Origin: an uncultured Elusimicrobia bacterium
GTDB taxonomy: Bacteria; Elusimicrobiota; Elusimicrobia; 2-02-FULL-39-32
Direction: 5' to 3'
DNA length: 64,000 nt
Assembly (NCBI GenBank): GCA_964523525.1
Contig: CAZFYO010000003.1
Location: 92,911 to 156,910 of the forward strand
Shown: positions 1-64,000 of the stretch, piece after piece
How the letters are laid out: each line of letters starts with the position of its first letter
Position numbering within the stretch: position 1 is the stretch's first letter
The notes under the pieces: generated by a model
The model's input: only the letters and a program-made list of their open reading frames with translations
What the model was told of the DNA's origin: nothing
The model's database searches: none
Translations under genes and position numbers: made by a program

Positions 1-753
1 GTGGTGCATACGCAGGGCAACGTGGACCCGGTGCGCGACATCGAGATCATTGAAACGGAACTGATGCTGGCGGATCTCCAGTCGATGGAAAAGCAGGCGG
101 ATAAATTGGCCAGCATGTCGAAGTCGGGTGATAAGGAAGCTCGCGCCCGCTTCGAGATCGCGGAAAAGATTCGGAAAGCGCTGGCCGAGGGAAAGCCGGC
201 GCGCGCTACGGGAGCGTCCGATGCGGAGATGAAAGGTTTCGGCCTTTTGACCTCCAAGCCCATTCTTTATCTGGGCAATGAAGATGAAGACGGCGCCAAG
301 GGCGCGGCGCATGTTGAGGCGCTCAAAAAATTTGCGGAAAGCCGCAAGGCCAACTGGCTGACGATTTCAGGAAAGCTGGAAGCCGAGATTGCGCAGCTCG
401 CGACCGAGGAAGAAAAGAAAACTTTCCGCGAGGAGATGGGCTTAAAAGAAACGGGCCTCGAGCGACTGATCAAGGAGTCTTATAAGCTACTCGGCCTGGC
501 TACCTATTTCACCGCGGGGCCGACCGAAGTCCGCGGTTGGACCATCACCCGGGGCGACAATGCCGTTCAGGCCGCGGGAAAAATCCATTCCGATATCTCC
601 AAGGGCTTTATCCGCGCGGACGTCTATAAGTTCGCCGACATAGACAAGTTCGAAACCGAAAAGGCCCTCCAGGAAAAGGGTCTCAAGCGCTCCGAAGGCA
701 AGGAATACCTCGTTCAGGACGGCGACGTCTGCTACTTCCACTTTAAAAACTGA
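1..753 (+). CDS. ychF: Ribosome-binding ATPase YchF (Obg-like GTPase family), C-terminal portion; 5' end lies outside the window
   Basis: ORF open at the window start; translation shows the YchF C-terminal TGS-like region (…GPTEVRGWTITRGDNAVQAAGKIHSDISKGFIRADVY…). Stop TGA at 751-753. Confidence 0.85.
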   Translation: MVHTQGNVDPVRDIEIIETELMLADLQSMEKQADKLASMSKSGDKEARARFEIAEKIRKALAEGKPARATGASDAEMKGFGLLTSKPILYLGNEDEDGAKGAAHVEALKKFAESRKANWLTISGKLEAEIAQLATEEEKKTFREEMGLKETGLERLIKESYKLLGLATYFTAGPTEVRGWTITRGDNAVQAAGKIHSDISKGFIRADVYKFADIDKFETEKALQEKGLKRSEGKEYLVQDGDVCYFHFKN

Positions 754-756
754 TCC

Positions 757-1104
757 ATGCAGGAAATCCTGATCGGGGCGGGCGTTCTCACCCTGATCGG
801 CGGTCTGGCGCTGGCCCAACAGTATCTCCGGTATGATTTTTTTATGGGGATCGGACTTGGATCCATCATCCTGGGCCTTTTACTGGGAGTTCCTGCAGGG
901 TTCATCTACCATTACAAGCTTTGGAAAGCGCTTAAAGACCGGATCGCGCTTCCCAAAAACTGGTGGCTGTTCCCGGGGCCCCTGCGGGAACGGCTGGATT
1001 CAAGGGAATGGGGGGAGCTCGAGCCCTGGTGGACCGCGGGGGGCTTGGGTTTTCTGCTAGCCATCGCGGGCTGCCTGCTGACGGGTATTGGCCTATTTTT
1101 GTGA
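757..1104 (+). CDS. Small hydrophobic membrane protein, hypothetical
   Basis: 115-aa ORF starting 4 nt after the ychF stop; three to four predicted hydrophobic helices; no recognisable family. Confidence 0.5.
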   Translation: MQEILIGAGVLTLIGGLALAQQYLRYDFFMGIGLGSIILGLLLGVPAGFIYHYKLWKALKDRIALPKNWWLFPGPLRERLDSREWGELEPWWTAGGLGFLLAIAGCLLTGIGLFL

Positions 1105-1114
1105 CCCAAAACTG

Positions 1115-1144
1115 TTGATTCGCCCCGCCGATTTGTGCTATAGT
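1115..1144 (+). promoter_or_regulatory. Candidate sigma-70 promoter for the rpsF operon (TTGATT-N18-TATAGT)
   Basis: -35-like TTGATT (1115-1120) and -10-like TATAGT (1139-1144) about 75 nt upstream of the rpsF start. Confidence 0.3.
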
Positions 1145-1220
1145 ATTCCCCGGTCTCCGTCCCCCAGCGGCGCACACCGATATTTCAAAACACAAATAAC
1201 TACATAAAGGAAGTCATCCA

Positions 1221-1649
1221 GTGAGCATATACGAAAGCATTTTTATTTGCCCGGGCGATATTTCGCAGGAGAAGGTTGAATCCACTCTTGAGAAAGTGAA
1301 GGGCATCATTTCCAAGGCCGACGGCAACATCACCACGTCGGAACTCTGGGGACGCCGCCGCCTCGCCTACCCTATCGAACGGCATCGCGACGGGTTTTAC
1401 GTTTACCTCGTTTTCAACGCGCCGCCCGCCAGCATGGCGTCGCTCAACCACCATTACCGCGTAACGGACACCATCATCCGGGGACTCACCATCAAGGTAG
1501 ACCCGAAGAACGTGGACAAGATCAAGCCCGCGGTGCGCCTCGCGCCCGCCGACGGCACGACCTCGCCCGAAGCTTCTGCCGTTGGAGCCGCGTCCGTAAC
1601 CGCAGCGCCGGTTGCCGCAGTTGCCGCTCCCGCTGCGGAGACCAAATAA
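1221..1649 (+). CDS. rpsF: 30S ribosomal protein S6 with Ala/Pro-rich C-terminal tail
   Basis: GTG start; N-terminal region matches S6 (MSIYESIFI…RRLAYPIERHRDGFYVYLVF); conserved rpsF-ssb-rpsR-rplI order. Confidence 0.85.
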   Translation: MSIYESIFICPGDISQEKVESTLEKVKGIISKADGNITTSELWGRRRLAYPIERHRDGFYVYLVFNAPPASMASLNHHYRVTDTIIRGLTIKVDPKNVDKIKPAVRLAPADGTTSPEASAVGAASVTAAPVAAVAAPAAETK

Positions 1650-1650
1650 C

Positions 1651-2106
1651 ATGATGACGCTCCGCCTTCACCAACTCAACGACGTCCGACTGGTCGGCCG
1701 TTTGACGCGGGACCCGGAGCTCCGTTTTACCGCGAAGGGGCAGGCCGTCTGCCGCATCGATCTGGCCATCAACCGCCGCTATAAGGATCAGACGGGCGAA
1801 TGGAAGGACGATACGTCTTACATCCCGGTCGTGGTCTGGCGCGAAGCCGCGCAGCGCTGCAGCGACCGACTCAAGAAGGGCAGCCCGGTTTACGTCGAAG
1901 GCCGCCTTCGTTCCCGCAACTGGGAAACCAAGGATGGGCAGAAGCGCACATCAATCGAAGTCGATTCCCGCAGCATCCAATTTTTGGCCAAGATGGAAAA
2001 CGAGTCGGAAGGCGCCGATGACGAGCCGAAGCCGGTGGAAGTTGCCGCCGGTTCCGCAAGTCCCGATACCGGCAATAACGGCGACGAAGAAGAGATTCCC
2101 TTTTAA
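1651..2106 (+). CDS. ssb: Single-stranded DNA-binding protein
   Basis: OB-fold SSB signature (VRLVGRLTRDPELRFT…VVVWREAAQ…VYVEGRLRSRNWETKDGQKR) and acidic C-terminal tail ending DEEEIPF; ATG at 1651 directly after the rpsF stop. Confidence 0.85.
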   Translation: MMTLRLHQLNDVRLVGRLTRDPELRFTAKGQAVCRIDLAINRRYKDQTGEWKDDTSYIPVVVWREAAQRCSDRLKKGSPVYVEGRLRSRNWETKDGQKRTSIEVDSRSIQFLAKMENESEGADDEPKPVEVAAGSASPDTGNNGDEEEIPF

Positions 2107-2136
2107 GGGCCGAAAGATCAAGGAGAACTATCAGTC

Positions 2137-2448
2137 ATGACCACCACCCCGCCGTCTTCCCATTCATCCAGCAGCCCTAGACCCGCAGGATCAGGCCCTT
2201 CGGCCCGTCCCGGCGGTCCCGGACGCTTCCGCAAACCCTTCGCGCGCCGCAAAGTCTGCCGCTTCTGCGTCGACAAGGTCGACTATATCGATTTCAAGAA
2301 CGTCAACGTGCTCCGGAACTTCATTTCCGACCGGGGTAAGATGCTCAGCTCGCGCTCCACGGGCGTTTGCGCGTCCCACCAGCGCCATCTGTCCGCAGCG
2401 ATCCGCCGCGCGCGCAACATCGCGATGCTGCCGTTCTCATTCATCTAA
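2137..2448 (+). CDS. rpsR: 30S ribosomal protein S18
   Basis: S18 core (…CRFCVDKVDYIDFKNVNVLRNFISDRGKMLSSRSTGVCASHQRHLSAAIRRARNIAMLPF). Confidence 0.85.
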   Translation: MTTTPPSSHSSSSPRPAGSGPSARPGGPGRFRKPFARRKVCRFCVDKVDYIDFKNVNVLRNFISDRGKMLSSRSTGVCASHQRHLSAAIRRARNIAMLPFSFI

Positions 2449-2461
2449 TTCAGGAGCCATC

Positions 2462-2911
2462 ATGAAAGTCCTTTTGTGCGAAGACGTAGATAAATGCGGT
2501 CAGGCCGGTGAAGTAAAGGTCGTTTCGGACGGTTTCGCCCGGAACTTCCTCCTCCCCAAGAAGCTCGCCACCGCCGCGACGGCCGCCGCGCTCCGCAAGT
2601 GGGAGTCGGAAAAGAAAGTCCGCCAGCTCAAGATCGAAAAGAATTTGGAAGCGGCCCGCAAATCGGCCGGAGAGCTGGAAGCGCTCCAAATCGAGATTCC
2701 CGCGAAGGCCGGCAAAGAGGGCCATCTGTTCGGGTCCATTACGAACCACAACATTGCCGACGCCCTGGCCGCCAAAGGCTTCGCCATCGATAAGAAAAAC
2801 ATCCACCTGGACGCTCCCATCAAAGCCGTCGGGGAGTTCACGGTGCCCGTGAAACTGCACGCGCAGGTCAACGCCCAGCTCAAAGTGCGCGTCGCGGCTT
2901 CCGAACAGTAA
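2462..2911 (+). CDS. rplI: 50S ribosomal protein L9
   Basis: L9 N-terminal motif (MKVLL…DVDKCGQAGEVKVVSDGFARNFLLPKKLA) and typical length. Confidence 0.85.
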   Translation: MKVLLCEDVDKCGQAGEVKVVSDGFARNFLLPKKLATAATAAALRKWESEKKVRQLKIEKNLEAARKSAGELEALQIEIPAKAGKEGHLFGSITNHNIADALAAKGFAIDKKNIHLDAPIKAVGEFTVPVKLHAQVNAQLKVRVAASEQ

Positions 2912-3010
2912 GTCCGAAGCAAAGCCGCAAAGTCCGGCAGAAGTCAGCCCCTCGATTCACAGCAGAAGCGCGAAGGCAGCGCGTTTAAATTTTAACCGCG
3001 GCGGGACGGT

Positions 3011-4438
3011 ATGGAACCTTCGACGATTGACGTAAAAATCAAATCCAACACCCTGCGCCCCGCGGGCGGATCCTCCTCAACAGACCTCAAAGTTCCACCC
3101 TATTCCATCGAAGCCGAAATGGCTGTCCTGGGCTGTATGCTCATCGAAAAGGACGCCCTTGAGCAGGCGCTCGAAATGCTGCATCCCGAAAGTTTTTACG
3201 ACGACCGGCATGGGAAGCTTTTCGCCGCCATCAAGGAGATGTCGAGCGGGAGCGCCGCGATTGATATCGTCACGCTGGTGGACCAACTCAAAAAGACCGG
3301 CACGCTGGAAGCCGTGGGAGGAGCCGATTATCTGACGGAAGTGATGAACGTGGTTCCCACCGCGGCCCATGTGGAAGCCTACGCGCGGATCGTACAGCAG
3401 AAAGAGATTTTGCGGGAGCTGATCAATACTTCCACGAACGTGGTCAGCAGCTGCTACAAGCAGGACGAAGAGCCTGGATTCCTGCTGGACAGCGCGGAGC
3501 AGGCCATCTACAAGATCGCCGACCGGCTGAACAGCAAAAAAGGGCTCCTGCCGCTTTCCGAAATGCTGGGCGAAACCATCGAGCAGCTGGAAACCCTGCA
3601 TCAGAAAAAAGCCGCCGTCACCGGCGTCCCGACGGGCTTCACCAAATTTGACACCATGACGTCCGGTTTCCAGCCGGGCAATCTCGTGATCCTGGCCGCG
3701 CGGCCCGGCATGGGTAAAACCGCGCTGGCGCTGGACATCGCCTTGCACGCCGGCGTGGTCAAGAAAATTCCCACCATCATCTACTCGCTCGAAATGAGCC
3801 AGCAGGAAATCGTGATGCGGCTGTTGTCCGCGCTCTCCATGGTCCCGCTGGGCAAACTGCGCACCGGGTTTTTCCGCAAGGAAGACTGGCCGGTGCTGAC
3901 GCGCAAGGCGGAAGTTCTGTCCGAGTCCCCGATTTACCTGGACCATTCCTCGTCGGGCGTTTCCATTATGACCCTGCGGGCCACGGCGCGGCGGCTCGCG
4001 TCGCAGTTGCGCGCCAAGGGCACGCCGCTCGGCCTCATCGTCATCGACTATTTGCAGCTCATGCAGGGTTCGCGCCGCACGCCGGAAAGCCGCCAGACGG
4101 AAATCGCGGAAATTTCTCGTTCGCTCAAAGGCCTGGCGCTCGATCTTAAAGTGCCCATCATCGCGCTTTCGCAGCTGAACCGCAGCCCCGAAGAGCACGG
4201 CCGCGACGGCAAGCCCCAGCTTTCCCACCTCCGCGAATCGGGCGCCATCGAACAGGACGCTGACCTCGTGGGCTTTATCTACCGCGAAGGCATGTACAAG
4301 AAGGACCCCGATCCCGAGACGCAGCGCAAGGCCAAGCTTATCATCGCCAAGCAGCGTAACGGCCCTCTGGGCGAAGTCGATCTCGTCTTCATCGGCGAAT
4401 GCGCGCGCTTCCAGAACCTCGAGCCCGACGCCGAGTAA
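3011..4438 (+). CDS. dnaB: Replicative DNA helicase DnaB
   Basis: DnaB N-terminal domain (PPYSIEAEMAVLGCML), Walker A (ARPGMGKT), DnaB-family motifs (IVIDYLQLM, SQLNR); 475 aa. Confidence 0.9.
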   Translation: MEPSTIDVKIKSNTLRPAGGSSSTDLKVPPYSIEAEMAVLGCMLIEKDALEQALEMLHPESFYDDRHGKLFAAIKEMSSGSAAIDIVTLVDQLKKTGTLEAVGGADYLTEVMNVVPTAAHVEAYARIVQQKEILRELINTSTNVVSSCYKQDEEPGFLLDSAEQAIYKIADRLNSKKGLLPLSEMLGETIEQLETLHQKKAAVTGVPTGFTKFDTMTSGFQPGNLVILAARPGMGKTALALDIALHAGVVKKIPTIIYSLEMSQQEIVMRLLSALSMVPLGKLRTGFFRKEDWPVLTRKAEVLSESPIYLDHSSSGVSIMTLRATARRLASQLRAKGTPLGLIVIDYLQLMQGSRRTPESRQTEIAEISRSLKGLALDLKVPIIALSQLNRSPEEHGRDGKPQLSHLRESGAIEQDADLVGFIYREGMYKKDPDPETQRKAKLIIAKQRNGPLGEVDLVFIGECARFQNLEPDAE

Positions 4439-4527
4439 TTTCTTCCCTAAATAATCGCCTTCCGCAGGGCCTTCCGGAGGTTTGAAAATCCCGCCGGAAC
4501 TTCATAGAATAATCCGACGATAAAACC

Positions 4528-5658
4528 ATGCCTACAACGCAAAAATTCTTCCGCCCCTGCTGGGTCGAAATCGACCACGACCGTCTTCAAAACAACCTGC
4601 AAGCCATCGCGAAACGGCTTCCGCACCGGAACATCCTGGCCGTGATCAAAGCCAACGCCTACGGGCACGGAGTGGTGCCGGTGGCGCGCACTCTGGCGAA
4701 ATCCAAAATCAAACCCAAATTTTTCGGCATCACGTCCATCGAAGAAGCCCTGCAGATCAAAAAAGCGGGCCTCAAAATCCCCAGCCTGATATTGGGCAAT
4801 ATCTTCCCGTTTTCAAACCTCGTGCACGCCGTCAAGAATGATATCCGGGTGACCGTGGCGAGCGCGGAGTCCGCGAAGATGTGCGACCATTACGGCAAGA
4901 AGCTCCGCCGGAAAGTGCATGCGCACGCGAAGATCGATACCGGAATGGGGCGGATCGGCGTCAACGTCTACAAGAGCGCCGAGTTTGTCCGGCAGATCAG
5001 CGCGCTCAGGCACGTCGAGCTCGAAGGGCTCTACACGCATTTTTCCGATTCCGCCGATGATCCCGGCTTCACGCAAAAGCAGATGGGGCTTTTCGCCGGC
5101 CTTGTGAAACAGGTGAAATCGGAAGGCATCTCCATACCGTACATCCACTGCGCCAACAGCGCGGCGATTTTCAAATATGACGCGGCGCACTTCACGCTGG
5201 TGCGTCCGGGCATTTCGTTGTATGGGATTCTCCCGATGCGCGAGCACTCGTTTTCGCTGGAACCCATCCTCGCCTGGAAGAGTCGCATCGTGTTTCTGAA
5301 AGACGTCCCGGTTGGGACGCCGGTCAGCTACGCGCGCACGTTCGTGACGCAGAGACCATCGCGCATCGCGACCGCGGCGTTCGGCTACGCCGACGGGTTT
5401 CGCCGCAGCTTTTCAAACAAGGCGCAGGTGCTGGTGAACGGGAAGCGCGCGCCGGTACTGGGCCGCATCACCATGGATATGACCATGCTCGACGTCACCG
5501 ATATCCCGGGAGTCCGGGTCGGGGACGAGGTGGTGATCCTGGGTCGGCAGGGAAAAGATGAAGTGTCCGTCTGGGAGCTGGCGGCCTGGGCGGGAACGTC
5601 GCCCTACGAAATATTTTGCGGCATCTCGACGCGAGTGCCGCGCGTGGACGTGCGCTGA
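4528..5658 (+). CDS. alr: Alanine racemase
   Basis: PLP-lysine region (AVIKANAYGHG) and C-terminal alanine-racemase domain; dnaB-alr adjacency as in E. coli. Confidence 0.85.
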   Translation: MPTTQKFFRPCWVEIDHDRLQNNLQAIAKRLPHRNILAVIKANAYGHGVVPVARTLAKSKIKPKFFGITSIEEALQIKKAGLKIPSLILGNIFPFSNLVHAVKNDIRVTVASAESAKMCDHYGKKLRRKVHAHAKIDTGMGRIGVNVYKSAEFVRQISALRHVELEGLYTHFSDSADDPGFTQKQMGLFAGLVKQVKSEGISIPYIHCANSAAIFKYDAAHFTLVRPGISLYGILPMREHSFSLEPILAWKSRIVFLKDVPVGTPVSYARTFVTQRPSRIATAAFGYADGFRRSFSNKAQVLVNGKRAPVLGRITMDMTMLDVTDIPGVRVGDEVVILGRQGKDEVSVWELAAWAGTSPYEIFCGISTRVPRVDVR

Positions 5659-6455
5659 TGGAAGAAAAACGGGCTCATAATCCTGTCGCCGCCGTTGGGG
5701 ACAGAGCTTTGAAGCTCGCGCATTCCTTTGGCGAGATCACGGTCTTGACGCAGAAGACATTTATATCCATTTTTCAGTTCACTCCCGGGCGCAATATCGG
5801 CCAGCAGCTTCTGGAGATGGGCGCGCGTTCTTTTTCAGTCACATCGCTCACGCTGCTTTTTACGGGAATGGTGCTGGCGCTGCAAACCGGAACCTCCTTT
5901 CTCAAACTGTTCAACGAGCCGCTTTATGTCGGACGGATCGTGGGCATTTCCATCGTGAAAGAGCTGGGGCCCGTGCTGACGGCGATGGTGTTCGCCGGAA
6001 GGGTCGGCGCCGCGATCGCCGCGGAGCTGGGCACGATGAAGGTCACGGAGCAGATCGACGCGCTCTATACGCTCGGCACCAATCCCATCAAGTATCTCAC
6101 GGTGCCGCGCTTTATCGCTGCCATCGCCATGCTGCCGTTCCTCACCATCTACTCCGATTTTCTCGGCGTCTTCGGCGGCTATCTCGTGGCGACGCTCAAA
6201 TTTTCCATCCCGAGTCCCGTTTATCTGGACGATATCTATGCGCTTCAGATCCGCGAGGTCGCGCACGGCCTCATCAAATCGGTGGTTTTTGGCTTGATCG
6301 TGGTATCCGTGTCCTGCTACAAGGGCCTGACCACCCACGGCGGCGCGGAAGGCGTGGGCAAGTCGACCACGTCGGCCGTGGTGATCTCCATGGTGTCCAT
6401 TTTGATCGGCGACTATTTCCTCTCCGCAGTGCTGGTCGCGCTCCGCATCGGCTGA
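5658..6455 (+). CDS. mlaE: ABC transporter permease, MlaE family (lipid-asymmetry/MCE-type transporter)
   Basis: Polytopic membrane protein with MlaE-like sequence; ATG at 5658 overlaps the alr stop; followed by an ATPase and an MCE protein. Confidence 0.8.
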   Translation: MEEKRAHNPVAAVGDRALKLAHSFGEITVLTQKTFISIFQFTPGRNIGQQLLEMGARSFSVTSLTLLFTGMVLALQTGTSFLKLFNEPLYVGRIVGISIVKELGPVLTAMVFAGRVGAAIAAELGTMKVTEQIDALYTLGTNPIKYLTVPRFIAAIAMLPFLTIYSDFLGVFGGYLVATLKFSIPSPVYLDDIYALQIREVAHGLIKSVVFGLIVVSVSCYKGLTTHGGAEGVGKSTTSAVVISMVSILIGDYFLSAVLVALRIG

Positions 6456-6458
6456 TCC

Positions 6459-7226
6459 ATGGCGATGATCGACGTCCAGGACCTGCATAAATCGTTCGGC
6501 TCCAAGGTTATACATAACGGCGTGACTTTCCAAGTCGAAGAGGGGGAGGTTCTGACCCTTATCGGAGGCTCCGGCAGCGGCAAATCCGTGCTGCTGAAGC
6601 AGCTGGTTGGGTTGCTTAAACCCAACTCCGGGACCATCACCATCGACGGAAAAGAGATCTCGCGGCTCGACGAGGATGAGTTACACAAAGTCCAAAAAAT
6701 GATAGGATATGTTTTCCAGGAAGCCGCGCTTTTTGATTCACTGACCGTCGGAGAAAACGTGGCTTTCGGCCTGCGCAATCTGATGGGCGTCGACAGCGAC
6801 GAAGCCCGCGGGATCGTGGAGGAAAAGCTGGCGCTGGTGGGACTGTCCGGCGCGGAGAACTTCAAGCCCGCGCAGCTGTCGGGCGGCATGAAGAAGCGCG
6901 TCGGCATCGCGCGCGCCATCGCGTTCACGCCCAAGATTTTGCTTTACGATGAGCCCACCACGGGCCTTGACCCCGTGATGTCCGACGTCATCAGCGACCT
7001 GATTTTGAAGCTCAAAAAAGAAACGGGAGTGACCTCCATCGCCGTCACGCACGACATGAAGTCCGCCTACAAGATTTCGAACCGCATCGCGATGCTCTAC
7101 GAAGGCAAGGTGCTTGAGACCGGCACCTCCGAACAGATGCAGCATTCGGCCAACCCTGTCGTCCGGCAGTTCATCTCCGGTTCCAGCGACGGGCCCATCC
7201 CCGTTCCCGACATGGAGACGGCTTGA
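6459..7226 (+). CDS. mlaF: ABC transporter ATP-binding protein, MlaF family
   Basis: Walker A (GGSGSGKS), ABC signature (LSGGMKKRVGIARA), Walker B (LLYDEPTTGLD). Confidence 0.85.
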   Translation: MAMIDVQDLHKSFGSKVIHNGVTFQVEEGEVLTLIGGSGSGKSVLLKQLVGLLKPNSGTITIDGKEISRLDEDELHKVQKMIGYVFQEAALFDSLTVGENVAFGLRNLMGVDSDEARGIVEEKLALVGLSGAENFKPAQLSGGMKKRVGIARAIAFTPKILLYDEPTTGLDPVMSDVISDLILKLKKETGVTSIAVTHDMKSAYKISNRIAMLYEGKVLETGTSEQMQHSANPVVRQFISGSSDGPIPVPDMETA

Positions 7227-8608
7227 ACCTCGAAACCAAGGTCGGATTCTTCGTCCTGCTCGGCCTGGCCATCCTGGCGGTCACCGTCATGAAGCTTTCC
7301 GACGTCCGGCTCGAGCGCCGCTATACAGTCTACATGGTTTTCCAGGACATTCAGGGGCTGAACGACAAGAGCCAGGTGCGGATCGCCGGGGTGGAAGTGG
7401 GCCAGGTGAAGAAGGTCGAGCTCGAAGAGGGCCGCGCGAAAGTCACCACCCAGATCAAGGGCGACGTTCCCATCTACGCCAACGCGGTCGTGCGCGTGAA
7501 GCTGATCGGATTGATCGGATCGCAATTTTTGGATCTGAACCCGGGAACGCCGGAGTCGCCGAAGCTGAAAGACGGCGATACGCTTTACGGCGCGCCGACC
7601 AAATCGTTGACCGATTTAATTGATAAGCTGAACGAGCTGATCGAAGGCAAGCCCGGGAAGCCCGGCATTGGCGACGACCTGAAGGCGACTGTTTCCAATC
7701 TGCGCAGCGTCACGGAATCCCTGAACTTCGCGATCGGCATGCAGCGCGACGAGATGAAAGGCATCGTCAAAAACCTCCATTCCTTCACCGTGGATCTGAA
7801 AGGCCTCGCGTCGGACCTGCACGAGATTTCCTCCAGCAAGAAAGCCGATATCGAAGCCTCCATCACCAAACTGCGATCGGTGCTGGAGCGCGTGGATGAA
7901 ATCATGGCCAAGGTCCAGCGCGGCGAAGGCGCCGTGGGTCGCCTGCTCGCGGACAAAGAAATGGGCGAAGAAGTGAAGAAGACCGTTTCCAATTTGAAAG
8001 ACACGTCCGAATCCGCGAAGGAAGTGCTGGGCCGCTTCACCAAGATCCGCTCCTTCTGGGAATTCCAGGGGCGCGCGGTGCCGGCGGCCGGCGTGGTTCG
8101 GGCGGACGGCGGCATCCGGCTTCAGCCGCGCGACCACAAGTATTATTACCTCGGCGTGTCGAACGCGGGCGACCGGAAAGACGAGTTTAAGACCGAGGGC
8201 GATTACGAGAAGAAAACCACGATCAACGCCCTGCTCGGCAAGGATTTCGGCCCCGTCACCGTGGAAATCGGCGCGGTGCGGTCTTCCGGCGGCCTCGGGT
8301 TCAAATATTATCCGTTCAAACCGTGGGTGGACCGGCGGAGCGCGAATCCCTGGCTTGAGAACATCGAGTTGAACGCCTACGCGTTCGACTTCCCGCGCGA
8401 CGAGATCCGCGGGCGCGCCGGCCGCGAGCGTCACTTCAAGGGCCCGCAGTACAACATCGGCGCCAAATACGGCGTGACGCGCTGGTTGAAAGTCGGCGCC
8501 AACGTGGAAGATCTGAGCGAAGTCCGGCAGTACAACGTCGCGACGCACCTGGTTTTCGAAGACCGCGATCTCGCCTATCTCTTCGGCTTCGTGAGTTTTG
8601 CCCGATAA
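7223..8608 (+). CDS. mlaD: MCE-domain protein (MlaD-like) with long C-terminal extension
   Basis: N-terminal TM helix then MCE domain; TTG start overlapping the mlaF stop; 461 aa, far longer than a canonical MlaD. Confidence 0.75.
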   Translation: MNLETKVGFFVLLGLAILAVTVMKLSDVRLERRYTVYMVFQDIQGLNDKSQVRIAGVEVGQVKKVELEEGRAKVTTQIKGDVPIYANAVVRVKLIGLIGSQFLDLNPGTPESPKLKDGDTLYGAPTKSLTDLIDKLNELIEGKPGKPGIGDDLKATVSNLRSVTESLNFAIGMQRDEMKGIVKNLHSFTVDLKGLASDLHEISSSKKADIEASITKLRSVLERVDEIMAKVQRGEGAVGRLLADKEMGEEVKKTVSNLKDTSESAKEVLGRFTKIRSFWEFQGRAVPAAGVVRADGGIRLQPRDHKYYYLGVSNAGDRKDEFKTEGDYEKKTTINALLGKDFGPVTVEIGAVRSSGGLGFKYYPFKPWVDRRSANPWLENIELNAYAFDFPRDEIRGRAGRERHFKGPQYNIGAKYGVTRWLKVGANVEDLSEVRQYNVATHLVFEDRDLAYLFGFVSFAR

Positions 8609-8644
8609 CGGTAAGCGAATCGGCTTTGATCGAATTCAAACAAT

Positions 8645-10033
8645 ATGTCACTGAAACTATCTAAATCGAAAACGATATTCCGCTGCCAGGAGTGCGGCTA
8701 TTCCACGGCGAAGTGGCTGGGAAAGTGTTCGGACTGCGGCAAGTGGAATTCCCTCGTGGAAGAGCGGCAGGTGGAGCCGAGCGCAGCGACACGGACCCTG
8801 CTGACGGATTTTTCGTCGCAGGTTCGGCTCATCTCTGAGGTTTCCACGGCGCAGCACGATCGCGTCCGGACAGGCATCGTCGAGTTCGATCGTATGATCG
8901 GCGGCGGCATCGTCCCGGGCAGCCTGGTGCTATTGGGCGGCGCGCCCGGAATCGGGAAGTCCACGCTGATGCTGCAGGTCGCGTCGAATCTTTCCAAGAA
9001 ACGCAAAGTCCTTTACGTTTCGGGTGAAGAGTCTCAGGAACAGATCAAATCGCGCTCGGACCGCTTAAAACTGTCATCGCCGGGGCTTTATCTTCTTTCC
9101 GAGACCAGCCTTGAGAACATCCTGGAGAGCATCAAGACGATCTCGCCCGATTTTTTGATCATTGATTCCATTCAGACGACATATCGTTCCGACATCGGCT
9201 CCGCTCCCGGCTCGGTGGGCCAGGTGCGCGAATGCGCCACGGAGTTTCTGCGCGTGGCGAAGTCTCAGAAGGTCACAACGTTCATTCTGGGTCACGTGAC
9301 GAAAGAGGGTGATCTCGCCGGGCCGCGCGTGCTGGAACATATTGTTGACACCGTTTTGTATTTTGAGAGCGAGCGCCACCAGATGTATCGGATTTTGCGC
9401 GCCTATAAAAACCGTTTCGGTCCGACGTCCGAGATCGGGCTTTTCGAGATGGGCGCAAGCGGACTCGAGGAAGTTTCGAACCCGTCGCAATTTTTTCTGA
9501 ACGAGCACCACCGCGGCCCCGGATCCATGCTGGTTTCAACGGTGGAAGGATCGCGGCCCATTTTGCTCGAAATCCAGGCGCTGGTCAGCCGCACGCCGTT
9601 CGGCCTGCCGCGGCGCCAGGTGACGGGACTGGACTTTAACCGCGTGCTCCTCATGATCGCCGTGCTGGAAAACCGGCTGGGAATTAATTTGCAGAACCAC
9701 GACGTTTTCGTGAACGTTACAGGCGGCGCAAAGATCAAAGAGCCGGCGATCGATCTCGGCATCGCCTGCGCCATCGCCAGCGCGTTCGGCGACTTTAACG
9801 CCGATACCGACGGCGTGCTGATCGGTGAAGTCGGCCTCGGCGGCGAAATCCGCAACGTCGGCCAGGTGCTGGAGCGCCTCAAAGAAGCCGAGAAGCTCGG
9901 CATGAAGTGGGCGGTTATTCCCAAGCGCGCGCTCAAAGAAAAATTTGTCTCGAACACGCTTAAAGTCGTGCCGGTAGAGTCGTTGGAAGAGACGGTCCGT
10001 TGGATGCGCCCGGCGGCATCCAAACCGTCTTAA
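8645..10033 (+). CDS. radA: DNA repair protein RadA/Sms
   Basis: N-terminal zinc ribbon (CQECGYSTAKWLGKCSDCGKWNS), RecA-like Walker A (GAPGIGKST), C-terminal Lon-protease-like domain. Confidence 0.9.
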   Translation: MSLKLSKSKTIFRCQECGYSTAKWLGKCSDCGKWNSLVEERQVEPSAATRTLLTDFSSQVRLISEVSTAQHDRVRTGIVEFDRMIGGGIVPGSLVLLGGAPGIGKSTLMLQVASNLSKKRKVLYVSGEESQEQIKSRSDRLKLSSPGLYLLSETSLENILESIKTISPDFLIIDSIQTTYRSDIGSAPGSVGQVRECATEFLRVAKSQKVTTFILGHVTKEGDLAGPRVLEHIVDTVLYFESERHQMYRILRAYKNRFGPTSEIGLFEMGASGLEEVSNPSQFFLNEHHRGPGSMLVSTVEGSRPILLEIQALVSRTPFGLPRRQVTGLDFNRVLLMIAVLENRLGINLQNHDVFVNVTGGAKIKEPAIDLGIACAIASAFGDFNADTDGVLIGEVGLGGEIRNVGQVLERLKEAEKLGMKWAVIPKRALKEKFVSNTLKVVPVESLEETVRWMRPAASKPS

Positions 10034-10081
10034 TTATTCTCATACAGCGTCATTATATTATCGTCATCAAGGAGCCTTTTC

Positions 10082-11104
10082 ATGATTCGATGGTCTGTTC
10101 GGGTGGCAGTGATTATAGCGGGTCCAATGGTCGGCTGGTTTCAGATCGCGCAAACGACGAAGGGTATCCTGGTCGGAGTGGTGTGTTCGCTGGCGATCAT
10201 CGCGGCGGAAATCATCATCGAGAGAATTCCTCTGGATAACCTGATCGCGGGTGCCTTGGGCGGCATCCTGGGCCTCATTTCAGCCAAGCTGATCGATTAC
10301 GGCGTTTTTCTTTTGGACCGCCCGGTTTTTTACGACAAGTTCCACAAGTATTCCCTGTTGATCAACCTCCTGATGACGTACCTCGGCATGGTGGTGGCCA
10401 TCTACAAGAAGGAAGAGGTGGAGCTGCTCGATAAAAACATATTTGTTCCGTCGGCCAAGAAGCGCGGACAGGACGTGCTGGCGCTCGACACCTCGGCGAT
10501 CATCGATGGCCGCATCGCCGACATCTGCGACACCAAGTTTTTGTCGGGGCGCATTCTGGTTCCCCGTTTCGTATTGAACGAGCTGCATACGCTTTCTGAT
10601 TCCGGCGACGCAATCAAGCGGCAGCGCGGCCGGCGCGGCCTGGATATCCTGGCGCGTCTGCAGGAAATGCCGGAAAATCCCGTCACGGTCTTCGAAAAGG
10701 ATTTTTCCAATTTGAAAGATGTCGATGCGAAGCTGGTGGAGCTTGGCAAGGATCTGAACGCCAAGATCGTCACCACGGACTTTAATTTGAACAAGATCGC
10801 CTCGCTCCAAGGCGTGCGCGTGCTGAACATCAACGATCTGTCCAACGCGCTCAAGGCCGTTGTGCTCCCGGGCGAAGCCATGTCGGTCTTCGTCGTGAAG
10901 GAAGGCAAGGAGCGCGACCAGGGCGTCGCGTACCTGGACGATGGCACGATGGTGGTGGTTGAAGAAGGCCGCCGTTTAGTTGGGAAGAAAGTGGAGGTGC
11001 TGGTCGCCTCCATCCTCCAGACGTCCGCGGGCCGGATGATTTTCACCAAGGCCAAAGACCACGGCAAGGGCGCTACCAGCCACAACGAAGGGTTGCCCGC
11101 GTAA
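10082..11104 (+). CDS. PIN/TRAM domain membrane-anchored protein (YacL-like)
   Basis: N-terminal hydrophobic helices, PIN-like region and C-terminal TRAM-like region; conserved position directly after radA and before ispD. Confidence 0.7.
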   Translation: MIRWSVRVAVIIAGPMVGWFQIAQTTKGILVGVVCSLAIIAAEIIIERIPLDNLIAGALGGILGLISAKLIDYGVFLLDRPVFYDKFHKYSLLINLLMTYLGMVVAIYKKEEVELLDKNIFVPSAKKRGQDVLALDTSAIIDGRIADICDTKFLSGRILVPRFVLNELHTLSDSGDAIKRQRGRRGLDILARLQEMPENPVTVFEKDFSNLKDVDAKLVELGKDLNAKIVTTDFNLNKIASLQGVRVLNINDLSNALKAVVLPGEAMSVFVVKEGKERDQGVAYLDDGTMVVVEEGRRLVGKKVEVLVASILQTSAGRMIFTKAKDHGKGATSHNEGLPA

Positions 11105-11125
11105 GGCGGCTGGAAATCGGATTTA

Positions 11126-11875
11126 ATGCGCGCCGCAAAAAATATCATGATCGTGCTTGCCGCGGGTGAGGGCAAGCGGATGAACCGTCCTTATCCCAAG
11201 ATGCTGATCCCTCTGCGAGGCAAGCCTCTGCTGCATTGGACGCTCGCGAACATGGAGCGCTGCGCCGCCGTGGATCAGGTGATCGTAACGGTGCCGAAAA
11301 AATGGCGCGGGCTTTTCGAAAAGAAAATTCCGCTTCGGAATTACTCCAAAGTTTCGGCATGGGTGAATGGCGGCAAGGAGCGCACCGATTCGACGCGCAA
11401 CGCCATGGCGGCGCTGCCGGACAGCTGTGAAGTGGTGGGGATTCACGATGCGGCGCGGCCTTTCGTGGCTGGCGAGCACGTGAAGCAATGTTTTGAAGCG
11501 GCGAAGCGCAAGGGTGCTGCTATTTTGGCGGTGCCGGCCACCGATACCATCAAGGTTGCGGCTAAAAACGGTTCCTCGAGCCAGGTGACAATCGAACGCA
11601 CCGTGCCCCGGGCGCAATGCTGGTCCGCCCAGACGCCGCAGGTTTTTAAGCGCAACATCGCGGAGACTCTGCACCGCAAGGTCCGCTCGGGCTCATTTAC
11701 CGATGATGCTTCCATCGCGGAATCGCTGGGCTATCGCGTTTCCATAGTCCCTGGCTCGCATGAGAATATTAAAGTTACGACACCCAAAGATTTGATTGCC
11801 GCGGAATCATTCGTGAAGTCCTTGAAAATGACAGTTAGGAGTAACGCAGTCCGCGCGAAGGGGAAGCGCTCATGA
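11126..11875 (+). CDS. ispD: 2-C-methyl-D-erythritol 4-phosphate cytidylyltransferase
   Basis: IspD N-terminal nucleotide-binding motif (LAAGEGKRM) and overall similarity; the start may instead be the ATG at 11147. Confidence 0.85.
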   Translation: MRAAKNIMIVLAAGEGKRMNRPYPKMLIPLRGKPLLHWTLANMERCAAVDQVIVTVPKKWRGLFEKKIPLRNYSKVSAWVNGGKERTDSTRNAMAALPDSCEVVGIHDAARPFVAGEHVKQCFEAAKRKGAAILAVPATDTIKVAAKNGSSSQVTIERTVPRAQCWSAQTPQVFKRNIAETLHRKVRSGSFTDDASIAESLGYRVSIVPGSHENIKVTTPKDLIAAESFVKSLKMTVRSNAVRAKGKRS

Positions 11876-12345
11876 TCCGCGTCGGGCTTGGATACGACGC
11901 GCACAGGCTGAAAAAAGGCCGCCCGCTTTATCTCGGCGGCGTGCGCGTCCCGTACTCGAAAGGGTTGGAAGGCCATTCCGACGCCGACGTTTTGCTCCAT
12001 GCGCTTGTGGACGCGCTGCTGGGCGCAGCCGGCCTGCCGGATATCGGCACTTATTATTCGAACAAAGATCCGCGCTGGAAGAATGTATCGAGCCTGCTGT
12101 TTCTAAAGGACGTACGGCAACTGCTGAAGAAACGTAAGGCGAAAGTTTTGAACGTGGACTGCGCGCTGCTCTCGGAAGAACCCAAGATTTCTCCATACAT
12201 CAAAGAAATGAAGCGCCGGATCGCCGACGCGCTGGGCATCAAGGAGTCCGCCATCGGCATCAAGGCATCGACCAACGAACGCATGGGGTTCGTGGGCAAA
12301 AAAGAGGGGATGTGCGCCCATGCCGTCGCCCTGATTCAAAGCTAG
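11872..12345 (+). CDS. ispF: 2-C-methyl-D-erythritol 2,4-cyclodiphosphate synthase
   Basis: IspF signature (IRVGLGYDAHRL…GHSDADVLLHAL); overlaps the ispD stop by 4 nt. Confidence 0.9.
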   Translation: MIRVGLGYDAHRLKKGRPLYLGGVRVPYSKGLEGHSDADVLLHALVDALLGAAGLPDIGTYYSNKDPRWKNVSSLLFLKDVRQLLKKRKAKVLNVDCALLSEEPKISPYIKEMKRRIADALGIKESAIGIKASTNERMGFVGKKEGMCAHAVALIQS

Positions 12346-12358
12346 GAAGGGATACCAC

Positions 12359-13753
12359 ATGAGCATACAATCGGCTATTCAGCTTTCCAATTCCCTGACG
12401 GGCAAACGCGAGGTATTCGCGCCAGCGACGCCGGGCAAGGTGAACATGTATGTCTGCGGCATCACGCCGTATGACGAGTGCCATCTCGGCCACGCCCGCT
12501 GCTACGTATTTTTCGATACGGTGAAACGCTTCCTCAAAGCCGCCGGCTACGAAGTGCGCCACGTCCAGAACTTCACGGACATCGACGATAAAATCATCCA
12601 GCGCGCCCAGCTCCTCGATCAGGATTCCAAAATGATTTCGGAAAAATTTATCGCCGACTATTTCACGCAGATGGGAAAATTGGGCGTCGTTTCGGCCGAC
12701 GTTTACCCCAAGGTCACGGAAACGGTCCCGCAAATCATTAAATTTATCGAAGAGCTGATCGCAAAAGGGTTTGCATACCCCGTCGAAGGCACGGTTTTCT
12801 TTTCGGTGCGGAACTTCAAAACCTACGGGCACCTCTCAAAGCGGAATTTTGACGATATGGAAGTTGGCGCGCGCGTGGAGGTGAACGAGCAAAAGAAGGA
12901 TCCGCTCGACTTCGCGCTCTGGAAGGCCGCGAAGCCCGGCGAACCAGCGTGGCCTTCTCCCTGGGGGGAAGGGCGCCCCGGCTGGCACATCGAATGCTCG
13001 GTGATGTCCATCATGCATTTAGGCGAAAGCTTTGATATTCACGGCGGCGGGCAGGATCTGATTTTTCCTCATCACGAAAACGAGATCGCCCAGTCCGAAG
13101 CCAAAACCGGCAAGCAGTTTTCGAAAGTGTGGCTGCACAACGGTTTCGTGACGGTCAACCGCGAAAAAATGTCAAAGTCGCTTGGCAATTTTTTCACGCT
13201 GCGCGAAGTTTTCGAAAAGTTTCAGCCGCCGGTGGTGCGGCTTTTCCTGCTCTCGCGCCATTACAAGAGCCCGCTTGATTTTTCCGATGATCTGCTCGTC
13301 CAGGCCCAGAGCGCGTACCGCAGTCTCGAGGATGTATATGTCAAAACCGCGTACGTTTTGGACGGCAAAACGGATGGCGGCAAGGTTCTGGAAGACATCA
13401 AGACCAAGTTCATGAAGGCGCTGGCAGAGGACATCAACACAGAAAAAGCCATTGCTGTTTTGTTTGAACTCAACAATTTGATGATCCCCGCGATTAAAGA
13501 TCGGAAGCTCGACTGGCTGAGGGACGCCGTGGCGACCATGAAGCACTGCGCGACGGACCTCTTGGGCATCCGGCTTGAGAGCAAATTGACGGCTGATATC
13601 ATCCGCGACTTTAAGGCCAGCCTCGCGCGGCGCGATGAGTTCCGCAAGCAGAAAGATTGGGCGAACGCCGACAAGGTTCGCATCGAGATCGAGGCGGCAG
13701 GTTACGCCATCGAAGATACCGCTCTCGGCCCCATCCTCAAGCCCAAGCGCTAA
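12359..13753 (+). CDS. cysS: Cysteine--tRNA ligase
   Basis: Class I aaRS motifs: HLGHAR (HIGH-type) and KMSKS; zinc-binding Cys present; SD AGGAAGGGA upstream. Confidence 0.9.
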   Translation: MSIQSAIQLSNSLTGKREVFAPATPGKVNMYVCGITPYDECHLGHARCYVFFDTVKRFLKAAGYEVRHVQNFTDIDDKIIQRAQLLDQDSKMISEKFIADYFTQMGKLGVVSADVYPKVTETVPQIIKFIEELIAKGFAYPVEGTVFFSVRNFKTYGHLSKRNFDDMEVGARVEVNEQKKDPLDFALWKAAKPGEPAWPSPWGEGRPGWHIECSVMSIMHLGESFDIHGGGQDLIFPHHENEIAQSEAKTGKQFSKVWLHNGFVTVNREKMSKSLGNFFTLREVFEKFQPPVVRLFLLSRHYKSPLDFSDDLLVQAQSAYRSLEDVYVKTAYVLDGKTDGGKVLEDIKTKFMKALAEDINTEKAIAVLFELNNLMIPAIKDRKLDWLRDAVATMKHCATDLLGIRLESKLTADIIRDFKASLARRDEFRKQKDWANADKVRIEIEAAGYAIEDTALGPILKPKR

Positions 13754-13757
13754 CCGC

Positions 13758-14492
13758 ATGTGGGAATGGTTTTGCGGCCGGCAGATCGTCCAGGAAGTTC
13801 TCGAAGCCGGCTGTTCCGTTAAAAAACTGCTGGTCGCGACGGACGCTTCCGGCGATACCCTCCAGGAAATTTCACAGATTGCCGCTGCCCGCCACATCAA
13901 CATTGAACGCGTTCCCAAAAGAGTCATTGAGGGTCTGGTTCGCGCAAACCATCAGGGCGTTGCCGTGCAAGCGGCGCTTCCCGGCCCGATGGACTTCAAA
14001 AATTTTCTCGACACGCTTCCCCTGGACAAGCAGACGTTCATCGGCGTTTTGGATGAAGTGCAGGACCCGCAAAACGTCGGCGCGATTCTGCGCAGCGCGG
14101 CGGCGTTCGGCTGCAAAGGCGTCGTCATCTCCAAGTGGCGCCAGGCCGGCATGAGCCAGGCCGTGATGCGCGCTTCCAGCGGCGCCGCCATGAAAGTCCC
14201 GCTGGCCGAGATCGCCAACATCGGAGTGGCCATCGAACGATTGAAGGAAAAAGGGTTTTGGATTTATGGCGCATCAGTGGAAGACGGTCATAAACTCGAG
14301 AATGCCAAAATCCGGTTTCCGATGGCCATCGTGCTGGGCAACGAACACCGCGGCATCAAGCCGATTTTGAAAAACAACTGCGACGAGCTCCTCTCCATTT
14401 CGCAAACCGACGACATACAGTCGCTCAACGTTTCCTGCGCCGCTTCCATCTTTTTTCATGAGATTCACATGCAGGCGCTCAAGGCATCATAA
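13758..14492 (+). CDS. rlmB: SpoU/TrmH-family RNA 2'-O-methyltransferase (RlmB-like)
   Basis: SPOUT methyltransferase motifs (VLDEVQDPQNVGAILRSAAAFG…AIVLGNEHRGI); conserved position after cysS. The track ORF starts upstream, inside cysS; trimmed to the ATG at 13758. Confidence 0.75.
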   Translation: MWEWFCGRQIVQEVLEAGCSVKKLLVATDASGDTLQEISQIAAARHINIERVPKRVIEGLVRANHQGVAVQAALPGPMDFKNFLDTLPLDKQTFIGVLDEVQDPQNVGAILRSAAAFGCKGVVISKWRQAGMSQAVMRASSGAAMKVPLAEIANIGVAIERLKEKGFWIYGASVEDGHKLENAKIRFPMAIVLGNEHRGIKPILKNNCDELLSISQTDDIQSLNVSCAASIFFHEIHMQALKAS

Positions 14493-14501
14493 AAGGGTGA
14501 T

Positions 14502-15233
14502 ATGACCGATAACGTTTCCATTTGGACGTCGTTCGTAGCGGGGGTCGCTTCATTTCTGTCACCCTGCGTCCTGCCGCTGGTTCCGGGCTACATTTCCTAC
14601 GTGTCGGGCCTGTCGCTGGACGAGCTTTCGAACAGCCAGGACCAGGGCGCCACGATGCGCAAAACGCTGGGCGGCGCGGCGCTCTTCGTTATCGGCTTTT
14701 CCATTGTCTTCACAGCGCTTGGCGCCTCCGCCAGCGCGGTCGGACGCATCCTGCTGGGCAATCTGCCCATCATCAACAAAATTGCGGGCGCTCTCATTGT
14801 GATTTTTGGCCTTCACACGATGGGCGTCATTCGCATCCCTTTCCTCTACTACGAGAAGCGCTTTCACACGAGCGGCCAGGCGGTGCGCTGGTTCAGCCCG
14901 CTGGTCATGGGCTTTGCGTTCGCTTTCGGCTGGACGCCCTGCATCGGCCCGATCCTGGCCGGAATTCTGGCGCTCGCCGCGACGCAGGAAACCGTTTTTC
15001 AGGGCACGCTGCTGCTTTTTATCTATTCGATGGGGCTGGGCATTCCCTTTCTGCTCACCGCGCTTGGCGTGCAATATTTCATGCGGTTTTTCGCGAAGTA
15101 TAAAAAATTCATCCGCTGGGGCGAGATTTTCGCCGGCATCCTGCTGGTATTTGTCGGCGTGCTGATTTTCACGAACAAGCTGACGGTTTTGATCAAGTTC
15201 CTGCCGGACTCGCTGTCGAAGTTCGCTATTTAA
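14502..15233 (+). CDS. ccdA: Cytochrome c-type biogenesis / thiol-disulfide transporter CcdA (DsbD-like membrane domain)
   Basis: Polytopic membrane protein with the two conserved Cys motifs of the CcdA/DsbD family (SPCVLPLVPGY and WTPCIGPILAGIL). Confidence 0.75.
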   Translation: MTDNVSIWTSFVAGVASFLSPCVLPLVPGYISYVSGLSLDELSNSQDQGATMRKTLGGAALFVIGFSIVFTALGASASAVGRILLGNLPIINKIAGALIVIFGLHTMGVIRIPFLYYEKRFHTSGQAVRWFSPLVMGFAFAFGWTPCIGPILAGILALAATQETVFQGTLLLFIYSMGLGIPFLLTALGVQYFMRFFAKYKKFIRWGEIFAGILLVFVGVLIFTNKLTVLIKFLPDSLSKFAI

Positions 15234-15255
15234 TCGTTACGGAGGCACTAAGAAC

Positions 15256-15801
15256 ATGAAAAACATTTTGATCGCTCTCGCCGTTATCGCGCTGGCCGCC
15301 GGCGGATATTACATTTACAGGAACAAAAGCCTCGGTAACGTGGGCGTGAAGCGCGGCGTGGAGTCCATGGCGCAGGGCGATTTCAGCAAGATGGGCAAAG
15401 CGCCGGATTTTTCCGTGACGGATCTGGACGGAAAAACGGTGACGCTCGCCGACCTGAAAGGTAAGGTCGTGGTGTTGAACTTCTGGGCCACCTGGTGCCC
15501 GCCCTGCCGCGAAGAAATTCCCGCGCTGATCGCGCTGCATGAAAAAAACAAAGCCAGGGGGTTGGTGGTGCTGGGCGTTTCCATGGACGAGGGCGGCGTC
15601 GCCGAAGTGAAAGAGTTTGTCGCAAAAAATAAGATGACCTATCCCGTGGCAATGGCGAGCAGCACGATTGCCGACGATTACGGCGGGGTGCGCGCGATCC
15701 CGACGACGTTTATCATCAACCGCGACGGCGCCATCATCGAGAAGATCGTGGGCGACCGCTCGCTCGAACAGTTTGAAAAATCGGTGCAACCCTCGCTGTA
15801 A
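15256..15801 (+). CDS. Thiol-disulfide oxidoreductase, TlpA/ResA-like thioredoxin-fold protein (membrane-anchored)
   Basis: N-terminal anchor helix plus thioredoxin active site WCPPC ([15 protein letters not shown]). Confidence 0.8.
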
Positions 15802-15827
15802 CGGAGAGTTGTAATCGAGATTTAACC

Positions 15828-18065
15828 GTGACCGAGACTTTGCAGAAAAAACCCAACCATCTGATTCAGGAGAAGAGCCCCTATCTTCTCCAGCACGCCT
15901 ATAACCCGGTCGAATGGTATCCCTGGGGCGATGAGGCGATCGCGCGCGCCCGGGCGGAGAATAAACCGATCCTGGTTTCCATTGGATACTCCACGTGCCA
16001 CTGGTGCCACGTGATGGAAAAGGAATCGTTTTCAAATCCCGCCGTGGCCGCGGTGATGAACGAACACTTAATCAACATTAAAATCGATCGGGAAGAGCGG
16101 CCGGATGTCGATAAAATTTACATGTCGGCTGTAACAGCCATGATCGGGTCGGGCGGATGGCCGCTGAACGTGTTCTTGACGCCGGACCTGCGCCCGTTTT
16201 TTGGCGGGACGTACTTTCCGCCGGAAGACCGCTTTGGAACCACGGGCTGGTCCAATCTGGTGAAGCGGATCCATGAGGTTTGGACGAACACGGAAAGCCG
16301 CGAGAAGATGCTGGCCTCCGCGGCCGATCTGACCGCGTACCTGCGCGAGACGCTGGGCGGTGTTACGCAGAAGGCGGAAGGAAGCGAGGCCGGGAAAGCG
16401 CCGGAAGCGTTATCCGCCGCCATCACGGAAAGCACGGCGAAGGCGATTCTGGACGTCTACGACCCGCACCTCGGCGGTTTCGGTTCGGCCCCCAAATTTC
16501 CCATGCCGGTTTATCACAATTTTCTGCAGGCGACTCAGACCGGGGCGAACCTTGAAGCCTCGCACCATTCGCTGCGCGCCATGGCGAAAGGCGGAATTTT
16601 TGACCATCTCGGCGGCGGATTCCATCGTTATTCCACGGACGGCCGCTGGCACGTGCCTCACTTCGAGAAGATGCTTTACGATAACGCCCAGCTCGCGTTC
16701 AACTATCTGAACGCATTCGTTCTCACCCGCGAGCCCGTCTTTGAGCGCGTGGCGCGGCAGACCCTGGATTATTTATTGCGCGACATGACGCATCCCCAAG
16801 GCGGCTTCTATTCCGCCGAAGATGCGGACAGCCTGCCGCCCGAACTGGCCGGGAAAGTGATCGATGATACGCACGAGCATCGCACCGAAGGCGCTTTTTA
16901 TGTCTGGGAAGCGAAAGAAATCGCAGAGATCGCGGGCGCCGAGGCTGGAAAAATATTTTCCTATCATTACGGCGTGGCCGATATGGGGAACGTGCGCGAA
17001 GATCCGCACGGCGAGCTGATCGGCAAAAACGTTTTGTTTGAAGCGCGTACGGCGGCAGAGACAGCGGCGCAGTTTTCCAAAAACGAATCGGAGATCGAAA
17101 AAATTCTGGCGGACGCACGAGCGAAGCTTTTTCAGAAGCGCGCGTCGCGGCCGAGACCGCATCTGGACGATAAAATCATCGCTTCCTGGAATGGTCTGGC
17201 CATTTCCGCGTTCGCGCGGGCCTATCAGGTCCTGGAGGATGAGAGATATCTCGCCGCCGCGAAGAAAGCGGGAGATTTTCTCTGGAACGAGATGGTGGAC
17301 CTGCCCAACGGGCAATTGTACCGGAGATGGCGGGACGGGGAGCGGAAGATCAAAGGCATCGCGGATGATTACGCGTTCGCCGCGCAGGGGTATCTGGACC
17401 TTTACGAAGCGGATTTCAACGAGCAGGACCTGCGCCGCGCGGTCCAACTTTGCCAGGATTTGAACGAGCGCTTCTTTGACCCCATTGATGGCGGATATTA
17501 CATGACAGAACCCAGTCATGACCCCAACCTTTTGATCCGCACTAAGGAAGATTACGATAACGTCGAACCTTCTGCCAGTTCCGTTGCCTGCGGGACCCTG
17601 CTGCGCCTTTCCGAAATGACCGGCCGCGGCGATTTTGTGGATGCGGCGGAAAAAACGTTCCATCACTTCGCTCCGACGCTCAACAATCACCCTCGGGCCA
17701 TGCCGCAGCTGGCGATGGCGCTCGATTTCCGGATGAAAAATTCCTGCCAGATCATTTTGATGGGCGATAAAGGCGCCACGGACACGCAGGCCATGCTGCG
17801 CGCCATCCGCGCCCTGCCGGTTTTCAGCAAGACCGTATTATTGATCGATAATTCAAAATTTCAACAGGAGTTGGCCCGTACGCTTCCTTATCTCGCGGGA
17901 TTCAAGCGGGAAGGAAACCGCGCCACGGCGTACGTCTGCGTGAATCAGGCCTGCCGGTTGCCGACGACGGACCCCCAGGCGCTCGCACAAGCAATCGGAG
18001 CGCAATCTAATGGAGCTGCAGGCGCTGCCGCGAATGCGATACCAGAAGCGAGGAAGTTACGATGA
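15828..18065 (+). CDS. Thioredoxin-domain protein, YyaL/DUF255 family (thioredoxin-like N-terminus plus six-hairpin glycosidase-like domain)
   Basis: N-terminal motif (…[22 protein letters not shown]) typical of the DUF255/YyaL family; 745 aa; GTG start. Confidence 0.8.
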
Positions 18066-19150
18066 GACGAAAATTACTCGATATTTTGATATGTCCCTCC
18101 TGCCAGGGCGGGCTGAACCTGACCGCGTTGCAGGAAGTGGAGCAGCGGATCGAAGAGGGCGTCCTGCAATGCGCGCGCTGCGGCGAACGCTACCCGGTCG
18201 TGGACGGGATTCCGCGCTTTGTCCCCAATGCGCTGTCGCTCCATCCCGGTTTCGTCAAAAAATATCCGGATGCGCTGGGCATGAAGGCTTCCAACGGCCG
18301 CGAAGACTTGTTCAAAGAAGTCCATGGCTCCACGCAGGAGCGGTTCAGCTACGAGTGGATGCGCTATCCCGGCTCGCTTCCCGAGGATAAACCCGTTTTT
18401 CTGGATGAAACGCAGATCCCTCCGGATGAGTGGAGGGGAAAGCGCATCATGGACGCAGGCTGCGGCATGGGCCGCTACAGCCGGGTCGCGCACGAGCTCG
18501 GCGCCGACGTGGTAGCGATCGATCTCGGCACCGCGCTCATCCGGCTCAAGGACCTGGCGGATCAATCCGACCGTATGCACATTGTCCAGGGCAATTTGAT
18601 GAGCCCGCCCATCAAAAAAGAAAGCTTTGACATCGTTTACAGTTTGGGGGTCATCCACCATACGCCGTCGGCCCATGCGACGTTTAAGAAGCTGGCGGAG
18701 CTGGTGAAGCCCGGCGGCCAGATTTCCGTCTGGGTCTATGGCACCAACGGGCCTTACGCCAATTTCAAAACCAATCCGCTCAAGTCGTCCCGCGCGTTTC
18801 TGGGCGCTCTCCGCTGGCCCGTCTGGCTGATCGGCCACATCCGGGAATTTTTGAGCGACACGCTGCGTCTCGTCACGGTCCACCTGCCGCACTCGCTGGT
18901 GTACGGTATCAGTTACCCCTTGGCCGCGCTTGGCAAGGTCCCAGGTCTCAAATACCTGACGTTTTCCGTTCACCCGCTCTGGCGCGTGCGCGTGCAGGAA
19001 AATTTTGACTGGCTTTCGCCGCCGTATCAGAGCCATCACACCAAAGAGGAACTTTCGGGCTGGAACGAGGCCTGCGGGTTCAAGGTCCTGAGGATTTTGC
19101 CGCACGGGTTTGTGCCGAAACCGGGCGTGCTGGGAAAGAAATCGTCATGA
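18062..19150 (+). CDS. Class I SAM-dependent methyltransferase with N-terminal Trm112-like zinc ribbon
   Basis: CPSC…CARC zinc-ribbon pattern at the N-terminus, then SAM motif I (DAGCGMGRY); overlaps the previous stop by 4 nt. Confidence 0.7.
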
Positions 19151-19836
19151 TCGGTTTGATCGCGGCGTTTTGCGGCATTATCGGCGCGCTGGCCGCGCCC
19201 GCCTTCGCCCTGGAGCCGGGAACGTTCGTGTCCGACGGGAAACGCGACCGGCAGCAGATCGCCCTCACCTTCGATGACGGCCCGGGAGAGTACACGAAGC
19301 AGGTGCTGGATGTGCTGGACCGCTACGGCGTCAAAGCCACGTTCTTTATGAACGGCGATCAGGTGGAGATGCGCCCCGACATCGCCCGCGACGTGCAGAA
19401 GCGCGGCCACGAGATCGCCGACCACACCTACAGTCACATGAATTTTTACGCGTACCTGAAGAAGCACGGCCTTGAAGCGACGCAGTCGAAGATCCGCTCG
19501 GAGATCAAAAAGTCCAAGGACGTGATCGAGAAGACCTGCGGCGGGACGATCAAAATCTGCCGCATGCCGCACGGTTTTCACAAGCCCTGGATGAAGGATA
19601 TTGCCAGGGAGTTCGGCTATACGCTGGTGAATTGGAGCTTTGGCGAGGACTGGCTGAACATTCCGGAGGCGAAGATGGGCGCGGATTATGTCAAAGCCGT
19701 GAAACCCGGCGCGATCCTGCTCTTCCACGATGGCGGGCGGAAGCGCGGCAAAACCGTGGCGGTGGTGCCTCTCGTCATTGAGGAAGCGAAACGCAAGAAT
19801 TTACAGGTTGTGACGGTGGGAGAGCTGCTGCGGTAA
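19147..19836 (+). CDS. Polysaccharide deacetylase (NodB-homology, CE4 family), secreted
   Basis: Signal peptide, NodB motif 1 (TFDDGP), conserved His motifs (HEIADHTYSH). Confidence 0.75.
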   Translation: MIGLIAAFCGIIGALAAPAFALEPGTFVSDGKRDRQQIALTFDDGPGEYTKQVLDVLDRYGVKATFFMNGDQVEMRPDIARDVQKRGHEIADHTYSHMNFYAYLKKHGLEATQSKIRSEIKKSKDVIEKTCGGTIKICRMPHGFHKPWMKDIAREFGYTLVNWSFGEDWLNIPEAKMGADYVKAVKPGAILLFHDGGRKRGKTVAVVPLVIEEAKRKNLQVVTVGELLR

Positions 19837-19866
19837 GTCCGGTCCAGCGCTCCGGATCTGTCCGGA

Positions 19867-20448
19867 TCAAAACTTGGTGATCGCGCGGATGTAATAGGTT
19901 TCGTTCGCCAGGAAGTTGTCCCTCGAAAAAGTCATCGTGTAGTTCCCCAATGGATACCTCGACCAGTCCGAAAACCCGAAGATCGACGAATAGAAGAGCG
20001 GCACGTCCAGGTTCGTCGAAAACTGCCTTCCGATATTTCCCGAATAGGTAAAAGTGACGACGGAAAATTTGCTCGCGGCCCGGCTGCGCGGCGTATCGTA
20101 AAAACTGTGGCGGATCACGATGCGGTTCGTGTCCAGCACGAATTCGTGGTCGGCCAGGGAAAACTGCCGGGGGATCATCTCGTTGATCTCCTTCAATATC
20201 GGGAAAAGGTTGATGAGGTCGCCCGGTTCATTGTATTTGTAAATCACCGGCGGTGGAAACAGGACGCTTTTATTGATGGCTCGTCGTTTAGCCTGGGTCT
20301 TGGCGGGGCTTCTGGCCTTGGTTCCGGTTGACTTCTGGACCGTATTGGAGTTTTTAGAGTCGGATGTTGCTTGGGCGGCGGCCACCTGCGGCGCCAGGGT
20401 GCCGCAGAGAAGTATCAGCGAAAATGCAACTCGGATCGCGCCAATCAA
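19867..20448 (-). CDS. Hypothetical secreted protein (possible outer-membrane protein)
   Basis: Signal peptide (…CGTLAPQVAAAQA), basic low-complexity linker, C-terminal aromatic residue (…ITKF); no family recognised. Confidence 0.5.
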   Translation of the reverse strand: MIGAIRVAFSLILLCGTLAPQVAAAQATSDSKNSNTVQKSTGTKARSPAKTQAKRRAINKSVLFPPPVIYKYNEPGDLINLFPILKEINEMIPRQFSLADHEFVLDTNRIVIRHSFYDTPRSRAASKFSVVTFTYSGNIGRQFSTNLDVPLFYSSIFGFSDWSRYPLGNYTMTFSRDNFLANETYYIRAITKF

Positions 20449-20825
20449 GACCGGCCCAGAACTGATTGGATTGTTTCTGTTAACGTGACGAGGTCAAACG
20501 GCTTTTCGATGAAAGCCTTGGCGCCGCTGGCGATGGCTTTCTGGGCGTTTTCCGGCTCGGCCTTGGCGGTGATGAAAATAATGGGGATTTTGCTGGCGAG
20601 AGGGTCTTCCCGCAGGGCTATCTGGACGTGAAAACCGTCCACTTTCGGCATCATGACGTCCAGAAGGATCAGGTCCGGGAGAAGTTTTTTGGCCAGTTCA
20701 ATGCCTTCTTCACCGTTCCGCGCCAGATGTCCCTCATAGCCGCGGATTTTCAGGAACAGCGCGATCAGGTCCTGGACTTCGGGTTCGTCGTCGATTAAAA
20801 GGATTCTTTTTGGAGCAGCGGGCAT
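20445..20825 (-). CDS. Stand-alone response-regulator receiver domain protein (CheY-like)
   Basis: Receiver motifs: LLIDDEP, LILLDVMMP, conserved Lys (EKPF); no output domain; 126 aa. Confidence 0.8.
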   Translation of the reverse strand: MPAAPKRILLIDDEPEVQDLIALFLKIRGYEGHLARNGEEGIELAKKLLPDLILLDVMMPKVDGFHVQIALREDPLASKIPIIFITAKAEPENAQKAIASGAKAFIEKPFDLVTLTETIQSVLGRS

Positions 20826-20914
20826 TTCGGCTTATTATACCTACTTATGCGCGGGTTGGTTGCAAGTTTCGCCCGGAAATTTTATTGTATGAATATGGAA
20901 GCGTTTTCAATCTG

Positions 20915-21898
20915 ATGCGGCACCGGATATTAGGGCGCACGAAGATCAAAGTTTCGGAAATCGGATTCGGCGCCTGGGCCATCGGCGGCGACATGTGGGG
21001 CCATCAGGATGACGCGGTGTCCCTGGACGCGCTCCGGCGGTCCATCGACCTGGGCGTCAACTTCGTGGACACGGCCGCGGTCTACGGCGACGGCCGATCC
21101 GAGCGCCTGGTCGGTAAAGTACATAAGGAAAGAAATCGCTCTTTTGCGGTCGCCACGAAGATTCCGCCCAAAAACATGCGCTGGCCCGCCGCGCATGGCA
21201 CCCCCCTTAAAGAAGCGTTCCCGTCCCGCTGGATCCGCGAAAAAACCGAGGCGAGCTTAAAAGACCTCGGCATTGATTGCGTGGACCTGCAGCAGCTGCA
21301 CGTATGGGCGCCGAACTGGGTCCGCGAATGCGACTGGTTCGAGGAGATGGAGAAGCTCAAGAAGGAAGGAAAGATCCGCCACATCGGCGTTTCATTGAAC
21401 GATCACGAGCCGACCGAAGCGGTTCCGCTGGTCGAGTCGGGCATGGCGGACGTGGTGCAAGTCATTTACAACATTTTTGATCAGTCGCCCGAAGACCGGC
21501 TTTTCCCGGCCTGCCTGAAGGCCGACGTCGGCGTTCTCGCGCGCGTGCCCCTGGACGAAGGCGCCCTGACCGGAAAGTTTACGGTGGATACGCGTTTCCC
21601 GCCCGGCGATTGGCGAAGCGACTACTTTTCTCCCGCGATTTTGAAAGAGACCGTGGCGCGAGTGGACCGGTTGAAGGCGTTGGCCGGCAAGCGCTTCCCT
21701 TCCCTGGCCGATTTGGCGCTCAAGTTCTGCCTCGCCCAACCCGCGGTTTCATGCGTGATCCCGGGGATCCGGAACAAGGCGCAGGCCGATCAAAACTGCG
21801 CCGCTTCGGAAGGTCCCGGCGAAGGCGCTTCCGGCGGCGCCGTCCTGGACGCGGGGCTGCGCGAAGAGTTGAAGCGCCACCGCTGGGTCCGGAAATAA
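20915..21898 (+). CDS. Aldo/keto reductase family oxidoreductase
   Basis: AKR N-terminal signature (RILGRTKIKVSEIGFGAWAIGG…FVDTAAVYGDGRSE). Track ORF begins at 20810; first in-frame ATG with AKR-like N-terminus is 20915. Confidence 0.8.
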   Translation: MRHRILGRTKIKVSEIGFGAWAIGGDMWGHQDDAVSLDALRRSIDLGVNFVDTAAVYGDGRSERLVGKVHKERNRSFAVATKIPPKNMRWPAAHGTPLKEAFPSRWIREKTEASLKDLGIDCVDLQQLHVWAPNWVRECDWFEEMEKLKKEGKIRHIGVSLNDHEPTEAVPLVESGMADVVQVIYNIFDQSPEDRLFPACLKADVGVLARVPLDEGALTGKFTVDTRFPPGDWRSDYFSPAILKETVARVDRLKALAGKRFPSLADLALKFCLAQPAVSCVIPGIRNKAQADQNCAASEGPGEGASGGAVLDAGLREELKRHRWVRK

Positions 21899-23367
21899 TG
21901 AGCATGGACCAGCGTCCGGTACTGGTGTTCGGCGGGTCGGGATACATCGGCTCGCGGCTGGTCTTGAGCCTCCTGCAACGGCGCTTTCTCGTGCGCGCCA
22001 CTTCCCGCGACATGGCGCGTCTGCGCAAGCGGCCCTGGTCGGCCTATCCCGGGCTGCAGCGCGTCGAAGCCGACGTTTTCGACGACGATTCTCTAAAGAA
22101 AGCCTGCGAAGGCGCCGTCGTGGCCTTCTACTTCGCGCAATGTTCCGACCGCGGATACTGGAATTTTCCCAAACTGAACCGGCAGGCGGCGGAACGTTTT
22201 CTTAAAGCCGCCGAGGATGCCGGCGTCGAACGGATCATTTATCTTGGCGGTCTGGGCGAATCGGAGAGCGTTTCAAGCCGCCTGCTCAAATCCCGCCTGG
22301 AAGTCGAACAGATCCTAAAGTCGGGCAAAATCCCCGTCACGGTTTTTCGCGCCGGGCTCATCCTGGGCTCCGGCAACCTCGCGTTTGAAATCCTTCGGCA
22401 CCTGACGGACCGATGGCCGCTGTTCGCCGATACCGGCTGGATGAAAACCGACTGCCAGCCGGTTTCGGTGCGCGACGTGGTCGAATGCCTGGCGCGTTCC
22501 CTGGAAACTCCGGGCGCGGTCGGCCAGAGTTTCGACGTGGGCGGCAAGGAAGTCCTTCCCTACGAGCGGTTCCTGCAGATATACGCGGAAGAAGCGGGTC
22601 TGCGCCGTCGCGCCATCCTTCCGTTCCGCTTTCTCGGATCGTGGTTGGGCGCCCGCTGGATCGATTTCGGCACGCCTTTGAATGGCAGCCAGGCGCTTCC
22701 GGTTCTGGAATCGATGAAGGAACGCGCGCTCTGCCGCGACACCAAAATCAACGACGTGATTCCCTTTGAATACGCGGGTCCGCGCGACGCGATCAAGACG
22801 ATCCTCTACGAAACCGTCGAGATTCTCGAACGCACCCTGGCCGCGGACGCCCTGCCTCTGGAATGGAGCATGAAAGGCGATCCCGAGGGGTCGGGCGGGA
22901 CCGTGTTCCGCTTCGCGGATTCCTCCGTGATCGCGGCCCTGCCCGAAGACGCCTGGCGCGTTCTGTCGCGCATGGGTGGGCGGACGGGCTGGTATCACGC
23001 AGACTGGTTCTGGACGCTGAGGGGATTTATGGACCGACTTTTGGGCGGGAAAGGAATGACGCCCGGGCGCAAGAGCGATATTCAGTTGAAAACCGGCGAG
23101 CCGATGGACTGCTGGCGGATCCAAATCGCAGAACCGCTGCGCCGGTTGTTGCTGCTTTCGGAGCTGAAAATGCCGGGCCGCTGTTACTGGGATTTCCGGA
23201 TCGAGGCCGTCGATTCCGAGAAAGTACGGCTGTCCCAGGAAATGATCTTCATTCCGCGAGGCCTGCCGGGTTTCATCTTCTGGCATGCGTTCAAGAAAGT
23301 TCGCCGCCATGTATTCGACGGCGCGGCTGTGGCGATTGCCAAACGCGTCAGCCTGAAAATTATTTAA
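21898..23367 (+). CDS. NAD(P)H-binding (NmrA/SDR-a-like) protein fused to a DUF2867-like C-terminal domain
   Basis: Rossmann motif (VLVFGGSGYIGSRL) at the N-terminus. Track ORF extends upstream to 21610 through the AKR gene; the real start is taken as the ATG overlapping the AKR stop. Confidence 0.7.
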   Translation: MSMDQRPVLVFGGSGYIGSRLVLSLLQRRFLVRATSRDMARLRKRPWSAYPGLQRVEADVFDDDSLKKACEGAVVAFYFAQCSDRGYWNFPKLNRQAAERFLKAAEDAGVERIIYLGGLGESESVSSRLLKSRLEVEQILKSGKIPVTVFRAGLILGSGNLAFEILRHLTDRWPLFADTGWMKTDCQPVSVRDVVECLARSLETPGAVGQSFDVGGKEVLPYERFLQIYAEEAGLRRRAILPFRFLGSWLGARWIDFGTPLNGSQALPVLESMKERALCRDTKINDVIPFEYAGPRDAIKTILYETVEILERTLAADALPLEWSMKGDPEGSGGTVFRFADSSVIAALPEDAWRVLSRMGGRTGWYHADWFWTLRGFMDRLLGGKGMTPGRKSDIQLKTGEPMDCWRIQIAEPLRRLLLLSELKMPGRCYWDFRIEAVDSEKVRLSQEMIFIPRGLPGFIFWHAFKKVRRHVFDGAAVAIAKRVSLKII

Positions 23368-24572
23368 GCTCCGTATTCGTTCAGCTCTTCCCTGACAAAC
23401 TTCTTCACGAAACCAATCAGTCCCGTTGCTTCTTCTCCGGCGATGCCTTCCTTCAGGGTGTAAAACCGAAGCTCATCCTTGCGGCGGTCATAAGCGGAAA
23501 TCAATACGGGTTCCTTCACGCAGATGGCTCCAGACGGCCGGTCCATGAGCGGAACCATCAGGAGCGGGATGCCCATTCCGCATATCCGCCGGATCAGGAC
23601 GTGCATGAAACGAACCCGATAGGGCGTCCCGAGCGCCAGTTCTTCGGCGAATTCCGAGAGCAGGCGCTCCGCCGATTCCCGAGAAACACCCACCTCTGCC
23701 ATCAGTTCTTTGAGCTTTCCGGCCTGAACGGATGCCAGCCTGCCCTGCACTGCGGCGGAAAAATCATCATCGTGCAGTATCGCTTCAACCCGGGCTTCGC
23801 ATTCCCGTTTGGACAGGGATTTCAGCGATTCGAAATAGATCCGCTGCGCGAACTCGCGGAATACATACAGGATGCGGGTATTGTGGATGACCCCGCCGCC
23901 CACCGCCGCGCAGACCGGGTTCCCGCTCTTTAATCCGCGCAGTATGTTGAAGATTGCTTCCCGGACGTGCGCTTTGCGGAAGAACAGGTTCTGCGCCCAG
24001 GTCCCGCTGCCGGGCATCCGGTCCACCGCGATGAAACCCGAGTGCACCAATCCCGCATAGAGTCCTCCGAGCCAGCCGGGGAGAGTGTCCAGGGCGAAGG
24101 GATCGATGGCCTGCATGACCATCAGGTATTTATTGGGAAAACATTGGCCCGAGGTTTGGACCGTATGGTAGATCAGGTCTCCAAGCCTGTACGCTTCCTC
24201 GTTGGAAGTTTCGGGGTGGGAGGTGATAAAAAAAACTGCGGGTTCCTTTTTGAGCGAGTCACGGGCGCGGCGGCTGAGCGCGGAGACCTTTTCGATATTT
24301 ACCCGGCTGGCAGCGTCCAGCGCCGGGGGCGTCCGTTTGGATTTCAGATGGGTAAAGTGCGCGGTGAGCGCGTTTGCGAAACGGGCGGGAGCCATCCGCA
24401 GGCAGACCATGCCGATGGCGTAGCCGGCCGCGTTGAAAAGGATCTGGAGGGCTTTTTGGGAACGGCTTAAGGCGAAGGGTTTTTTACCGTAGAGTTTGCG
24501 GTCGAGCGTAATGGCGAGCGCCATGCGGCGCGCCTGGTGCTGGTTCCCGCCTTGAACCGAGCGGGCATCCAT
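23364..24572 (-). CDS. Hypothetical protein (402 aa)
   Basis: Long ORF convergent with the previous gene; no recognisable motif from inspection. Coding call rests on length and co-linear frame only. Confidence 0.5.
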   Translation of the reverse strand: MDARSVQGGNQHQARRMALAITLDRKLYGKKPFALSRSQKALQILFNAAGYAIGMVCLRMAPARFANALTAHFTHLKSKRTPPALDAASRVNIEKVSALSRRARDSLKKEPAVFFITSHPETSNEEAYRLGDLIYHTVQTSGQCFPNKYLMVMQAIDPFALDTLPGWLGGLYAGLVHSGFIAVDRMPGSGTWAQNLFFRKAHVREAIFNILRGLKSGNPVCAAVGGGVIHNTRILYVFREFAQRIYFESLKSLSKRECEARVEAILHDDDFSAAVQGRLASVQAGKLKELMAEVGVSRESAERLLSEFAEELALGTPYRVRFMHVLIRRICGMGIPLLMVPLMDRPSGAICVKEPVLISAYDRRKDELRFYTLKEGIAGEEATGLIGFVKKFVREELNEYGA

Positions 24573-24582
24573 GGGGGCCGGA

Positions 24583-25605
24583 TTACCGGTGAACGCCTTC
24601 GATGCGGACGGGCAGAATGTACTTCACGTCGCCGCTTCGCACGAACTTTTCCCAGACGCGCAGAATATCGCCGTCCCACCAGCCTTTTTTAACCTCGTCG
24701 TACATGACGTTGAACGCCCGGTCCATGTCCCAGGCTTCCTTATAGGAGCGGCGGGTGGTGAGGGCGTCGTAAATATCGACGACATTGATGATGCGGACCA
24801 GGACCGAAATCTCGTCCTTTTTGAGGCCGTCGGGATAGCCGGAGCCGTTGAGCTTTTCGTGGTGATGGCGGATGAGGGGGATGGCGTCCTTGGCGGAACG
24901 TAACCGTTCGCAAATCGTGCAGCCCATCACGGGATGGCTCTTCATGATGTCGAATTCATCCTTGGTGAGCGGTCCCGGTTTCATCAAAATGCTGTCGGGG
25001 ATCGCCATCTTGCCGATGTCGTGGAGCACGCCGCCGCGGTCGAGGGTGTCGAGCTCCGCCGGGGTACGGTTCAAAAGCTTGCCGAGCGCGACCGCAAAGC
25101 GCGAAACGCGGTCCGCGTGGCCGAGCGTGTAGGAATCCTTGGCTTCGATGACTCGGGCGAGAGTGAAAATGATGGACTCGGCGTCGTCCAGCTGGTCGTT
25201 GAGCGCTTTGACGCGCAGCAGCGAACGGATGCGCGTGAGCAGCTCCACCGGGCGGTAGGGTTTCGTGATGTAATCGTCCACGCCGGCTTCGAGCCCCTCG
25301 AGCTTCGCGCCCAGTTCGCTTAAGGCGGTCAGCATGATGATGGGGACGAAACGCGTCGCCCGGTGAGACTTCAGCTGGCGCGCGACTTCATAGCCGTTTT
25401 CGCCGGGCATATCGACGTCGAGCAAAACGAGGTCGGGATATTCCTTGATGGCTGTTTCAATCGCGTCAATGCCGTTCGAGGCGATAAACGAATGGTAGCC
25501 GTTATCGATCAGCAGCTGCTGAAGGACTTCAGCGTCGGGGCGGCTGTCGTCCGCGATCAGGATCTTTTTCTGGCGGTGCGGGGATTTATCGTCCAGCGGG
25601 AACAT
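24583..25605 (-). CDS. Response regulator with HD-GYP output domain (putative c-di-GMP phosphodiesterase)
   Basis: N-terminal receiver (ILIADD…LVLLDVDMP…KP) plus HD-GYP motifs (HD…HHEKLNGSGYPDGL). Confidence 0.8.
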   Translation of the reverse strand: MFPLDDKSPHRQKKILIADDSRPDAEVLQQLLIDNGYHSFIASNGIDAIETAIKEYPDLVLLDVDMPGENGYEVARQLKSHRATRFVPIIMLTALSELGAKLEGLEAGVDDYITKPYRPVELLTRIRSLLRVKALNDQLDDAESIIFTLARVIEAKDSYTLGHADRVSRFAVALGKLLNRTPAELDTLDRGGVLHDIGKMAIPDSILMKPGPLTKDEFDIMKSHPVMGCTICERLRSAKDAIPLIRHHHEKLNGSGYPDGLKKDEISVLVRIINVVDIYDALTTRRSYKEAWDMDRAFNVMYDEVKKGWWDGDILRVWEKFVRSGDVKYILPVRIEGVHR

Positions 25606-26482
25606 GTTCCGCTCCTTTCGCGAGTAAAACGGTATTTTTGAGCAGCATGGCGATGGTCATGGGGCCGACGCCGCCGGGCACGGGGGTGATCCAGCTGGTT
25701 TTATCTTTTACGGCTTCGAAGTCCACGTCGCCGCAGATTTTTCCGTCCGGCAAACGGTTAATGCCGACGTCCATCACGGCCGCGCCGCTCTTCACCATGC
25801 CGGCGGTAATAAATTTGGGTTTGCCGATGGCCGCTACCAGAACGTCAGCCTGGGCGCAGATTTCCGGCAGGTTTTTCGTCTGGGAATGAACGATGGTCAC
25901 CGTGGCGTGTTTCGACAGCAGCAGCGCCGCCATGGGTTTTCCGACAATCATGGAACGTCCGACCACGACCGCGTTCTTGCCGGCCAGCTGGACGCCGCAG
26001 CGATCCAGCATCTCCATGACCCCGAGCGGCGTGCAGGGAACGGGGAGGGGGCGCTTCGAACCCACGATCTCCTTAAAATCTTTCGCGGCAAAAAGTCTTC
26101 CCAGATTGTAGGGATGAAATCCATCCGCGTCTTTTTCGGGGCGCATGATCTTCAAAACTTCGTCGGGGTCCACCTGCGGCGGCATGGGAAGCTGGACGAG
26201 GATCCCGTGCACTTTGGGGTCGCCGTTCAGCTCTTCTACCTTTCGGAGCACATCCTTTTGCGATGATTCCTTTGGCATCACGTGGTTGAAGGACGTCATG
26301 CCCGCGTCCTGGCAGGCCTTGTGCTTGTTGCGGACGTAAATTTCGGAGGCGGCGTTGTCGCCGACCAGGAGCGTGGCGAGGCCTGGCGTGACACCATTTT
26401 TTTTGAGAGCGTCCACCTCGCGCCGCAGTTCGGCGCGGATGTCGGCCGCGATCTGTTTTCCGTCAATCAATTGGAAGCTCAT
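25586..26482 (-). CDS. folD: Bifunctional methylenetetrahydrofolate dehydrogenase / methenyl-THF cyclohydrolase
   Basis: FolD motifs (…LVGDNAASEIYVRNKHKAC…GILVQLPMP…DADGFHPYNLGRL…GKNAVVVGRSMIVGKPMA). Confidence 0.9.
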   Translation of the reverse strand: MSFQLIDGKQIAADIRAELRREVDALKKNGVTPGLATLLVGDNAASEIYVRNKHKACQDAGMTSFNHVMPKESSQKDVLRKVEELNGDPKVHGILVQLPMPPQVDPDEVLKIMRPEKDADGFHPYNLGRLFAAKDFKEIVGSKRPLPVPCTPLGVMEMLDRCGVQLAGKNAVVVGRSMIVGKPMAALLLSKHATVTIVHSQTKNLPEICAQADVLVAAIGKPKFITAGMVKSGAAVMDVGINRLPDGKICGDVDFEAVKDKTSWITPVPGGVGPMTIAMLLKNTVLLAKGAEHVPAGR

Positions 26483-26504
26483 TAAAATCCTTTATGGGCT
26501 TCGC

Positions 26505-28211
26505 CTATTTCGAGCCGTCATAAAGAGGCGGCGGCAGAATGGGCGGGCGCTGTTTGTCTTCGCGCAGGCGCTGGAGTTCCACTTCGCGCACCAGCGTGTA
26601 GGGCGCGACGGTCGAAACGGGGATGGTGCCGGACTCGGCGACGCAGAACGCGTTGCTCACTTCCTGATCTTCCCCGGCCGCGATGATCTTGTTGATGGTG
26701 ATGAGGGGGGTTCCGACCAGCTCGACGCCGCGGACCAGCGTTTCTATGCCGGTTTCGGCGTCCACCTGGTACACTTCCTCCGGCGTCCCGCGGAACGCCT
26801 GGTAGCGCCCGCGCGTCGTCGAGGTATCGCCCGACCGCGTTTTGCGGATCAGGAGACCGAAGGGTTTATTCTGCCGTTTGCATTCTTCCATGAGCATTTT
26901 TTTAAGAGTTGAAAGGGGAAATGATTTTTCTGATTTTACAAAAAGATTCGACATCCTTCCAATTGGGTCCCTCCCGAACTGGGCGCGGCCGTGGCCGTTG
27001 GATTTCGAATAGCCCGCGATGGGCCGGCGGGAAAGCAGATAGTTCCGCAGGACGCCCTTTTCGATCAGCAAAACTTTCCGGGCCGGCACCGCTTCTTCGT
27101 CGTACCGGTAGTAGCCGTTCAGATCTTTTCCTTTCCATGCCGCGAGCGTGGGGTCGTCTTCCACCGTCAGGAACTCGGGGATAATGACCTTTCCGACCTG
27201 TCCCTTGAAGGTCTGGCCCTCGTCATCATCCCTCTGGCGCTCCCCTTCAAGCCGGTGGCCGATCGCCTCGTGAAACAGCACTCCGGTGGACTCCGGGTCG
27301 AGGATCGCGGGCGAGGTGTAGGGGTCGGCGGTCTTCGCCTGCCGGAGTTTCAGCAGTTGCGCGGACATTTCTTCGCGCGTCCTGGAAAGCTCGGCTTCGT
27401 CCGGCAGCCTGGGGACCGACAGGATCGAAAACGTTCGCGACACGTCGAGCGTCATGCCGTCGGACGCCTGTGTCGTGGCCCACAGGTAGATGAAGAACGG
27501 GTTGCCCGGCGCGCGGGTGACCAGCTCCGTGCCTTCCGAGTTTACGGTATAGTGATTTTTCATCACCCGGCGGAGCATGACGCCGCTGTTTTGAATTTCG
27601 CGGTACTTCTTAAAACCTTCCGAAACTTTTTTGATCGTCTGGCGATAGGAGTCCAGCTGGGGAACGTCGAGCGAAGGCGCGTCCTTTTCCTTCACCGGCT
27701 TTTCCACGGAAAAATCATCCAGCTTTTCCTTTTCGATTTCGGCGACGCGCTTGCCCTGCTTCTGCAGGTAGTCCTTGATCGCCTGCTTGTACGACTGGTC
27801 GGAAAGCAGCCAGAGCTGGTGGCGGATCGCGTCGGAATCGTCTTCGAGCACGGTCCCTTCATAGGCGCCGCGCGACCCTTCGTGGGAGTTGTCGAGCGAG
27901 CGCGACCCGTAGCGCACGTCCACGTAAAGATAACGGTTGCGGAGAGTCTGGTCCTGCGTCAGCGCCCCGTACCGCGCCGTGATCGTGGTATCCATGGAAT
28001 CCATCAGCTGATGCGACGCGTAATAGGGCGTCGAAAAATTTTCGAACGAGAGTTTTTTCATGGTGCGGCGCAGTTCCTGCCGGAGCGGCGCCAGGATTTT
28101 TTCATGGCTGGCCGCGGGATGGGCCCGTGCGGCCGTTGCGTTCAATGCCAGCGCGAAGACCGGCCATAAAATCAGTTGAAAAGCGCCGAACAGGGGGCGT
28201 GCGAATTTCAT
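26505..28211 (-). CDS. TldD/PmbA-family metallopeptidase, secreted form
   Basis: N-terminal signal peptide; HExxxH motif (HEAIGHRLEG) in the expected position; 568 aa. Confidence 0.7.
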   Translation of the reverse strand: MKFARPLFGAFQLILWPVFALALNATAARAHPAASHEKILAPLRQELRRTMKKLSFENFSTPYYASHQLMDSMDTTITARYGALTQDQTLRNRYLYVDVRYGSRSLDNSHEGSRGAYEGTVLEDDSDAIRHQLWLLSDQSYKQAIKDYLQKQGKRVAEIEKEKLDDFSVEKPVKEKDAPSLDVPQLDSYRQTIKKVSEGFKKYREIQNSGVMLRRVMKNHYTVNSEGTELVTRAPGNPFFIYLWATTQASDGMTLDVSRTFSILSVPRLPDEAELSRTREEMSAQLLKLRQAKTADPYTSPAILDPESTGVLFHEAIGHRLEGERQRDDDEGQTFKGQVGKVIIPEFLTVEDDPTLAAWKGKDLNGYYRYDEEAVPARKVLLIEKGVLRNYLLSRRPIAGYSKSNGHGRAQFGRDPIGRMSNLFVKSEKSFPLSTLKKMLMEECKRQNKPFGLLIRKTRSGDTSTTRGRYQAFRGTPEEVYQVDAETGIETLVRGVELVGTPLITINKIIAAGEDQEVSNAFCVAESGTIPVSTVAPYTLVREVELQRLREDKQRPPILPPPLYDGSK

Positions 28212-29090
28212 TTAGTCGAGCAGCTTCATTTTTTTCAGATTTTCGACGATCTTTTTGGTCGAGGTGGATCGGTTCAGCGTGTAAAAATGGATCCCGGGCG
28301 CGCCCTGCTCCAGGAGCTGGGCGCATTGCCGCGTGGCGAATTCGATGCCGTATTTTTGCACGGCTTCCAGGTTGTCCTTGATGGGTTCGAGATCTCTCCG
28401 CACTTCGGGAGGCACCTTGGCGCCGCACATCTCGGTGAACCGCACCAGCTGCCCGAAATTCGTGATGGGCATGATGCCGGGGATGATGGGCGCCGTGACG
28501 CCCTTGGCGCGCATGCGGCCTTCAAAAGCCGTGAAGTCGCGGTTATCAAAGAAAAGCTGGGTGATGATGACGTCGCCGCCCGCGCGGATTTTGGACTGAA
28601 GGTGCGTCCAGTCGGTCTCGCGGTTGGACGATTCGACGTGGCCCTCGGGATAACCCGCGACCGCGACGCAGAAAGAGTATCCGGCCTTAATGAATTCCAC
28701 CAGTTCGCTCGCGTGGGAGAACCCGTCCGGGTGCGGCGTGAACTTCGTCTCGCCTTTGGGGGGATCGCCTCGCAGAGCGATCACGTTTTCGATGCCGGCG
28801 CTTTTGATCTGGTCCAGAATGCCGCGCAGCTCCTCGCGCGAATGGCCGACGCAGGTGAGGTGCGCCATGCTTTCGATGCCAAGCTCCTTCTTGATCTTGC
28901 GAACGATCTCGATGGTCTTCTGACGCGTGCTGCCGCCCGCCCCGTACGTCACGGAAACGAACCCGGGGCCGAGGACTTTGATCTCGCGCGCCGTGGCATA
29001 GAGCTGGTCCATCGCCTCGTCGGTCTTGGGCGGGAAAAACTCGCAGGAGAACACGCGCTTTTTGCCCTTCAGGATGTCGGATATCTTCAT
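28212..29090 (-). CDS. metF: 5,10-methylenetetrahydrofolate reductase
   Basis: MetF signature (FSCEFFPPKT…VSVTYGAGGSTR…HLTCVG…IALRGDPP); adjacent folD suggests a one-carbon cluster. Confidence 0.85.
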   Translation of the reverse strand: MKISDILKGKKRVFSCEFFPPKTDEAMDQLYATAREIKVLGPGFVSVTYGAGGSTRQKTIEIVRKIKKELGIESMAHLTCVGHSREELRGILDQIKSAGIENVIALRGDPPKGETKFTPHPDGFSHASELVEFIKAGYSFCVAVAGYPEGHVESSNRETDWTHLQSKIRAGGDVIITQLFFDNRDFTAFEGRMRAKGVTAPIIPGIMPITNFGQLVRFTEMCGAKVPPEVRRDLEPIKDNLEAVQKYGIEFATRQCAQLLEQGAPGIHFYTLNRSTSTKKIVENLKKMKLLD

Positions 29091-29971
29091 CGCGCGGTTA
29101 AAAACCGGGCCTTGCCGGCCATTTTGAATGTCGCTTCATGAATTTCGGAAAGAGAGGGGACGACTTCTCCGTCCGCCATGATCCAGACCGGCAGATCGCT
29201 CCTTAAAATCATTTCGGAAGCCTTTGATTTCCAGACCGCGGTATCGTGATGGCGCCGCATCATGGCGAAACCGCGCACGCCCAGCAGAAGTTTGGTCAAC
29301 AGGCGGAATTTGCTGATGCTCTTCACGCCGAAAAACTCCAGGTAACCGTCCGATGGGTCGGAATCGTTGGAAAAATGCAATCCATTGGAAAAATATGGAG
29401 CGTTGACGGCGAGCAGCATCAGAAAGGAATCGTCGTGGCGGTGGTTGCCCCAGCGGAGCGACGCGGGCACGGGTTTCAGCGCGCGCAGCGTGCCGAGCAG
29501 TCCGCGCTTTTTTTGCGTCGGATGGCGCCGTCCGAATCCCGCGTTGTTGATAAAGTAGTGCTCGTTCACTTTGGCGACCGCCATTTCCCGGACATGGTGC
29601 TTGTGGATGATGTCTCCCGCGATCTGCAGGTTGCGCCGCAGGGTCCGGCCTTTCCGGAACCCGAGTATCTTAGCAAAATCGTTGCAGGTGCCCAGCGGAA
29701 GCAGGCCCAGCGTATAGCGCGCGAGGGCATTTTTGCGCGCCAGGTAGTTGATCACCCGGTTCAACGTTCCGTCGCCCGCCCCGATGATCAACGTATCGAA
29801 CCCGCCCTGTTCGATCGCGGCCATGTGGCCTTCCAGCGACTGCGGCTGGTCCCGATCCACCGCGAAAAATTCCGACGGGACCGGGATCCGGGCTTGAATG
29901 AGGGATATGAGTTTCGGGAGGGGCGTTCGTTTCCAGCGTTGCGACGGATTCAGTAAGAACGCGGCCTTCAC
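29087..29971 (-). CDS. Diacylglycerol-kinase-catalytic-domain lipid kinase (YegS/BmrU-like)
   Basis: DAGK_cat motifs (LIIGAGDGTLNRV…LPLGTCNDFA). Confidence 0.7.
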   Translation of the reverse strand: MKAAFLLNPSQRWKRTPLPKLISLIQARIPVPSEFFAVDRDQPQSLEGHMAAIEQGGFDTLIIGAGDGTLNRVINYLARKNALARYTLGLLPLGTCNDFAKILGFRKGRTLRRNLQIAGDIIHKHHVREMAVAKVNEHYFINNAGFGRRHPTQKKRGLLGTLRALKPVPASLRWGNHRHDDSFLMLLAVNAPYFSNGLHFSNDSDPSDGYLEFFGVKSISKFRLLTKLLLGVRGFAMMRRHHDTAVWKSKASEMILRSDLPVWIMADGEVVPSLSEIHEATFKMAGKARFLTAR

Positions 29972-30384
29972 TACTCACCCATGACTTTGACGATGACCCG
30001 CTTCTTGCGCTGCCCGTCAAACTCCGCGTAAAAAATCTGCTGCCAGGGCCCGAAATCCAGCTTGCCGCCCGTGATGGGCGCGATGATCTGGTGGTGGACC
30101 AGCATGGACTTCAAATGGGTGTCGCCGTTGGTCTCGCCGGTGCGGTGATGGCGGTAATTGAGGCCGGACGGAGCCAGCTTCTCCAGCCACTCGTCGATAT
30201 CCTCGAGCAGGCCGGATTCGTCGTCATTCACCCAGACGCCCGCCGTGATATGCATGGCGCTGACCAGCACCATCCCTTCCTTGATCTTGGATTTCGCCAG
30301 GATCTCTTCGACCTGAGGCGTAATATTGATGTACTCGCGGATTTTTTTGGTGTTGAACCAGAGGTACTCCGTGTGCGACTTCAT
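29971..30384 (-). CDS. yjbQ: YjbQ-family protein (UPF0047; secondary thiamine-phosphate synthase-like)
   Basis: Characteristic YjbQ length and motifs (…[31 protein letters not shown]…[20 protein letters not shown]). Confidence 0.8.
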
Positions 30385-30393
30385 TGTGGGCTA

Positions 30394-30891
30394 TTAGCGA
30401 TAGTTGGTGAACTGCAGATCGAGCCCGAAATCCTGCGGCCGCAGGAAATTCATGACGGCCTGGAGCTCGTCCTTGCTTTTGGAAACGATGCGGAGCTGAT
30501 CGCCCTGAATGGAGGGCGTGACTTTCATCTTCGCATCCTTAATAAGCCGCACGATCTCCTTGGCTTTCTCGGAGGGGATGCCCTGCTTCAGCTTCACGAG
30601 CTGGCGCACCGTGGCTTTCTCGGCCGTCTCGATGGCCTGGTAGTCGAGCGCCTTGAGCGAAACGTTCCGCTTGATAAATTTGTTCTGAACGATATCAATG
30701 ACGCTCTTCAGTTTTCCTTCATCGTCGGAAAAAAGCGTGATGGAGGGGGCCTTCTTGTCGAAGTCGACGCGCGAGACCGAGCCGCGGAAATCGAAGCGGG
30801 TCGTCATTTCCTTGTTCATCTGGTTAACGGCATTTTCCACTTCCTGCAAATCGAGTTTGGATACAACGTCAAATGAGAATTCATCCGCCAT
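30394..30891 (-). CDS. yajQ: YajQ-family nucleotide-binding protein (UPF0234; reported cyclic-di-GMP effector family)
   Basis: YajQ family similarity across 165 aa (MADEFSFDVVSKLDLQEVENAVNQ…). Confidence 0.8.
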   Translation of the reverse strand: MADEFSFDVVSKLDLQEVENAVNQMNKEMTTRFDFRGSVSRVDFDKKAPSITLFSDDEGKLKSVIDIVQNKFIKRNVSLKALDYQAIETAEKATVRQLVKLKQGIPSEKAKEIVRLIKDAKMKVTPSIQGDQLRIVSKSKDELQAVMNFLRPQDFGLDLQFTNYR

Positions 30892-30909
30892 GTGAGACTC
30901 CTTTTTCGG

Positions 30910-31767
30910 TTATGTGTGGATCCGCGCGGCGCGCGTGACGAAGGTCTTTCCCCGCGGTTCGACCATCAGCAGATGGCCGTTGGGGACGTCGCGCCAGGCT
31001 CGGGCTCCTGACCGGTCCATCGGCTCGGAAGCGAACGCGACGGCGCCTTTTGACTTATTGTAACACATTTGGAAGTAGGGCCTTTTCGGCCAGCAGAAGG
31101 AACGGGCCTTGGATGGAAAATAGCTGCATTGCGCCGCCAGCATCTTTCCATCCGTGACAATGACGTTCAATCCCTCCGCAAAACTCCGGTACTTCCGCCT
31201 GGACTTGGGAATAGAGTCCCATACCTTTTTCATTTGTCTCCGCGCTTCAATAAAGATGCGCGGCCAATCCGTCTTGACGCCCTTTTTAGCGTGTTCTTCC
31301 CAAATTTTGACGATCAGCAGGAACAAAACCTCGCTGTCGTTGTTGCCGGTGCGGTATTTTTTGAAACGTCCCAGAGTTTTGGCGACTTCATTCGGTATGT
31401 TCAGCGTCCCATTATGGATAAAGGTCAGGTTTTTATATCGAAAGGGCTGGGTGTGCTTGCGCCCGATCAGTTTGCGATGGGGAAGCTTGTCGGGATTGGA
31501 GGCATAGCGGATATGGGCGAGGATCGCGACTGGTTTTATATCCGCCACCTGCTTTTTGAAGAGGGCCTTTTCCCTAAAGACGGGTTTGCAGGACTTGAAC
31601 GTCCGCCAATCAGCTTCACTGCCTTCCTTATATGTGATGCCCCAACCATCCTTTTGCCGCGATTTGGGGTTCCAATCGCTTTGCTTCAGAAGGGAGAAGG
31701 GCGCGTCGAGCAGGTAACGGGATGGATTGCGCGGCGCGACGGAAATCTGGGCGAAAAGCCGGCACAT
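30910..31767 (-). CDS. Class II (Ntn-type) glutamine amidotransferase-like protein (YafJ-like)
   Basis: Cys at position 2 (MCRLFA…), typical of Ntn amidotransferases; 285 aa. Confidence 0.6.
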   Translation of the reverse strand: MCRLFAQISVAPRNPSRYLLDAPFSLLKQSDWNPKSRQKDGWGITYKEGSEADWRTFKSCKPVFREKALFKKQVADIKPVAILAHIRYASNPDKLPHRKLIGRKHTQPFRYKNLTFIHNGTLNIPNEVAKTLGRFKKYRTGNNDSEVLFLLIVKIWEEHAKKGVKTDWPRIFIEARRQMKKVWDSIPKSRRKYRSFAEGLNVIVTDGKMLAAQCSYFPSKARSFCWPKRPYFQMCYNKSKGAVAFASEPMDRSGARAWRDVPNGHLLMVEPRGKTFVTRAARIHT

Positions 31768-31826
31768 GTCGATGAAATCGTATCATAAATGAAATTGATT
31801 TTGTATGATGTGGCCGAGGCGCCGAC

Positions 31827-32228
31827 ATGACCAGCCCCAACACCAAGACTATTCTGATCGTAGATGACGACGAGTTCATCTGCCTCTTCATCAAAACCAT
31901 CCTTGAAAAAGACGGTTTCAACGTTGCCATCGCCTATAACGGCGAAGAGGCGCTGAAAACCATCGAAACCGCAAGCGTTGACCTGATTTTGCTCGACTGG
32001 ATGATGCCGGTCCTGAGCGGCTTCGACGTTCTTAAAAATTTACAGAACAACCAGGATAAAAGCAGGATCCCCGTGATGGTGGTGACGGCCAGCGTGACGG
32101 ACTCCGACACGGTTTCCTTTATTCGCAAGCAGATGAACGTCGTCGAGTTCATGCCCAAACCCATCGAACACGTCTACCTTTTGCAGCGCGTCCACGAAAC
32201 CTTGAAAACCCAGCCGGAGAAGGCCTGA
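31827..32228 (+). CDS. Stand-alone response-regulator receiver domain protein (CheY-like)
   Basis: Receiver motifs (ILIVDDDEF, LILLDWMMP, conserved Lys in MPKPI); first gene of a four-gene overlapping operon. Confidence 0.75.
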   Translation: MTSPNTKTILIVDDDEFICLFIKTILEKDGFNVAIAYNGEEALKTIETASVDLILLDWMMPVLSGFDVLKNLQNNQDKSRIPVMVVTASVTDSDTVSFIRKQMNVVEFMPKPIEHVYLLQRVHETLKTQPEKA

Positions 32229-32698
32229 TGGCCCTCAAAGATTCGCGCTGGGTGAAGAACGCCCTTTGGATCGCAAGTACCATTGCCATTCTTTACGGGA
32301 TGGTTTATGTTGATGTGATCCTGCGAGCGCGTGAATCCTACATGGAAGGCGAGAAGTATTGGCGCTGGAGCGAGCATCCGGAAGAAAAGTCGGCCGCCTT
32401 GGAGCAGGAGTTTAACAAGGAAAAGGCCGGGCTGGATGAAAAGCTGGCCAAAAACAAATTGACGAAAGACGAGTACGACCGCCGGCTGGAGATCGCGCAG
32501 TTTGACCGCGACCGCAGCCTGGACGAATCGTCCATCAAATACGCCTACGTCTGGTACAAGACCGCTTACGAGCTATTTTCTCCGCCCGAATCCAAATGGG
32601 TCCGGCTGTCCCGCGAAAAAGCCCCTCTCGCCAAGGAAAAGTGGCGCGAGGAACTGCGAGCCAGGAAAATTCCCTTCGAAGAATACATGTTGGATTAG
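32228..32698 (+). CDS. Hypothetical membrane-anchored protein
   Basis: ATG overlaps the preceding stop (ATGA-type coupling); one N-terminal TM helix then a charged coiled-coil-like region. Confidence 0.5.
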   Translation: MALKDSRWVKNALWIASTIAILYGMVYVDVILRARESYMEGEKYWRWSEHPEEKSAALEQEFNKEKAGLDEKLAKNKLTKDEYDRRLEIAQFDRDRSLDESSIKYAYVWYKTAYELFSPPESKWVRLSREKAPLAKEKWREELRARKIPFEEYMLD

Positions 32699-32701
32699 CG
32701 T

Positions 32702-34456
32702 TTGCGCGGACGCGCCGTTCTTCCGATTATTATCCTCCTTCCTCTCCTCTTACTCGCCGCAGCCGTCCGAATCCCGTACATTTACTATTGGGACGTTTTC
32801 TATAACGCCGATTACGCGTTGATGAACCTCGTGGGTTTGCACGCCATGCGGGGCGAGTTTTCCTTCTATCTTTGGGGTCAGAACTACCATGCGGCGGTCG
32901 AGCCCCTTTTGATGGCGCCGCTCTTCAGGATTTTCTCGCCCACGCCGATGGTGGCCGCCGTGATCCCCGCCGTTTTCTCGCTGCTCTTCCTGTTTTTGTA
33001 TCACCGCTATTTGACTCGCGTGACCGATACCTGGACCGCCGGGATTGCGACTCTGATTCTTTGCGTTCCCGCGCCCTTTTTTCTGTCCATCGCGTCGCGC
33101 AACGGAAATTACATCGAGATCTTGTGCCTGGGGATGATTCAGTTCCTGCTTTTTCAAAAGATCATGGAGGGCGACCGGCGTAAATCGCTTTTGCTTCTTT
33201 TCGGTCTGGCGGCGGGCTTTTCCTGGTTTTATCTGCGCCTCATCCTGATATTCTGGGCCGCGATGTTCCTGCATTGGCTTTCCCGGACGCTGGAGCCGCG
33301 CGACTATGACCGCGCCCGCCGGTTCGTAACGTCGCTTTCGCCTTCCATTTTCTGGAACCGCCTGATCTTGCTGCGGGGAGTGGAAGTTCATCCCTGGCTG
33401 CGCATCCCGCTTGCGGTACTCAACATCTATAACCTCGGGAATTTCCTGCTGTCTGCGATTCTCTGGTTTCACGGACCTTACATCCGGATGATCGGGTCCA
33501 CCAAACTGAGCCTGGATTTCTGGCCGCTGCTGGAATCTTCGATTAAGATGACGGTCGCGGCGCTTTTCCTCGTCCATTGGCGCGCACTGCTCGACCGGGC
33601 CAAGGCGGCCTGGCGCGATCCCGTGCTCCGGATGCTTCCCATTGGATTTTTGATCGGCTATTCACCGGCGATCATCGGGATGTTTTTCGGCGAGTTTCCC
33701 GATTCGCGGAACGGGATCGCGAATGCGGCGGAGCTGATCCGCAACTTCAAGCTGGTCGGGGCGTCGCTCCTGCCGATGTTCGCCGGGGAGGGAACGATCT
33801 TGCCGCTCCGGCTGTTCGCCGTCGCCGCGTCGGGGCTGGCGCTGCTGTATTTTTTCCGCGAATTCTTTTCGTCCCTATCCGGCGTGATGGCGCTCGACCA
33901 GAAAACTCCCGACTATTTTCCTCTGCTCTGCCTGGGCGCGGTCACCTTTTTGCTGGGCATCAGCTATGACCGGCTCATCGATCCGTCGACTCTGCGCTAC
34001 TTTTTTCCGCTCTTTTTGTGTCTCCCGGTCGGCCTCGCCTGGATTTTGAAGCGCTTTCAACCGCTGCTGCGCTGGGGAATCTACGGTCTGCTGGCCCTAT
34101 TTCTAGCGAACAGTGTCGATGCGAACATGGAAGCGCTCCGCCGCCATGAAGATCCGCTCCCGCAGCAGGTTCTGGCGGACCGGCTGATCGAGCAGGGCGT
34201 GACGGGAGGTTATTCCAACTACTGGCTGGCCTATTATGTGACGTTCATCAGCCAGGAGAAGCTCATTTTGGTTTCAACGGAGGATCAGGATCGGTACGTG
34301 CCGCATTTGGAGTTTGTGCGAGGGTTGGAGCGTCCGGTATTTGTGGGGGAACCGCATCCGGGTTCCGGAACCGAAGTTACGATTAAAGGGACGCATTATC
34401 GTGTGACCCATTCTGAAACCATCGCCGGGACAGCGGTCGCTTATCTTGAGAAATGA
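32702..34456 (+). CDS. Large polytopic membrane protein (possible GT-C-like glycosyltransferase; function uncertain)
   Basis: 584 aa with more than ten hydrophobic helices and a large periplasmic-like C-terminal domain; the glycosyltransferase call is an architecture-based guess only. Confidence 0.6.
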   Translation: MRGRAVLPIIILLPLLLLAAAVRIPYIYYWDVFYNADYALMNLVGLHAMRGEFSFYLWGQNYHAAVEPLLMAPLFRIFSPTPMVAAVIPAVFSLLFLFLYHRYLTRVTDTWTAGIATLILCVPAPFFLSIASRNGNYIEILCLGMIQFLLFQKIMEGDRRKSLLLLFGLAAGFSWFYLRLILIFWAAMFLHWLSRTLEPRDYDRARRFVTSLSPSIFWNRLILLRGVEVHPWLRIPLAVLNIYNLGNFLLSAILWFHGPYIRMIGSTKLSLDFWPLLESSIKMTVAALFLVHWRALLDRAKAAWRDPVLRMLPIGFLIGYSPAIIGMFFGEFPDSRNGIANAAELIRNFKLVGASLLPMFAGEGTILPLRLFAVAASGLALLYFFREFFSSLSGVMALDQKTPDYFPLLCLGAVTFLLGISYDRLIDPSTLRYFFPLFLCLPVGLAWILKRFQPLLRWGIYGLLALFLANSVDANMEALRRHEDPLPQQVLADRLIEQGVTGGYSNYWLAYYVTFISQEKLILVSTEDQDRYVPHLEFVRGLERPVFVGEPHPGSGTEVTIKGTHYRVTHSETIAGTAVAYLEK

Positions 34457-35160
34457 AAAAGTTTACCTGGGGTCTCATCCTCCTGCCTTTTGGTCTCGCT
34501 ACTTTTTACGAATTGCCTGCGCTCCTATTCGTTTTGCGCGCGCAGGTGCCGCCCCTGATGTGGCTGGCCGGGGGAGCGGTCGCCTACTGCGCGTTTGAAG
34601 TCATTTTCAGCCGGCCGATGCGGACTTATGTTTTCGGCCACGAGCTGACGCACGCCATCGCCGGTCTCGCCGTCGGGAGCAAAATCCATTCGTTCAAGGT
34701 TTCGAAGAAGGGCGGCAGCGTCACCATGTCCAAATCCAATTTCGTGATCGCCCTGGCGCCCTATTGCGTTCCTCTTTACACGTTCGGCGCGCTCGCGCTT
34801 TATGCGGGGCTGAGCTATTTTTATCCGCTTCCCTATTTGTCAGAAGGCGCGCAGTTTCTGGTCGGCGCCACGCTCGCGTTTCACGTCTCGCTGACGCTGT
34901 ACGCAGTCCAGCAGCGCCAGCCCGACATCCACAAGACGGGACTGTTTTTCTCCGCGATTTTCATTCTGATGATCAACGCCTGGGTTCTCGTTGGCTTGGC
35001 CAAAATTCTGTTCTGGAACGACGTTTCCCTGCGGGATTTTGCGATGCGGACGCTCCGGACGCAGAACGAAATATGGGTCTGGTCCGCGCACCGCGCTTAT
35101 GAGGGCGTGATGTGGGGGTTCAGCTCGTTGAAGTCTTTGAAGGTTCCGTCGGCTCACTGA
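34453..35160 (+). CDS. Integral membrane protein with HExxH motif (putative intramembrane metalloprotease-like)
   Basis: HELTH motif at the edge of a TM helix (YVFGHELTHAIAGL); overlaps the upstream stop by 4 nt. Confidence 0.55.
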   Translation: MKKFTWGLILLPFGLATFYELPALLFVLRAQVPPLMWLAGGAVAYCAFEVIFSRPMRTYVFGHELTHAIAGLAVGSKIHSFKVSKKGGSVTMSKSNFVIALAPYCVPLYTFGALALYAGLSYFYPLPYLSEGAQFLVGATLAFHVSLTLYAVQQRQPDIHKTGLFFSAIFILMINAWVLVGLAKILFWNDVSLRDFAMRTLRTQNEIWVWSAHRAYEGVMWGFSSLKSLKVPSAH

Positions 35161-36101
35161 CCCTGGGCGGCGGGTTTTTTCCTGAAGCGGGTCGTGAGTT
35201 TTTGCCACAGGCCGGGTTTGACCGGAGCGGCGGGCACGGCGAGCGCGGACGGCGCCGGCGGGTTGAGAATTAATTTTTTATCCTGATAAGACATCAGTTC
35301 AGATACGCGCGATTCGCCGTTGGCCGTTCCCACCGAAGCTAAAACAAATCCTACATCCGGCGCGTAATATTCCAGCTTCCAGCTTTCATCTTCCGGCGCG
35401 TTCTGGATCCGCAGCTTGAGGCAATGCGTGAATTCTCCGGCCTGGATCGCCACGGTCTCGTCGTCGCCTTCGATTTTGAACAGCGTTTTCTTTCCGTCCC
35501 GGATTGTTTCCCATTGCTTCCCCGGCTCGATGGGAAACGAGAGGATCGCGGCGGCCGCGGCGGAGCCGAGCGGATACTCGTTGACCCCGTTGCCAGTTTT
35601 TTCGTAAATCCTTTCGAACGTGCTCACGATCCGGTCCCCGGCATAGATCGTCCGCTTCATCCTAAAGCGCCCGGCGGGCTGGGCCAGCGCTTCCAGCCGG
35701 TCTTCGGTCTGCATGTATTTCCCGCCGCTCTGCGAATCGCCCGTCCTGCGGACGAAATCCGGCTGCAACGGAAAATAGTCGGGGCAATGAGCGAGGGCTT
35801 TCTGGGCCAGGCCGGACCAGGACGTTCCGGGGTGCCGCGCGGAAACCTCGGCGTAAAACGCGCGCGCTTTGGGGTAATCGCGGAAGACGGTCCGGTAAAT
35901 CTCGGCGGAGCGGTACCGCGCCTCCGCTGCGCCGGAGGGATCCTGCGCGATCTTCTTTTCGTAAGAGGCGAGCGCCGATGGATATCGTCCCAGCCGCTCC
36001 ATCCGTTTCGCTTCGGCCAGAGAATCTTTCCCGCAGGCGGAAAATAACGGCAAAGCGCAGGATAAAAATACAAAAATCGCTAAAATTCGGGGGTTCATCA
36101 T
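35154..36101 (-). CDS. Lipoprotein with TPR-like N-terminal region
   Basis: Signal peptide with lipobox (LFSAC) then TPR-like repeats; 315 aa. Confidence 0.6.
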   Translation of the reverse strand: MMNPRILAIFVFLSCALPLFSACGKDSLAEAKRMERLGRYPSALASYEKKIAQDPSGAAEARYRSAEIYRTVFRDYPKARAFYAEVSARHPGTSWSGLAQKALAHCPDYFPLQPDFVRRTGDSQSGGKYMQTEDRLEALAQPAGRFRMKRTIYAGDRIVSTFERIYEKTGNGVNEYPLGSAAAAAILSFPIEPGKQWETIRDGKKTLFKIEGDDETVAIQAGEFTHCLKLRIQNAPEDESWKLEYYAPDVGFVLASVGTANGESRVSELMSYQDKKLILNPPAPSALAVPAAPVKPGLWQKLTTRFRKKPAAQGQ

Positions 36102-36244
36102 TCCATGTCCCTGGAAATCTCTTTTCGGACGGAGTCTTTGGATTTATTGCGGCGGTACAACTTGTCGCTTTCCTTAACTTTGGTGGCGGGTTTGGTCTTC
36201 CAGGTCCGGCGCACCTTGATGGCGCGCTTTTTGTTTCTTGGCAT
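36098..36244 (-). CDS. Candidate small basic protein (48 aa, MPRNKKRAIKVRRTWKTKPATKVKESDKLYRRNKSKDSVRKEISRDME)
   Basis: Not in the ORF track (below length cutoff). ATG at 36244; TGA overlaps the ATG of the downstream lipoprotein gene. Overlaps the 3' end of the VanZ-like ORF in another frame, so only one of the two readings can be fully correct. Confidence 0.25.
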   Translation of the reverse strand: MPRNKKRAIKVRRTWKTKPATKVKESDKLYRRNKSKDSVRKEISRDME

Positions 36245-36554
36245 TTCTTAGATCATAATAAAAACCGATCATGGCTCCAAGAGAATCGATGAACACGTCG
36301 CGGATGGTTCCCGTGCGGCCGAAAACGAAGGATTGGTGCCACTCGTCGCCGGCGGCGTAAAGGACGACAAGGACGAAGCTCAGGAGGAAATGCCAGCGCC
36401 AGAAATCCGGCCGGGTCTTTTGGACCGCTCCGTGGATCAGAACGAACAAAACGGCATACTCCAAAAGATGGGCGATCTTGCGGGCAACGAAATTGAGGGC
36501 GCCCAGCCAGCTGTCCAGTTCGCGGTAGGGCCCGTAGTCCGGCCGGGACGACAT
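36174..36554 (-). CDS. VanZ-family membrane protein
   Basis: VanZ-like hydrophobic core (…HLLEYAVLFVLIHGA…LYAAGDEWHQSFVFGRTGTIRDVFIDSLGAMIG); the C-terminal 20-25 codons overlap the small basic ORF and may be over-extended. Confidence 0.6.
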   Translation of the reverse strand: MSSRPDYGPYRELDSWLGALNFVARKIAHLLEYAVLFVLIHGAVQKTRPDFWRWHFLLSFVLVVLYAAGDEWHQSFVFGRTGTIRDVFIDSLGAMIGFYYDLRNAKKQKARHQGAPDLEDQTRHQS

Positions 36555-36622
36555 ATAAAATATCAGGCAGCACCAGGCGAGCGCCTTGATCCAGGCGATA
36601 AGGAGGTCCTGTTTCGGGGAGG

Positions 36623-37102
36623 TCAGTTGACGGCGGCGCGGCGCGCCTGGGGATTGAGGCGCCGCATGATTTTGGCTTTACGTTCTTCGGAGGTGGCGGG
36701 CCAGGCAAAATGTTCGGGAACATCGAGAGGAATCGTGATCGTCATGCCGGCCTCGAGGTGGTCGAAATCGCCGATCTTTTCCTCGTTGGCCTTCCAGATG
36801 TCGTACCAGCGGCGTCCCGCGCCGAAATGTTCCGGCATCTTGGCGATTTTCCAAAAAGTGTCGCCCTTTTGAACGGTGTAGTTGACGGGGACGGGCAGAG
36901 CCGCTTGCGCGGAGGGGGAAGCCGGCCGCGACGCGCTATCGGTCGAGGAGGCCACGGTTTCGGACTGACGCTGTTCTTCCATCCGCAGGGCTTCTTCCCT
37001 GAGCTTTATCTCTTTCTTCTTCTGCTTGAAATAATAATGGCCCGAAAACGCGAGCGCGCACATCAGGAAAAGTCCGAGCAGGTGCAGTTTTGTAATTCTC
37101 AT
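36623..37102 (-). CDS. LysM-domain protein, membrane-anchored
   Basis: N-terminal TM helix; LysM motif (YTVQKGDTFWKIAK…WKANEEKIGDFDHLEAGMTITIP). Confidence 0.7.
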   Translation of the reverse strand: MRITKLHLLGLFLMCALAFSGHYYFKQKKKEIKLREEALRMEEQRQSETVASSTDSASRPASPSAQAALPVPVNYTVQKGDTFWKIAKMPEHFGAGRRWYDIWKANEEKIGDFDHLEAGMTITIPLDVPEHFAWPATSEERKAKIMRRLNPQARRAAVN

Positions 37103-37132
37103 CTCTAAATTCTGTTTTCTCCGTGCCTCGGA

Positions 37133-38248
37133 TTATCTTACAACATTTTCCTTGGACAGTTTTTCGCTGACTTGAATTCCCATCCGGATGCTGTCCGCCA
37201 AACCCTTGAAAATGACGGCCACGATATAGATGATGAGGCCGACGAGCAGCGAACCGAAGACCGCGAAGATAAAATTTTGCGTGATGAAGCTGATGAACAC
37301 AACCACCGCCATGACGACGCCCGTGGTCGCGGAGAGCCAGGAAAGATACTGGAACGCGTTGGAAATGAGTTCCAGGCCGCGGAAGGGCGTGACGGTGATC
37401 TGATCGCGGGTCGCGGCCACCTGAAGCGCCGCGCCACAGGTCGCGCAGTACCAGGCGCGGAGGCCGTTTTCCGACTGGCAGTGGTCGCAGACCTTCTTGC
37501 TGCTTTCGCCGAGCTGTCGCCGTTTGAATATGTAGAGTTTTTCGGCGATGCCGAGCACGAACCATTGCAGAACGCCTACCACGCCGCCCGCGCAAAGCTC
37601 GAGGCTGCGTCCCACGGCCCAGGACAGGTTCTCGCGGCCGTGAATCTCGATCAGCATCGCGCCGTACATCTGCGCTCCCACTCCGCCGCCCAGCATCCCG
37701 CCGACGAGTCCGCCGATGGTTCCGGCCAGAATTTTGCTCTTCGTGCCTTCCAGGATGCCGCTGGTGAGCCCCAGCATCGCGCCGGCGATGCCCCAGGCGC
37801 CCGCCATGGAGAAAGAATAGCTGTAGAGATAACCGGTAAAAATTTGTTTGAAGTGCGGGTATGAAAGGCTGCCGAGAAGCCCGCCCAACGCGCCCAGGAT
37901 ACCGCCGAGAAAACATTTGTAGGTGGATCGCTCGATCATGCCGCCGACGGTGCCGATGAAACAGCCGGCGACCGCGGTGGAAAGGGGAATTTGTCCGGGA
38001 AAATAGTCCAGCGTGCGGGCGAAGGCGTCGGTGGAGACGCTTTCAAACTGCAGAGTGCGCGCGATGGCGATGGCGACCGTGCATCCGACCGCTCCCGCGG
38101 AGAATCCGCTGAGCGCGCGGCGCGCCACCCAGCCGAAATTACCGATGACCTTCGCGACCTGGATGCTGCGTTGGTTGATGGCGATGCCGCAATGCGTGCA
38201 ATGCGCCGGACGGTCTGCTAAGGACTCGCTGCAGCTAGGACAGATCAA
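37133..38248 (-). CDS. Membrane protein with two zinc-ribbon motifs and Gly-rich helices
   Basis: CPSC…CTHC at the N-terminus and CDHC…CATC internally, separated by Gly-rich hydrophobic segments; 371 aa. Confidence 0.6.
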   Translation of the reverse strand: MICPSCSESLADRPAHCTHCGIAINQRSIQVAKVIGNFGWVARRALSGFSAGAVGCTVAIAIARTLQFESVSTDAFARTLDYFPGQIPLSTAVAGCFIGTVGGMIERSTYKCFLGGILGALGGLLGSLSYPHFKQIFTGYLYSYSFSMAGAWGIAGAMLGLTSGILEGTKSKILAGTIGGLVGGMLGGGVGAQMYGAMLIEIHGRENLSWAVGRSLELCAGGVVGVLQWFVLGIAEKLYIFKRRQLGESSKKVCDHCQSENGLRAWYCATCGAALQVAATRDQITVTPFRGLELISNAFQYLSWLSATTGVVMAVVVFISFITQNFIFAVFGSLLVGLIIYIVAVIFKGLADSIRMGIQVSEKLSKENVVR

Positions 38249-38263
38249 TGGTTCGGCTGAAGA

Positions 38264-38527
38264 TCACTTCTTGCCGGCGGTTAAGGAAAGAATCTCGATG
38301 AGGGTGCAGACGGTGCGGAGGGTGGCGATGTGAATTTCGTCCGTCGGGGCTTCGTTGAAAATAGCCTGATTGATCTGGGAGGATTCCTGATCGAAGTTTC
38401 TGCGAAAATCCTTCAGGGATTTTGAGGAGTCGTCGTATTGCGCCCGGTTTTCTTCGACGCTTTTTTTAATCTGGTCCAAGATCGACGATAAATCCTTCCC
38501 GTTCATCGTTCCGTTGGAAGCTGCCAT
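38264..38527 (-). CDS. Hypothetical small protein (87 aa)
   Basis: ORF between the BatD-like gene and the zinc-ribbon membrane gene on the same strand; no family recognised. Confidence 0.4.
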   Translation of the reverse strand: MAASNGTMNGKDLSSILDQIKKSVEENRAQYDDSSKSLKDFRRNFDQESSQINQAIFNEAPTDEIHIATLRTVCTLIEILSLTAGKK

Positions 38528-38580
38528 GATTTGAATATATCAAATTCATTTTCTGTTATCAACGAAAAATGACGATTTGA

Positions 38581-41226
38581 TCAGATTTTCTCGAACGCGT
38601 TCTTCCCGATCCACCCGCGCACGCCGGCTTTGGGGATGCCGATCTCGGTCCATTCCGCGTCGTCGCGCTCGTTTAAAATCAGGACGCGGCGGCCTTCTGG
38701 AACGGTGAAGCCGACGCGGAACCTCTGGCCGGGGCCGGAGCGCACTTCCGCGCTTTGCTGGGTGATCACGGCTTCGGTTTGAACCTGTTCGCGGTAAACC
38801 CGCCCGATCCACCAGGCGCCGATCATTATGAAAAACGCCAGCGCCAGAAAAGCCCTGGCGCGGAAGAGCGAGTTTCCGGAAAATAAAATCAAAGTCCAGT
38901 AGATGCAAAGTCCCCAGAATGACATGAGATAGAGGATCGAAAGCTGGTTCAAATTGAGGATGTGAGCCGCGCGATAAAGCATGCGAGTCAAAAACGATTC
39001 CGGCTCGAAGGTTTCGCCAGTTTGAACGCCGACGAGCTGGAGATTGCTTTTTAGATCGGCGTCTGCCGGCTTCATGCGCCGCGCTCTTAACCAATGGGCG
39101 ATGGCCTTTCCGTTCATCCCCAATTTCTGATAGGTGTTGCCCAAATTGTATTCGACGGCAAAGTTTGGTCCGGTTTCCATCGCAAGCGATTCGTAAAGCG
39201 CCCGGGCATTTTCGAATTGGCCGGATTGATAATAATTGTTAGCTTCTTTGAAGGCATCGGCGGGGCTTTGCGCAGAGTTTTGTGATTGCGCGATTGTTGC
39301 ACCTGCTGCAATCAGCAACGGGATGAAAAACGGAAGCAGTATTGCCGCAAGCCGGTTAGATTTTTTCTTATCGCCTCCCTTCGCGACGGACTTCATGCTT
39401 TTTCGCAGTTCGGAGTCGATTTCTTCGATCAAATTTCGCGCTTCGCCCAGCAAACGGTCCGCGTCCTGTGTGCGGAATTGGGCTGGCGCGTAGCTGGCGA
39501 GCTCAAATTCGCTCCAGATTTTCTGCAGGCGCGATTTAAGCGTGGCCGCGGTTCCCGGGATTGCTGCGTGAGCTTCCAGAAACGCCGCAACGCTTTTTGA
39601 AGAGAGCGATGTTTCGCGCGACAGCATTTTATCGGCAAAATAGTCCTGAAACGCCTGGAAAATCCGGCCCGTTGCGTCTGCATCCTGCGTCCGGATCGAC
39701 TTAACCGCCGCATTCCATTTCCCGAGCGCCCCGCTCGCGCGTCTCCGCTCCGGATCCCGCGCGATCCAGGCCAATCTCACCCGGCGCCCGATGCCCGCCA
39801 GCAGTCCGAGCGCCGGCAGGAGGTGCAGAATTAAAAACAGCGGCGTTTTGTTCAGCCATCGGAAAGGTTTCAGCTCGCCTTCCTGCTTGATGTAGCTGAT
39901 CTCGCGGCTGACATTGGCGATCTGCGGCGCCATCGATCCGGGCCCGATCGCAAAGGTCTGCGATTTGCCCGGCGCCACTTCAATGGACAGCGCCTGCGTG
40001 GTCAGCGTCTTGTAGGATTTTCCGGGCAGATTAAAATAGCTGAATTTAATCGGCGCGATGTTGTGCGTGCCCGAAGTCTGCGGCACGAGCACGATCTTGT
40101 AAACCTTTGATCCCTCAACAAACCCCTTGGACTTCTCGATGTTCAGAGAACTCGCGGTATCGTATTTGCGGAAGCCGTCGAACTCGGGGAAAACAGGATC
40201 GCCCAAAGCCTTGATGTTGCCCTTGCCGCTGATCGTGAGCGTCAGGGTCAAGGGTTCGCCGACGGACGCTTTGCGTTTGTCGGCCATGATCGCAACGTTG
40301 AATTCGCCGACGCCGCCCGAAAATCCGTCCGGCTTTCCGGAGGGAAGGGGAACCGCGGTTAATTTGGCGGGATCGGACTTCAGCATATACTCCCGCGCGC
40401 CGCCGCCGAAAAACTGCTGGAAAATATCTTCCTGCGATCCGCTGAAATCCTGCACCGCGATTTTCAGCTGCGCGGGAGAAAGCGTTAAAGCGCCGTCGCG
40501 CGCGGGAAAAAGCGCGGTTTTGATTTCGGTGACATTATAAGGAACGCCGCCCACGCTTTCCGTAAAATTGCGCGGCGGCGGAAGGTCTTCGGTCAAAAAC
40601 CCGGAAGTGTCGGGCGGCTGGTAGTTTGGATTTGCGACCATGCGAACGCGGTAATAAAAACGGAACGCCATCGTGACCTGCTCATTGACGTACGCTTTCG
40701 GTTTGTCCAGGGATAGTTTCACGAACGCTCCAGGCGCCTGGCGGTTTCCCTGCGCGGCATTCCCCTGCGCTCCACCGGCTGCGGGAGCGGGCGCAGCCTG
40801 ACCCGCGGGCACGACTTCGATCGCGATGGGTTGAGACTGGGCCGTTTTGCCGTCCAACGTCGCGCTGAAAGGCCCGATCGTGAATTTGCCCAGGCTCTTC
40901 GGGGAAAGCATATAGGTGAAGTTCACTGACGAAGACATTTTTCCGTTTACGAATGACACATTTTGCGCCTGTCCGGAGGGGTAGACGGAAAATGCGGAAA
41001 GGTCGGGCATCTGCGGCTGGGGCATGCTCGCCGCGTCTCCCGCGATGGTCACGAGCAGCCGGACGGAATCGTTCAGAGCGACCTGCGTCTTGTCGGCGCT
41101 CGCCGATACCGTGAGATCCGCGGAAGCGCGCGCGGTCAGCGCGCAGGCGAGCAGAGCGGATGCGCAGGCCGCGCTAAAAATTTTTCCGAATGCGCGTTGG
41201 TTCAATTTACCAGTCTTCGTCATCAT
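38581..41226 (-). CDS. BatD-like oxygen-tolerance family protein fused to TPR and a C-terminal SH3-like domain
   Basis: 881 aa: signal peptide, BatD-like repeated beta-rich region, TM helix, TPR-like segment (ANNYYQSGQFENARALYESLA…), further TM helices and a C-terminal SH3b-like tail; last gene of the MoxR-DUF58-VWA operon. Confidence 0.7.
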   Translation of the reverse strand: MMTKTGKLNQRAFGKIFSAACASALLACALTARASADLTVSASADKTQVALNDSVRLLVTIAGDAASMPQPQMPDLSAFSVYPSGQAQNVSFVNGKMSSSVNFTYMLSPKSLGKFTIGPFSATLDGKTAQSQPIAIEVVPAGQAAPAPAAGGAQGNAAQGNRQAPGAFVKLSLDKPKAYVNEQVTMAFRFYYRVRMVANPNYQPPDTSGFLTEDLPPPRNFTESVGGVPYNVTEIKTALFPARDGALTLSPAQLKIAVQDFSGSQEDIFQQFFGGGAREYMLKSDPAKLTAVPLPSGKPDGFSGGVGEFNVAIMADKRKASVGEPLTLTLTISGKGNIKALGDPVFPEFDGFRKYDTASSLNIEKSKGFVEGSKVYKIVLVPQTSGTHNIAPIKFSYFNLPGKSYKTLTTQALSIEVAPGKSQTFAIGPGSMAPQIANVSREISYIKQEGELKPFRWLNKTPLFLILHLLPALGLLAGIGRRVRLAWIARDPERRRASGALGKWNAAVKSIRTQDADATGRIFQAFQDYFADKMLSRETSLSSKSVAAFLEAHAAIPGTAATLKSRLQKIWSEFELASYAPAQFRTQDADRLLGEARNLIEEIDSELRKSMKSVAKGGDKKKSNRLAAILLPFFIPLLIAAGATIAQSQNSAQSPADAFKEANNYYQSGQFENARALYESLAMETGPNFAVEYNLGNTYQKLGMNGKAIAHWLRARRMKPADADLKSNLQLVGVQTGETFEPESFLTRMLYRAAHILNLNQLSILYLMSFWGLCIYWTLILFSGNSLFRARAFLALAFFIMIGAWWIGRVYREQVQTEAVITQQSAEVRSGPGQRFRVGFTVPEGRRVLILNERDDAEWTEIGIPKAGVRGWIGKNAFEKI

Positions 41227-42868
41227 CCTTCTTCTTGTTTTTGTTCTTGGGGTCCGGCTTGAAAATTGGTTTGTCGCCGTTATCGCCCGCCGCGCTCTTC
41301 AAAACGCGCTTTGCGTTCTCTGCTTTGTCCTTTTTTTTGTCATCTTCTTTCGCTTGCCCGCCCTGCCCCTGTTTTTGGTCCTTATTTTTATCATTCTGCT
41401 TGTTCTGATGTTGTTGCTGCGGCGGGTTGCGCATATATTGCAGTGACAGCTTCAAATTGTGGCGCGCATCCGCATCGTAAGGGCTCAGCTTGAGGCTTTG
41501 CTTGTAGGCTTCGGCCGCTTCCTGATATTTTCCCTGCTGAAAATATGAATTCGCCAGATTGTACAGCGACTGCGCGCTCAAGCCCCGGCTGCTGCCGATG
41601 GCGCTCTTTTGAAACTCTTCCTGCGCCCCTTCAAAATTGTTCATTTTGTAGAGCGCCCCGCCCCGGTTGAAGTTCGCGCGCCGGTCGGAAGGCTTTTCCT
41701 TTTGCGCTTCATTGTAACTTTCCGCGGCCTCCGAATACATCCCTTCATCGTACTGCTGGCCGCCCCGGCGCATTTTGTCGCGGAATCCGGCGGCGTCCGA
41801 ATTCGAGGGAAGCATCGTGAATCCAAGGCCGAACAGAATCAGAAGAGCGGTAATTGCGGAAAATCCAGACGGTTTTTTGCGCGGCAGATAGGCCAGCGAT
41901 TCGGCGCTAATCAGGCAAAGGAGGCCGATCAAAAGGAACCATTGATAGCGATTTTCATAAACGTTTTTGCGTTGCGTGAGCGTATTGCCGCCGCCATGCA
42001 GTTGATCGGCCAGCAAATCGATTTCGGATTCGGCGTCCGAGGCGCGGTAGTAAGAGCCGCCGGTTTCCGTGGCAATTTTGGCGAGGGTCGCTTCGTCCAG
42101 GCGGCTCAGCACGACTTCGCCGTTCTTTTGCTTGCGATAACCCGTCACGCTGCCGCTTCCATCGCGGATCGGAATGGGTTCTCCCTCCGGATTGCCGATA
42201 CCGATCGCGAAAATACGGATGTCCTGCTCCTTGGCTTCCTTCGCCGCGCCTTCGGGGTCGGATTTGTGGTCCTCGCCGTCGGTCAGGAGCACGATGGATC
42301 CCGAGCCGCGCTCGCCGCCCATGCGCTCGAGGGCGAGGCGGATCGCGGTGCCGATGTGCGTCCCCGGCTGCGGCACCATGCCGGGCTCGATGCCTTTCAG
42401 AAATTGCTTGGCGGTGGATAGATCAAACGTCATCGGGCAGTAAACGTAGGCTTCGCCGGCAAACGCGATGATGCCGACGCGGTTGCCATGCATCTTTTCC
42501 AGCAGCCCGGTGAGCATGCGCTTGGATTTCTCAAGGCGGGTGGGCTTAAAGTCCTCGGCCAGCATGGAGTCCGAGCAATCAAAGAGGATAAAGACGTTGC
42601 CGCCTTTAATCGTGATGGTTTCAAGTTTCTGTCCGACCTCGGGACCGGCCAACGCGAGGACGACAAAGAAGAGCCCGGCAGCAAGCAACGCATACTGGGT
42701 GAGCGTTCGGGAGCGCCAGGCGGCGAATGGGAAAACCTTTTCGATCAGCCCGAAGTCTATCAAGCCGCGCAGCGCGCCGCTCCGCGACTTTACGCTCCAG
42801 AGCAGCGCTCCGAAGAGCAATGCCAGGGGAATCAGCCAGAAGAATTGCGAGGAATGCGCGAGGTCCAT
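41207..42868 (-). CDS. VWA-domain protein with TPR repeat and charged low-complexity tail (BatB-like)
   Basis: N-terminal TM helices, VWA MIDAS motif (DCSDSM), TPR (YNLANSYFQQGKYQEAAEAYKQSLKLSP), C-terminal K/D/N/Q-rich tail. Confidence 0.8.
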   Translation of the reverse strand: MDLAHSSQFFWLIPLALLFGALLWSVKSRSGALRGLIDFGLIEKVFPFAAWRSRTLTQYALLAAGLFFVVLALAGPEVGQKLETITIKGGNVFILFDCSDSMLAEDFKPTRLEKSKRMLTGLLEKMHGNRVGIIAFAGEAYVYCPMTFDLSTAKQFLKGIEPGMVPQPGTHIGTAIRLALERMGGERGSGSIVLLTDGEDHKSDPEGAAKEAKEQDIRIFAIGIGNPEGEPIPIRDGSGSVTGYRKQKNGEVVLSRLDEATLAKIATETGGSYYRASDAESEIDLLADQLHGGGNTLTQRKNVYENRYQWFLLIGLLCLISAESLAYLPRKKPSGFSAITALLILFGLGFTMLPSNSDAAGFRDKMRRGGQQYDEGMYSEAAESYNEAQKEKPSDRRANFNRGGALYKMNNFEGAQEEFQKSAIGSSRGLSAQSLYNLANSYFQQGKYQEAAEAYKQSLKLSPYDADARHNLKLSLQYMRNPPQQQHQNKQNDKNKDQKQGQGGQAKEDDKKKDKAENAKRVLKSAAGDNGDKPIFKPDPKNKNKKKDDDEDW

Positions 42869-42869
42869 G

Positions 42870-43856
42870 TCAGGGCACCGTCTTCCAGACCGTGGCTTCG
42901 AGCAGCGCGGCCGTAAAAATGCAAGCCATCGCCGCGATCAGCAGGCCGAGATATGCATCGTGAACTTTGGAAGTGGACTCAATGTCAATTTTGGTCTTTT
43001 CCATCGCATCGATCTCGTTATAAATCTCCTTAAAACGTTTGGCGCTGGTGACGCGGAAATATTTGGCGTTCGTCACGCGGGAAATTTCGAGCAGGGTCGT
43101 TTCGTCCAGATCTTCCGCCATTTGGACGAGGCGTTTTCCAAAAACGGGGTCTTCAACCGGAACGACGCCGCCGCCCGGCACCGCGGTTCCGATCGCATAG
43201 ATTTTGATACCTAAATCTTTCGCCGCGTTCGCCGCCGTGACCGGATCGATGTTCCCAACGTTGCTCCGCCCGTCCGTCAGCAGAATCACAATTTTCGTTT
43301 TCGCTTCGCTTTGCGACAGCAGGTTCGCGGATGCGGCCAGCGCCGTTCCAATTGCGGTCCCATCCGTCTGCGTCGCGTTCATCGGAATCGTCTTCAGAAA
43401 ATCCCGCAGCGTTTCGTGGTCCAGCGTCAGCGGGCATTGCACAATCGCCCTGCCGCCGAACACCACGAGTCCGATGCGGTCGTAAAGCCTCTTGCTGATG
43501 AACTCATCGGCCGCCTTCTTCGCCTGATCGAGCCGGTTCTGCGGATCAAAGTCCAGCGCCGACATGCTCATGGACGTGTCGAGGCAGAGCACAATGTCCA
43601 CCACCGGTTTGGGCGGCTCGTTCATCTTCGATACCGTTTGTGGCCGCGCCAGCGCGACAATCATCAGCGAAAATGCCACGAGCTTCAACACGTCCAAAAT
43701 CACCTCTTCCTTATGATAAGAAACCGCATGGGCCTTCACGAGCGAAAGGTCGGAATAGGTGAGCGCGGGTTTGTTTCGGCGCGCGGTAAAAATCCACCAG
43801 GCCCAGAGCGCCAGGGGAATGAACGTTAAAAACCATTCGGGATTAGCCCACCGCAT
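42870..43856 (-). CDS. VWA-domain membrane protein (BatA-like)
   Basis: Two N-terminal TM helices, VWA MIDAS motif (DTSMSM), C-terminal TM helix. Confidence 0.8.
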   Translation of the reverse strand: MRWANPEWFLTFIPLALWAWWIFTARRNKPALTYSDLSLVKAHAVSYHKEEVILDVLKLVAFSLMIVALARPQTVSKMNEPPKPVVDIVLCLDTSMSMSALDFDPQNRLDQAKKAADEFISKRLYDRIGLVVFGGRAIVQCPLTLDHETLRDFLKTIPMNATQTDGTAIGTALAASANLLSQSEAKTKIVILLTDGRSNVGNIDPVTAANAAKDLGIKIYAIGTAVPGGGVVPVEDPVFGKRLVQMAEDLDETTLLEISRVTNAKYFRVTSAKRFKEIYNEIDAMEKTKIDIESTSKVHDAYLGLLIAAMACIFTAALLEATVWKTVP

Positions 43857-44766
43857 GGGTTTTCCTCACGAAGTCCTGAATTTTGGCGAAGTCGTCCTCA
43901 ATTTCCTTGGCGGACGGCGCGAATTTGGCGAACTTTACCAGATCGCATTGGGATAGCAGGTCTTTTGATTCCAGATTAAGCCGTCGATCGACATTCGCAT
44001 TCTTCATGGCCGAATAAATTTCCGACGTGGTTTTCTCGAGGCTGTCGAAATTAAACCGCTTTCCCAGATATTCGCGGAAGATGTCGGAGAGCGCCGCATA
44101 AAACTCCTTTAATTGGCCGGAAGATTGATAGGCGGCGCGCGCGGCCTCCAGTTTTTCCAAAATCACTTGATCGAGCGGGCGCGGCGGTTCGGGCGGCGTA
44201 ACCATTTCGGGGGTCGCTAACTGGCGCTGGCGGCGGTAATGGATCACGGCGGCAATCCCGGCCAAAACCAGCGCCGCAACAATCCAGGGCCAGATGGGGC
44301 CGAAGCGGATCGGCTCTTTGATATCGCGCAAACCTTCCTGCGGAGCGCCGGGCGTGGGCGCCGCCGCGGGCGCGACCGTGATTTTAACCGGCGGCGATTG
44401 AATGAAGCCCGATCCACCCTTCCCTTTATAAGGAATGGAGAGGCTCGGAATGTCGAACGTCCCTTCGCCGAGCGGCAGGATGTCGATCTGAATCATCGAT
44501 GCCCACTGCCCGCCGGATTCTTTGAAAGGTGCGGTCTTGGCGCGGAGAAATTGCAGGTCTTCGATGGAGGGGAGCGCGACGCTGGAAATCGAAATGTCCT
44601 GATTGGATGTGATGTAAATGTTCAGGCCCGCCGGATCCGCGACCGCGAGCGTCGTGGAGGGCAACACCTCATTCCGCACGGAAAATATTGCCTCTGCCCT
44701 AGCCGCGTCAGGCGAACCTATCGCGCAAAAAATACCGGCGACCCAAAGAATTGCGGATAGCTTCAT
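43843..44766 (-). CDS. Hypothetical secreted/membrane protein of the MoxR operon (DUF4381-like position)
   Basis: Signal peptide, Pro-rich linker, one TM helix; sits between DUF58 and VWA genes as in Bat-type operons. Confidence 0.55.
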   Translation of the reverse strand: MKLSAILWVAGIFCAIGSPDAARAEAIFSVRNEVLPSTTLAVADPAGLNIYITSNQDISISSVALPSIEDLQFLRAKTAPFKESGGQWASMIQIDILPLGEGTFDIPSLSIPYKGKGGSGFIQSPPVKITVAPAAAPTPGAPQEGLRDIKEPIRFGPIWPWIVAALVLAGIAAVIHYRRQRQLATPEMVTPPEPPRPLDQVILEKLEAARAAYQSSGQLKEFYAALSDIFREYLGKRFNFDSLEKTTSEIYSAMKNANVDRRLNLESKDLLSQCDLVKFAKFAPSAKEIEDDFAKIQDFVRKTHAVG

Positions 44767-44768
44767 GG

Positions 44769-45671
44769 TTAGCGCTGTCGCTTAGCGCGTTTGCGGAAAA
44801 ACGCGAGCATCTGCTTTACGTAGGATTCCCCGGTCTGAAGCTCAATGACATCAATATTGAGCTTCTCGATGCCGCGCTTCCAGTTTGAGAAGCGCCGCTC
44901 GTTGTCGGATTTCATTTTTGAGAGATCTGCGGCGGAGAGACGGACGAGCGCGGGTTGACCCGTCTCGGCGTCGCGGAAACGGAACCGTCCGGGTACCGGA
45001 ACTTGCGCTTCCATCGGGTCTCCGATCCGCAGAGCAATCACGTCATGCTTCTTCGAGAGGCCGCGGAGCGCGCTCTCGTAATTAAAGGGAGACAGAAAAT
45101 CGGAGATCAAAAAGCAGACCGCACGCCGCTTGATCACTTTGCCGAGGAACTCGAGGCCCGCGCCAATGCTAGTGGCGTTTCCTTGCGGACGGAACGTCAA
45201 AATTTCGCGCACGAGACGCAAAATGGAGCGGGAACCCTTGGCGGGCGGAATATATTTTTCGACGGTATCGGTGAAGATCAGCAGGCCGACCTTATCATTG
45301 TTGCGGATGGCGGAGAAGGAGAGGAGCGCGGCGATTTCTGCGGCGATTTCGGATTTCAGATTACCGCGGCTGCCGAAGAACAGGCTGCGGGATGCGTCGA
45401 TCAGGATAAGAACCGTGAGTTCGCGCTCTTCCAGAAACTCTTTCGTGAAAAGCCCGCCGGACGAACGCGCCGTAACGTTCCAATCAATCTGTTTGGGATC
45501 ATCCCCCGGTTGATATTCCCGCACCTGCGCGAACTGCATGCCGCGCCCTTTGAAAATGCTGGAATATTGCCCCGAAAAAATCTCGTTGACGAGTTTCCGC
45601 GTGCGGATCTCGATGCCGCGGACTTGTTTCAGGACTCCTTCGGGAATGGAGCGGGTGGGGCTTTGAAGCAT
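44769..45671 (-). CDS. DUF58-domain protein (MoxR-associated, VWA-like fold)
   Basis: DUF58 signature region (…EYQPGDDPKQIDWNVTARS…LTVLILIDASRS…). Confidence 0.8.
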   Translation of the reverse strand: MLQSPTRSIPEGVLKQVRGIEIRTRKLVNEIFSGQYSSIFKGRGMQFAQVREYQPGDDPKQIDWNVTARSSGGLFTKEFLEERELTVLILIDASRSLFFGSRGNLKSEIAAEIAALLSFSAIRNNDKVGLLIFTDTVEKYIPPAKGSRSILRLVREILTFRPQGNATSIGAGLEFLGKVIKRRAVCFLISDFLSPFNYESALRGLSKKHDVIALRIGDPMEAQVPVPGRFRFRDAETGQPALVRLSAADLSKMKSDNERRFSNWKRGIEKLNIDVIELQTGESYVKQMLAFFRKRAKRQR

Positions 45672-45696
45672 GGCGGCTTCGCGCGGGCCCGAAAGG

Positions 45697-46686
45697 TTAC
45701 GGAACTTCGACCGCGTTAAAAATCGTCTTAACGATCTCTTCCGAGGTGGTTTCTTCCGCCTCGGCTTCGTAGGTGGGGATCACCCGGTGGCGCAGGACGT
45801 CGGGTCCGACCGCTTTCACGTCTTCGGGCGTCACATAGCCGCGTCCCTGCAGGAACGCGAAGGCCTTGGCGGCCTGCGTCAGGTAAATCGTGGCGCGCGG
45901 CGACGCTCCATAAAGAATCAGCTTCTTCAAATCCGCGACCTTGAAGTCTTCGGGCTGGCGCGTCGCGATCACGAGATCGAGAATGTAATTCTTGATCTTA
46001 TCATCGATATAAATCTGCTTGATGGACTGGCGCGCGTTCAGGATTTCCTGCGGCGAGACGACGGACTTGGCGGAAGGCAGCCCGGCCTGCGTCATGCGGT
46101 TCAGGATTTCGCTTTCTTCCGCGCGGGAGGGATAAGTGACTTTCAGCTTCAGCATGAAGCGGTCGATCTGCGCTTCAGGCAGCGGATACGTGCCTTCCTG
46201 CTCGATCGGGTTCTGCGTGGCGAGCACCAGGAACAGCTCCGGCAGGGCATGCGACGTGTCGCCGATTGTTACCTGTTTTTCCTGCATCGCTTCGAGCAAA
46301 GCGGATTGCACTTTGGCGGGCGCTCGGTTGATTTCATCGGCCAGCAACAGGTGCGTGAAGATGGGCCCCTTGCGCATCGTAAACTCCTGCGTCTTCGGGC
46401 TGAAAATCATAGTGCCGATGAGGTCGGCCGGCAGCAGGTCCGGCGTAAACTGGATGCGTTTGAACTCCGTCTGAATCGCGCTCGCCAGGGTTTTAATCGT
46501 TAACGTCTTCGCCAGGCCCGGGACGCCCTCGAGCAGGATATGCCCGCCCGCGAACAGTCCCACCAAAATTTTTTCGATCAGCTCATCCTGTCCCACCACC
46601 ACTTTAGCCAGCTCATTTTTGAGCGCGTGGATGAAGGCGCTTTCCTTCTGAATCTTCTCATGAATTTGCTTGATGTCGTTATCCAT
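45697..46686 (-). CDS. MoxR-family AAA+ ATPase
   Basis: Walker A (GVPGLAKT), Walker B (LLADEINRA) and MoxR-family length (329 aa); perfect SD AGGAGG upstream. Confidence 0.9.
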   Translation of the reverse strand: MDNDIKQIHEKIQKESAFIHALKNELAKVVVGQDELIEKILVGLFAGGHILLEGVPGLAKTLTIKTLASAIQTEFKRIQFTPDLLPADLIGTMIFSPKTQEFTMRKGPIFTHLLLADEINRAPAKVQSALLEAMQEKQVTIGDTSHALPELFLVLATQNPIEQEGTYPLPEAQIDRFMLKLKVTYPSRAEESEILNRMTQAGLPSAKSVVSPQEILNARQSIKQIYIDDKIKNYILDLVIATRQPEDFKVADLKKLILYGASPRATIYLTQAAKAFAFLQGRGYVTPEDVKAVGPDVLRHRVIPTYEAEAEETTSEEIVKTIFNAVEVP

Positions 46687-46743
46687 GAAGTTCCTCCTTA
46701 AGGCTTATATTAAAATGATTACTTCTAAAATCCACTCTGAAAA

Positions 46744-47535
46744 TCAGCGAAAATCGTTGGGGTCGCTCGATCGGAACTTCCAGGCCAGCCACTCGACGAA
46801 CTTCGGGAAAAAGAAATGCAGCCCGTACAGCACGTGGGTCGCGAAAGGCACAAAAACCTCGTCTTTCCTTTTCTCGATGGCTTCCAGCACCGATTCGGCG
46901 ACGTCTTCGGCCTGGATATAGCGCACTTTCTTGCCGCGCGCTTTCGCCTTTTCCAATATATCTTTCGTGAGCGGGGTGTACACGGTTCCGGGGTTCACCA
47001 GGCCCACGTGTATGCCTTTGGATGCAACTTCCTGCCGCAAAGTTTCAGAAAAACCGGTGAGAGCAAACTTGCTGGCGGCGTAATAACCGAGGTTGGGAAA
47101 TCCCACGCGGCCCGAAACCGACGCGAGATTGATGATCGTCCCCGACCCCTGCGTTAAAAAGTGGGGCATGACGGTCCGGGCGCAGACCACCTGCGCGAAA
47201 AAGTTCAGCTCCATGACGCTCCGGATCTCGTCCATGGAAGTATCGTTCATTGGCTTATAAATGAGCAGGCCGGCGTTATTGATCAGGATATCGACGCGCC
47301 CAAACTTTTCGATCGCCTGGTCCACCAGGCGGCGGACGTCGGACTCTTTCGTAACGTCCGCCGGAACCGCCAGCGACCCGGGCAGTTCGCGCGCGGCCTC
47401 GTTCAGCCGGTTTTCGCGCCGCGCTGCCAGCACCACTTTCGCTCCCTTGCGGTGCAAAAGCCGCGCGATCGCAAGCCCGATCCCCTCGGAGGCTCCCGTA
47501 ATAATCGCGACTTTATTTTGAACGGTGTATCTCAT
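46744..47535 (-). CDS. Short-chain dehydrogenase/reductase (SDR) family oxidoreductase
   Basis: TGASEGIG cofactor motif, NNAG, catalytic YAASK. Confidence 0.85.
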   Translation of the reverse strand: MRYTVQNKVAIITGASEGIGLAIARLLHRKGAKVVLAARRENRLNEAARELPGSLAVPADVTKESDVRRLVDQAIEKFGRVDILINNAGLLIYKPMNDTSMDEIRSVMELNFFAQVVCARTVMPHFLTQGSGTIINLASVSGRVGFPNLGYYAASKFALTGFSETLRQEVASKGIHVGLVNPGTVYTPLTKDILEKAKARGKKVRYIQAEDVAESVLEAIEKRKDEVFVPFATHVLYGLHFFFPKFVEWLAWKFRSSDPNDFR

Positions 47536-47581
47536 GGATTTTTTGGAATAAGAAAATTACGCATTGGGATCATCATTCAGT

Positions 47582-48217
47582 TCATATCTCTCTGGCCGGG
47601 CAGACCGCGACGAGCGGGCATTCCGGACATTGCGGGTTGATGGCTTTGCAAATTTGGCGGCCGTGGGTGATCATCGCGTGGGAAAACCAGATCCAGTCCG
47701 GTCGCCTCAAAACTTTGATCAGGTCCGCCTCGACTTTGACCGGATCTGTCTGCCGCGTAAAGCCCAGTTTTTTGGCGATCCGCTTCACATGCGTGTCCAC
47801 GACCACGCCGGAGGCGACCTTGAACGCGGTTCCCATGACGACGTTGGCGGTCTTGCGCCCCAGACCGGGAAGCTGCGTCAATTGATCAAAATTCTGCGGC
47901 ACTTCGCCGCCATATTTCTGATCGATAATCTTGCAGGCGCCCTGGATCCACCGCGCTTTCTGCCGGAAAAATCCCGTGGACTTGATGAGCGTCTCCAGTT
48001 CCTTAATAGGCGCATTGGCAAAGTCCCGCGCGGTCTTAAATCGCGCAAAAAGCGCGGGCGTCACCATGTTCACGCGTTTGTCGGTGCATTGCGCGGACAG
48101 AACCGTGGCCACCAGCAATTGCAGGGGCGTCTCGTGCGCCAGAGCGCACTCCACGTCGGGATAATTTTTCTTCAGAATTTGGAGGGCCTTGGAAAGATTT
48201 GCTTTGGGTTTTGGCAT
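47582..48217 (-). CDS. nth: Endonuclease III (DNA glycosylase/AP lyase)
   Basis: HhH-GPD motif (LPGLGRKTANVV) and C-terminal 4Fe-4S cluster Cys motif (CKAINPQCPECPLVAVC). Confidence 0.9.
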   Translation of the reverse strand: MPKPKANLSKALQILKKNYPDVECALAHETPLQLLVATVLSAQCTDKRVNMVTPALFARFKTARDFANAPIKELETLIKSTGFFRQKARWIQGACKIIDQKYGGEVPQNFDQLTQLPGLGRKTANVVMGTAFKVASGVVVDTHVKRIAKKLGFTRQTDPVKVEADLIKVLRRPDWIWFSHAMITHGRQICKAINPQCPECPLVAVCPAREI

Positions 48218-48286
48218 GAGAATAAATATATATCATTTTTTGCTGCACCGTGATAGAATATGCCGAACGTGCGGGGGCGCGAAAAT

Positions 48287-49354
48287 ATGCCAAAATTTTA
48301 CGCCAAGATTGACGAAGCCGTCGAAGGCCCCTTCGAGCCGCGCTTATTAAGGTATCTCCCCGGGTTTAATGAGGAAACCCTCGTTTCGCCCGAGGATTTG
48401 AACAGCCAGGATTGGACCCAGGCGCATCACGTCCCCGAGATCCGGCCGCATCTCCACCTCACTCCCGAGCTTTTGCCGCCCTCCGCCTTCGCGCCTCGCG
48501 CGGCGGCTCCGAATGTGTCCGCGCCGCCGGTTTCACCCGCAGAGTCTACTCAGCGCCTCAGCGATCCGGCGGTCTATCCGCCCATGCAGGCCAAGGCGGC
48601 TCCCGATCAGGAGCTCCTGGACGTCATGGAACAGTTTTCCGGCCAGATTCCAGCGGCGTCCGCTCAAAAGCCGGCCGCTCCCGCTGATATTCCGACTTTC
48701 AACCCGCCCGATCTGGGCGCGGCCGATGTATCCACGCTGGTCCCGCCCATGCAGGAGAAGTTCATCCCCAAAAAGGCGGTCAAATCCCGCAAGACACTCT
48801 GGATTTTGCTGGCGATCGCGGTCGTTTCGGCTGCCTTGGGTTATTTGGCCTGGACTATGGGCCTGCTGGACGCCTGGTTGAACCCGGCCGCGCCGCCCGT
48901 CCAGGTTGCACCCCCTCTCGAACCGGTCGCGCTGCCCATTGCGGAGAAGCCGGTTGAGCCGCCCAAGCCGCCGGAAGCGAAAAAGCCCGCCAAGAAGGCG
49001 AAGAAAGCAGTCACTCCGCCTCCCCCGGCGCCCAAACCCAAACCGGTCCGCCAGGATCCGCTCAAAATGCAGAAGTACATGATGCCCGGCGTCCCGTCGC
49101 CCAAGATGGAGGAAAAATCCAAGACTCCCGAAGTGCCAAAGCCGGAAGCGGAAGAGGCAAAGCCGGCGGATGAAGCGGGTCGGGACGCGGCCAAGCCGTC
49201 CCCCGAAAAACCGGACGACGAATATGAGCGCGAATTAAAGAAGGCCAAGAAGAAAGAAGCCGCGGAGAAGAAAAAACCCAAGCCAAAGTCCGCCAACGAT
49301 GAGGATTATTTCGATTTCCAATGGATCGGAGCCGACCCCGGCGAGAAGCGCTGA
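48287..49354 (+). CDS. Proline-rich membrane-anchored protein, hypothetical
   Basis: Single TM helix (LWILLAIAVVSAALGYLAW) flanked by Pro/Ala/Lys-rich low-complexity sequence; start taken as the ATG at 48287 (the track ORF begins at 48260). Confidence 0.5.
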   Translation: MPKFYAKIDEAVEGPFEPRLLRYLPGFNEETLVSPEDLNSQDWTQAHHVPEIRPHLHLTPELLPPSAFAPRAAAPNVSAPPVSPAESTQRLSDPAVYPPMQAKAAPDQELLDVMEQFSGQIPAASAQKPAAPADIPTFNPPDLGAADVSTLVPPMQEKFIPKKAVKSRKTLWILLAIAVVSAALGYLAWTMGLLDAWLNPAAPPVQVAPPLEPVALPIAEKPVEPPKPPEAKKPAKKAKKAVTPPPPAPKPKPVRQDPLKMQKYMMPGVPSPKMEEKSKTPEVPKPEAEEAKPADEAGRDAAKPSPEKPDDEYERELKKAKKKEAAEKKKPKPKSANDEDYFDFQWIGADPGEKR

Positions 49355-49406
49355 TCCGTTGAAGCCGCCCTCGGGCTTTGGTATCATATAAGACAACAGG
49401 TTGAAT

Positions 49407-49479
49407 GTGCCCGTAGCTCAGTTGGTAGAGCACTCGACTTTTAATCGAGTTGTCGAGAGTTCGAATCTCTCCGGGCACA
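49407..49479 (+). tRNA. tRNA-Lys (anticodon UUU)
   Basis: Cloverleaf folded by hand: acceptor stem GTGCCCG/CGGGCAC, D-arm GCTC-AGTTGGTA-GAGC, anticodon stem-loop CTCGA-CTTTTAA-TCGAG, T-arm GAGAG-TTCGAAT-CTCTC, discriminator A; 73 nt. Confidence 0.85.
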
Positions 49480-49523
49480 CCCTTTAACCTTCCTCCTCCC
49501 CAAAGAAAAAAACGCGCAGGATA

Positions 49524-49552
49524 TTGACAATCTGAAGCGTTGGGTGTATAAT
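49524..49552 (+). promoter_or_regulatory. Consensus sigma-70 promoter (TTGACA-N17-TATAAT) upstream of the TetR gene
   Basis: Perfect -35 TTGACA (49524-49529), 17-nt spacer and perfect -10 TATAAT (49547-49552); imperfect palindrome AACCAATC/GGATGGTT just downstream (49553-49568) could be an operator. Confidence 0.5.
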
Positions 49553-49573
49553 AAACCAATCGGATGGTTATTT

Positions 49574-50185
49574 ATGGCTAGACCACATAATTTTGAGGCA
49601 AAACAGCGCATCCTCTGCGCGGCGTACGGGCTCTTCCACGAGAAGGGGTTCCGGGGCGTCAGCATGGATGACGTGGCCGGGGCCGCCAAGGTCAAGAAGG
49701 CCAACCTCTTCCACTATTTCCCGAGCAAGGAAGACCTGGGGCTCGCGGTTTTCGATTACGCCGCCGCCTGCCAGAAGGAGCGGATCCTGAACACCTACGC
49801 CCCGGAAAACAGCGAAGACCCGGTCCGGTTCGTCGGGCAGATCTTTGCGGCGTCGCAGGAGAACATGAAAAAGAACAGCTGCTGCCGGGGCTGTTTCATG
49901 GGGAACTTCGCGCAGGAGATGAGCGACCATAACGAGAAGATCCGCAAAAAGATCGAGCAGTATTTCGATTTCTGGCTGGAACAGATGGCGGACGTGCTGG
50001 AACGGGGGAAGGAAAAGGGCTTCTTCAGGAAGGACCTGAAGCCCAGGGAGTCGGCAGGGGCCATTTTGGCATTACTGGAAGGGGCTCTGATGTTTTCCAA
50101 GACGCGCAAGAACGTGACGGCGCTGCAAAACGCCGGGCGGATGGCCTCGGAATACCTGGAAAATTATCGGACCGCGAGAAATTGA
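49574..50185 (+). CDS. TetR/AcrR-family transcriptional regulator
   Basis: N-terminal HTH typical of TetR (…GFRGVSMDDVAGAAKVKKANLFHYFPSKEDL…); start at the ATG at 49574. Confidence 0.85.
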   Translation: MARPHNFEAKQRILCAAYGLFHEKGFRGVSMDDVAGAAKVKKANLFHYFPSKEDLGLAVFDYAAACQKERILNTYAPENSEDPVRFVGQIFAASQENMKKNSCCRGCFMGNFAQEMSDHNEKIRKKIEQYFDFWLEQMADVLERGKEKGFFRKDLKPRESAGAILALLEGALMFSKTRKNVTALQNAGRMASEYLENYRTARN

Positions 50186-50203
50186 CACTACTAAGGAGAT
50201 AAC

Positions 50204-51100
50204 ATGTCCAACGAGTTGATTGTAGTGACGGCGGCGACGGGGAATATCGGAAGCAAACTGTCCGGGTTGCTGCTGGCGAAGGGAAAAAAGATCCGGGTCG
50301 TGGGGCGCGACGCTTCGAAGCTCGAAACGTTCAAGAAGAAGGGCGCCGAAGCCGCGGTCGGGAACGTGGAAGATCAAGGATTTGTCGAGAAGGCGTTTGC
50401 CGGGGCCGGAGCGGTCTTTACGCTCGTGCCGCCCAATTACGGGACGCCCCAGTTTCGCGCTTATCAGAATAAGGTAGGCGATATTTACGCGAAGGCTCTT
50501 GAAAACTCCGGTGCAACGCACGTGGTAAACCTCAGCAGCGTTGGGGCGCACCTCCCCGAGAAAGTGGGCCCGATCAAGGGGCTTTACGATATCGAGCAGA
50601 AGCTGAACCAGTTAAAGGCGAATGTGATCCATCTGCGCCCGACGTTCTTCATGGAAAACACGCTGATGAACATCGGCCTGATCAAGCAGATGGGAATTAA
50701 CGGAACGCCGATGAAGGCCAGCCTCAAAGTTTCCATGATTGCCACCGCGGATATCGCGAAGGCGGCGGCGGAACGGCTAACGAATCTGAACTGGACGGGA
50801 AAATCGGTGCTGGAGCTTTTCGGCCAGCGGGACCTGACCATGGCGGAAGTGACGGGCATCATCGGAAAGGCGATCAATAAAAGCGATCTAAAGTACGTCG
50901 AGTTTCCTTACGCGGACGCCGAGAAGGCGCTGCTGGGAATGGGGATGTCGGCGGATGCCGCCAAAAACATGGTGGAGATGTATCAGGCCTTTAACGACGG
51001 GATCGTGAAGCCGACGCAGTCGCGGAATGCCGAAACTACGACGGAAACATCCATCGAAAAGTTTGTTGAAACTGTATTCGCAAAAGCGTATCTAAATTAG
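50204..51100 (+). CDS. NmrA-like NAD(P)H-binding protein
   Basis: Rossmann motif (IVVTAATGNIGSKL) and NmrA-like length; adjacent to TetR, a common regulator-target pair. Confidence 0.8.
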   Translation: MSNELIVVTAATGNIGSKLSGLLLAKGKKIRVVGRDASKLETFKKKGAEAAVGNVEDQGFVEKAFAGAGAVFTLVPPNYGTPQFRAYQNKVGDIYAKALENSGATHVVNLSSVGAHLPEKVGPIKGLYDIEQKLNQLKANVIHLRPTFFMENTLMNIGLIKQMGINGTPMKASLKVSMIATADIAKAAAERLTNLNWTGKSVLELFGQRDLTMAEVTGIIGKAINKSDLKYVEFPYADAEKALLGMGMSADAAKNMVEMYQAFNDGIVKPTQSRNAETTTETSIEKFVETVFAKAYLN

Positions 51101-51184
51101 AGAGCTTTGAAGTTATCTTTATAAGGAGGTGAGCATTATGGGTCCGAAAAGTCCTTGTGGTTGCTAGTTCTGAATTATCAGTAA

Positions 51185-51231
51185 AAAAGAGAAAGGCCTG
51201 ATCGCTAACGCGATTACGGCCTTTCTCTTTT
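51185..51231. terminator. Bidirectional intrinsic-terminator-like hairpin between the NmrA-like gene and aceK
   Basis: 14-bp stem (AAAAGAGAAAGGCC / GGCCTTTCTCTTTT) with inner ATCGC/GCGAT stem; U-rich 3' flank on both strands; the aceK stop codon lies in the loop. Confidence 0.5.
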
Positions 51232-52974
51232 GAGGCGGGACGGTTCCTTGTAGGGGAGTATTTCCGCGATTTCGCCGGCTGCGAGGCGCTTCTGGAGGTC
51301 CTGCCAGTAGCGCACCGTGAAGAGGTCGCCGTGGAGCGGGTCGAAGACCTTGCGCATCCTCGGGTCGAGTCCGATGAACGTCCTGAACTCCTGGGGAAAG
51401 ATGTCGGCATCGCCCACGTAGAACCAGGGTTCGCTTTCCAGCTCCTCGCTTTCGTCCCGCGCCGCCGGGACCTCGCGGATATTGCAGTCCGTCAGCAGGC
51501 ATAGCTCATCGTAGTCGTAAAAGACCACCCGTTCGTTGCGGGTCACGCCGAAATTCTTCAGCAAAATGTCGCCCGGAAAGATGTTGGCCTTGGCCATGTC
51601 CTTGATGGCGCTCCCAAAATCCACCGCCGCATCCCGCGCCAGCTCTTCCGGCGCTTCCTTCAAGTAAATGTTGAGCGGCACGACGCGGCGCTCCGTATAG
51701 AGATGGCGGATGATCACGGTGTCGCCGGAAATCGAGACGGATTTGGCGGCCTGTTGAGTGAGCTCCTGCAGAAGCTCTTCAGTGAAGCGGCTCTTATCGA
51801 ACTCCAAATGTTCAAATTCTTGCGCATCCACAAGGCGCCCGGCGCGGTCGTGCTGGAACACGAGGTGGTACTTGGCCAATACCTGCTGGCGCGACGTGCG
51901 TTTTGTGTAACTGAATTTGTCTTTAATGATTTTGAAAACTACGTCATAAGATGGCAGCTCGAACACGGTCATCACCATGCCCTTTTCGCCCGGGGAGATG
52001 CGGAATTTATCTTTTGATTCCTGAAGGTGGCGGTAGAGGTCGCGGTAGAGCTCGGTTTTTCCGTGCTTGTTGAATCCGATGGAAATGTAGAGCTCGGCTT
52101 TGGGCTTTTGCGGCATTATAGACTGCAGGAAATCGACCAGCTCCCGGGGCTTTTTGACCTTCACGTGAAAATAGGAGCGCGTGAAGCTGAATACGATGCT
52201 GACTTCGGAATCATTGAGCAAAACCGCGTCCACCAGGATCTGGCCCGCAGGGTTGCGGAGCGCCAACACCAGCGGCAGTTCGCCTTTGGCGGCGCGGATT
52301 TTACCGACGATAAATGCGCCGTTGCCGCGATAAAAGACGGGCTTGATCACGTCGATCTGTTCGAACTTTGCCGAGCCGAAACGGGATTGGAGCTGCTGTT
52401 CAATGCGCCGCGCGCACAGTTCCGCGTCTCCGCCGATATCTTCGAATGGCGCGTTGAATTCGTAGCGTTTCAGAAGCTCTATCAAAAGGTTCGGCAGGGG
52501 CCCGTTGCTGGGATAGGAACGGTAAATGGGTTTTTCGCTCTGGATCGGCGGCGTATCGAGCTCGGAGTCGAGATACTCCGCGCCGGGCTCGGTGCCAATC
52601 ACCACCATGACCTTGCGCAGGGTGGAGTTGTAAAACGTTTTGGCCAGTTCGATATCCTGCCGCGCCGCTACGAGAGCGGTAAAATTCATTTTAGCCTGCG
52701 ACCAGAGGCGGCTGTCGTTGTGTCCGCTGCCGACCAGCTCCTTGACCTTGGGGATCAGCTGGTTGATGATCTTGGTATAGAGGTCGAGGCGCTCGATGGC
52801 GTCGCGCTGCGCGCCGGTCCAGTCGCACTTCTCGAAACGGGTGCGGGCCCGGGAGGTGATCTCCGTAAATTTTTCCTGATAGATGTTGAACGCTTCGAGG
52901 ATGAGCGCGGCGCAGCCGGCGGCGGCGGCCGCGCGGGCGGCGGGGTCGGAGGAGGAGGACGGTTCGCGGCTCAT
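51214..52974 (-). CDS. aceK: Isocitrate dehydrogenase kinase/phosphatase
   Basis: AceK-family similarity over 586 aa (…NIYQEKF…, kinase-like C-terminal region); divergent from aceB. Coordinates are taken from the ORF track; my own base indexing disagreed by 1 nt near 52.92 kb. Confidence 0.85.
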   Translation of the reverse strand: MSREPSSSSDPAARAAAAAGCAALILEAFNIYQEKFTEITSRARTRFEKCDWTGAQRDAIERLDLYTKIINQLIPKVKELVGSGHNDSRLWSQAKMNFTALVAARQDIELAKTFYNSTLRKVMVVIGTEPGAEYLDSELDTPPIQSEKPIYRSYPSNGPLPNLLIELLKRYEFNAPFEDIGGDAELCARRIEQQLQSRFGSAKFEQIDVIKPVFYRGNGAFIVGKIRAAKGELPLVLALRNPAGQILVDAVLLNDSEVSIVFSFTRSYFHVKVKKPRELVDFLQSIMPQKPKAELYISIGFNKHGKTELYRDLYRHLQESKDKFRISPGEKGMVMTVFELPSYDVVFKIIKDKFSYTKRTSRQQVLAKYHLVFQHDRAGRLVDAQEFEHLEFDKSRFTEELLQELTQQAAKSVSISGDTVIIRHLYTERRVVPLNIYLKEAPEELARDAAVDFGSAIKDMAKANIFPGDILLKNFGVTRNERVVFYDYDELCLLTDCNIREVPAARDESEELESEPWFYVGDADIFPQEFRTFIGLDPRMRKVFDPLHGDLFTVRYWQDLQKRLAAGEIAEILPYKEPSRLKRERP

Positions 52975-53062
52975 GCTATTTCTTATCAGGAATGGCCCGT
53001 TTAATCAAGAGGCAGAAACGAGCCGAAAAAGGCGTGGCAAGTGCGTTGCGTCTCGATGTCCG

Positions 53063-53102
53063 GCGGAAAAAAATAAACTGAAATTTCCGCTTGAAATTTT
53101 CC
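53063..53102. promoter_or_regulatory. Candidate operator in the aceK-aceB divergent intergenic region
   Basis: Inverted repeat GCGGAAA-N14-TTTCCGC (53063-53090) plus direct repeat TGAAATTTCC / TGAAATTTTCC (53079-53102), overlapping a -35-like TTGAAA about 35 nt upstream of the aceB ATG. Confidence 0.3.
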
Positions 53103-53130
53103 TTAACTTCATTAGAGTTAGAGAGCCATT

Positions 53131-54732
53131 ATGCCAAACGACCCCTATTCCGCCCTCGGAGTCCGGTTCACGGAACCGGTCGCGCCGGACCAGCAAAGCA
53201 TCCTTTCGGAGGCCGCGGTCTCCTTTTTAGCCAAACTCGTCCGCGAATTCGGGCCAAGGCGCGCGGAGCTGCTGCGTAAACGCACCGAACGGCAGATGCG
53301 GATTGACGACGGCCTGAGGCCTTCATTTCTGCTGGAAACCCACGGCGTGAGGGAAGGAAACTGGACCTGCGCTCCCATCCCGAAGGATTTGATGGACCGC
53401 CGGGTTGAGATCACCGGTCCCACCGACCGCAAGATGATCATCAACGCGCTCAATTGCGGCGCCAACGTCTTCATGGCGGACTTTGAGGACTCGAACGCTC
53501 CCACCTGGAAGAACATGATCCAGGGCCAGATCAACCTGCGCGACGCGGTCCGCGGCAAAATCGATTTTACCAGCCCCGAGGGCAAGGAATATAAGCTTAA
53601 ACCCAAAACCGCGACCCTGATGGTCCGGCCGCGCGGCTGGCACCTCGAAGAAAAGCACGTGCTTGTCGACGGAAAACCGGTCTCGGCTTCACTTTTTGAT
53701 TTTGCGGTCTTCTTCTTCCACAACGCGCAGGCGCTCATCGATAAAGGCACCGGCCCTTACTTTTATCTGCCCAAAATGGAGAGCCATCTGGAAGCGCGGC
53801 TCTGGAACGACGTATTTTTGCGCGCTCAGGACGAGTTGAAGATTCCGCGCGGCACGATCCGCGCGACCGTGTTGATCGAAACGATCCTGGCGGCCTTCGA
53901 GATGGACGAAATCCTCTATGAGCTGCGCGACCATTCCGCCGGGCTCAACTGCGGGCGATGGGACTACATCTTCAGCTTCATCAAGAAGTTCTGCGCCTAT
54001 CCCGATAATATATTCCCCGACCGCGCCCAGGTCGGCATGACCACCCATTTCCTCCGTTCCTATTCCAAACTGCTCATTCAGACCTGCCACCGGCGCGGCA
54101 TCCACGCGATGGGCGGCATGGCGGCGCAGATTCCCATTAAAAACAATCCCGCGGCCAACGACGCGGCCATGGCCAAGGTGCGGGCCGACAAGGAACGCGA
54201 AGTCACCGACGGCCATGACGGCACCTGGGTGGCGCATCCCGACCTCGTGGGCATCGCCAAAGAGATTTTTGACAAACATATGAAGGGCCCGCATCAAATT
54301 GATAAAAAAATCACCGATCTGAAGGTGACGGCCGAGGATTTATTGATGGTTCCCAAGGGCGATATCACCGAAGCAGGGCTGCGCACCAACATCGACGTGG
54401 GTGTGGCGTATCTCGAAGCCTGGCTGCGCGGACAGGGCTGCGTTCCCATCTACAATTTGATGGAAGACGCCGCGACCTCCGAGATTTCTCGGGCGCAGGT
54501 CTGGCAGTGGATCCATCACCGGGCCAAAATGACCGACGGGCGGATGGTGACCGCCGAGCTGTACCGTTCGCTGCTGAAGGAAGTCATTGAAGCGGTGCGC
54601 TCGCATCTGGGCCAGGAAAAATTTGAGCAGAGCAAATTCGCCTTGGCCAGCCTTCTTTTCGAAAAGATGGTGACGGCCGAACACTTCCCGCAGTTTCTGA
54701 CGCTGGAAGCCTATGGCAAACTCGAGGGATAA
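53131..54732 (+). CDS. aceB: Malate synthase A
   Basis: Malate synthase A family similarity across 533 aa (…[22 protein letters not shown]…[40 protein letters not shown]…). Confidence 0.9.
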
Positions 54733-54736
54733 CTCC

Positions 54737-56035
54737 ATGAACGAATCACAGCGGATCGCGCAGGACTGGAAAAGAAATCCCCGTTGGAAAGGAATCGTTC
54801 GCAATTATTCGCCTGCCGATGTACTGCGTTTGCGCGGGTCCATGAAGATTGAGCATACGCTCGCGCGGCGCGGAGCGGAAAAATTTTGGAAGCTGCTGCA
54901 TTCGGAGCCCTACATTCACGCTTTGGGCGCCATGACGGGCAACCAGGCCGTCGAGATGGTGCAGGCGGGGCTGAAAGCGATCTATTTGAGCGGCTGGCAG
55001 GTTGCCGCCGACGCCAACAATACGGGGCAGATGTATCCCGACCAGAGTTTATATGCCGTGAGCTCGGTGCCCGAGAAGGTGCAGGCGATCAACCGCGCGT
55101 TGCAGCGCGCCGATCAGGTTTGGCACCTCGAGCGGAAGTCCAAGATCGACTGGTTTGCGCCCATTGTGGCCGATGCCGAGGCTGGGTTTGGCGGGGCGTT
55201 GAATGCCTACGAGCTCATGAAGGCGATGATCGAAGCGGGCGCCGCCGCGGTTCACTTTGAAGACCAGCTCGCCAGCGAAAAAAAGTGCGGACACATGGGC
55301 GGCAAAGTCCTCGTGCCCGCGCAGGAGTTTATTCGCAAACTCGAGGCGGCGCGCCTCGCTTCCGACGTGCTCGGGGTCCCGACTTTGATCGTGGCGCGCA
55401 CGGATGCCGATGGAGCCAAGCTTTTAACCAGCGATATCGACGAGCGCGACCAGGAATTCATGACCGGCGAACGGACCGCGGAAGGGTTTTACCGCATCAA
55501 GGCCGGCGTGGACTGCGCCATCGCGCGCGGCGTCGCCTACGCGCCCTACGCGGACCTGGTCTGGTGCGAAACCTCCAAGCCCGATCTGCATGACGCCAAA
55601 AAATTCGCGGAAGGCGTGCTCAAAAAGTATCCCCGCAAGCTGCTGGCCTACAACTGTTCGCCTTCCTTCAACTGGAAATTGAACCTGAGCCCGTCGCAAA
55701 TCGCAAAATTCCAACAGGAAATCGGCCGGATGGGTTATAAATTCCAGTTTGTGACGCTCGCGGGCTTCCACGTGCTGAACGCGGGCATGTTTGAGCTGGC
55801 CTCCGGCTACAAAAAGGCCGGCATGGCCGCCTACTCCAAATTCCAGGAAAAAGAATTCGAGATGGAAAAGAAACAGGGATTTGCCGCCGTCAAACATCAG
55901 AGTTTCGTCGGCGCGGGCTATTTCGATGAGATTCAAAACGTACTGACCGGCGGCCAATCGTCCACAAAGGCGCTCAAAGACTCCACCGAGGAAGACCAGT
56001 TCAAGCCGGGTCAGAAGAAAGGCCGGCGCAAGTAA
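54737..56035 (+). CDS. aceA: Isocitrate lyase
   Basis: Isocitrate lyase active-site region (KKCGHMGGK) and family similarity; start at ATG 54737, 5 nt after the aceB stop. Confidence 0.9.
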
Positions 56036-57169
56036 GTGACGTCAAAAATTTCTTCCTTTAACCCTCCTATCCGCACCCTCCTGGGGCCCGGACCCTCCAA
56101 CCTGCACCCGCGCGTTCTGGCCGCGATGGCCAAACCCACGATTGGGCACCTCGATCCCGAGTTTATCCGCATGATGGACGAGCTGCAGCTGCTTCTGCGC
56201 GACGCTTTTCAGACCCGGAATGAAATGACGATGGTCGTCTCCGGCCCCGGGTCGGCCGGAATGGAAACCTGCTTCGTGAATTTGATCGAACCCGGCGAGA
56301 AAGTGATCGTCTGCCAGAACGGCGTCTTCGGAGGCCGGATGAAGGAGAACGTCGAACGCGCGGGCGGAACCTGCGTTTTGATCGAAGACCCCTGGGGCCG
56401 CGCGGTGGACCCGCAAAAGCTCGAGGACGCGCTCAAGAAAAACCCCGACGCGAAACTGGTCGCTTTCGTCCACGCGGAAACGTCCACGGGCGCGCTGAGC
56501 GACGCGAAGACCCTGGCGCAGATCGCGCACAGCGCGAATTGCCTCGTGATCGCCGATACCGTGACATCTTTGGGCGGCGTTCCGCTTCTGGTGGACGAGT
56601 GGGAGCTGGACGCGGTCTATTCCGGCAGCCAGAAGTGCCTGTCCTGCGCTCCGGGACTGTCGCCCATCACGTTCAGCGAGCGGGCCATGAAGAAAGTGAA
56701 GGGACGCTCCGGCAAGGCGCGCAGCTGGTTCCTGGACCTGAACCTCGTCACGGCCTATTGGAACGCCGGGACAGGGGCCGGCGGCAAGCGGGTCTATCAC
56801 CATACCGCTCCGGTCAACGCTCTTTACGGGCTGCACGAGGCGCTGGTTCTCCTGCAGGAAGAGGGGATCCAAAATTCCTGGGCTCGCCATCAAAAAAATC
56901 ATGAAATTTTGAAAAAAGAGCTGGCCGCGCTGGGCATGACGTTCTTCGTGCCCGAGAAAGAGCGGCTGCCGCAATTGAACGCGGTCGTGATTCCCGAGGG
57001 AAAAGACGACGCGCAGATCCGTTCCCGCCTCCTGAACGAGTTCGGCATCGAAATCGGCGCGGGGCTGGGCGTGCTCGCCGGAAAAATCTGGCGTATCGGC
57101 CTGATGGGCTACTCCTCCAACCCCGAAAACGTCAGGCACCTTAAAGAAGCGCTGAAGAAACTGATTTGA
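56036..57169 (+). CDS. Class V aminotransferase (alanine/serine--glyoxylate aminotransferase-like)
   Basis: PLP fold-type I class V features (…FVHAETSTGAL…VDEWELDAVYSGSQKCLSCAPGLS…); GTG start abutting the aceA stop. Confidence 0.8.
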   Translation: MTSKISSFNPPIRTLLGPGPSNLHPRVLAAMAKPTIGHLDPEFIRMMDELQLLLRDAFQTRNEMTMVVSGPGSAGMETCFVNLIEPGEKVIVCQNGVFGGRMKENVERAGGTCVLIEDPWGRAVDPQKLEDALKKNPDAKLVAFVHAETSTGALSDAKTLAQIAHSANCLVIADTVTSLGGVPLLVDEWELDAVYSGSQKCLSCAPGLSPITFSERAMKKVKGRSGKARSWFLDLNLVTAYWNAGTGAGGKRVYHHTAPVNALYGLHEALVLLQEEGIQNSWARHQKNHEILKKELAALGMTFFVPEKERLPQLNAVVIPEGKDDAQIRSRLLNEFGIEIGAGLGVLAGKIWRIGLMGYSSNPENVRHLKEALKKLI

Positions 57170-57197
57170 TGGCACGCAAAATGAAGGTGAAATCTTG

Positions 57198-58292
57198 ATG
57201 GCGCGCGAAATCCGGCCCGCTCTGAGAACGGGCGTCAGCGTCAAAGCCCAGCTGATCGCCCGGCTGCGCTTCAGCCACGTCCTCACGCTTTCCGAGAAGG
57301 AATTTGCCCGGATGATCAGCGACATCGAGAATGATCCGCTTTTCCAGAAATTTCTATACCCCAAAGATTCCGGACCCAAGGCCATTTTCAAGCGGCGCGT
57401 CCCGCACCAGCGCCTGTCCCCCGCCTTCTACGAAGCGAAGGACGAGATCAGCGCCGGCGCGGAAGGCGTGGACGTTGAGAATATCCTGGAGCAGCACCGG
57501 GGAGTGATCGATTTGATCCGCAAAATCGGCCAGGAGTCCTTTGAAAAGCATTTCCTCTACAAGGAGGGGACCGAATCCGCCGCTTCCATCGCCGAGAAGT
57601 GCGGGGTTTTCCCGGAGGACGTGATGAGGGTTCAGGCGGCGGTCACCCAGCTTTCCGTGCATTCGGAGTTTTTCAATCCGACCACACTGCCGGCCGAAAC
57701 GGGCCTGCGCTACACCCTGATCGCCCGGATCGACCCCGATGAACAGGGCTCGTTCTGGATCTCGTTCACGTCGCCGCACCTGGCGGCGGGGCGTTACGTC
57801 ATCAATCCGGAGCGCGTGGACGCGCTCAAAAAAGATTTGGCCGCCTCCGAAAGAAAAGCGGTCACGAACCTGATTCAGAAGCTGGAGCTCATCAACCTGC
57901 GGCAGGACACCCTGCACAAGATGCTGCAGGAAGTCCTGGTCCGGCAGAAAGGCTATCTGAGCTCCAACGACGCGTCGCGCCGCCTGCCGCTTTCCCAGCG
58001 CGACATGGCCGCCCACCTCGGCGTTGCCGCCTCCACGGTTTGCCGGGCGCTCTACGGAAAAAGCGTGCTCGCTCCCTGGGGCCGGGAAATGCCGCTCAAG
58101 GATTTCTTCGTCAACAAGAAAAACGCCGCCGAGGAGTGGGTCCGGCAGATCCTCGAGGAAATGCCCGAGGAAAAAAGGGACCAGTTGAGCGACAATGATT
58201 TGCGCGGCCTCCTCGCCCAGCGTTTTCGGTGCAAGGCGTCCCGCAGGTCCGTCAATCTCTATCGCCGCGCGGTTGAACAAAAATCAAAGTAG
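57198..58292 (+). CDS. rpoN: Compact sigma-54-like factor (RpoN family), about 365 aa
   Basis: Region-I-like N-terminus (VLTLSEKEFARMISDIENDPLFQK), sigma-54 HTH (LPLSQRDMAAHLGVAASTVCRAL…LKDFF) and RpoN-box-like C-terminus (SRRSVNLYRRA). Shorter than typical RpoN. Confidence 0.65.
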   Translation: MAREIRPALRTGVSVKAQLIARLRFSHVLTLSEKEFARMISDIENDPLFQKFLYPKDSGPKAIFKRRVPHQRLSPAFYEAKDEISAGAEGVDVENILEQHRGVIDLIRKIGQESFEKHFLYKEGTESAASIAEKCGVFPEDVMRVQAAVTQLSVHSEFFNPTTLPAETGLRYTLIARIDPDEQGSFWISFTSPHLAAGRYVINPERVDALKKDLAASERKAVTNLIQKLELINLRQDTLHKMLQEVLVRQKGYLSSNDASRRLPLSQRDMAAHLGVAASTVCRALYGKSVLAPWGREMPLKDFFVNKKNAAEEWVRQILEEMPEEKRDQLSDNDLRGLLAQRFRCKASRRSVNLYRRAVEQKSK

Positions 58293-58466
58293 TTTCTCCG
58301 ACGGAAAAGTGCCTCCCGCGGCCCCAAATTGTTACACATTATTTACATTAACTTCAGGTCTAATTTAACTCCCGACTGATATACTTTTGGCTCTGACGCA
58401 GAGCTTAAATAAGGAAAGGAGAACCTCCTGAAAGAGGCCAGCCTCGGGAAAAACCGTCCAACCGCC

Positions 58467-61400
58467 GTGAATCGGGGCCGCAAAGCGGTCGCCTGCGCTC
58501 TCGTGCTGTCCCTTTTACAGTCCGTGCTGCTCGCCCCGGCGGTTCAGGCGGGGTTGTGGCAGGACCGCCGCGAAGCGGCGAAGTCGCTTCCCTTGCTGGC
58601 GCAGCTGCCGGCGGACCTGGCCCCTATGGGTCCGTCGAACTGGCAGATGGACGCGCCAGCCAGCCCGCTCGCTTCGAGCCTGCAGAATTTCGCCGCTCCT
58701 TCCTGGCTCCGAAACCTTCCCCTCCAATACGCCAGTCTGAGGCGTTTGTCATTCCCGCCCGGCTGGAACCCTTCCGACCCCATCGTCATCCATATCCAGG
58801 ACGTGCACCAGAACGCCGAGGCGCAGGAGAACATCAGCCTGACGCTGCGTGAGCTGATCCGCGGGGGCCGGTTGAACCTGGTCGCGCTCGAAGGCTCGTT
58901 TGAAACGATGGATTTCAGCCGGTTCCGCTCCTACGAGGACGCGGATTCGGTGCGAAAGGTAACGGACTATCTGCTGCGCGAGGGGAAAATTTCCGGCGCG
59001 GTGCATGCCGCGTTCGCCAGCGAGAAGGCCCCGCCCAAATTTGCCGGCGTCGATGACCGCGAGCACTATTTCGCGCATGTCGATGCATACAAGAATTCGC
59101 GGGGCGCGGCGCAGGAAGTGAAAAAGGCTCTGGCGTCCCAAATGCAGGCGCTGGAAACGGAGAAAGCCGCGAAACTGAACCCCGATCTCAAAGCATTTGA
59201 CGCCGCCGTGCGCGATTTCCGCGCTGAAAAAACGAAGCTGGGCGCTTACGTCCAGTTTTTGACGGCCCGAAGCAAGAAGACCCTTCCCGAGGTCCAGAAA
59301 TTCCTGAAAGCCTTCAAAGCCGAATCGAGCCTCGATTTCGCGCGGGCGGAAAAAGAGCGCGGCGAGATCATCAACAAGCTCGTGAAGAACCTCGGCCGCG
59401 ATCAGGTCAACGGACTTTTGAATGCCAGCCTCTCTTATCGCGTGGGCCGAACGCGCCACGGCGATTTCTACGTCTATCTCCGCGATCTTTGCGCCAAGAA
59501 CGGCGTCGAGTTTGCAAAGTACGCCGCGATGGACGCCTATCTCCAATATGTTTTGTTGTCGGACAGCATCAACGCCGAGAAGCTGCTGCATGAAGTGGAT
59601 TCAATGGAAGCGGCGGGCTATCAGGCGCTCGCCAAAACCCCGCAGGAAACCATCCTGATTAAAAAATCCAAATGGCTTCATCTGGCGGACAAGCTGGTGG
59701 ATTACTCGCTGTCTCCCAAAGAGTGGAAGGAATATCACTCGATGCGGGACTTGGGAGATTCCATGCTGCGCGATCTGGAGCCTTTCGAGGGATTCTTTAA
59801 AGAGGCCCTGATTCGCGATGAGGCGATGGCCGCCAACTTCATCCGCTCCATCGGGACGGATAGGAATGCGGCGGCGGTGCTGGTGACCGGCGGATTCCAT
59901 TCCGAGGGCATTGAAGAGCGTCTGAAACGCAAAGGGATCGCGGTGTTGACGCTGGCACCCAAAATCAGCAAGGTCGAGACGAAAGACGGCGCGGCGTACC
60001 TCAACGTTTTCACGCAGGAAAAAACCCCGCTCGAAAAACTCTTCCAGGGAGAAAAGCTTTTCGTCACTCCGGAAGTGTTTTCACATTCCACGGAATTGTC
60101 TGCTGCGGCCTTTATCGCCCTCTTCAAACGGACAGTTGAGTCAGCCAACGACGCATTCCACCGGCTGAGCGGTTCAAAAGGCGCCGCCTACAATATCATT
60201 TCGGTTGAGCTCACTGAGGGCATCGTCGGTACATTGGAAGGGCCGCAGGGCTCGGAGCGCTTCAAAATCCAGGCCAACGATGAATCCATCGAAAGCGTTC
60301 AATTCATTCCGTTTTCAGGCATGCGCGGCGTCATGGGTCTTTTCCTGGGGAAGGCCAAAGCCATGGGCCTGTACGGCGAAAAATTATGGACGTTTGTCAG
60401 CCGGATCAATTCCGCGCCGATGTCGGTCAAAATGGTGATGGCCGCCGCGGTCGCCCTGCCGCTGTCGTTCCTGTTCAATGAAATGGCGCCCGGACTGGTG
60501 ATGATGGCCACGGTCGGAAGCTCGATGGGGCCCGGCGAGACCGGAAACGAAGCGCGCGCCAAAGTGCTCTGGCACATCGGCTTCGCGCCCGTGCCGAACG
60601 CGCCGGAACGGACCCTTTTTCTGCGAAGCGAAGCGGAGGCCGCCCGCCTCATGCCGGTTCCCCCGGCGGACACGTGGGTCGAAGTCCGTTACCTGGGAGA
60701 GCGGTCCGAATTCCTGCGCATGTCCATGTACCGGCGCGATCCGGGTGAGACCGAGGACCAGTTTTGGGGACGGCACATGCGCGATTCCGAGGAACGGAAA
60801 CTTTTCGACCTGTACCTCACCATCGATCCGTCGTTTTCCGACACGGTCTGGCTGAGTCCGGGCAAGGCGTATCCGGCGCTCCGCGAATTGTTCGGCCCCG
60901 GCGGCTATTCCAGCGAGGCCTGGATACGCGACACGCTCCTGCCCTGGCTGACCGAGCGCGGGTTCGTGGAAGTAAAAGTCGGCCTGCAGGAATCCAGCGA
61001 TAAGCTTTTCAAATCCCTGGGGTTCACGAAATTCGGCGGAGGGACGATGCGAAAAGTCCTGAACGCCAAGTTAAGGCGGCGTTCGGCGCGTTCTCTGACT
61101 CGGGCACCCGCGCCCTGGACGCTCGAAGAGCGGAGGAAGGACGCCATCCTGCGGATATTGAACGGTAGGACGGAGTCGGCCAACATTGTCCAGCTGTACG
61201 CGGAATTCGCGAAGGACCCGGCCTTTGAAGACGCGACCCAATCCGAGTTCGCCGACCTGGTGATGCGGACGCCCGCGATCCTTGACCACCCGATGCTGAG
61301 CCGGTCCCGGAGCGGGGCGTGGCACGTAGGTGATATGGCTCAAATCGTGGCCAAACAGCTGGTGTCCTCAAGCGACCGGCTTGTTTCCAGGTTTACGGCC

Positions 61401-64000
61401 GATTTAGCAGAACCCCTGAGGCAGGTTATTCTCTCGGCCCTTGCGAAATCAAGAGAAGCCGGGAGTGGAGGATATCAGACTTTTATCGATAACTTAACTT
61501 TTGAGGATCGTCCGATAAGCGAAGAAGAATATATGGATATGCTCTATACGTGGTCTGAAAAGTCCACTGTTGAATTTAACAGCGATCTTCAAAAAAGAGT
61601 TGAGGACAGCATTGTCAGGCAATACCAGCGCAATGGGTCAAAAGTAGAGTCGAGGAGAGGGGCTCAGGCGCGAGTATCCGGCAAGGGAAATTATTCGATG
61701 ACGGTTCTGATCAGCCAGCAGGGTTATCCCGCTCTGACATTCAACATTCTCTTGTCCAACAGAAGGAGGTTTTTCGCGGATCCGGACAACCATATTCTCG
61801 CCCAGCATCGTCCTATATCGTTCGGCGCTTATAATTACTTGCTGCTCCTCCAATCAAGGGTTTTTGATCTGGATGACGCGATACTTGATCTTGTTATCAA
61901 GCATGAGATTGAAGAGATGATGGTAAAACACCGGTCCAGGAACCGGATCGGCGCGGCGGAGGCTCACCGCCTTGCGCTTCAATCCTCGGGGGATGAGCGC
62001 TCTGTTGGAAAAGTGCAGGCCGCGCTTCGCGCACAGAATCAAAAAGACGTTTCCGTCCGCAGGGTGCAAAAATTCCTGGGATCCGCGATCGACGAATCCT
62101 TCATCCGGGAAAATGTGGATGCGCTGGAATTGGTGTGCCTGGACGCTGACGACTATCTGGAACTCCTGCCTTCGGATTATTTGGAGGTTAAGAAATATGC
62201 AGCTAACGTCAGTCCGATTCATTTGATGCTGGATTTGATATTTCTAAATTGGAAAGACCCCGCGGAGCCTGCCGAGTTCATCGCGAATTTGCCCCGCATT
62301 CAGCGGCTTTTGGGGAAGGATTGGTTTACGCACAATTGGACCAATCTGGTAACGCAGTACAGCCAGATGGGCGCGGAGCAATTCAATGGAATTTTTGAGC
62401 GTCAGAGGAACGATCCTTGGATCAGGAATAAAAGCCGGGACTGGCTGAGAGAGTATTTTCTGGACATTCCCAATATCCGCCCCATGAAGGAGGAAAAGGA
62501 CATTGAAGCCGTTTTTGAAGGCGGCCTGGAAAACAGCGGATCCGAATTTGACGACTTAAGATCCGCGATCCGGTCCTATCCCGATATATTGACCGAATCC
62601 ATCAAGGCAATTTACAGGGTTCAAGCGGTCGATTTCAGGACGGATGACATCGTTAAGGTAGGGGTCAAAAAAATCGGCGACGGCACCAGCAACGCGGTTT
62701 TCCTGCTGACTGAAATCGTTTTGTCCAATGGCAGGGTGGTTTCCCAATATCCGATCGTCATGAAGGTCAGCAAGGAATCGACCTATGATCTGACCCATCA
62801 GGGAATGCAGCAGATCGTTCAGGCCGCGCGGGAGCTTGCCGCTCAGGATCCTCCGCTGTATCCCAGGATCGGGGGGCAGTGGATTTTTGACTATCTGCAT
62901 GAGTTTTGGATTGTGAGCGAAGAGTTTGTCCCGGGTCCCACGCTTTGGAACGAGATAGCAGGAGTCCGGATGGATCCCGATCTCGGCGATGCCGAAAAGG
63001 AAAGAAGGATCATCGATCTCCTTGCCAGGCAGTTCGACGTGTATCTTCGAGCCTGGAAAACGTGGAACGAACGTTCCGGGGCCCCGCATTGGATCGAAAG
63101 CAAATTTATCGGCGATCCCAATTCTCTTAATATCATCGGAAGAATGATTGTTGACCTGAACTCGCTGCAGGAGTCCATGACACCGGCCGAAATCGTCGAA
63201 CAGATGATACCGGAGGATGTTCTGGCGGATTCGTCTCCACTGTATTCAATATTTGTCCGGCTGGCCCAGGATATCATGGGCGGAGACAGCGGCCGCCAGT
63301 TTCTGTACAGCTCGCACAATCTCAAAATTTTGAGCGCGCTGGAAGAGTATGAGGAATCCGAGGCCGAAAATGACGGCGGCATTGAGCCCGTTAACTCTCT
63401 CGCCTACTGGATCGCCGATCTGGCGCGCTTGAGCCCGTCCAAAGCGAGAGCGGTCGGCCTCGCGGGGCTGGCCGTGGAAATCCCGGCGCTGATCGCGGCC
63501 GGACTGGTGTTGCCGTTCTTCGGCATGGCAGCCTTCCTGGGAGTCTTCGCGGGCGCCCACATCCTCCTGGAAAAAATTTCTGCCGGCCGCCAGAACCGCG
63601 GCCCCCCGACTTTACGCCAGACGGCCGCCCAAATCATCGCGTTCCTTCCGTATCTGCTGATTTCCATCGCAGGAATTTTTTCCGACTCCATTTTAAGTCA
63701 GTATTTCCTTCCCGCTCTCACCGCGGTCTTCGTCCACGCGAAATTTGACCTGCCACTGATCACCCGGCGTTTCCCCAAAGCCGTTTTCAGCCCTGCCGCG
63801 GCCGCCGGGCCTGCGATGCGCCTGTCGGGACAGGGATTGACGGCCGCGCAGCACGTCGTGGTCAACGAAGCGGTCGCAGGATTTTTCAACCGTCCGGTGA
63901 CGGCAAGTGAGCGGCGCATGCTGATCCCAAGAACCCAGGACTACCGCGCTCTGGATCCCACCGGCGCGCTGGCGGCGGAAGGCGTCCGCATCTATGCCCT
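58467..64000 (+). CDS. Giant secreted/membrane multidomain protein, 5' portion (frame open to the window end; more than 1,840 codons in window)
   Basis: Frame 0 has stops at 58377-58379 and 58410-58412 and then none to position 64000 (checked by hand at several coordinates). Not in the track, presumably because no stop lies in the window. Strong SD AAGGAAAGGAGA at 58411-58422; candidate starts CTG 58428 or GTG 58467; signal-peptide-like N-terminus (NRGRKAVACALVLSLLQSVLLAPAVQA). Confidence 0.75.
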   Translation, partial: MNRGRKAVACALVLSLLQSVLLAPAVQAGLWQDRREAAKSLPLLAQLPADLAPMGPSNWQMDAPASPLASSLQNFAAPSWLRNLPLQYASLRRLSFPPGWNPSDPIVIHIQDVHQNAEAQENISLTLRELIRGGRLNLVALEGSFETMDFSRFRSYEDADSVRKVTDYLLREGKISGAVHAAFASEKAPPKFAGVDDREHYFAHVDAYKNSRGAAQEVKKALASQMQALETEKAAKLNPDLKAFDAAVRDFRAEKTKLGAYVQFLTARSKKTLPEVQKFLKAFKAESSLDFARAEKERGEIINKLVKNLGRDQVNGLLNASLSYRVGRTRHGDFYVYLRDLCAKNGVEFAKYAAMDAYLQYVLLSDSINAEKLLHEVDSMEAAGYQALAKTPQETILIKKSKWLHLADKLVDYSLSPKEWKEYHSMRDLGDSMLRDLEPFEGFFKEALIRDEAMAANFIRSIGTDRNAAAVLVTGGFHSEGIEERLKRKGIAVLTLAPKISKVETKDGAAYLNVFTQEKTPLEKLFQGEKLFVTPEVFSHSTELSAAAFIALFKRTVESANDAFHRLSGSKGAAYNIISVELTEGIVGTLEGPQGSERFKIQANDESIESVQFIPFSGMRGVMGLFLGKAKAMGLYGEKLWTFVSRINSAPMSVKMVMAAAVALPLSFLFNEMAPGLVMMATVGSSMGPGETGNEARAKVLWHIGFAPVPNAPERTLFLRSEAEAARLMPVPPADTWVEVRYLGERSEFLRMSMYRRDPGETEDQFWGRHMRDSEERKLFDLYLTIDPSFSDTVWLSPGKAYPALRELFGPGGYSSEAWIRDTLLPWLTERGFVEVKVGLQESSDKLFKSLGFTKFGGGTMRKVLNAKLRRRSARSLTRAPAPWTLEERRKDAILRILNGRTESANIVQLYAEFAKDPAFEDATQSEFADLVMRTPAILDHPMLSRSRSGAWHVGDMAQIVAKQLVSSSDRLVSRFTADLAEPLRQVILSALAKSREAGSGGYQTFIDNLTFEDRPISEEEYMDMLYTWSEKSTVEFNSDLQKRVEDSIVRQYQRNGSKVESRRGAQARVSGKGNYSMTVLISQQGYPALTFNILLSNRRRFFADPDNHILAQHRPISFGAYNYLLLLQSRVFDLDDAILDLVIKHEIEEMMVKHRSRNRIGAAEAHRLALQSSGDERSVGKVQAALRAQNQKDVSVRRVQKFLGSAIDESFIRENVDALELVCLDADDYLELLPSDYLEVKKYAANVSPIHLMLDLIFLNWKDPAEPAEFIANLPRIQRLLGKDWFTHNWTNLVTQYSQMGAEQFNGIFERQRNDPWIRNKSRDWLREYFLDIPNIRPMKEEKDIEAVFEGGLENSGSEFDDLRSAIRSYPDILTESIKAIYRVQAVDFRTDDIVKVGVKKIGDGTSNAVFLLTEIVLSNGRVVSQYPIVMKVSKESTYDLTHQGMQQIVQAARELAAQDPPLYPRIGGQWIFDYLHEFWIVSEEFVPGPTLWNEIAGVRMDPDLGDAEKERRIIDLLARQFDVYLRAWKTWNERSGAPHWIESKFIGDPNSLNIIGRMIVDLNSLQESMTPAEIVEQMIPEDVLADSSPLYSIFVRLAQDIMGGDSGRQFLYSSHNLKILSALEEYEESEAENDGGIEPVNSLAYWIADLARLSPSKARAVGLAGLAVEIPALIAAGLVLPFFGMAAFLGVFAGAHILLEKISAGRQNRGPPTLRQTAAQIIAFLPYLLISIAGIFSDSILSQYFLPALTAVFVHAKFDLPLITRRFPKAVFSPAAAAGPAMRLSGQGLTAAQHVVVNEAVAGFFNRPVTASERRMLIPRTQDYRALDPTGALAAEGVRIYA

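Follow-up and report, generated by a model that had tools for sequence, protein, structure and literature searches.

An AGXT-family aminotransferase gene and a sigma-54-like gene behind aceB-aceA in the glyoxylate-shunt locus of an Elusimicrobiota bacterium

Introduction

In E. coli the glyoxylate-shunt genes lie on one strand in the order aceB-aceA-aceK. In the window analysed here (the whole stretch of 64,000 nucleotides from an uncultured Elusimicrobia bacterium), aceK is encoded on the other strand, and the genes for a class V aminotransferase (agxt) and a sigma-54-like protein (s54L) come after aceA. This layout raises the question of whether glyoxylate is shared between malate synthase and a glycine-forming transamination, and of how the genes are controlled. 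A sequence-only reading had proposed that glyoxylate made by isocitrate lyase can be transaminated to glycine as well as condensed to malate, and that the operon is aceB-aceA-aminotransferase-rpoN. These proposals were followed up by profile searches, structure comparisons and inspection of related loci.

Results

Organization of the locus

The features of the locus are listed in Table 1. All four enzyme genes scored far above the curated cut-offs in profile searches (NCBIfam/Pfam), and AceK, AceB and AceA were 37% (over 562 aa), 53% and 61% identical, respectively, to their E. coli counterparts. Both Pfam domains of AceK were found (PF20423 and PF06315), so that the regulatory and the kinase domain are present. 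A spacer of 156 bp parts aceK from aceB, and the two genes diverge, as the sequence-only reading had it; the departure from the E. coli order that it described is real, since the one-strand order aceB-aceA-aceK is not found. The divergent arrangement is kept in a relative, L116, where the TetR-family and NmrA-like genes likewise lie beside aceK. Alignment of the two spacers brought out a conserved block adjoining the aceK start, which is possibly the promoter or operator of that gene.

On the forward strand aceB, aceA, agxt and s54L are separated by 4, 0 and 28 nt, and a ribosome-binding site precedes s54L. The aceA reading frame opens at 54713; the likelier start is the ATG 4 nt past the aceB stop, a choice also made in the gene call of L001 (432 aa). 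The GTG of agxt (56036-56038) directly abuts the aceA TAA (56033-56035), as had been noted before. The same gene order occurs in related Elusimicrobiota (L001, L002/L003, L008 and L035), with tight or overlapping junctions: aceA and the AGXT gene share 1 nt in L035, and the AGXT gene and s54L share 11 nt in L002, in which an acetate kinase gene starts 15 nt past s54L. Junctions and conserved order together support the co-transcription of the four genes as one operon. That part of the earlier operon claim stands on the 0-nt junction and on the order in three further genomes (L002/L003, L008 and L035), whereas the rpoN identity of the last gene does not (see below).

An AGXT-like gene adjoins aceB independently at two other loci (L108 and L069). 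The order aceB-aceA-AGXT was not found around AGXT homologues of other phyla, and homologues of about 70% identity (from Latescibacterota and unnamed metagenome contigs) do not adjoin an isocitrate lyase gene. Neighbourhoods of aceB differ widely among 80 metagenome loci, with aceBAK in two of them (L077 and L084) and divergent aceA and aceB in about 12.

Table 1. Features of the glyoxylate-shunt locus (positions in the window)
Feature	Positions	Strand	Description	Evidence
TetR-family regulator gene	49544-50185	+	downstream of aceK	Pfam match
NmrA-like gene	50204-51100	+	NAD(P)-binding protein, downstream of aceK	Pfam match
aceK	51214-52974	-	isocitrate dehydrogenase kinase/phosphatase	NF002804, 722 bits (cut-off 488)
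Conserved block	52981-53009	.	TCTTATCA...TAATCAAG, adjoins aceK start	window/L116 spacer alignment
-24/-12 motif	53035-53049	+	TGGCAAGTGCGTTGC, sigma-54-type, 82 nt upstream of the aceB ATG	
Sigma-70-like promoter	53091-53118	+	TTGAAA-N16-TAGAGT, just before aceB	promoter scan
aceB	53131-54732	+	malate synthase A	TIGR01344, 834 bits (cut-off 594.5)
aceA	54737-56035	+	isocitrate lyase	NF011645, 746 bits (cut-off 562)
agxt	56036-57169	+	AGXT-family class V aminotransferase (alanine/serine:glyoxylate type), GTG start	
s54L	57198-58292	+	sigma-54-like protein, 364 aa	C-terminal half is a sigma-54 DNA-binding module

The aminotransferase

The agxt product matched PF00266 (class V, fold type I PLP domain) at 94.9 bits (cut-off 21.5), and its homologues, labelled AGXT family in the source databases, span 99-100% of the query. 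The best PDB match was 1vjo, the Nostoc AGT (E = 1.4e-108, 48% identity); mammalian AGTs matched at 1e-82 to 1e-85, the human enzyme at about 1e-82. Residues K200, D174, F98, Y254/T257 and R353 correspond to K209, D183, W108, Y260/T263 and R360 of human AGT; kept, in that order, are the Schiff-base lysine, the aspartate to the pyridine nitrogen, the stacking aromatic residue, the Tyr/Thr phosphate contacts and the carboxylate-binding arginine. The proposed AGXT/SGAT type is borne out by these matches and by the active-site comparison. Grouping with an unrelated class V enzyme was checked as well, and cysteine desulfurase was rejected as the identity, since such enzymes gave no match stronger than 1e-5.

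The 30 residues ahead of the first internal methionine hold the family motif LLGPGPS, and the alignment with solved AGTs begins at residue 8; both observations support the GTG start. In a public gene call (P0001, 347 aa) the start is placed too far downstream.

The enzyme stayed below the cut-off of every NCBIfam equivalog model. The AGXT family comprises alanine:glyoxylate, serine:pyruvate, serine:glyoxylate and ureidoglycine:glyoxylate enzymes and is promiscuous; no purine-catabolism or serine-cycle genes adjoin agxt. Diversion of shunt glyoxylate to glycine is plausible because of the family membership, the kept residues and the recurrent order aceB-aceA-AGXT. In characterised AGTs the equilibrium lies far on the glycine side.

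The s54L protein

The C-terminal half of s54L contains the extra-long helix, the helix-turn-helix (HTH) and the RpoN box, about 200 residues, including the beta segment, being in common with sigma-54. PF04552 matched at 65.5 bits (cut-off 22.8), hhalign gave a probability of 98.4% for the C-terminal DNA-binding domain, and R349 and R350 of the RpoN box and S279, T280 and R283 of the HTH (STxxR) are conserved. The expectation that sigma-54 comes next was right as to this DNA-binding domain and wrong as to canonical rpoN, an identity rejected since s54L scored 76.1 bits against the rpoN equivalog TIGR02395 (cut-off 277.35) and only its C-terminal half is sigma-54-like.

The core-binding domain PF04963 gave no match (E ≤ 10) in 15 family members or in isolated segments. 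Only the last part of that domain (E. coli residues 253-270) was aligned to s54L by hhalign, and no counterpart of E. coli sigma-54 residues ~51-252, which include the main core-binding determinant, was found in the protein. A profile of 148 sequences matched PDB sigma-54 chains in the C-terminal half only, with no core-binding domain. Region I (PF00309), which contacts the activator, had no Pfam match in s54L at E ≤ 10; residues 1-52 are colinear with E. coli region I (1-50) in a weak alignment (hhalign E = 0.11, probability 0.5%) that includes an E-x-DPLF motif resembling ESNPLLE. The best 27 Foldseek matches were all sigma-54 chains, with alignments of up to 460 columns.

The family comprises about 300 clusters at 50% identity, with proteins of ~360 aa that are unnamed or only generically labelled in the source databases; its named members are all from Elusimicrobiota. 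It is tied to acetate metabolism because ackA follows s54L orthologues (44-47% identity) in five relatives (L004, L006, L012, L013 and L015). Two paralogues stand side by side in some genomes (L006 and L012), and in distant relatives s54L lies behind a hairpin, apparently with a -10-like box of its own. NtrC-type activators and histidine kinases adjoin s54L at three loci (L009, L011 and L024), and the activators at L009 and L024 carry GAFTDA in place of GAFTGA. Among the window proteins scanned there was no IclR-type regulator, canonical rpoN or enhancer-binding protein. For Elusimicrobium minutum, whose genome was the sole one from a cultivated member of the phylum to be analysed in 2011, a lack of sigma-54 and its activators has been reported (PMC3162934).

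Promoter elements upstream of aceB

The exact motif TGGCA-N6-TTGC occurs once in the window, in the aceK/aceB spacer; about 0.68 occurrences per window are expected by chance. L116 has an exact motif of its own, 89 nt from aceB on the upstream side; the two positions do not align, and the motif of the window falls within a 68-nt insertion that L116 lacks. Both clade genomes for which the region was available (the window and L116) thus have the motif 82-90 nt upstream of aceB, and none of 69 control aceB loci does. In 343 kb of Elusimicrobiota loci 9 exact motifs were observed (3.4 expected), an enrichment at loci that bear s54L; 7-8 of these are intergenic, though intergenic DNA makes up 9% of the sequence, and point at downstream genes. 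The hexamers and spacing of the sigma-70-like promoter are conserved in L116 (TTGAAA-N16-TAGAKT). It is this promoter, not the -24/-12 motif, that aligns between the window and L116.

Discussion

The locus is best explained as an Elusimicrobiota module for the assimilation of C2 units (acetate), and in its full form, with s54L reading the -24/-12 element, this explanation is held with slightly better than even confidence. Isocitrate lyase would split isocitrate, giving succinate and glyoxylate; malate synthase would join the glyoxylate with acetyl-CoA, and the PLP enzyme would turn part of it into glycine, probably with alanine or serine as the donor. The aminotransferase would be translated from the shared mRNA by termination-reinitiation at TAA-GTG, and AceK, by phosphorylating isocitrate dehydrogenase, would direct isocitrate into the shunt. 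Most likely s54L would read the element ~85 nt upstream of aceB and, presumably after binding core RNA polymerase, add enhancer-dependent, self-reinforcing control to a basal sigma-70-type promoter. Weighing against this explanation are the promiscuity of AGXT-family enzymes and the below-cut-off equivalog scores, the non-alignable positions of the two motifs before aceB, the absence of an enhancer-binding protein among the window proteins scanned, the lack of a detectable region I and core-binding domain in s54L, and the -10-like box that s54L apparently has for itself, behind a hairpin, in more distant relatives.

The regulatory steps can be read in other ways. That s54L is a repressor or decoy, occupying -24/-12 sites without core binding while a canonical sigma-54 encoded elsewhere transcribes, is unlikely, although it would suit a protein recognisably sigma-54-like in its DNA-binding half only, with no counterpart of the segment that carries the main core-binding determinant and with paired paralogues in two genomes. 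Against it stand the family length, close to the 398 aa of Aquifex sigma-54, the weak region I match with its E-x-DPLF motif, the length of the Foldseek alignments, and the activator and kinase genes that directly adjoin s54L in relatives; the reported lack of sigma-54 in E. minutum (PMC3162934) also offers no positive hint that the phylum has a canonical copy. A wider proposal, which we regard as doubtful, is that s54L stands for a class of sigma-54 descendants without the usual core-binding and activator-contact regions, these having been lost, which work as stand-alone -24/-12 readers, as repressors or decoys, or as sigma factors that dock on RNA polymerase through a new N-terminal domain, and that acetate assimilation and glycine supply are wired to that system. 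Rather improbable, too, is that the motifs before aceB arose by chance, the conserved sigma-70-like promoter alone driving the operon with s54L as a passenger. The expected number of matches per window and the placing of the window's motif in an insertion that L116 lacks, where the sigma-70-like promoter is conserved instead, are in line with chance, but the presence of the motif before aceB in both clade genomes and in none of the controls, and the strong concentration of exact motifs in intergenic DNA facing downstream genes, argue against chance.

As to the aminotransferase, it could be a safety valve for toxic glyoxylate when acetyl-CoA is limiting, or run in reverse or with other partners, so that malate synthase would be fed with glyoxylate from glycine or serine. 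The range of donors and acceptors in the family leaves room for this, as does the score below the cut-off of every equivalog model, the sequence not fixing the donor, but the AGT equilibrium and the absence of adjoining purine-catabolism or serine-cycle genes speak against it, and we think it improbable. The safety valve differs from glycine supply mainly in physiological emphasis, because detoxification and supply are the identical reaction.

If the glycine-forming reading is right, the operon hard-wires a fork at glyoxylate, with malate synthase serving anaplerosis on one arm and glycine being formed on the other. The second arm would supply glycine and C1 units cheaply to cells that grow on acetate or lipids, a route known elsewhere from yeast Agx1 and implied in SAR11. 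The enzyme part is a modest metabolic variant, ordinary to moderately interesting, and s54L is the real lead. The larger point is regulatory: in a sizeable family of ~360-aa sigma-54-like proteins the promoter-reading half is kept and the core-binding half is unrecognisable, and the family adjoins its own kinases, GAFTDA-variant activators and canonical -24/-12 promoter motifs. As a working sigma factor s54L would be ~34 residues shorter than the compact Aquifex protein and a natural experiment on what sigma-54 can and cannot do without; otherwise it would be a regulator of a new type, acting on enhancer-dependent promoters.

Among known systems, BhcA, the aspartate:glyoxylate aminotransferase of the beta-hydroxyaspartate cycle, is also a class V glyoxylate aminotransferase, and its model NF045640 is matched, but the enzyme here reached 194 bits where the cut-off is 650, and its neighbourhood showed no genes like bhcBCD. 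In fold type and catalytic residues, with the lysine in SGSQK, the enzyme agrees with Nostoc alr1004 AGT (1vjo), human AGT1 and yeast Agx1; the difference is that the gene here is translationally abutted to aceA. The pathway proposed for the window is the one that yeast Agx1 follows in forming glycine from the glyoxylate made by isocitrate lyase. With the aceBAK/IclR system of E. coli the locus has three homologous proteins in common, and aceA directly after aceB; it differs in the upstream, divergent position of aceK, which is not the third gene, in agxt and s54L after aceA, in the -24/-12 motif, and in that no IclR was found among the window proteins scanned. The SAR11 malate synthase gene glcB carries a glycine riboswitch (PMC5069720), and there, too, carbon is partitioned at the glyoxylate node, by glycine status; in SAR11 the link is an RNA switch, whereas here it would be the co-transcription of competing enzymes, no riboswitch having been found in the window. 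From sigma-54/RpoN, s54L is set apart by the lack of a detectable region I or core-binding domain, by activators with GAFTDA, and by a gene placed inside a metabolic operon; it shares with it, and with the Aquifex aeolicus protein (5ui5) in particular, the C-terminal ~200 residues, and in relatives TGGCA-N6-TTGC motifs, as putative cognate promoters, and NtrC-type activators lie nearby.

Layout of the locus

Genes were assigned from the ORF listing and profile searches (see the table). The sequence-only reading had placed aceK divergent from aceB and a GTG-started class V aminotransferase (agxt) against the aceA stop, and both placements were borne out: a 156-bp spacer separates aceK from aceB, and the GTG follows the aceA TAA directly, with a gap of 0 nt. 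The likely aceA start lies 4 nt past the aceB stop, in agreement with the gene call in L001, a retrieved locus identical in sequence with the window. AceK, AceB and AceA are 37%, 53% and 61% identical to the E. coli proteins, and the nearest named relatives of AceK (51-56%) are from Chloroflexi, Rokubacteria and Acidobacteria.

Features of the shunt locus and its surroundings (window coordinates)
Feature	Coordinates	Strand	Basis or remark
folD (methylene-THF dehydrogenase/cyclohydrolase) and metF (methylene-THF reductase)	25586-26482 and 28212-29090	-	~25-30 kb off
'Aerotolerance'-type operon (BatA-BatD/MoxR/DUF58/VWA-TPR)	38581-46686	-	Unrelated to the shunt locus
Two adjacent ORFs (229 and 364 aa)	47564-49354	+	No Pfam match; just upstream of the tRNA
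tRNA-Lys(UUU)	49406-49482		
aceK	51214-52974	-	NF002804, 722 bits (cut-off 488)
aceB, malate synthase A	53131-54732	+	TIGR01344, 834 bits
aceA, isocitrate lyase	ORF from 54713; likely start ATG 54737	+	NF011645, 746 bits
agxt, class V aminotransferase	56036-57169	+	ORF listing and profile search
s54L, sigma-54-like protein	57198-58292	+	ATG start, GAAGGTG ribosome-binding site, 364 aa
Giant ORF (>1,844 aa)	58467-64000	+	Runs past the window end; signal-peptide-like N-terminus; no Pfam domain at 1e-5

Both the divergent aceK/aceB arrangement and the pair of TetR and NmrA genes that lies beyond aceK in the window are kept in locus L116, where AceK is 67% identical to that of the window. L116 and a second retrieved locus, L002, were recovered from one sample and probably belong to one genome. 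Profile scans found no IclR among the window proteins scanned; no riboswitch was found upstream of aceB, the only Rfam match in the window being one tRNA. The shunt genes are ordinary and the divergent aceK is an unremarkable variant.

Identity of the aminotransferase

The GTG was taken as the true start, giving a predicted protein of 377 aa, because an LLGPGPS motif, aligning to solved alanine:glyoxylate aminotransferases (AGTs) from residue 8, precedes the first internal Met, and because homologues span 99-100% of the protein. The public record (P0001, 347 aa) begins at an internal Met and is missing 30 N-terminal residues, including LLGPGPS.

By homology the protein is an AGXT-family enzyme. 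Its best solved relative is the Nostoc AGT 1vjo (E 1.4e-108; 174/362 aligned residues identical, 48%), followed by mammalian AGT/SPT (1e-82 to 1e-85) and then by mosquito AGT/HKT, PucG and ureidoglycine-glyoxylate aminotransferase. K200, D174, F98, Y254/T257 and R353 align to human K209, D183, W108, Y260/T263 and R360. Cysteine desulfurases matched at 1e-5 or weaker, so the grouping with such an enzyme that the sequence-only reading had named as a refutation was not seen. Cysteine desulfurase, PhnW, pyridoxamine-pyruvate aminotransferase and BhcA were rejected as identities: each fell well short of its cut-off or matched much more weakly than AGXT did. No NCBIfam equivalog model reached its cut-off, and the amino donor is therefore not fixed by sequence.

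The aceA and agxt genes share one frame in the window, with a single TAA between them (56033-56038). A read-through fusion was rejected and the shared frame attributed to coincidence, because the two genes lie in different frames in L002 and in L035, another retrieved locus.

Linkage of agxt to the shunt genes

The order aceB-aceA-agxt-s54L was found in L001, L002/L003, L008 and L035, with AGXT identities of 77-83% across the loci. The aceA/agxt junction is a 1-nt overlap in L035 and a 10-nt gap in L002, and in L002 agxt and s54L overlap by 11 nt. For the proposed operon aceB-aceA-aminotransferase-rpoN, gene order and tight junctions are kept in relatives; its last gene is not a canonical rpoN, scoring 76 bits where the cut-off of the rpoN equivalog model is 277.

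A linkage general to the AGXT clade was rejected, as three homologues ~70% identical (from one Latescibacterota genome and two metagenome contigs) have unrelated neighbours. The 80 nearest aceB loci from metagenomes (61-71% identity) differ in gene order: aceB-aceA, aceA-aceB and divergent pairs all occur, and L077 and L084 have aceBAK. Two of the 80 carry an AGXT-like gene adjoining aceB, and s54L is present in none (0/80). In these two loci, L108 (3416-6196, 49% identity) and L069 (5563-8354, 32%), the AGXT-like gene is directly beside aceB on the same strand; they are unrelated metagenome contigs and independent cases of aminotransferase-shunt linkage. Because the order recurs within the clade, the ~70% homologues have other neighbours and an adjoining AGXT-like gene is rare among the metagenomic aceB loci, the linkage is clade-specific, conserved inside the clade and rarely paralleled elsewhere. 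It supports a functional tie with glyoxylate, without fixing the direction of flux. Glycine and serine feed C1 metabolism, the sole relevance here of folD and metF.

A family of sigma-54-like proteins

The word-indexed search returned 16 relatives of s54L, and an exhaustive profile search 297 clusters (50% identity) at E<=1e-30, almost all of 345-390 aa and matched end to end. On these matches the clusters form a real family. Its members are labelled "hypothetical protein" or "sigma54-like" in the source databases, and all GTDB loci encoding it (21/21) belong to Elusimicrobia/Elusimicrobiota. The closest relatives of the window are likewise MAGs of Elusimicrobiota, and the window was accordingly assigned to an uncultivated bacterium of this phylum.

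The match of s54L to Pfam Sigma54_DBD is limited to residues ~230-361. In profile comparisons residues 154-364 aligned to E. coli RpoN 253-470 (98.4% probability), a smaller 15-sequence profile aligned to RpoN over residues 234-360 only, and positions 183-364 of a 148-sequence profile matched sigma-54 of A. aeolicus (1.7e-26). Members of the family hardly vary at the arginines of the RpoN box or at STxxR of the HTH. Such profile and motif agreement makes the C-terminal half clearly homologous to sigma-54. The N-terminal half had no significant similarity in Pfam or profile comparisons, and Sigma54_AID and Sigma54_CBD gave no match at E<=10 in whole proteins or isolated segments. Residues 1-52 are colinear with region I, weakly (E 0.11), and a fragment (127-152) aligns weakly to part of the Aquifex core-binding domain. 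The fold predicted for the N-terminal 215 residues alone was too poor (pLDDT 54) for structural matches to carry meaning.

Neighbours of s54L in relatives

Orthologues 44-47% identical precede acetate kinase, in some cases with an intervening small histidine kinase (L004, L006, L012, L013 and L015); in L002 the gene after s54L, still within the putative shunt operon, is ackA. L009 carries s54L, then a histidine kinase, then an NtrC-type activator, and L011 looks alike as far as its contig reaches; L024 has a kinase and an activator upstream of an s54L paralogue. Both complete activators (L009 4413-5714 and L024 2185-3528) have an intact Walker A (GESGTGK) and read ESELFGHxKGAFTDA. Profile scans found no canonical rpoN or enhancer-binding protein among the window proteins scanned.

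A second, convergent s54L paralogue (33-35% identity) lies two to three genes from the first, beside a PAS histidine kinase, in L006 (12085-13167, minus strand) and L012 (12191-13276, minus strand). In the window, 175 nt of AT-rich DNA separate s54L from the giant ORF that follows it; homologues of this ORF occur near s54L in L035 (5436-6701) and L012 (18985-20646).

Predicted promoter elements

One exact -24/-12 motif (TGGCA-N6-TTGC) occurs in the window; it lies 82 nt before aceB, within the spacer between aceK and aceB. In the spacer alignment with L116 a sigma-70-like TTGAAA-N16-TAGAKT beside aceB is conserved, and the -24/-12 motif falls in a 68-nt insertion. L116 has its own exact motif, directed toward aceB from 89 nt upstream, which overlaps the start codon of aceK; no exact motif stands within 260 nt of aceB in any of 69 other aceB loci. 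Nine exact motifs were counted in 343 kb of non-redundant Elusimicrobiota loci, where 3.4 were expected, and seven or eight of the nine were intergenic and faced the downstream gene, intergenic DNA being 9% of the sequence. From this excess and placement, enhancer-dependent promoters appear to be in use in these Elusimicrobiota, including before aceB in this clade.

In loci further removed, the motifs stand at the head of the operon that immediately precedes s54L. The case for those of L004, L006, L012 and L013 driving s54L itself is weakened, because s54L there carries a -10-like box of its own and, in L006, L012 and L013, a strong hairpin stands after the upstream TPR gene and before s54L; the likelier target of the motifs is the operon next upstream. 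The box, TGnTAnAAT-like and without a Shine-Dalgarno, lies ~9 nt before the s54L ATG (L006 8700-8775, equivalents in L012/L013, and L004/L015 9950-10001), which suggests leaderless or near-leaderless s54L mRNAs in the more distant relatives.

Interpretation and comparison with known systems

The most economical reading is an operon for acetate assimilation and glycine supply, which would have a basal sigma-70-type promoter and an enhancer-dependent one, the latter most likely read by the operon-encoded s54L. A divergent working sigma is favoured by a size near that of Aquifex sigma-54 (364 against 398 aa), by colinearity and by the activator and kinase neighbours; the undetectable core-binding domain would fit the less likely role of a non-sigma regulator. 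Binding of core polymerase by s54L is the key question between these roles. The GAFTDA of the L009 and L024 activators, in place of GAFTGA, the canonical sigma-54-contact loop, may have co-evolved with its unusual N-terminus.

Most worth pursuing are the s54L family and the way it was captured by an operon of carbon metabolism; as a metabolic variant the aceA-agxt coupling is neat but modest. Literature searches for an ICL-AGXT operon, or for sigma-54, isocitrate lyase or glyoxylate in Elusimicrobia, gave no specific result. The reaction of characterised AGTs runs strongly toward glycine, and yeast Agx1 converts glyoxylate from isocitrate lyase in the same way as proposed for the window enzyme. 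In SAR11, malate synthase is under glycine riboswitch control (PMC5069720); the window differs in having no riboswitch by Rfam, and shares with SAR11 the same metabolic decision at glyoxylate.

Follow-up and report, generated by a model that had tools for sequence, protein, structure and literature searches.

To our knowledge, sigma-54 is the only class of bacterial sigma factor with a strict requirement for an ATPase activator, and the layout of its domains is held to vary hardly at all. The 64,000-nucleotide stretch of Elusimicrobia DNA analyzed here (hereafter, the window) contains a gene whose product resembles sigma-54, and in particular the half of sigma-54 that reads the promoter, while being much shorter than usual. 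The question raised by this locus is whether such a compact protein is a sigma factor at all and, if so, whether it represents a second, specialized sigma-54 paralogue, as the first-pass annotation of this DNA had proposed, or the form of sigma-54 on which its lineage relies.

Gene model and promoter-reading half

The compact sigma-54-like open reading frame lies on the plus strand, ends at 58292, and can be read either from a TTG codon at 57195, giving a product of 365 aa, or from an ATG codon at 57198, giving one of 364 aa. The latter is the likely start, since a Shine-Dalgarno-like sequence, GAAGGTGA, can be read directly from the DNA at 57183-57190 (plus strand), 7 nt 5' of the ATG, and since an identical database protein (P0001) is 364 aa long. 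The coding sequence is accordingly taken as 57198-58292 (plus strand), with TTG 57195 as the alternative start. The 365-aa product described in the first-pass annotation is correct as a count from the TTG, and is likely to be 364 aa in the cell. Similarly, the 28-nt gap reported to separate the gene from the preceding aminotransferase gene (56036-57169) stands, while position 57170, from which the feature had been drawn, is merely the first base past the stop codon of that gene. The estimate that the product is about 100 aa shorter than a typical RpoN is borne out by a comparison of its 364 aa with the 477 aa of E. coli RpoN. In addition to the identical protein, 15 full-length homologues were recovered; homologues are full-length at 34-77% identity, and the gene is therefore real, a chance open reading frame being excluded. 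A full-length AlphaFold (AF2) model of the protein, with a pLDDT of 83 and a pTM of 0.76, predicts a compact structure.

Residues 181-364 (57738-58289, plus strand) make up the DNA-binding half of a sigma-54, with its beta region, extra-long helix, helix-turn-helix (HTH), and RpoN domain. The HTH for the -12 element occupies residues 258-285 (57969-58052, plus strand) and includes R283, which aligns with R383 of E. coli and is the sole invariant residue across 148 family members. Further toward the C-terminus, at 58239-58265 (plus strand), lies a variant of the RpoN box, SRRSVNLYR in place of the canonical ARRTVAKYR, in which the arginines R349, R350, and R356 hardly vary (conservation of at least 90%) and the changes from A to N and from K to L are typical of the family. 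Consistent with these features, the Pfam domain Sigma54_DBD (PF04552) matches residues 229-360 of the window protein at 6e-18, a profile of the family scores 8.5e-27 against Aquifex sigmaN (5ui5), over residues 167-365, and about 1e-20 against the sigma-54 of E. coli or Klebsiella, and hhalign places residues 182-364 on residues 281-474 of E. coli RpoN with a probability of 98.5%. Taken together, the Sigma54_DBD, hhalign, and 5ui5 matches, the model, and the conservation of R283 and of the RpoN-box arginines put it beyond doubt that the promoter-reading half is that of a sigma-54. The sigma-54 HTH and RpoN-box-like C-terminus that had been recognized in the first reading of this DNA are thus upheld, both by the domain match and by the retention of the key arginines.

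The N-terminal region and the compact family

Of the three Pfam domains that had been put forward as a check on the gene, only Sigma54_DBD is found, and neither Sigma54_AID (PF00309) nor Sigma54_CBD (PF04963) has a match in the window protein, even at E<=10. Likewise, among 132 diverse relatives, the AID and CBD domains are absent from the 25 Pfam families most often matched, and the AID was seen in one relative as a weak match (0.073). The NCBIfam model for the whole protein, TIGR02395 (rpoN_sigma), has a cutoff of 277.35 bits, of which the window protein reaches 76.1, with the match confined to model positions 280-426, the C-terminal third of the model.

The first-pass annotation had nonetheless described a Region-I-like N-terminus, and some of that description holds. 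The resemblance, which spans residues 8-51 (57219-57350, plus strand) and includes LTLSEKEFARMISDIENDPLFQK, is visible by eye and is recovered in register by profile comparisons: hhalign places family residues 8-51 on residues 8-49 of canonical RpoN Region I at P=1.4e-3, with 0.16 for a reversed-sequence control, and a family HMM finds Region I in register in six of eight canonical RpoNs, with weak i-E values of 0.003-1.7. These statistics are weak and the Pfam AID domain is without a match; homology of the N-terminus to Region I is plausible. It is followed by a family-specific segment of 74 residues (52-125; 57351-57572, plus strand), which is without any Pfam match and in which family alignments reveal two conserved motifs, RFPxTRLSxSFYE and IxKIGxxxFEKYFLY. 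This segment stands in place of Region II and the N-terminal subdomain of the core-binding domain (CBD), that is, of E. coli RpoN residues 50-229, for which no counterpart was detected in a collinear profile alignment. Residues 126-160 (57573-57677, plus strand) then form a helical segment resembling the C-terminal CBD subdomain; residues 126-154 align by hhalign with E. coli 230-258 (P=1.7e-4; reversed control, 0.02), a weak match that no family threshold would admit.

When profiles are aligned greedily, the compact protein and E. coli RpoN are collinear from end to end (1-364 versus 1-470), the individual N-terminal matches being non-significant (hhalign probabilities of 17-49%), and a comparison of the N-terminal 185 residues with a small profile of canonical RpoNs gave hhalign probabilities of just 5-10%. 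Modeling the N-terminal 218 residues alone was uninformative, since it reached a pLDDT of only 59 and Foldseek returned no structural match for the poor model at E<0.1. Our reading of these data is that the window protein is a full-length yet strongly reduced sigma-54 homologue without a complete CBD. A shortened but otherwise ordinary RpoN is ruled out by the same data, given that only the DNA-binding half passes family thresholds, that TIGR02395 scores 76 against 277, and that AID and CBD are without a match. Any binding to core RNA polymerase is accordingly putative, since the region of E. coli RpoN that we take to be sufficient for core binding (residues 120-215, approximately) has no detectable counterpart in the compact protein. 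A useful point of reference is the sigmaN of Aquifex aeolicus (398 aa; 5ui5), which we take to be the shortest structurally characterized sigma-54 and to be nearly without Region II. Aquifex sigmaN keeps a complete two-subdomain CBD, whereas the compact family would, to judge from a weak alignment, have about 50 residues fewer in this part of the molecule.

The window protein is by no means a one-off. An exhaustive profile search yielded 297 clusters at 50% identity (E<1e-30), nearly all of them full-length at about 345-400 aa, with a few fragments or extended calls, and a word-indexed search yielded 16 homologues, all of about 360 aa, the named ones of which are annotated as 'hypothetical protein' from Elusimicrobia MAGs. 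The family is set apart from canonical RpoNs by a gap in the family profile search, its members scoring at 1e-107 or below and canonical RpoNs at 1e-20 or above with coverage of the DBD only. All 21 of the loci that derive from GTDB species genomes belong to the Elusimicrobia/Elusimicrobiota, and the lone exception among the named members is an NCBI record labeled Dehalococcoidia (CP070781.1). An isolated protein is thereby ruled out in favor of a large family of uniform length, which so far is confined almost only to Elusimicrobia. A literature search found no publications describing this family of compact proteins, of about 360 aa each, and it has apparently gone undescribed so far.

Gene neighborhoods and candidate promoters

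Within the window, the sigma gene follows genes that Pfam identifies as malate synthase (aceB, 53131-54732), isocitrate lyase (aceA, 54713-56035), and a class-V aminotransferase (56036-57169), all on the plus strand, while aceK lies on the minus strand, divergent from aceB and separated from it by an intergenic region of 156 nt. The gaps from aceB to the sigma gene are of 28 nt or less, and no terminator-like site was found in the intergenic stretches between them, which argues that the sigma gene is probably the last gene of an aceB-aceA-aminotransferase (glyoxylate-shunt) operon. The order aceA, aminotransferase, sigma is also found at two related loci (L007 and L031; 69-100% identity), in the first of which ackA follows. 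As the first-pass annotation had pointed out, this is not the lptB-rpoN-hpf-ptsN context: the genes just named lie upstream and a giant gene lies downstream, neither lptB nor hpf is among the annotated genes of the 64-kb window, and the other genes of the window are those of chromosomal housekeeping (ychF, dnaB, alr, mlaEFD, radA, ispD, cysS, folD, metF, and a Bat/MoxR cluster). A search of the 64-kb window for bacterial enhancer-binding proteins (bEBPs) of the GAFTGA type found none, two tblastn matches corresponding to receiver domains only.

The frame of the giant gene is open from 58413, and its first start codon is a GTG at 58467, a codon likewise called as the start in L031, which is an independent contig. 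The gap between the sigma gene and the giant gene is for this reason 174 nt, and the 120 nt given in the first reading is the distance to the open frame. At another locus (L014), a homologue of the giant protein is encoded about 8 kb from the sigma gene. Direct reading of 58293-58466 found no GG-N10-GC element upstream of the giant gene, in agreement with what had been stated before. A functional link between the two genes was considered and is not supported, there being no -24/-12 site in 58293-58466 and no conservation of their adjacency, as the orthologues are followed by ackA or a kinase gene.

The neighborhoods of related sigma genes point repeatedly to sensor kinases (HK), bEBPs, and ackA. 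The sigma gene is followed by HK and ackA in L001 and L017; by HK, bEBP, a 2-hydroxyacid dehydrogenase gene, and ackA in L006; and by HK, bEBP, and the end of the contig in L011 and L013. In L015 it is followed by ackA and the contig end, and in L004 and L014 by ackA and pfk, beyond which another compact paralogue (35% identity) is encoded on the other strand, next to a PAS kinase gene, the two paralogues at each of these loci being 2 kb apart. An HK and a bEBP gene follow the sigma gene in L034 and L036, a bEBP gene alone in L035, and an HK and a receiver gene in L033, while in L026 an HK and a bEBP gene lie about 3 kb upstream of it. In all, an NtrC-type bEBP is encoded within three genes of the sigma gene at about seven of approximately 24 independent loci (L006, L011, L013, L026, L034, L035, and L036), a context that supports a partnership between the compact protein and bEBPs. 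The loops of these neighboring bEBPs read GAFTDA or GSFTGA, the former of which is a working variant of the bEBP loop (PMC4641369). The idea that the GAFTDA loop co-varies with a divergent Region I was set aside as not diagnostic, as GAFTDA also occurs in working bEBPs of Desulfovibrio, in which sigma-54 is canonical. The ackA-linked orthologue group is kept across diverse members at 43-77% identity, and the tie of these orthologues to ackA suggests a connection with acetate/C2 metabolism.

Candidate -24/-12 promoters accompany these genes. In 343 kb of non-redundant loci together with the window, the motif TGG[CT]A-N6-TTGC has 13 matches, compared with 4.7 +/- 2.2 in shuffled sequence, and at least seven of the 13 are located 30-100 nt upstream of gene starts in the sense orientation. 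One such site is conserved, amid diverged DNA, in L004, L014, and L015, where it precedes giant fn3/Big_5 genes that are orthologous to one another, and the promoter heads a string consisting of the giant gene, a TPR gene, the sigma gene, and ackA in L004, L014, and probably L015. About 70 nt further 5' of each of these sites is a palindrome, TATGG-N7-CCATA, the position of which suggests that it lies where an enhancer would sit. At four loci a candidate site also comes right behind the bEBP gene: L034 (TGGCAAGAAAATTGCA), L035 (TGGCAGTAATATTGCG), L026 (TGGCGGAAAAATTGCA), and L036, where the core is that of L034 and follows a terminator-like hairpin. The emerging consensus, TGGCAA-N5-TTGCAT, is close to the canonical TGGCAC-N5-TTGC, in keeping with the conserved DNA-reading residues of the family.

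In the window itself, a candidate -24/-12 promoter, TGGCAAGTGCGTTGCG, is situated at 53035-53050 (plus strand), in the aceK/aceB intergenic region and 81 nt upstream of aceB. Although it is the sole exact TGGCA-N6-TTGC in the window, 0.68 such matches are expected by chance, so that it is non-significant when taken alone; it is nevertheless a reasonable candidate in view of its placement and its fit to the motif at related loci. The sigma-70-like site found at 53091-53118 seems the less plausible promoter for aceB, as only 12 nt separate the end of its -10 hexamer from the aceB ATG, which would leave almost no leader. The arrangement as a whole suggests shared regulation of the sigma gene and the glyoxylate-shunt operon, in which the sigma itself may be the regulator.

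Proposed function and alternative readings

We consider it fairly probable that the window protein works as an enhancer-dependent sigma factor, one that belongs to a compact Elusimicrobia lineage. According to this proposal, the compact sigma would bind core RNA polymerase by way of a reduced and divergent core-binding region and would form a closed complex at TGGCA-N6-TTGC promoters, whereupon a bEBP would activate it through the Region-I-like N-terminus. The sigma gene would be co-transcribed with aceB, aceA, and the aminotransferase gene, possibly from the candidate site at 53035, and co-transcription would couple the level of the sigma to C2/acetate metabolism.

Several other readings of the locus deserve consideration. 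That the protein is a second, specialized sigma-54 paralogue, acting together with a full-length RpoN of the canonical kind from another locus of its genome, would accord with the non-canonical context of its gene at the end of a metabolic operon, with the formation of paralogues by the family (a pair at each of L004 and L014), and with the likeness of cassettes that include their own bEBP to the secondary copies of rpoN in Cereibacter or Bradyrhizobium. However, canonical RpoNs surfaced in word-indexed searches from non-Elusimicrobia taxa only, albeit in searches with little power to find an Elusimicrobia one, and the conservation of the ackA-linked group at 43-77% identity fits a core gene better than an accessory one. 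Moreover, two surveys published in 2011 reported reference Elusimicrobia genomes to be without RpoN and its activators (PMC3162934, PMC3372290), a result that leans toward the short form being the sigma-54 of the lineage. We regard a second paralogue of this kind as rather unlikely; the compact form, of which some genomes have paralogues, is most likely the lineage's own sigma-54 and not a supplement to a canonical RpoN.

A different departure from the favored proposal holds that the protein is not a sigma factor but a DNA-binding regulator, in which a sigma-54 DBD has been reused to occupy -24/-12 sites; it would serve there as roadblock, competitor, or co-factor and would not bind core RNA polymerase. 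Such a role could be reconciled with the observations that thresholds are passed by the DNA-binding half only, that the canonical core-binding subdomain is missing, and that the predicted structure is compact (pTM 0.76), and a precedent of sorts is offered by engineered RpoN-box peptides, which are known to block sigma-54 promoters (PMC6491466). On the other hand, the simplest account of the repeated co-location with bEBP genes and target promoters is that those bEBPs act on the protein as their sigma, and a regulator of this type would need a canonical RpoN, of which none was seen in the low-power searches. In addition, the N-terminus resembles Region I in register, and we know of no role for Region I outside activator-controlled sigma function. 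A regulator devoid of sigma activity is, in our estimation, quite improbable. More improbable by far is a decaying remnant or truncated rpoN pseudogene, a thought prompted by the short length of the protein, the want of recognizable AID and CBD domains, and the frameshift in one relative (P0016). Some 300 clusters are of equal length, conservation in the family alignments runs over the full length and includes the N-terminal half, the reading frames of orthologues at 69-77% identity are intact, and the AF2 model is a confident one (pLDDT 83); the pattern of conservation effectively refutes any such decay.

Returning to the compact protein as an enhancer-dependent sigma factor, a comparison with canonical sigma-54 (E. 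coli RpoN; structures 5nwt and 7qwp) reveals homology from about residue 181 to the end, with the key arginines shared, and a further likeness in the bEBP genes nearby and in family-associated promoters that fit TGGCA-N6-TTGC. In contrast to the canonical protein, the compact form is about 110 aa shorter, is without the acidic Region II, has its 74-aa family-specific segment in place of E. coli residues 50-229, falls short of the Pfam AID and CBD models and of the NCBIfam cutoff, carries the box SRRSVNLYR, and is encoded outside the lptB-rpoN-hpf-ptsN context. Specialized RpoN paralogues with cognate bEBPs occur in Cereibacter sphaeroides (RpoN1-4), Bradyrhizobium (RpoN1/2), and Ralstonia (RpoN1/2). 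As in those systems, more than one sigma-54-type gene is found per genome, beside particular activators or targets; unlike those paralogues, which are full-length canonical RpoNs, every copy seen here is compact, and sigma, HK, bEBP, and promoter recur as a cassette. By functional analogy only, the modules of ECF sigma-70 factors likewise combine a small sigma gene with its own signaling partner and an adjoining target promoter, but ECF factors belong to an unrelated protein family, and control in the present case would be exerted by an ATPase activator rather than by an anti-sigma factor.

Sigma-54, bEBPs, and -24/-12 promoters are already well known; what appears to be new is the recurrent cassette of sigma, kinase, bEBP, and promoter, together with a large family, so far unannotated, that has other sequence in place of Region II and half of the CBD. 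It is possible, if still doubtful, that non-gut Elusimicrobia have no canonical RpoN and conduct all enhancer-dependent transcription through a minimal sigma-54 family with a halved, re-invented core-binding region, with several paralogues per genome, each in a self-contained cassette of sigma, sensor kinase, bEBP, and -24/-12 target promoter, in a modularization akin to that of ECF factors. As the proteins bear the NCBI label 'hypothetical protein' and the rpoN models fail on them, reconstructions of Elusimicrobia regulons miss enhancer-dependent transcription entirely. A family that retains a Region-I-like tail and the half that reads the promoter, without Region II and about half of the CBD, would define a minimal sigma-54 and would show an alternative docking on RNA polymerase. 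Provided that each is self-contained, the recurrent sigma-kinase-bEBP-promoter cassettes would amount to a regulatory architecture new to the sigma-54 class.

Upstream and downstream of the window's compact sigma gene

A full-length aceK, encoding isocitrate dehydrogenase kinase/phosphatase (window 51214-52974, minus strand), lies divergent from aceB, and this Elusimicrobia MAG therefore has the whole control set of the glyoxylate bypass at this locus. Within the same region, the palindrome GCGGAAA-N14-TTTCCGC (53063-53090) begins at approximately the transcription start expected for the candidate -24/-12 site and overlaps a sigma-70-like -35 hexamer; this palindrome could be a repressor operator for the aceBA operon. 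Further along, a perfect -24 half-site, TGGCAC, is found directly 3' of the aminotransferase stop codon (57170-57175). No GC occurs at the -12 spacing from this half-site, which is too near the ATG at 57198 for a normal promoter, and which is not kept in L007, a family locus where the aminotransferase and sigma genes overlap.

Downstream of the compact sigma gene, a giant ORF on the plus strand (58467-64000) continues past the window end and encodes at least 1844 aa, starting with the signal-peptide-like N-terminus VNRGRKAVACALVLSLLQSVLLAPAVQA. Comparison with Pfam yielded no match across the 1862 aa available; residues 96-644 share 43% identity with a frame at L014:18985-20646, located approximately 8 kb away from the compact sigma gene of that locus.

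Neighboring activators and unusual family members

Six NtrC-type enhancer-binding protein (bEBP) genes adjoin compact sigma genes (L006:4899-6293, L011:4401-5753, L026:2179-3543, L035:9899-11284, L034:12979-14340, and L036:7591-8937). The loop motif reads GAFTDA in four of their products and GSFTGA in the other two, such that exact GAFTGA is present in none of the six. This uniform lack is notable, yet may be without meaning, since GAFTDA is known from working bEBPs elsewhere (PMC4641369).

Among family members, one (L024 10001-11044) belongs to Candidatus Obscuribacterium magneticum DUR003, a magnetotactic Elusimicrobiota MAG. Another (L033 4267-5298), followed by a histidine kinase and receiver gene, is located near the start of a 751,409-nt record labeled 'Dehalococcoidia bacterium' (CP070781.1, GCA_020346305.1); either this label is wrong or the family reaches beyond Elusimicrobia. 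Lastly, the C-terminal half of family protein P0016 (JGI, 384 aa, on a 240,522-nt contig) is frameshifted relative to P0014, the result of a sequencing error or else the mark of a true pseudogene copy.

A conserved -24/-12 site ahead of giant fn3/Big_5 genes

At three loci (L004:660-745, L014:4770-4855, and L015:1985-2060), orthologous genes for giant fn3/Big_5 surface proteins are preceded by a conserved -24/-12 site and, upstream of this site, by an inverted repeat whose sequence in L004 and L015 is TATGG-N7-CCATA. In L004 and L014 the giant gene is followed by TPR, compact sigma, and ackA genes, a string that the L015 giant gene probably heads as well. With the giant gene and its -24/-12 site heading a string that contains it, the compact sigma gene would be under a sigma-54-type promoter, an arrangement suggesting a possible positive feedback loop at these loci.

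Follow-up and report, generated by a model that had tools for sequence, protein, structure and literature searches.

Very long mosaic proteins have only lately come to be seen as a hallmark of Omnitrophota. Such proteins ('Archaeovorins', 'multi-enzyme metabolic clusters') are counted as giants from 10,000 aa upwards, or from 30,000 aa in the first of two reports (West-Roberts et al. 2023, bioRxiv 10.1101/2023.11.21.568195; Nielsen & Lui 2026, bioRxiv 10.64898/2026.06.07.730766). Some begin with C39/S8 peptidases that may self-process, as West-Roberts et al. suggest; a TIKI-type head is mentioned in neither report. Among TIKI/TraB-kind peptidases, the bacterial PrgY is membrane-localised and thought to act extracellularly (PMC7117660), and in enterococcal pheromone control the PrgY/TraB peptidase is functionally paired with the M50 intramembrane protease Eep. 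TIKI-fold endopeptidases also occur in very large multidomain toxins of the MARTX and PMT type (RRSP, PMT C1-C2), and the catalytic set of RRSP consists of E3900, H3902, E3930, R4001 and H4030, comprising two His, two Glu and a conserved basic residue (PMC6254334). Here we describe a long open reading frame in a 64,000-nt stretch of DNA (the window) from an uncultured Elusimicrobia bacterium, and compare it with these systems.

An open frame at the window end

Re-translation of 58353-64000 confirmed a TAA at 58410-58412, followed on the plus strand by 1,862 codons (58413-64000) without a stop, as far as the window's final base. The other five frames contain 20-69 stops each over the same stretch, and the chance probability of a stop-free frame is about 1.7e-31 at the local base composition. 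GC3 (0.61-0.77) exceeds GC1 (0.55-0.66), which in turn exceeds GC2 (0.34-0.48), in all 300-codon blocks of the frame. A codon-usage log-likelihood score ranked the frame top in 11 of 12 blocks; its training set was 14 further ORFs from the window, of which several match Pfam strongly. In the block 61563-62012 (450 nt, GC down to 0.49) it ties with one antisense frame; this block is without host-like codon signal, yet the frame is open throughout. The open frame is thus a real protein-coding gene, cut by the window end.

The original prediction of a frame free of stops, open through a low-GC stretch and keeping its third-position bias, was borne out by these results, as was that of a very long multidomain gene, of which the window holds at least 1,844 aa with several modules. 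The ORF had also been called unreported; it is indeed absent from the ORF track, but this is an artefact of track building rather than biology, because the ORF listing omits frames running off either window end. Searches of the product against Pfam gave a single match, below threshold, and against NCBIfam, PADLOC and PDB sequences none, in agreement with the predicted lack of a housekeeping-family match.

Two candidate starts are listed in Table 1. The CTG, a codon that rarely serves as a start, has canonical spacing from the Shine-Dalgarno-like motif; the same AAGGAG motif also precedes the start of three further window genes by 6-7 nt. No Shine-Dalgarno sequence was found upstream of the GTG. 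The signal-peptide-like N-terminus noted earlier was confirmed by its hydropathy and by its n-region, h-region and A-x-A-type site, which are shared with homologues and followed there by 'E.NFW.ERR'. N-termini resemble Sec signal peptides across the TIKI-headed family.

Table 1 Features of the giant ORF. Residues are numbered with the GTG at 58467..58469 as aa 1.
Feature	Position	Strand	Description
Giant ORF	58467..64000	+	No stop before window end; at least 1,844 aa with GTG start, at least 1,857 aa with CTG start
Shine-Dalgarno-like GGAAAGGAG	58413..58421	+	Read directly from sequence
Candidate start 1, in-frame CTG	58428..58430	+	Putative; 6 nt after Shine-Dalgarno-like motif
Candidate start 2, GTG	58467..58469	+	BLASTP alignments with P0011 and P0017 begin at residue 1 on both sides
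Sec-type signal peptide, aa 1-28	58467..58550	+	MNRGRK, hydrophobic core, AVQA/G (putative cleavage at slash); hydropathy 2.24
Conserved N-terminal head, aa 29-540	58551..60086	+	TIKI/TraB/ChaN/Ere-superfamily alpha/beta domain
D112-V-H114	58800..58808	+	Invariant (alignments A1/A3/A4); counterpart of RRSP E-x-H
E142	58890..58892	+	Invariant Glu of catalytic type; follows H114 by 28 residues, as in RRSP
All-helical insert, aa ~195-440	59049..59786	+	Within TIKI fold
R450	59814..59816	+	Invariant basic residue; counterpart of RRSP R4001
G475-G-F-H478	59889..59900	+	Invariant GxxH motif; H478 28 residues after R450 (RRSP 29)
Tail motif YLNVFTQEKTPLEKLFQGEKLF of head, aa 511-532	59997..60062	+	Highly conserved; consensus 'YLSVFTQEKTPLEKLF.GEKLF'; pLDDT 31-69
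First hydrophobic region, aa 621-692	60327..60542	+	1-3 membrane helices; hydropathy peak 652-674
Module aa 698-867	60558..61067	+	Common only to P0055; BLASTP 30% identity, E 1e-14 in small local set
Orphan stretch, aa 868-1362	61068..62552	+	Includes low-GC, atypical-codon 61563-62012
Protein-kinase-like domain, aa 1363-1618	62553..63320	+	Probable; K1433, D1550-x4-N1555, D1563
Membrane module, aa 1640-1765	63384..63761	+	About four helices by hydropathy; invariant E1671, Y1729, H1757, D1761
HPG...HExxH-x7-E module, from aa 1778	63798..63995	+	First 66 of ~150 residues; HMM positions 5-70 of 159, E 1e-27

The TIKI-type head and its family

The head, with its signal peptide, is a TIKI/TraB/ChaN-superfamily domain and the hallmark of the family. 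It was modelled with high confidence over ~510 aa, and the predicted structure has the parallel beta-sheet core with flanking helices of the TIKI/TraB/PrgY/ChaN/erythromycin-esterase superfamily (clan of PF04187; 2rad, 2qgm, 2g5g, 5t09, 8bqs_DQ, 6xcq, 5w6l, 2ebf). The full D/E-x-H, E, R and H residue set is present, with D112, H114, E142, R450 and H478 invariant in alignments of 51, 33 and 14 sequences, and the spacings from H114 to E142 and from R450 to H478 (28 and 28) are close to those of RRSP (28 and 29). Unlike the superfamily, the fold is split by a conserved all-helical insert of ~250 aa, the first acid is Asp (D112) instead of the Glu of RRSP, and 1,300 to >3,500 more residues follow the domain. 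We know of no described TIKI protein with such a long extension, except toxins in which the domain is internal or C-terminal. PF04187 scored 17.1 and 19.5 bits on the giant product, below the gathering cut-off of 27.7, and relatives gave 20-27 bits or a precomputed PF04187 match; a family profile of the head found no TIKI structure by sequence. Structural matches of the head include RRSP, PMT and HopBA1, as well as ChaN, a close one. Since ChaN is a haem-binding protein, the head could bind instead of cleave. Judged by its alignments, the head is conserved and probably catalytic, and by analogy it would most likely act as a peptidase of the PrgY, TraB or Tiki kind.

Homology searches retrieved 53 proteins (1,083-3,130 aa) whose similarity is confined to query aa ~5-540 and falls at the N-terminus of every protein in which the N-terminus is present. 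A profile search raised their number by 28, among them complete proteins of 531-970 aa. When one genome per species was scanned, 257 head loci emerged; the best 80 of these lie in Elusimicrobia, Omnitrophota and 'bacterium F11' MAGs, at no fewer than 5-9 loci per MAG, in ORFs of 582-3,092 aa, with 13 still open at >3,800 aa. Members span ~0.6 to >4 kaa, with the head constant and the tails swapped. Their cargo includes malate synthase + ICL, iPGM, PGM, transaldolase, PPDK, GNAT, NUDIX, methyltransferase, GH5 and HEAT, as well as HTH, ClpB-type AAA+, M50 (after the head in P0031, weakly in P0004) and CPBP (P0027 and L011). A membrane protease directly follows the head in 2 of 40 cases in a motif screen. 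As found here, the head-defined family occurs only in Elusimicrobiota and Omnitrophota, and on this sequence evidence it is lineage-specific, multi-copy and poorly described.

Membrane segments and tail modules

Topology was read from hydropathy and charge rules. In most Elusimicrobial homologues a hydrophobic segment occupies the position matching aa 621-692, and the flanks of both this segment and the membrane module (aa 1640-1765) obey the positive-inside rule. The central loop and C-terminal flank of the latter are strongly positive, which suggests two hairpins with cytoplasmic ends. Outside the cytoplasmic membrane is likely only the TIKI-type head, the first ~600 aa; the stretches between the hydrophobic segments look cytoplasmic, on the basis of the kinase-like domain here and of the HTH, AAA+ and CoA- or sugar-phosphate enzymes that relatives carry. 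How many helices aa 621-692 contain is uncertain (1-3), and with an even number the tail would come to lie outside the membrane. By the same logic, enzyme domains would be exported in the more distant homologues P0038-P0047 (those with a name being from Omnitrophica or Elusimicrobiota), which are mostly without a second hydrophobic segment.

The membrane module is common to P0001, P0002, P0004 (twice), P0055 and P0059. A CPBP/Rce1-like identity was considered and is not supported: hhalign against the CPBP region of P0027 gave a probability of 0.5, FxxxH and HxxxD are present but with a single Glu and no Arg (compared with EExxxR), and PF02517 matched none of seven copies of the module.

The ~950 aa after the first hydrophobic segment, including the probable kinase-like domain, are almost orphan. 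Neither aa 698-867 nor aa 868-1362 has a Pfam match, and for the latter no homologue was retrieved by a word-indexed search of 5.8e9 proteins or by exhaustive phmmer of 1.84e9 representatives. The region aa 1363-1618 has homology to segments of P0056, P0058 and P0061, which are long or giant proteins of Omnitrophota or metagenomes. An AF2 model from four sequences (pLDDT 61.7, pTM 0.51) has a two-lobed order of strands and helices that fits a kinase, and Foldseek placed only kinases and pseudokinases among its 50 best PDB matches (E from 1.6e-4, TM 0.24-0.39). K1433, the candidate beta3 Lys, is invariant in the four-sequence alignment; D1550-x4-N1555, the candidate catalytic D-x4-N, and D1563, the candidate metal-binding (DFG-like) Asp, are present here, but the two Asp positions are not invariant, and the likeness goes no further than motifs. 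Pfam gave nothing for this region at E<=10, a PDB profile search returned no kinase match, and hhalign against an approximate PknB kinase-domain sequence gave a probability of 0.2. Resting on this low-confidence model, the assignment to a protein-kinase-like domain is probable but weakly supported.

The HExxH part of the last module lies beyond the window end, and the portion within the window contains no HExxH. In the relatives (five copies in P0054, four in P0057, two in P0055), HPG...HExxH-x7-E is near-invariant, and we propose from this motif that the module may be zincin-like; its profile gave 0 matches to PDB sequences. P0054 also contains five XRE-type HTH stretches, the two resolved ones lying 30-50 aa before an HExxH copy. 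Only ten proteins among 1.84e9 matched the tail modules; those with a name are from Omnitrophota or Elusimicrobia and are mostly long, the others being from metagenome contigs. Each shares a different module, and module order is shuffled.

The protein thus resembles the Omnitrophota giants in its signal peptide and multiple membrane helices, as read from hydropathy and charge rules, in its N-terminal peptidase-type domain and in being a mostly unannotated, sequence-unique mosaic. Paralogues have the same domain vocabulary (PGM, GNAT, NUDIX, methyltransferase, HEAT, glycosyl hydrolase), the membrane module recurs in P0059, a long protein with SecA_DEAD, and the kinase-like and HExxH modules recur in long proteins of Omnitrophota. 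It differs in size, the giants having at least 10-30 kaa and the TIKI-headed family 0.6 to >4 kaa, and in its host, here a member of Elusimicrobiota. The part within the window lacks SecA, C39 and S8 domains; SecA_DEAD-like or many enzyme Pfam domains were not found in its 1,844 aa and are present in P0059 and paralogues.

Proposed working and alternatives

We propose, with a probability of roughly 0.55, that the gene belongs to a multi-copy family of long mosaic membrane proteins with an exported hydrolase-type head and a cytoplasmic variable tail. The signal peptide would export the head, which would act as a membrane-tethered hydrolase on a periplasmic or extracellular substrate. The hydrophobic segment after the head would return the chain to the cytoplasm, where the variable tail would display modules with catalytic or regulatory roles on the membrane's inner face; here, the cargo would be an atypical kinase-like domain and a zincin-like HExxH module, with the membrane module of about four helices between them. 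The protein would then be a two-sided membrane-anchored multi-enzyme, with a head common to all paralogues and a cytoplasmic cargo that changes from one to the next. Activity and topology are predicted in this reading. Against it stand the incomplete gene, the PF04187 score below cut-off, the family profile that found no TIKI structure, the Asp as first acid, the haem binding of ChaN, the uncertain helix number in aa 621-692, the distant homologues P0038-P0047 and the low-confidence kinase-like model.

Another reading, which we regard as unlikely but as the best of the alternatives, is a self-processing polyprotein, or regulated release, in which the protein's own protease-like modules (TIKI head, HExxH; M50 or CPBP in paralogues) would free the cytoplasmic modules. 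Protease-like modules recur in the family, with HExxH five times along with XRE-type HTH in P0054, M50 or CPBP in the paralogues named above, and a conserved, poorly modelled motif closing the head, and a similar idea was raised by West-Roberts et al. for the N-terminal C39/S8 peptidases of giant Omnitrophota proteins. The fusion of the head to M50 in P0031 (weakly in P0004) also recalls the pairing of PrgY/TraB with Eep; in the part within the window, however, the giant protein has no M50. Against self-processing stand the lack of a cleavage site or junction motif, the rarity of membrane proteases directly after the head and the absence of HExxH from the window portion; moreover, the membrane would separate the head from most of the chain. 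The more specific proposal that TIKI-headed proteins in general are membrane-tethered polyproteins, in which the exported peptidase and zincin/M50/CPBP modules control proteolytic release of cargo, is less probable still. The cargo released would be kinase-like domains, XRE-type transcription factors, malate synthase/isocitrate lyase, phosphoglucomutase and transaldolase.

The original prediction of a giant surface or secreted protein fared less well. The signal peptide, the structural matches to RRSP, PMT and HopBA1, and a conserved head with a variable tail, which recalls polymorphic toxins, would fit a secreted or surface-exposed effector, toxin or adhesin whose TIKI domain is a toxin-type endopeptidase. 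Only ~600 aa are predicted to lie outside, however, so that the protein is probably not a surface adhesin; the internal hydrophobic hairpins are positive-inside, the cargo of relatives is of cytoplasmic type (HTH, AAA+, acetyl-CoA or sugar-phosphate enzymes), and Pfam and a repeat check detected no RTX, Ig-like, beta-helix, adhesin or internal repeats, and Pfam no CPD domain. The five genes upstream serve metabolism or regulation, none of them a secretion system, and PADLOC gave no match. We therefore consider this reading improbable. A MARTX/RTX-type giant toxin in particular is not supported, given the lack of repeats and CPD and the upstream genes: the likeness to MARTX/PMT toxins lies in great size, many domains and the TIKI fold, but here the domain is N-terminal behind a Sec signal, not a C-terminal toxin, membrane segments follow it, and RTX repeats, a cysteine protease autoprocessing domain and a type I secretion context are absent. 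No peptide-signalling genes were identified near the ORF.

An equally doubtful reading is a receptor-type signal transducer, with the periplasmic head as a ligand sensor (ChaN-like binding) and the kinase-like domain as output, after the manner of bacterial receptor Ser/Thr kinases. The invariant catalytic residues of the head argue for catalysis and against this reading, ~670 residues of unrelated sequence separate the membrane segment from the kinase-like domain, and support for a kinase is weak. Of the homologues retrieved, P0056, P0058 and P0061 alone share this domain, and it is missing from all other head-bearing proteins. Finally, a frame open by chance, a decaying pseudogene or an assembly fusion, to which the 450-nt block without host-like codons and ~500 aa without a homologue in either protein search might point, is effectively refuted by the probability of ~1e-31 for the whole frame (its low-GC part alone being very unlikely to stay open), the GC3 bias throughout, and the homologues of the head and three tail modules.

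The preferred reading, a membrane protein with an exported head and cytoplasmic cargo, describes a smaller and more tractable version of the giant design (0.6 to >4 kaa), expanded in Elusimicrobiota. It adds a recognisable, conserved and probably catalytic TIKI/TraB-kind head that is not described in the giant-protein papers examined, and tail modules belonging to a set met only in long proteins of two phyla or in metagenome contigs. The head, being ~510 aa and confidently modelled, offers experiments on activity, substrate and topology a concrete starting point, and is a handle for finding and classifying such genes in fragmented metagenomes. Proteolytic release of cargo, if it occurs, would represent a new mode of control over bacterial enzymes and transcription factors, and the polyprotein view, if true, would make these proteins a self-contained regulated-proteolysis device, with 5-10+ paralogues per genome, in Elusimicrobiota and Omnitrophota.

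An open reading frame running off the window end

Translation of 58353-64000 showed that an in-frame TAA at 58410-58412 is followed by a + strand frame that is unbroken up to the last base of the window, with no stop in 1,862 codons vs 20-69 stops in each of the other five frames. The probability of such a frame arising by chance is ~1.7e-31, given the local base composition. The original prediction of a frame open for 5.59 kb was borne out: re-translation found no in-frame stop between 58413 and 64000, also where GC drops to 0.49, and third-position bias was retained in every 300-codon block (GC3 0.61-0.77 > GC1 0.55-0.66 > GC2 0.34-0.48). Scored by a codon-usage log-likelihood derived from 14 further ORFs of the window, this frame ranked first in 11 of 12 blocks and tied with one antisense frame in the remaining block (61563-62012). 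The gene is real, and encodes at least 1,844 aa. Its description as unreported held in that it is absent from the ORF list, which however leaves out ORFs running off the source and lacks the gene for that reason. The last 60 nt of the window had no exact match in genome or metagenome contig collections.

Segment 61563-62012 (wider, 61500-62500) has a GC content of 0.49-0.50, compared with 0.55-0.62 typical of the window, and its host-like codon score is near zero. It coincides with a part of the protein that lacks any homologue, and may represent a module that was acquired recently or evolves fast. The antisense ORFs that overlap the gene at 58749-59591 (-), 62556-63089 (-) and 62891-63382 (-) encode 163-280 aa; their codon scores are poor, and they look like side effects of a GC-rich coding strand.

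Two starts, CTG and GTG, are plausible. The Shine-Dalgarno motif near the CTG recurs with the same spacing at three other genes of the window, and the giant gene may use this rare start. With either start, the N-terminus comprises MNRGRK, a hydrophobic core and AVQA|G.

Features of the giant gene, its product and its surroundings (aa numbered from the GTG at 58467)
Feature	Position	Strand	Remarks
tRNA-Lys(UUU)	49406-49482		only RNA gene detected in the window
Glyoxylate-shunt cluster	51214-57169		directly upstream; aceK (minus strand), malate synthase, isocitrate lyase, class-V aminotransferase
Short RpoN-like gene	57195-58292		immediately upstream; 365 aa; matches the sigma-54 DNA-binding domain only
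Shine-Dalgarno GGAAAGGAG	58413-58421	+	canonical; 6 nt 5' of the in-frame CTG
CTG candidate start	58428-58430	+	rare start codon; 13 codons 5' of the GTG
GTG candidate start	58467	+	no Shine-Dalgarno; aligns to residue 1 of two homologues
Tail module	aa 698-867		common to P0055
Tail module	aa 1363-1618		common to P0056, P0058, P0061
Tail module	aa 1640-1765		common to P0001, P0002, P0004 (twice), P0055, P0059
Tail module	aa 1778-1843		common to P0054, P0055, P0057, P0060, P0062

The adjacency to the glyoxylate-shunt cluster is probably incidental, since genes for malate synthase, isocitrate lyase, AceK, the aminotransferase and the sigma-54-like protein were found at none of the 82 family loci fetched. 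A conserved neighbourhood was rejected, the contexts of the relatives P0001 and P0007 being unrelated. No core-binding or activator-interacting region was detected in the RpoN-like protein, and no rRNA or second copy of the giant gene was found in the window. With rRNA lacking, the phylum of the host was judged from protein homologues.

A TIKI-type head behind a signal peptide

Among 5.8 billion proteins searched, 53 homologues were retrieved, 1,083-3,130 aa in length; where a source is named, it is Elusimicrobiota, Omnitrophica or "bacterium F11". All match query aa ~5-540 only, at their own N-terminus wherever this is present. Throughout the family, the N-terminus resembles a Sec signal peptide in which an A-x-A-type site precedes a conserved "E.NFW.ERR". 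Among the relatives (P0001-P0090) the end of this peptide shows unusual conservation ('[ST]NC[VLA][LF]A[HY]A.E.NFW.ERR'), which is odd for a merely cleaved segment; this end may serve as a retained anchor or sorting signal.

The head (aa 29-540) carries an intact, invariant set of catalytic-type residues behind this signal peptide. Alignments of 51, 33 and 14 sequences identified D112, H114, E142, G143, R450, G475, G476, H478 and P498 as invariant. Active TIKI enzymes possess a 2His/2Glu set and a conserved Arg, represented by E3900, H3902, E3930, R4001 and H4030 in RRSP, a TIKI-fold effector domain of MARTX (PMC6254334). The invariant residues of the head reproduce the RRSP catalytic set with Asp replacing the first Glu; the H-to-E spacing is 28 in both, while the R-to-H spacing is 28 in the head and 29 in RRSP. 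E142 and R450 are separated by ~300 residues, in place of ~70 in known TIKI members, and a conserved all-helical insert, modelled with confidence, accounts for ~250 of these (aa ~195-440). The C-terminal motif of the head, YLNVFTQEKTPLEKLFQGEKLF (aa 511-532), is strikingly conserved and poorly modelled.

PF04187 scores 17-19.5 bits on the protein, below its cut-off of 27.7, and the family profile of the head retrieved no TIKI structure from PDB sequences, the only matches being calmodulin-like, confined to the helical insert and insignificant (E no better than 0.2). Because of these results, assignment of the head to the TIKI/TraB/ChaN/Ere superfamily is based on its modelled fold and catalytic residues, and not on a curated sequence threshold. 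By analogy with ChaN, the head could bind rather than cleave.

A mosaic tail

The head is followed by hydrophobic segments at aa 621-692 and then by ~950 residues that are almost orphan. A word-indexed search with aa 700-1844 gave no matches, and exhaustive phmmer against 1.84 billion representatives with aa 645-1844 matched only 10 proteins, the source-named ones belonging to Omnitrophota or Elusimicrobia. Neither search found a relative of aa 868-1362. Pfam (E<=10, eight overlapping pieces), NCBIfam, PADLOC and PDB phmmer returned nothing for the tail except one chance-level match (E 0.12) at aa 540-700. The order of the tail modules varies between proteins, and the tails are therefore shuffled mosaics. 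Outside the query, the modules were seen solely in further long proteins, from Elusimicrobiota, Omnitrophota or metagenome contigs. A GNAT-like reading of aa ~760-870 ('...ERGFVEVKVGLQESSDKLFKSLGF') was a motif reading only, to which Pfam gave no support.

Module aa 1363-1618 was modelled from four sequences with a pLDDT of 61.7 and a kinase-like order of strands and helices. All of its 50 best Foldseek matches in the PDB are protein kinases or pseudokinases (E from 1.6e-4, TM 0.24-0.39), and K1433, D1550-x4-N1555 and D1563 occupy the positions of the kinase β3 Lys, catalytic loop and metal-binding Asp. Sequence tests for a kinase by Pfam, profile vs PDB and hhalign vs PknB were negative. The module is probably protein-kinase-like, as judged from a low-confidence fold match.

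Module aa 1640-1765 contains ~4 helices by hydropathy, a strongly positive central loop and C-terminal flank, and invariant E, Y, H and D residues. Hydropathy and charge rules suggest two hairpins with both ends cytoplasmic. Its likeness to CPBP proteases is at the motif level and was unsupported by profile tests.

Residues 1778-1843 correspond to the opening 66 of the 150 positions in a further module, whose HExxH motif lies beyond the window end. Completing it would take ~90 additional residues, and the nearest relatives extend for 280-350 aa past their last copy of the aa 1640-1765 module; a full length of at least 1,940 aa is therefore expected. Five copies occur in P0054, together with five XRE-type HTH stretches, four in P0057 and two in P0055. 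Complete copies share a near-invariant HPG...HExxH-x7-E, a zincin-like signature; comparison with PDB sequences gave no matches. A second, degenerate copy near 'KHEIEEM' (aa ~1145) was rejected, as an HMM with all filters off found only the copy at aa 1778.

Family architecture and proposed membrane topology

A profile search added short, complete members (531-970 aa) located on long contigs, and for this reason the minimal family unit appears to be a signal peptide, the head and a hydrophobic anchor. This matches the layout described for PrgY, a membrane-localised TIKI/TraB-type peptidase thought to act outside the cell (PMC7117660). Scanning one genome per species detected 257 family loci. 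The best 80 are spread over ~20 MAGs assigned to Elusimicrobia, "bacterium F11" or Omnitrophota, several of which contain at least 5-9 loci each. The in-frame ORFs range from 582 to 3,092 aa, and 13 run to the end of the fetched flank still open, at >3,800 aa. Two loci on JAJAPZ010000001.1 (Ca. Obscuribacterium magneticum) are 100% identical over 21.7 kb and lie in inverted orientation on either side of the exact centre of this 184,798-bp contig; the contig is therefore a palindromic fold-back assembly artefact and shows no real duplication of the giant gene.

The tail cargo of the family includes iPGM, phosphoglucomutase, transaldolase, PPDK and CofD-like domains, GNAT with HEAT repeats, NUDIX, methyltransferase, GH5 cellulase, XRE and sigma-type HTH domains, CPBP proteases, and ClpB-type AAA+ behind an M50 protease. 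The tail of P0035 (3,074 aa) holds a diverged malate synthase (28% identity) and an isocitrate lyase in three pieces. In P0031 (aa 693-845 and 1159-1772) the head is fused to an M50 (site-2-protease-like) membrane domain and a ClpB-type AAA+ unit, and P0004 has a weak M50 match after the head (aa 798-929, E 0.021, below the Pfam threshold). These fusions recall enterococci, in which PrgY is functionally paired with Eep, an M50 protease. Another very long gene, called as 2,938 or 3,672 aa and bearing a phosphoglucomutase domain, lies ~9 kb upstream of P0007; long enzyme-bearing genes in Elusimicrobia genomes are therefore not limited to those with a TIKI-type head.

Giant Omnitrophota proteins of at least 10-30 kaa have signal peptides, many membrane helices, N-terminal peptidases and SecA_DEAD domains, and embed sugar-metabolism enzymes, GNAT, NUDIX, methyltransferase and HEAT domains (bioRxiv 10.1101/2023.11.21.568195; 10.64898/2026.06.07.730766). 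The TIKI-headed family has the same design and domain vocabulary, and modules are also held in common, P0059 joining a membrane module of the aa 1640-1765 type to SecA domains. In contrast, it is much shorter and centred on Elusimicrobiota, and a TIKI-type head is mentioned in neither preprint. The family resembles the long proteins of Omnitrophota, without being demonstrably a member of that group.

The recurrence of protease-type modules would fit a self-processing polyprotein, as West-Roberts et al. suggest for other giants (bioRxiv 10.1101/2023.11.21.568195), but a membrane protease straight after the head is rare and no general rule (2/40 by motif screen). In favour of a secreted toxin or adhesin are the signal peptide and the presence of TIKI domains in MARTX, PMT and HopBA1; against this stand the internal hairpins, the cytoplasm-type cargo and the lack of repeats. 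The architecture agrees loosely with a receptor kinase, but the family does not conserve the kinase-like domain.

We favour a membrane-spanning arrangement in which the exported head would act as a tethered hydrolase, most likely a peptidase. By hydropathy and charge rules, aa 621-692 would hold an odd number of helices and so return the chain to the cytoplasm. Weak points of this topology are the helix count, which is uncertain, and the more distant homologues (P0038-P0047, the named ones from Omnitrophica or Elusimicrobiota), most of which lack a second hydrophobic segment. The kinase-like domain and the HExxH module would then act at the inner face of the membrane, and paralogues would retain the head and swap their cargo.

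Follow-up and report, generated by a model that had tools for sequence, protein, structure and literature searches.

Almost all annotated bacterial genes start with ATG, GTG or TTG (99.95% of annotated starts; bioRxiv 10.1101/063800). The closest described parallels to the gene analyzed here begin instead with a near-cognate codon that is preceded by a strong or extended Shine-Dalgarno (SD) sequence, and include infC and pcnB of Escherichia coli (AUU) as well as infC, ccpN and citZ (AUA) and cvfC1 (AUU) of Staphylococcus aureus (PMC13009471). In S. aureus an extended SD is present at four out of four mapped non-canonical starts, none of which is CUG (PMC13009471). As a start codon in E. coli, CUG has 1–2% of the activity of AUG, while GUG has at least 10% (bioRxiv 10.1101/063800), and CUG is discriminated against by E. 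coli initiation complexes (PMC11497404). In the Elusimicrobia an SD is used by approximately 46% of genes and its optimal form is AAAGGAGG (PMC10783764).

We analyzed a 64-kb stretch of DNA from an uncultured Elusimicrobia bacterium, referred to here as the window, in which an open reading frame on the forward strand begins at 58413 and continues past position 64000. This frame remains open to the end of the window, a length of more than 1,860 codons, and has a normal GC3 of 0.70. The encoded protein is a member of a multi-copy family of signal-peptide proteins, with 372 relatives found in genome_contigs (one genome per GTDB species) and homology across the N-terminal domain of 24–46% identity (E values of 1e-127 to 1e-24 in the protein database). 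No relative with more than 48% identity was found in the protein database, the GTDB one-per-species genomes or the JGI metagenomes. Family membership was judged by homology in the N-terminal domain together with a shared upstream module, and the window gene has both.

The N-terminal domain of the mature protein comprises approximately 450 amino acids with conserved HIQDVH...EAQ...LEG...GGFH motifs, and is followed by hydrophobic segments and then a long uncharacterized region. The Pfam ChaN/Tiki family PF04187 scored 17.1 bits against this domain, under its cut-off of 27.7 bits, and a PDB sequence search with the domain gave no match. An AF2 model of the domain (pLDDT 65.7) gave no significant PDB fold match using Foldseek, where EreC of the erythromycin-esterase superfamily ranked 14th with an E value of 0.5 and a TM score of 0.16–0.22. 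The gene product is a giant secreted or membrane-anchored protein, and the multi-copy family to which it belongs is specific to the Elusimicrobia. The features around its start are collected in Table 1, and all of those named in the original prediction are found at the positions given for them.

Table 1. Positions of the promoter, leader, start codon and protein features of the giant gene within the window.
Feature	Position	Strand	Basis
Family-specific upstream module	58331–58368	+	PWM from 37 related loci
−10 box TATACT (58380–58385) with TGA before it (TGn extended −10 form)	58377–58385	+	Family offset
Predicted transcription start, ~58392	58390–58396	+	Family geometry of −10 box and start codon
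In-frame TAA closing the frame upstream; overlaps the first SD-like AAGGA	58410–58412	+	Sequence
SD AAAGGAG, with a second AAGGA at 58411–58415	58415–58421	+	Anti-SD duplex energy
CTG, candidate near-cognate start, followed by AAA (Lys)	58428–58430	+	Spacing from SD
GTG, first canonical in-frame start; called as the gene start on the Logan contigs by automatic annotation	58467–58469	+	
Sec-type signal peptide (41 aa with the CTG start, 28 aa with the GTG start)	58428–58550 or 58467–58550	+	Translation
Mature giant protein (runs off the window)	58551–64000	+	Translation, homologue comparison

A comparison of the upstream regions of about 100 related loci revealed a module that is specific to the family. 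In the window it consists of four elements approximately 11 bp apart, GTTACAC (58331–58337), TTTACAT (58342–58348), TTCAGG (58353–58358) and TTTAA (58364–58368). The family consensus is TTTACAAnnAnTTTACAAnTTCTTAAGGnnnTCTTAA, with the layout TTTACAA-N4-TTTACAA-N-TTCTTAAGG-N3-TCTTAA and a −10 box downstream at a fixed offset. The position weight matrix (PWM) has a single match on the two strands of the window, with a score of 18.7 bits against −6.8 for the next best site. Over 102 loci it has 87 matches on the gene strand and 3 on the opposite strand, 71 of them directly 5′ of a family ORF. The module is presumed to be a binding array for an activator or an alternative sigma factor.

A −10-like hexamer lies at +48 or +49 from the start of the module in 57 of 66 loci, most commonly as TATACT (12 loci), TATAAT (9) or TAGAAT (7), and in the window TATACT lies at +49. 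The original prediction of an extended −10 promoter, TGATATACT, is strongly supported by this conserved offset, and the hexamer has the sigma-70-type form TAnnnT at the conserved position. The TG extension, judged by eye, is not conserved across the family. No −35 element like TTGACA was found 16–18 bp before the −10 box, and a consensus promoter scan of 57800–58900 returned no site; in place of a −35 element the family consensus has TTAAGG and TCTTAA approximately 19 and 10 bp from the −10 box. Phased direct repeats that substitute for the −35 element are known from the pho boxes of activator-dependent PhoB promoters. The window promoter is similar in that direct repeats with an 11-bp period adjoin a good −10 box with no canonical −35 element at 17 ± 1 bp. 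It differs in that the family repeats, two copies of TTTACAA followed by CTTAAGG and TCTTAA, are unrelated in sequence to the pho box, and in that the module accompanies a single family of paralogous genes, in 20 or more Elusimicrobia MAG assemblies.

The gene immediately 5′ of the giant gene is RpoN-like, and no such gene was found beside any other family locus that was compared. A sigma-54 promoter was considered because of this neighbor and rejected, as by inspection TGGCTC at 58388 has no GC at the required +12 (GG-N10-GC, the −24/−12 elements).

Of 65 related loci, 25 show the geometry of a leaderless mRNA, with the −10 hexamer followed by the start codon after 4–12 nt (mode 6). This places the transcription start about 7 nt after the −10 box, and on this basis it is predicted to lie near 58392 in the window. 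Leaderless mRNAs make up 60% of the mRNAs of Deinococcus deserti (PMC4007540), and the geometry of the 25 relatives resembles theirs, whereas the window gene has a predicted leader of approximately 35–75 nt. Positions 58390–58398 contain no ATG, GTG or TTG, so the window mRNA would carry a leader, and a leaderless start was rejected for want of a start codon 4–12 nt after the −10 box. Counted from the predicted transcription start, the leader is approximately 35 nt to the CTG and 75 nt to the GTG. The corresponding distances from the −10 box are 42 and 81 nt, and as SD-led family members have distances of 21–130 nt with a median of about 50, that of the CTG is typical. Since the module and −10 box are conserved in the family and unique in the window, the SD should lie inside the transcript. 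A transcription start downstream of 58428 was named as the observation that would speak against the original prediction, and the predicted start precedes the SD as well as the CTG.

The strong SD that had been noted just after the in-frame TAA, AAGGAAAGGAGA at 58411–58422, can be read directly from the sequence. Its AAAGGAG core has seven of the eight bases of the optimal Elusimicrobia SD, and the duplex with the anti-SD has an energy of −9.0 kcal/mol, ranking third among the 41 starts compared (the giant-gene site and 40 window genes). About half of the window genes have no SD. The AAGGAG hexamer is not enriched across the window (37 observed against 29 ± 5 expected), and each of the seven other copies judged to be outside long ORFs on the gene strand (2120, 10069, 50193, 51123, 46699-, 30903- and 25617-) is followed by an ATG after 5–11 nt, the one after 51123 opening only a tiny ORF. 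At the giant gene ATG, GTG and TTG are absent in every frame from 58423 to 58440, and the only start-like codon at a workable distance is the CTG at 58428, which is in frame and well spaced as had been claimed, at a distance of 6 nt from GGAG and 5 nt from the 12-mer. A small out-of-frame ORF served by the SD was rejected as there is no start codon for it in any frame, and among the other window genes none was found with an SD and a near-cognate codon at its 5′ end. The chance of such an SD in a 75-nt leader is approximately 2% for the exact hexamer or 8–12% by energy, and we estimate from codon frequency that an in-frame CTG at the right spacing contributes an extra factor of only about 0.1. 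The pattern of SD and CTG is real and unusual, but for a single gene out of about 50 it does not by itself exceed what chance could produce.

In having a weak codon optimally spaced behind an unusually strong SD with no canonical start in reach, the site resembles infC, pcnB, ccpN, citZ and cvfC1, and reduced translation initiation is likewise expected. It differs from those validated cases in its codon, as CUG is absent among them, in being a candidate start, and in the in-frame GUG 13 codons downstream, which could take its place since the N-terminus is a signal peptide that is cleaved off.

The original prediction had left the choice between CTG and GTG open. The CTG now gains indirect support from the coding-like interval, the lysine codon, the poor context of the GTG and the length of the leader, which falls short of proof. 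The 39 nt from CTG to GTG have a GC content of 0.62, whereas the stretches of this length that immediately precede the other genes of the window average 0.43. By codon log-likelihood the interval scores +2.45 in frame 0 and −10.5 and −0.2 in the other frames; on this measure upstream regions average −10.4 and genuine N-terminal codons +1.9. The interval therefore looks coding, within composition tests that extend over 39 nt only. Start contexts were compared at 79 family loci as the GC of positions −25 to −1 minus the GC of the gene. This difference has a family mean of −0.14 and is 0 or above at only 3% of SD-less starts; in the window it is −0.25 for CTG and −0.01 for GTG. Lysine, which follows the window CTG, is the second residue in 25 of the 79 family starts. 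A rough E. coli-type estimate, derived from the energies and codon efficiencies, would favor the CUG site by approximately 2- to 40-fold. Against this, bacterial genes very seldom start naturally at CUG, and CTG codons are common in this DNA, while the 41-residue signal peptide initiated at CTG ties the family maximum. We regard initiation at CUG 58428 as an even call.

Both candidate N-termini end in the predicted cleavage-like site AVQA-G (...LLAPAVQA-GLWQDR). Judged by eye, the signal peptide has an NRGRK n-region, a AVACALVLSLLQSVLLA h-region and a PAVQA-G c-region with the glycine at 58551, which by inspection gives the basic n-region, hydrophobic h-region and small residues at −3 and −1 of a Sec (SPase I) substrate. 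Homologues have the same n-h-c layout, a hydrophobic N-terminus and the motif A-x-A/x-[LF]-W-x-[ED]-R, with the cut at the slash. Signal peptide length was rejected as a means of discriminating between the two starts, as the family range is 20–41 aa (median 32) and both 28 and 41 fit. Cleavage is predicted after AVQA at 58550 with either start, so the mature protein would be identical and the main consequence of the choice would be the level of expression.

The strongest rival explanation is that only GTG 58467 initiates, with AAAGGAG being either a chance purine run or a non-initiating element of the leader, such as a standby site or a STAB-SD-like stabilizer of a very long mRNA. GTG is a canonical codon that gives a textbook signal peptide (MNRGRK, h-region and AVQA) and is used by 8 of 79 family members. 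An SD is missing in 62 of the 79, and 24 of 40 leadered relatives have no SD of at least four bases, among them the most similar signal-peptide subfamily (L001, L004, L007, L010, L017 and L074). The absence of an SD from about half of the window genes and from most Elusimicrobia genes (PMC10783764), the occurrence of SD-strength sites by chance in 2–12% of leaders this long and the extreme rarity of CUG starts all point the same way.

However, the GTG, which had been described as the first canonical start, 45 nt downstream and without a good SD, indeed forms an anti-SD duplex of only −3.3 kcal/mol, and its context is unlike that of the other stand-alone SD-less starts of the window and family. 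The GC content at −25 to −1 is 0.64, and the local MFE of −15.8 kcal/mol (z of about −1.9; window starts average −8.0 ± 4.2 kcal/mol) places the GTG in the most structured class. Its GC difference of −0.01 is in the top 10% of the family and approximately the top 3% of SD-less members, and a start that lies 73 nt or more beyond the −10 box is seen in only 3 of the 24 relatives that have a leader but no SD. With neither an SD, nor a leaderless geometry, nor coupling to an upstream ORF, the GTG matches none of the three modes of initiation inferred for the window and family. Just 1 of 79 relatives has an orphan 6-mer SD upstream of its start. A start at GTG only would leave the coding-like composition, the open frame and the CTG-AAA at ideal spacing unexplained. 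The precedent for a stabilizer comes from Bacillus, where the leader of Bacillus thuringiensis cryIIIA contains a non-initiating SD-like element, the STAB-SD. Both leaders have an SD-like sequence tens of nt before the canonical start with no canonical start behind it, but the window belongs to a different phylum and has a near-cognate codon in the frame of the gene at ideal spacing, with coding-like sequence in between. We consider initiation at GTG only to be a serious contender that falls somewhat short of an even chance.

Another possibility is that 58428 was recently an ATG and that an A-to-C change has crippled the start, leaving a gene with weak expression from CUG, GUG or both, or one at the onset of decay. 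This would explain the intact strong SD, the ideal spacing, the lysine second codon and the coding-like 39 nt, and would produce the same sequence pattern as a stably used CUG start. The frame is nevertheless intact over more than 1,860 codons with a normal GC3 and the base at 58428 is the same in the assemblies made independently from two runs, making a recent loss improbable. Exact-protein look-ups of the neighboring genes found only the two identical Logan contigs from these runs and no strain variation.

The SD and the adjacent CUCCU could instead form a regulatory hairpin that sequesters the SD, as a thermosensor or riboswitch-like platform. AGGAG at 58417–58421 and CUCCU at 58425–58429 can pair as a 5-bp hairpin and a terminator scan flagged the minus strand here, but at −5.1 kcal/mol (z −0.44) the hairpin is no better than in shuffled sequence and is weaker than the SD duplex, the z-score of the whole leader is 0.0 to 0.4, and 58200–58700 has no Rfam match at E values up to 1. 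We therefore hold a regulatory hairpin to be very unlikely. A bridging hairpin that would move the SD near the GTG, forming a split ribosome binding site, was rejected on the same grounds, as shuffled sequence folds just as well as this leader. If the C at 58428 were an error of sequencing or assembly for A, one base change would make this an ordinary SD-6-ATG-AAA start, but such an error deserves hardly any credence, as Logan contigs from the separate runs SRR16481186 and SRR16481187 match the window at 100% identity over 54198–61292 and 56648–61292 respectively.

What is observed is the sequence itself, a module and −10 box conserved in the family, and a strong, well-spaced SD, and from these we infer the following course for initiation at CUG. 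The module and TATACT would drive transcription from a probable start near 58392, giving a leader of about 35 nt. A 30S subunit bound at AAAGGAG would set CUG 58428, the only available start-like codon, in the P site, where initiator tRNA would read it as fMet, probably inefficiently. This inefficiency may also keep down the expression of a protein that is very costly to make. A minor second start is possible at GUG 58467, and either product would be cut after AVQA to give the same mature protein. More broadly, it is possible, though on balance doubtful, that the gene is stably initiated at CUG with the strong SD compensating and the weak codon acting as a brake on synthesis of a giant protein, and that the paralogous family is under a previously undescribed dedicated module, with copies switched between leaderless, SD-led and possibly uORF-coupled initiation.

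If the CUG is used, it would join the very few CUG starts that occur naturally in bacteria, in this case from a barely studied phylum, and would illustrate how such starts are misplaced by standard gene callers, which accept no codon other than ATG, GTG and TTG. The module with its fixed −10 box is the more useful by-product, as it gives predicted transcription starts for dozens of uncharacterized Elusimicrobia genes, and its geometry suggests that many of these genes are leaderless. The module may also point to a candidate regulator of a whole paralogous family of large secreted proteins.

On direct reading, every element of the giant gene's start region listed in the original prediction was found where it had been placed (see table). 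The reading frame of this gene, which encodes a protein with a signal peptide, runs without a stop from 58413 as far as the window extends (>1,860 codons), and the N-termini that begin at the CTG and at the first canonical GTG both close with a signal-peptide-like AVACALVLSLLQSVLLAPAVQA followed by GLWQDR. The Shine-Dalgarno (SD) sequence is as strong as had been claimed, with a duplex energy of -9.0 kcal/mol against the anti-SD that ranks third among 41 window starts. No ATG, GTG or TTG lies within its reach in any frame of the window sequence, while the GTG, described as having no good SD, indeed gives only -3.3 kcal/mol.

Sequence features of the giant gene start region
Feature	Position	Strand	Remark
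In-frame stop TAA	58410-58412	+	sequence read directly
AAGGAAAGGAGA	58411-58422	+	contains SD core AAAGGAG (58415-58421)
CTG, in frame with the giant ORF	58428	+	spacer from GGAG of 6 nt
GTG, first in-frame canonical start	58467	+	sequence read directly
TGATATACT	58377-58385	+	-10-like element including TATACT (58380-58385)

The database homologues of the giant protein are Elusimicrobia hypothetical proteins of at most 46% identity. Scanning a single genome from each species gave 372 relatives, several per genome (the assemblies JANQER01 and JBJXGI01 each have seven among the loci listed), and JGI metagenomes added 21 at up to 48% identity. As its homologues are confined to Elusimicrobia and recur within genomes, the giant gene is, judged by sequence, one copy in a multi-copy family specific to the phylum. 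Every protein of this family has a hydrophobic N-terminal leader and then the motif A-x-A followed by x-[LF]-W-x-[ED]-R. Neither Pfam nor NCBIfam assigns the giant ORF to a family, the sole hint being a sub-threshold ChaN/Tiki match, and an AlphaFold model of residues 1-600 (pLDDT 65.7) matched no PDB fold significantly. Upstream, in a window of 57.5% GC, are genes for malate synthase, isocitrate lyase, a class-V aminotransferase and a short RpoN-like protein. The last (364 aa, 57198-58292, + strand) matches only the sigma-54 DNA-binding domain, at 76 bits where the TIGR02395 cut-off is 277; its residues 1-216 match no family, and the gene was not found in the flanks of any other family locus. 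No close orthologue of the giant gene was found in the protein database, the one-per-species genomes or the JGI metagenomes. The locus is carried by two Logan contigs only (SRR16481186_18333 and SRR16481187_66924), which are 100% identical to the window within 54198-61292 and whose gene caller puts the start at GTG 58467. This identity places the source organism in both public runs, SRR16481186 and SRR16481187; the best database relatives are all Elusimicrobia MAGs.

When the DNA upstream of the related genes was aligned, a motif absent from the original prediction emerged, TTTACAAnnAnTTTACAAnTTCTTAAGGnnnTCTTAA, a module of four elements with a period of about 11 bp. A position weight matrix built from 37 loci (match cut-off 15 bits) gave 87 gene-strand and 3 opposite-strand matches over 102 loci, and 71 of the 87 lie directly 5' of a family ORF. 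The 64-kb window has a single match, at 58331-58368 (18.7 bits), the runner-up on either strand scoring -6.8. A -10-like hexamer, most commonly TATACT, TATAAT or TAGAAT, is offset from the module by +48 or +49 in 57 of 66 loci; the window TATACT lies at +49. What had been noted as an extended -10-like element is thus the family -10 box, and its place in a family promoter is strongly supported. The promoter scan found no -35 hexamer at canonical spacing from this box, so an activator or sigma factor recognising the module is implied. The module appears to stand in for the -35 element, much as phased direct repeats do in certain activator-dependent promoters.

When start codons were chosen by rule at 65 related loci, 25 (about 40%) had the start 4-12 nt (mode 6) past the -10 hexamer, and these genes are probably translated from leaderless mRNAs. 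Loci with ATG or GTG in this position include L018, L028, L031, L033, L047, L088, L091 and L100. A further 16 loci have a leader with an SD (21-130 nt from -10 to start, median about 50), and 24 are leadered but lack an SD of at least 4 bases; these leaders are mostly 13-38 nt long, and the start is at least 73 nt past the -10 box in only 3 of the 24. This spread of initiation modes largely accounts for the absence of an SD at 62 of 79 family starts, the leaderless genes helping to explain it. At two loci, L081 and L095, 7-codon mini-ORFs (ATGTACGGAAACCGGATTCCCTAA and ATGTATACGACAACCCCCCGATGA) begin shortly past the -10 box and their stops overlap the main ATG (TAATG and ATGA), which may be uORF-coupled initiation or coincidence. 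The leaderless geometry places the transcription start about 7 nt past the -10 box, predicting one near 58392 for the window gene. No start codon occurs there, and the window mRNA would therefore have an SD-containing leader. The CTG is 42 nt from the -10 box, and the GTG 81 nt.

Besides the strong SD duplex, several observations favour the CTG. All seven other AAGGAG sites judged outside gene-strand long ORFs have an ATG 5-11 nt on. The 39-nt interval between CTG and GTG has a GC of 0.62 against 0.43 in upstream regions, and its frame-0 codon log-likelihood is +2.45, compared with a mean of +1.9 for real N-terminal codons and -10.4 for upstream regions. In the family (79 loci), GC in the 25 nt preceding the start is on average 0.14 below that of the gene, and only 3% of SD-less starts lack such a drop; the difference is -0.25 before the CTG and -0.01 before the GTG. 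The CTG is followed by a lysine codon, and lysine is the residue found most often at position 2 in the family (25/79). The GTG, which lacks an SD, has 0.64 GC upstream and folds locally at -15.8 kcal/mol (mean -8.0 +/- 4.2); its geometry is not leaderless, and it is not coupled to any ORF upstream. Each of the four non-canonical starts mapped experimentally in S. aureus has an extended SD (PMC13009471). Elsewhere in the family, L051 (3958-3980) reads GTG-GAG-GCT-CTT-CTG-AAG, giving GGAGG, a 5-nt spacer and CTG-Lys four codons past the GTG, with the CTG at the family modal distance of 31 aa from the cleavage motif; as a second SD, CTG and Lys arrangement it is ambiguous.

Against the CTG, ATG, GTG and TTG make up 99.95% of annotated bacterial starts and CUG activity in E. 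coli is 1-2% of that of AUG (bioRxiv 10.1101/063800), CUG being discriminated against by E. coli initiation complexes (PMC11497404). A site of this SD strength arises by chance in a 75-nt leader at 2% (exact hexamer) or 8-12% (energy), and since CTG is frequent among codons, one would fall in frame at the proper distance about once in ten times. Many family members have a leadered start with no SD, and the subfamily whose signal peptide is closest to that of the giant protein is among them. From the GTG the signal peptide would be a textbook one of 28 aa; from the CTG it would be 41 aa long, equal to the family maximum, and in the family comparison N-terminal length does not separate the two starts. 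Folding of the leader was unremarkable, and the start region has no Rfam match.

To weigh these points we used rough estimates of our own: a prior of roughly 5e-5 to 2.5e-4 for a CUG start, a chance probability of the pattern given a GTG start of roughly 4e-4 to 2e-3, and likelihood ratios for composition (about 3), the second codon (about 3), leader length (1-2.5) and how implausible the GTG context is mechanistically (2-3). Combined, they give posterior odds of CUG against GTG between about 1:2 and 3:1. We therefore put CUG 58428 at an even chance of being the main start; GTG 58467 as the only start, an arrangement reminiscent of STAB-SD or standby elements, is a serious but lesser possibility. 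What probability remains is shared by an ATG that was damaged recently, a hairpin with a regulatory role and a sequencing error, the last being unlikely because two independently assembled runs have the same base at 58428. The suggested CTG start is thus plausible and slightly favoured, though unproven. The window arrangement would work like the near-cognate starts of infC, pcnB and ccpN, where a strong SD offsets a weak codon, and it has the SD strength, the spacing and the want of a canonical alternative within reach that characterise such starts. On these features CUG 58428 would be a candidate rather than a proven member, and the giant gene start an unproven, new candidate for the known phenomenon of near-cognate initiation.

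Elsewhere in the window, at 51122-51160 (+) between convergent genes at 50204-51100 (+) and 51214-52974 (-), an extended SD close to perfect, TAAGGAGGTGA, has an ATG 6 nt beyond it. The ORF that this ATG starts has fewer than 20 codons and could represent a very small coding sequence absent from the annotation, or a leader peptide. TGATANNNT occurs 23 times window-wide, against 9.2 +/- 2.9 expected. TGATACGAT (31777-31785, -) precedes the ATG at 31767 (-) by 9 nt, and TGATAGAAT (48251-48259, +) adjoins the ATG at 48260 and lies 9 nt before the GTG at 48269. The SD-less genes at these sites may be leaderless, and which of 48260 and 48269 is the start is uncertain.

The results best suited to reuse are the family-specific promoter module and the finding that the family's layout is largely leaderless. 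Signal-peptide cleavage after AVQA (58550) is predicted to yield one mature protein from both starts of the giant gene, so the choice between CTG and GTG would bear on expression level and not on protein function.
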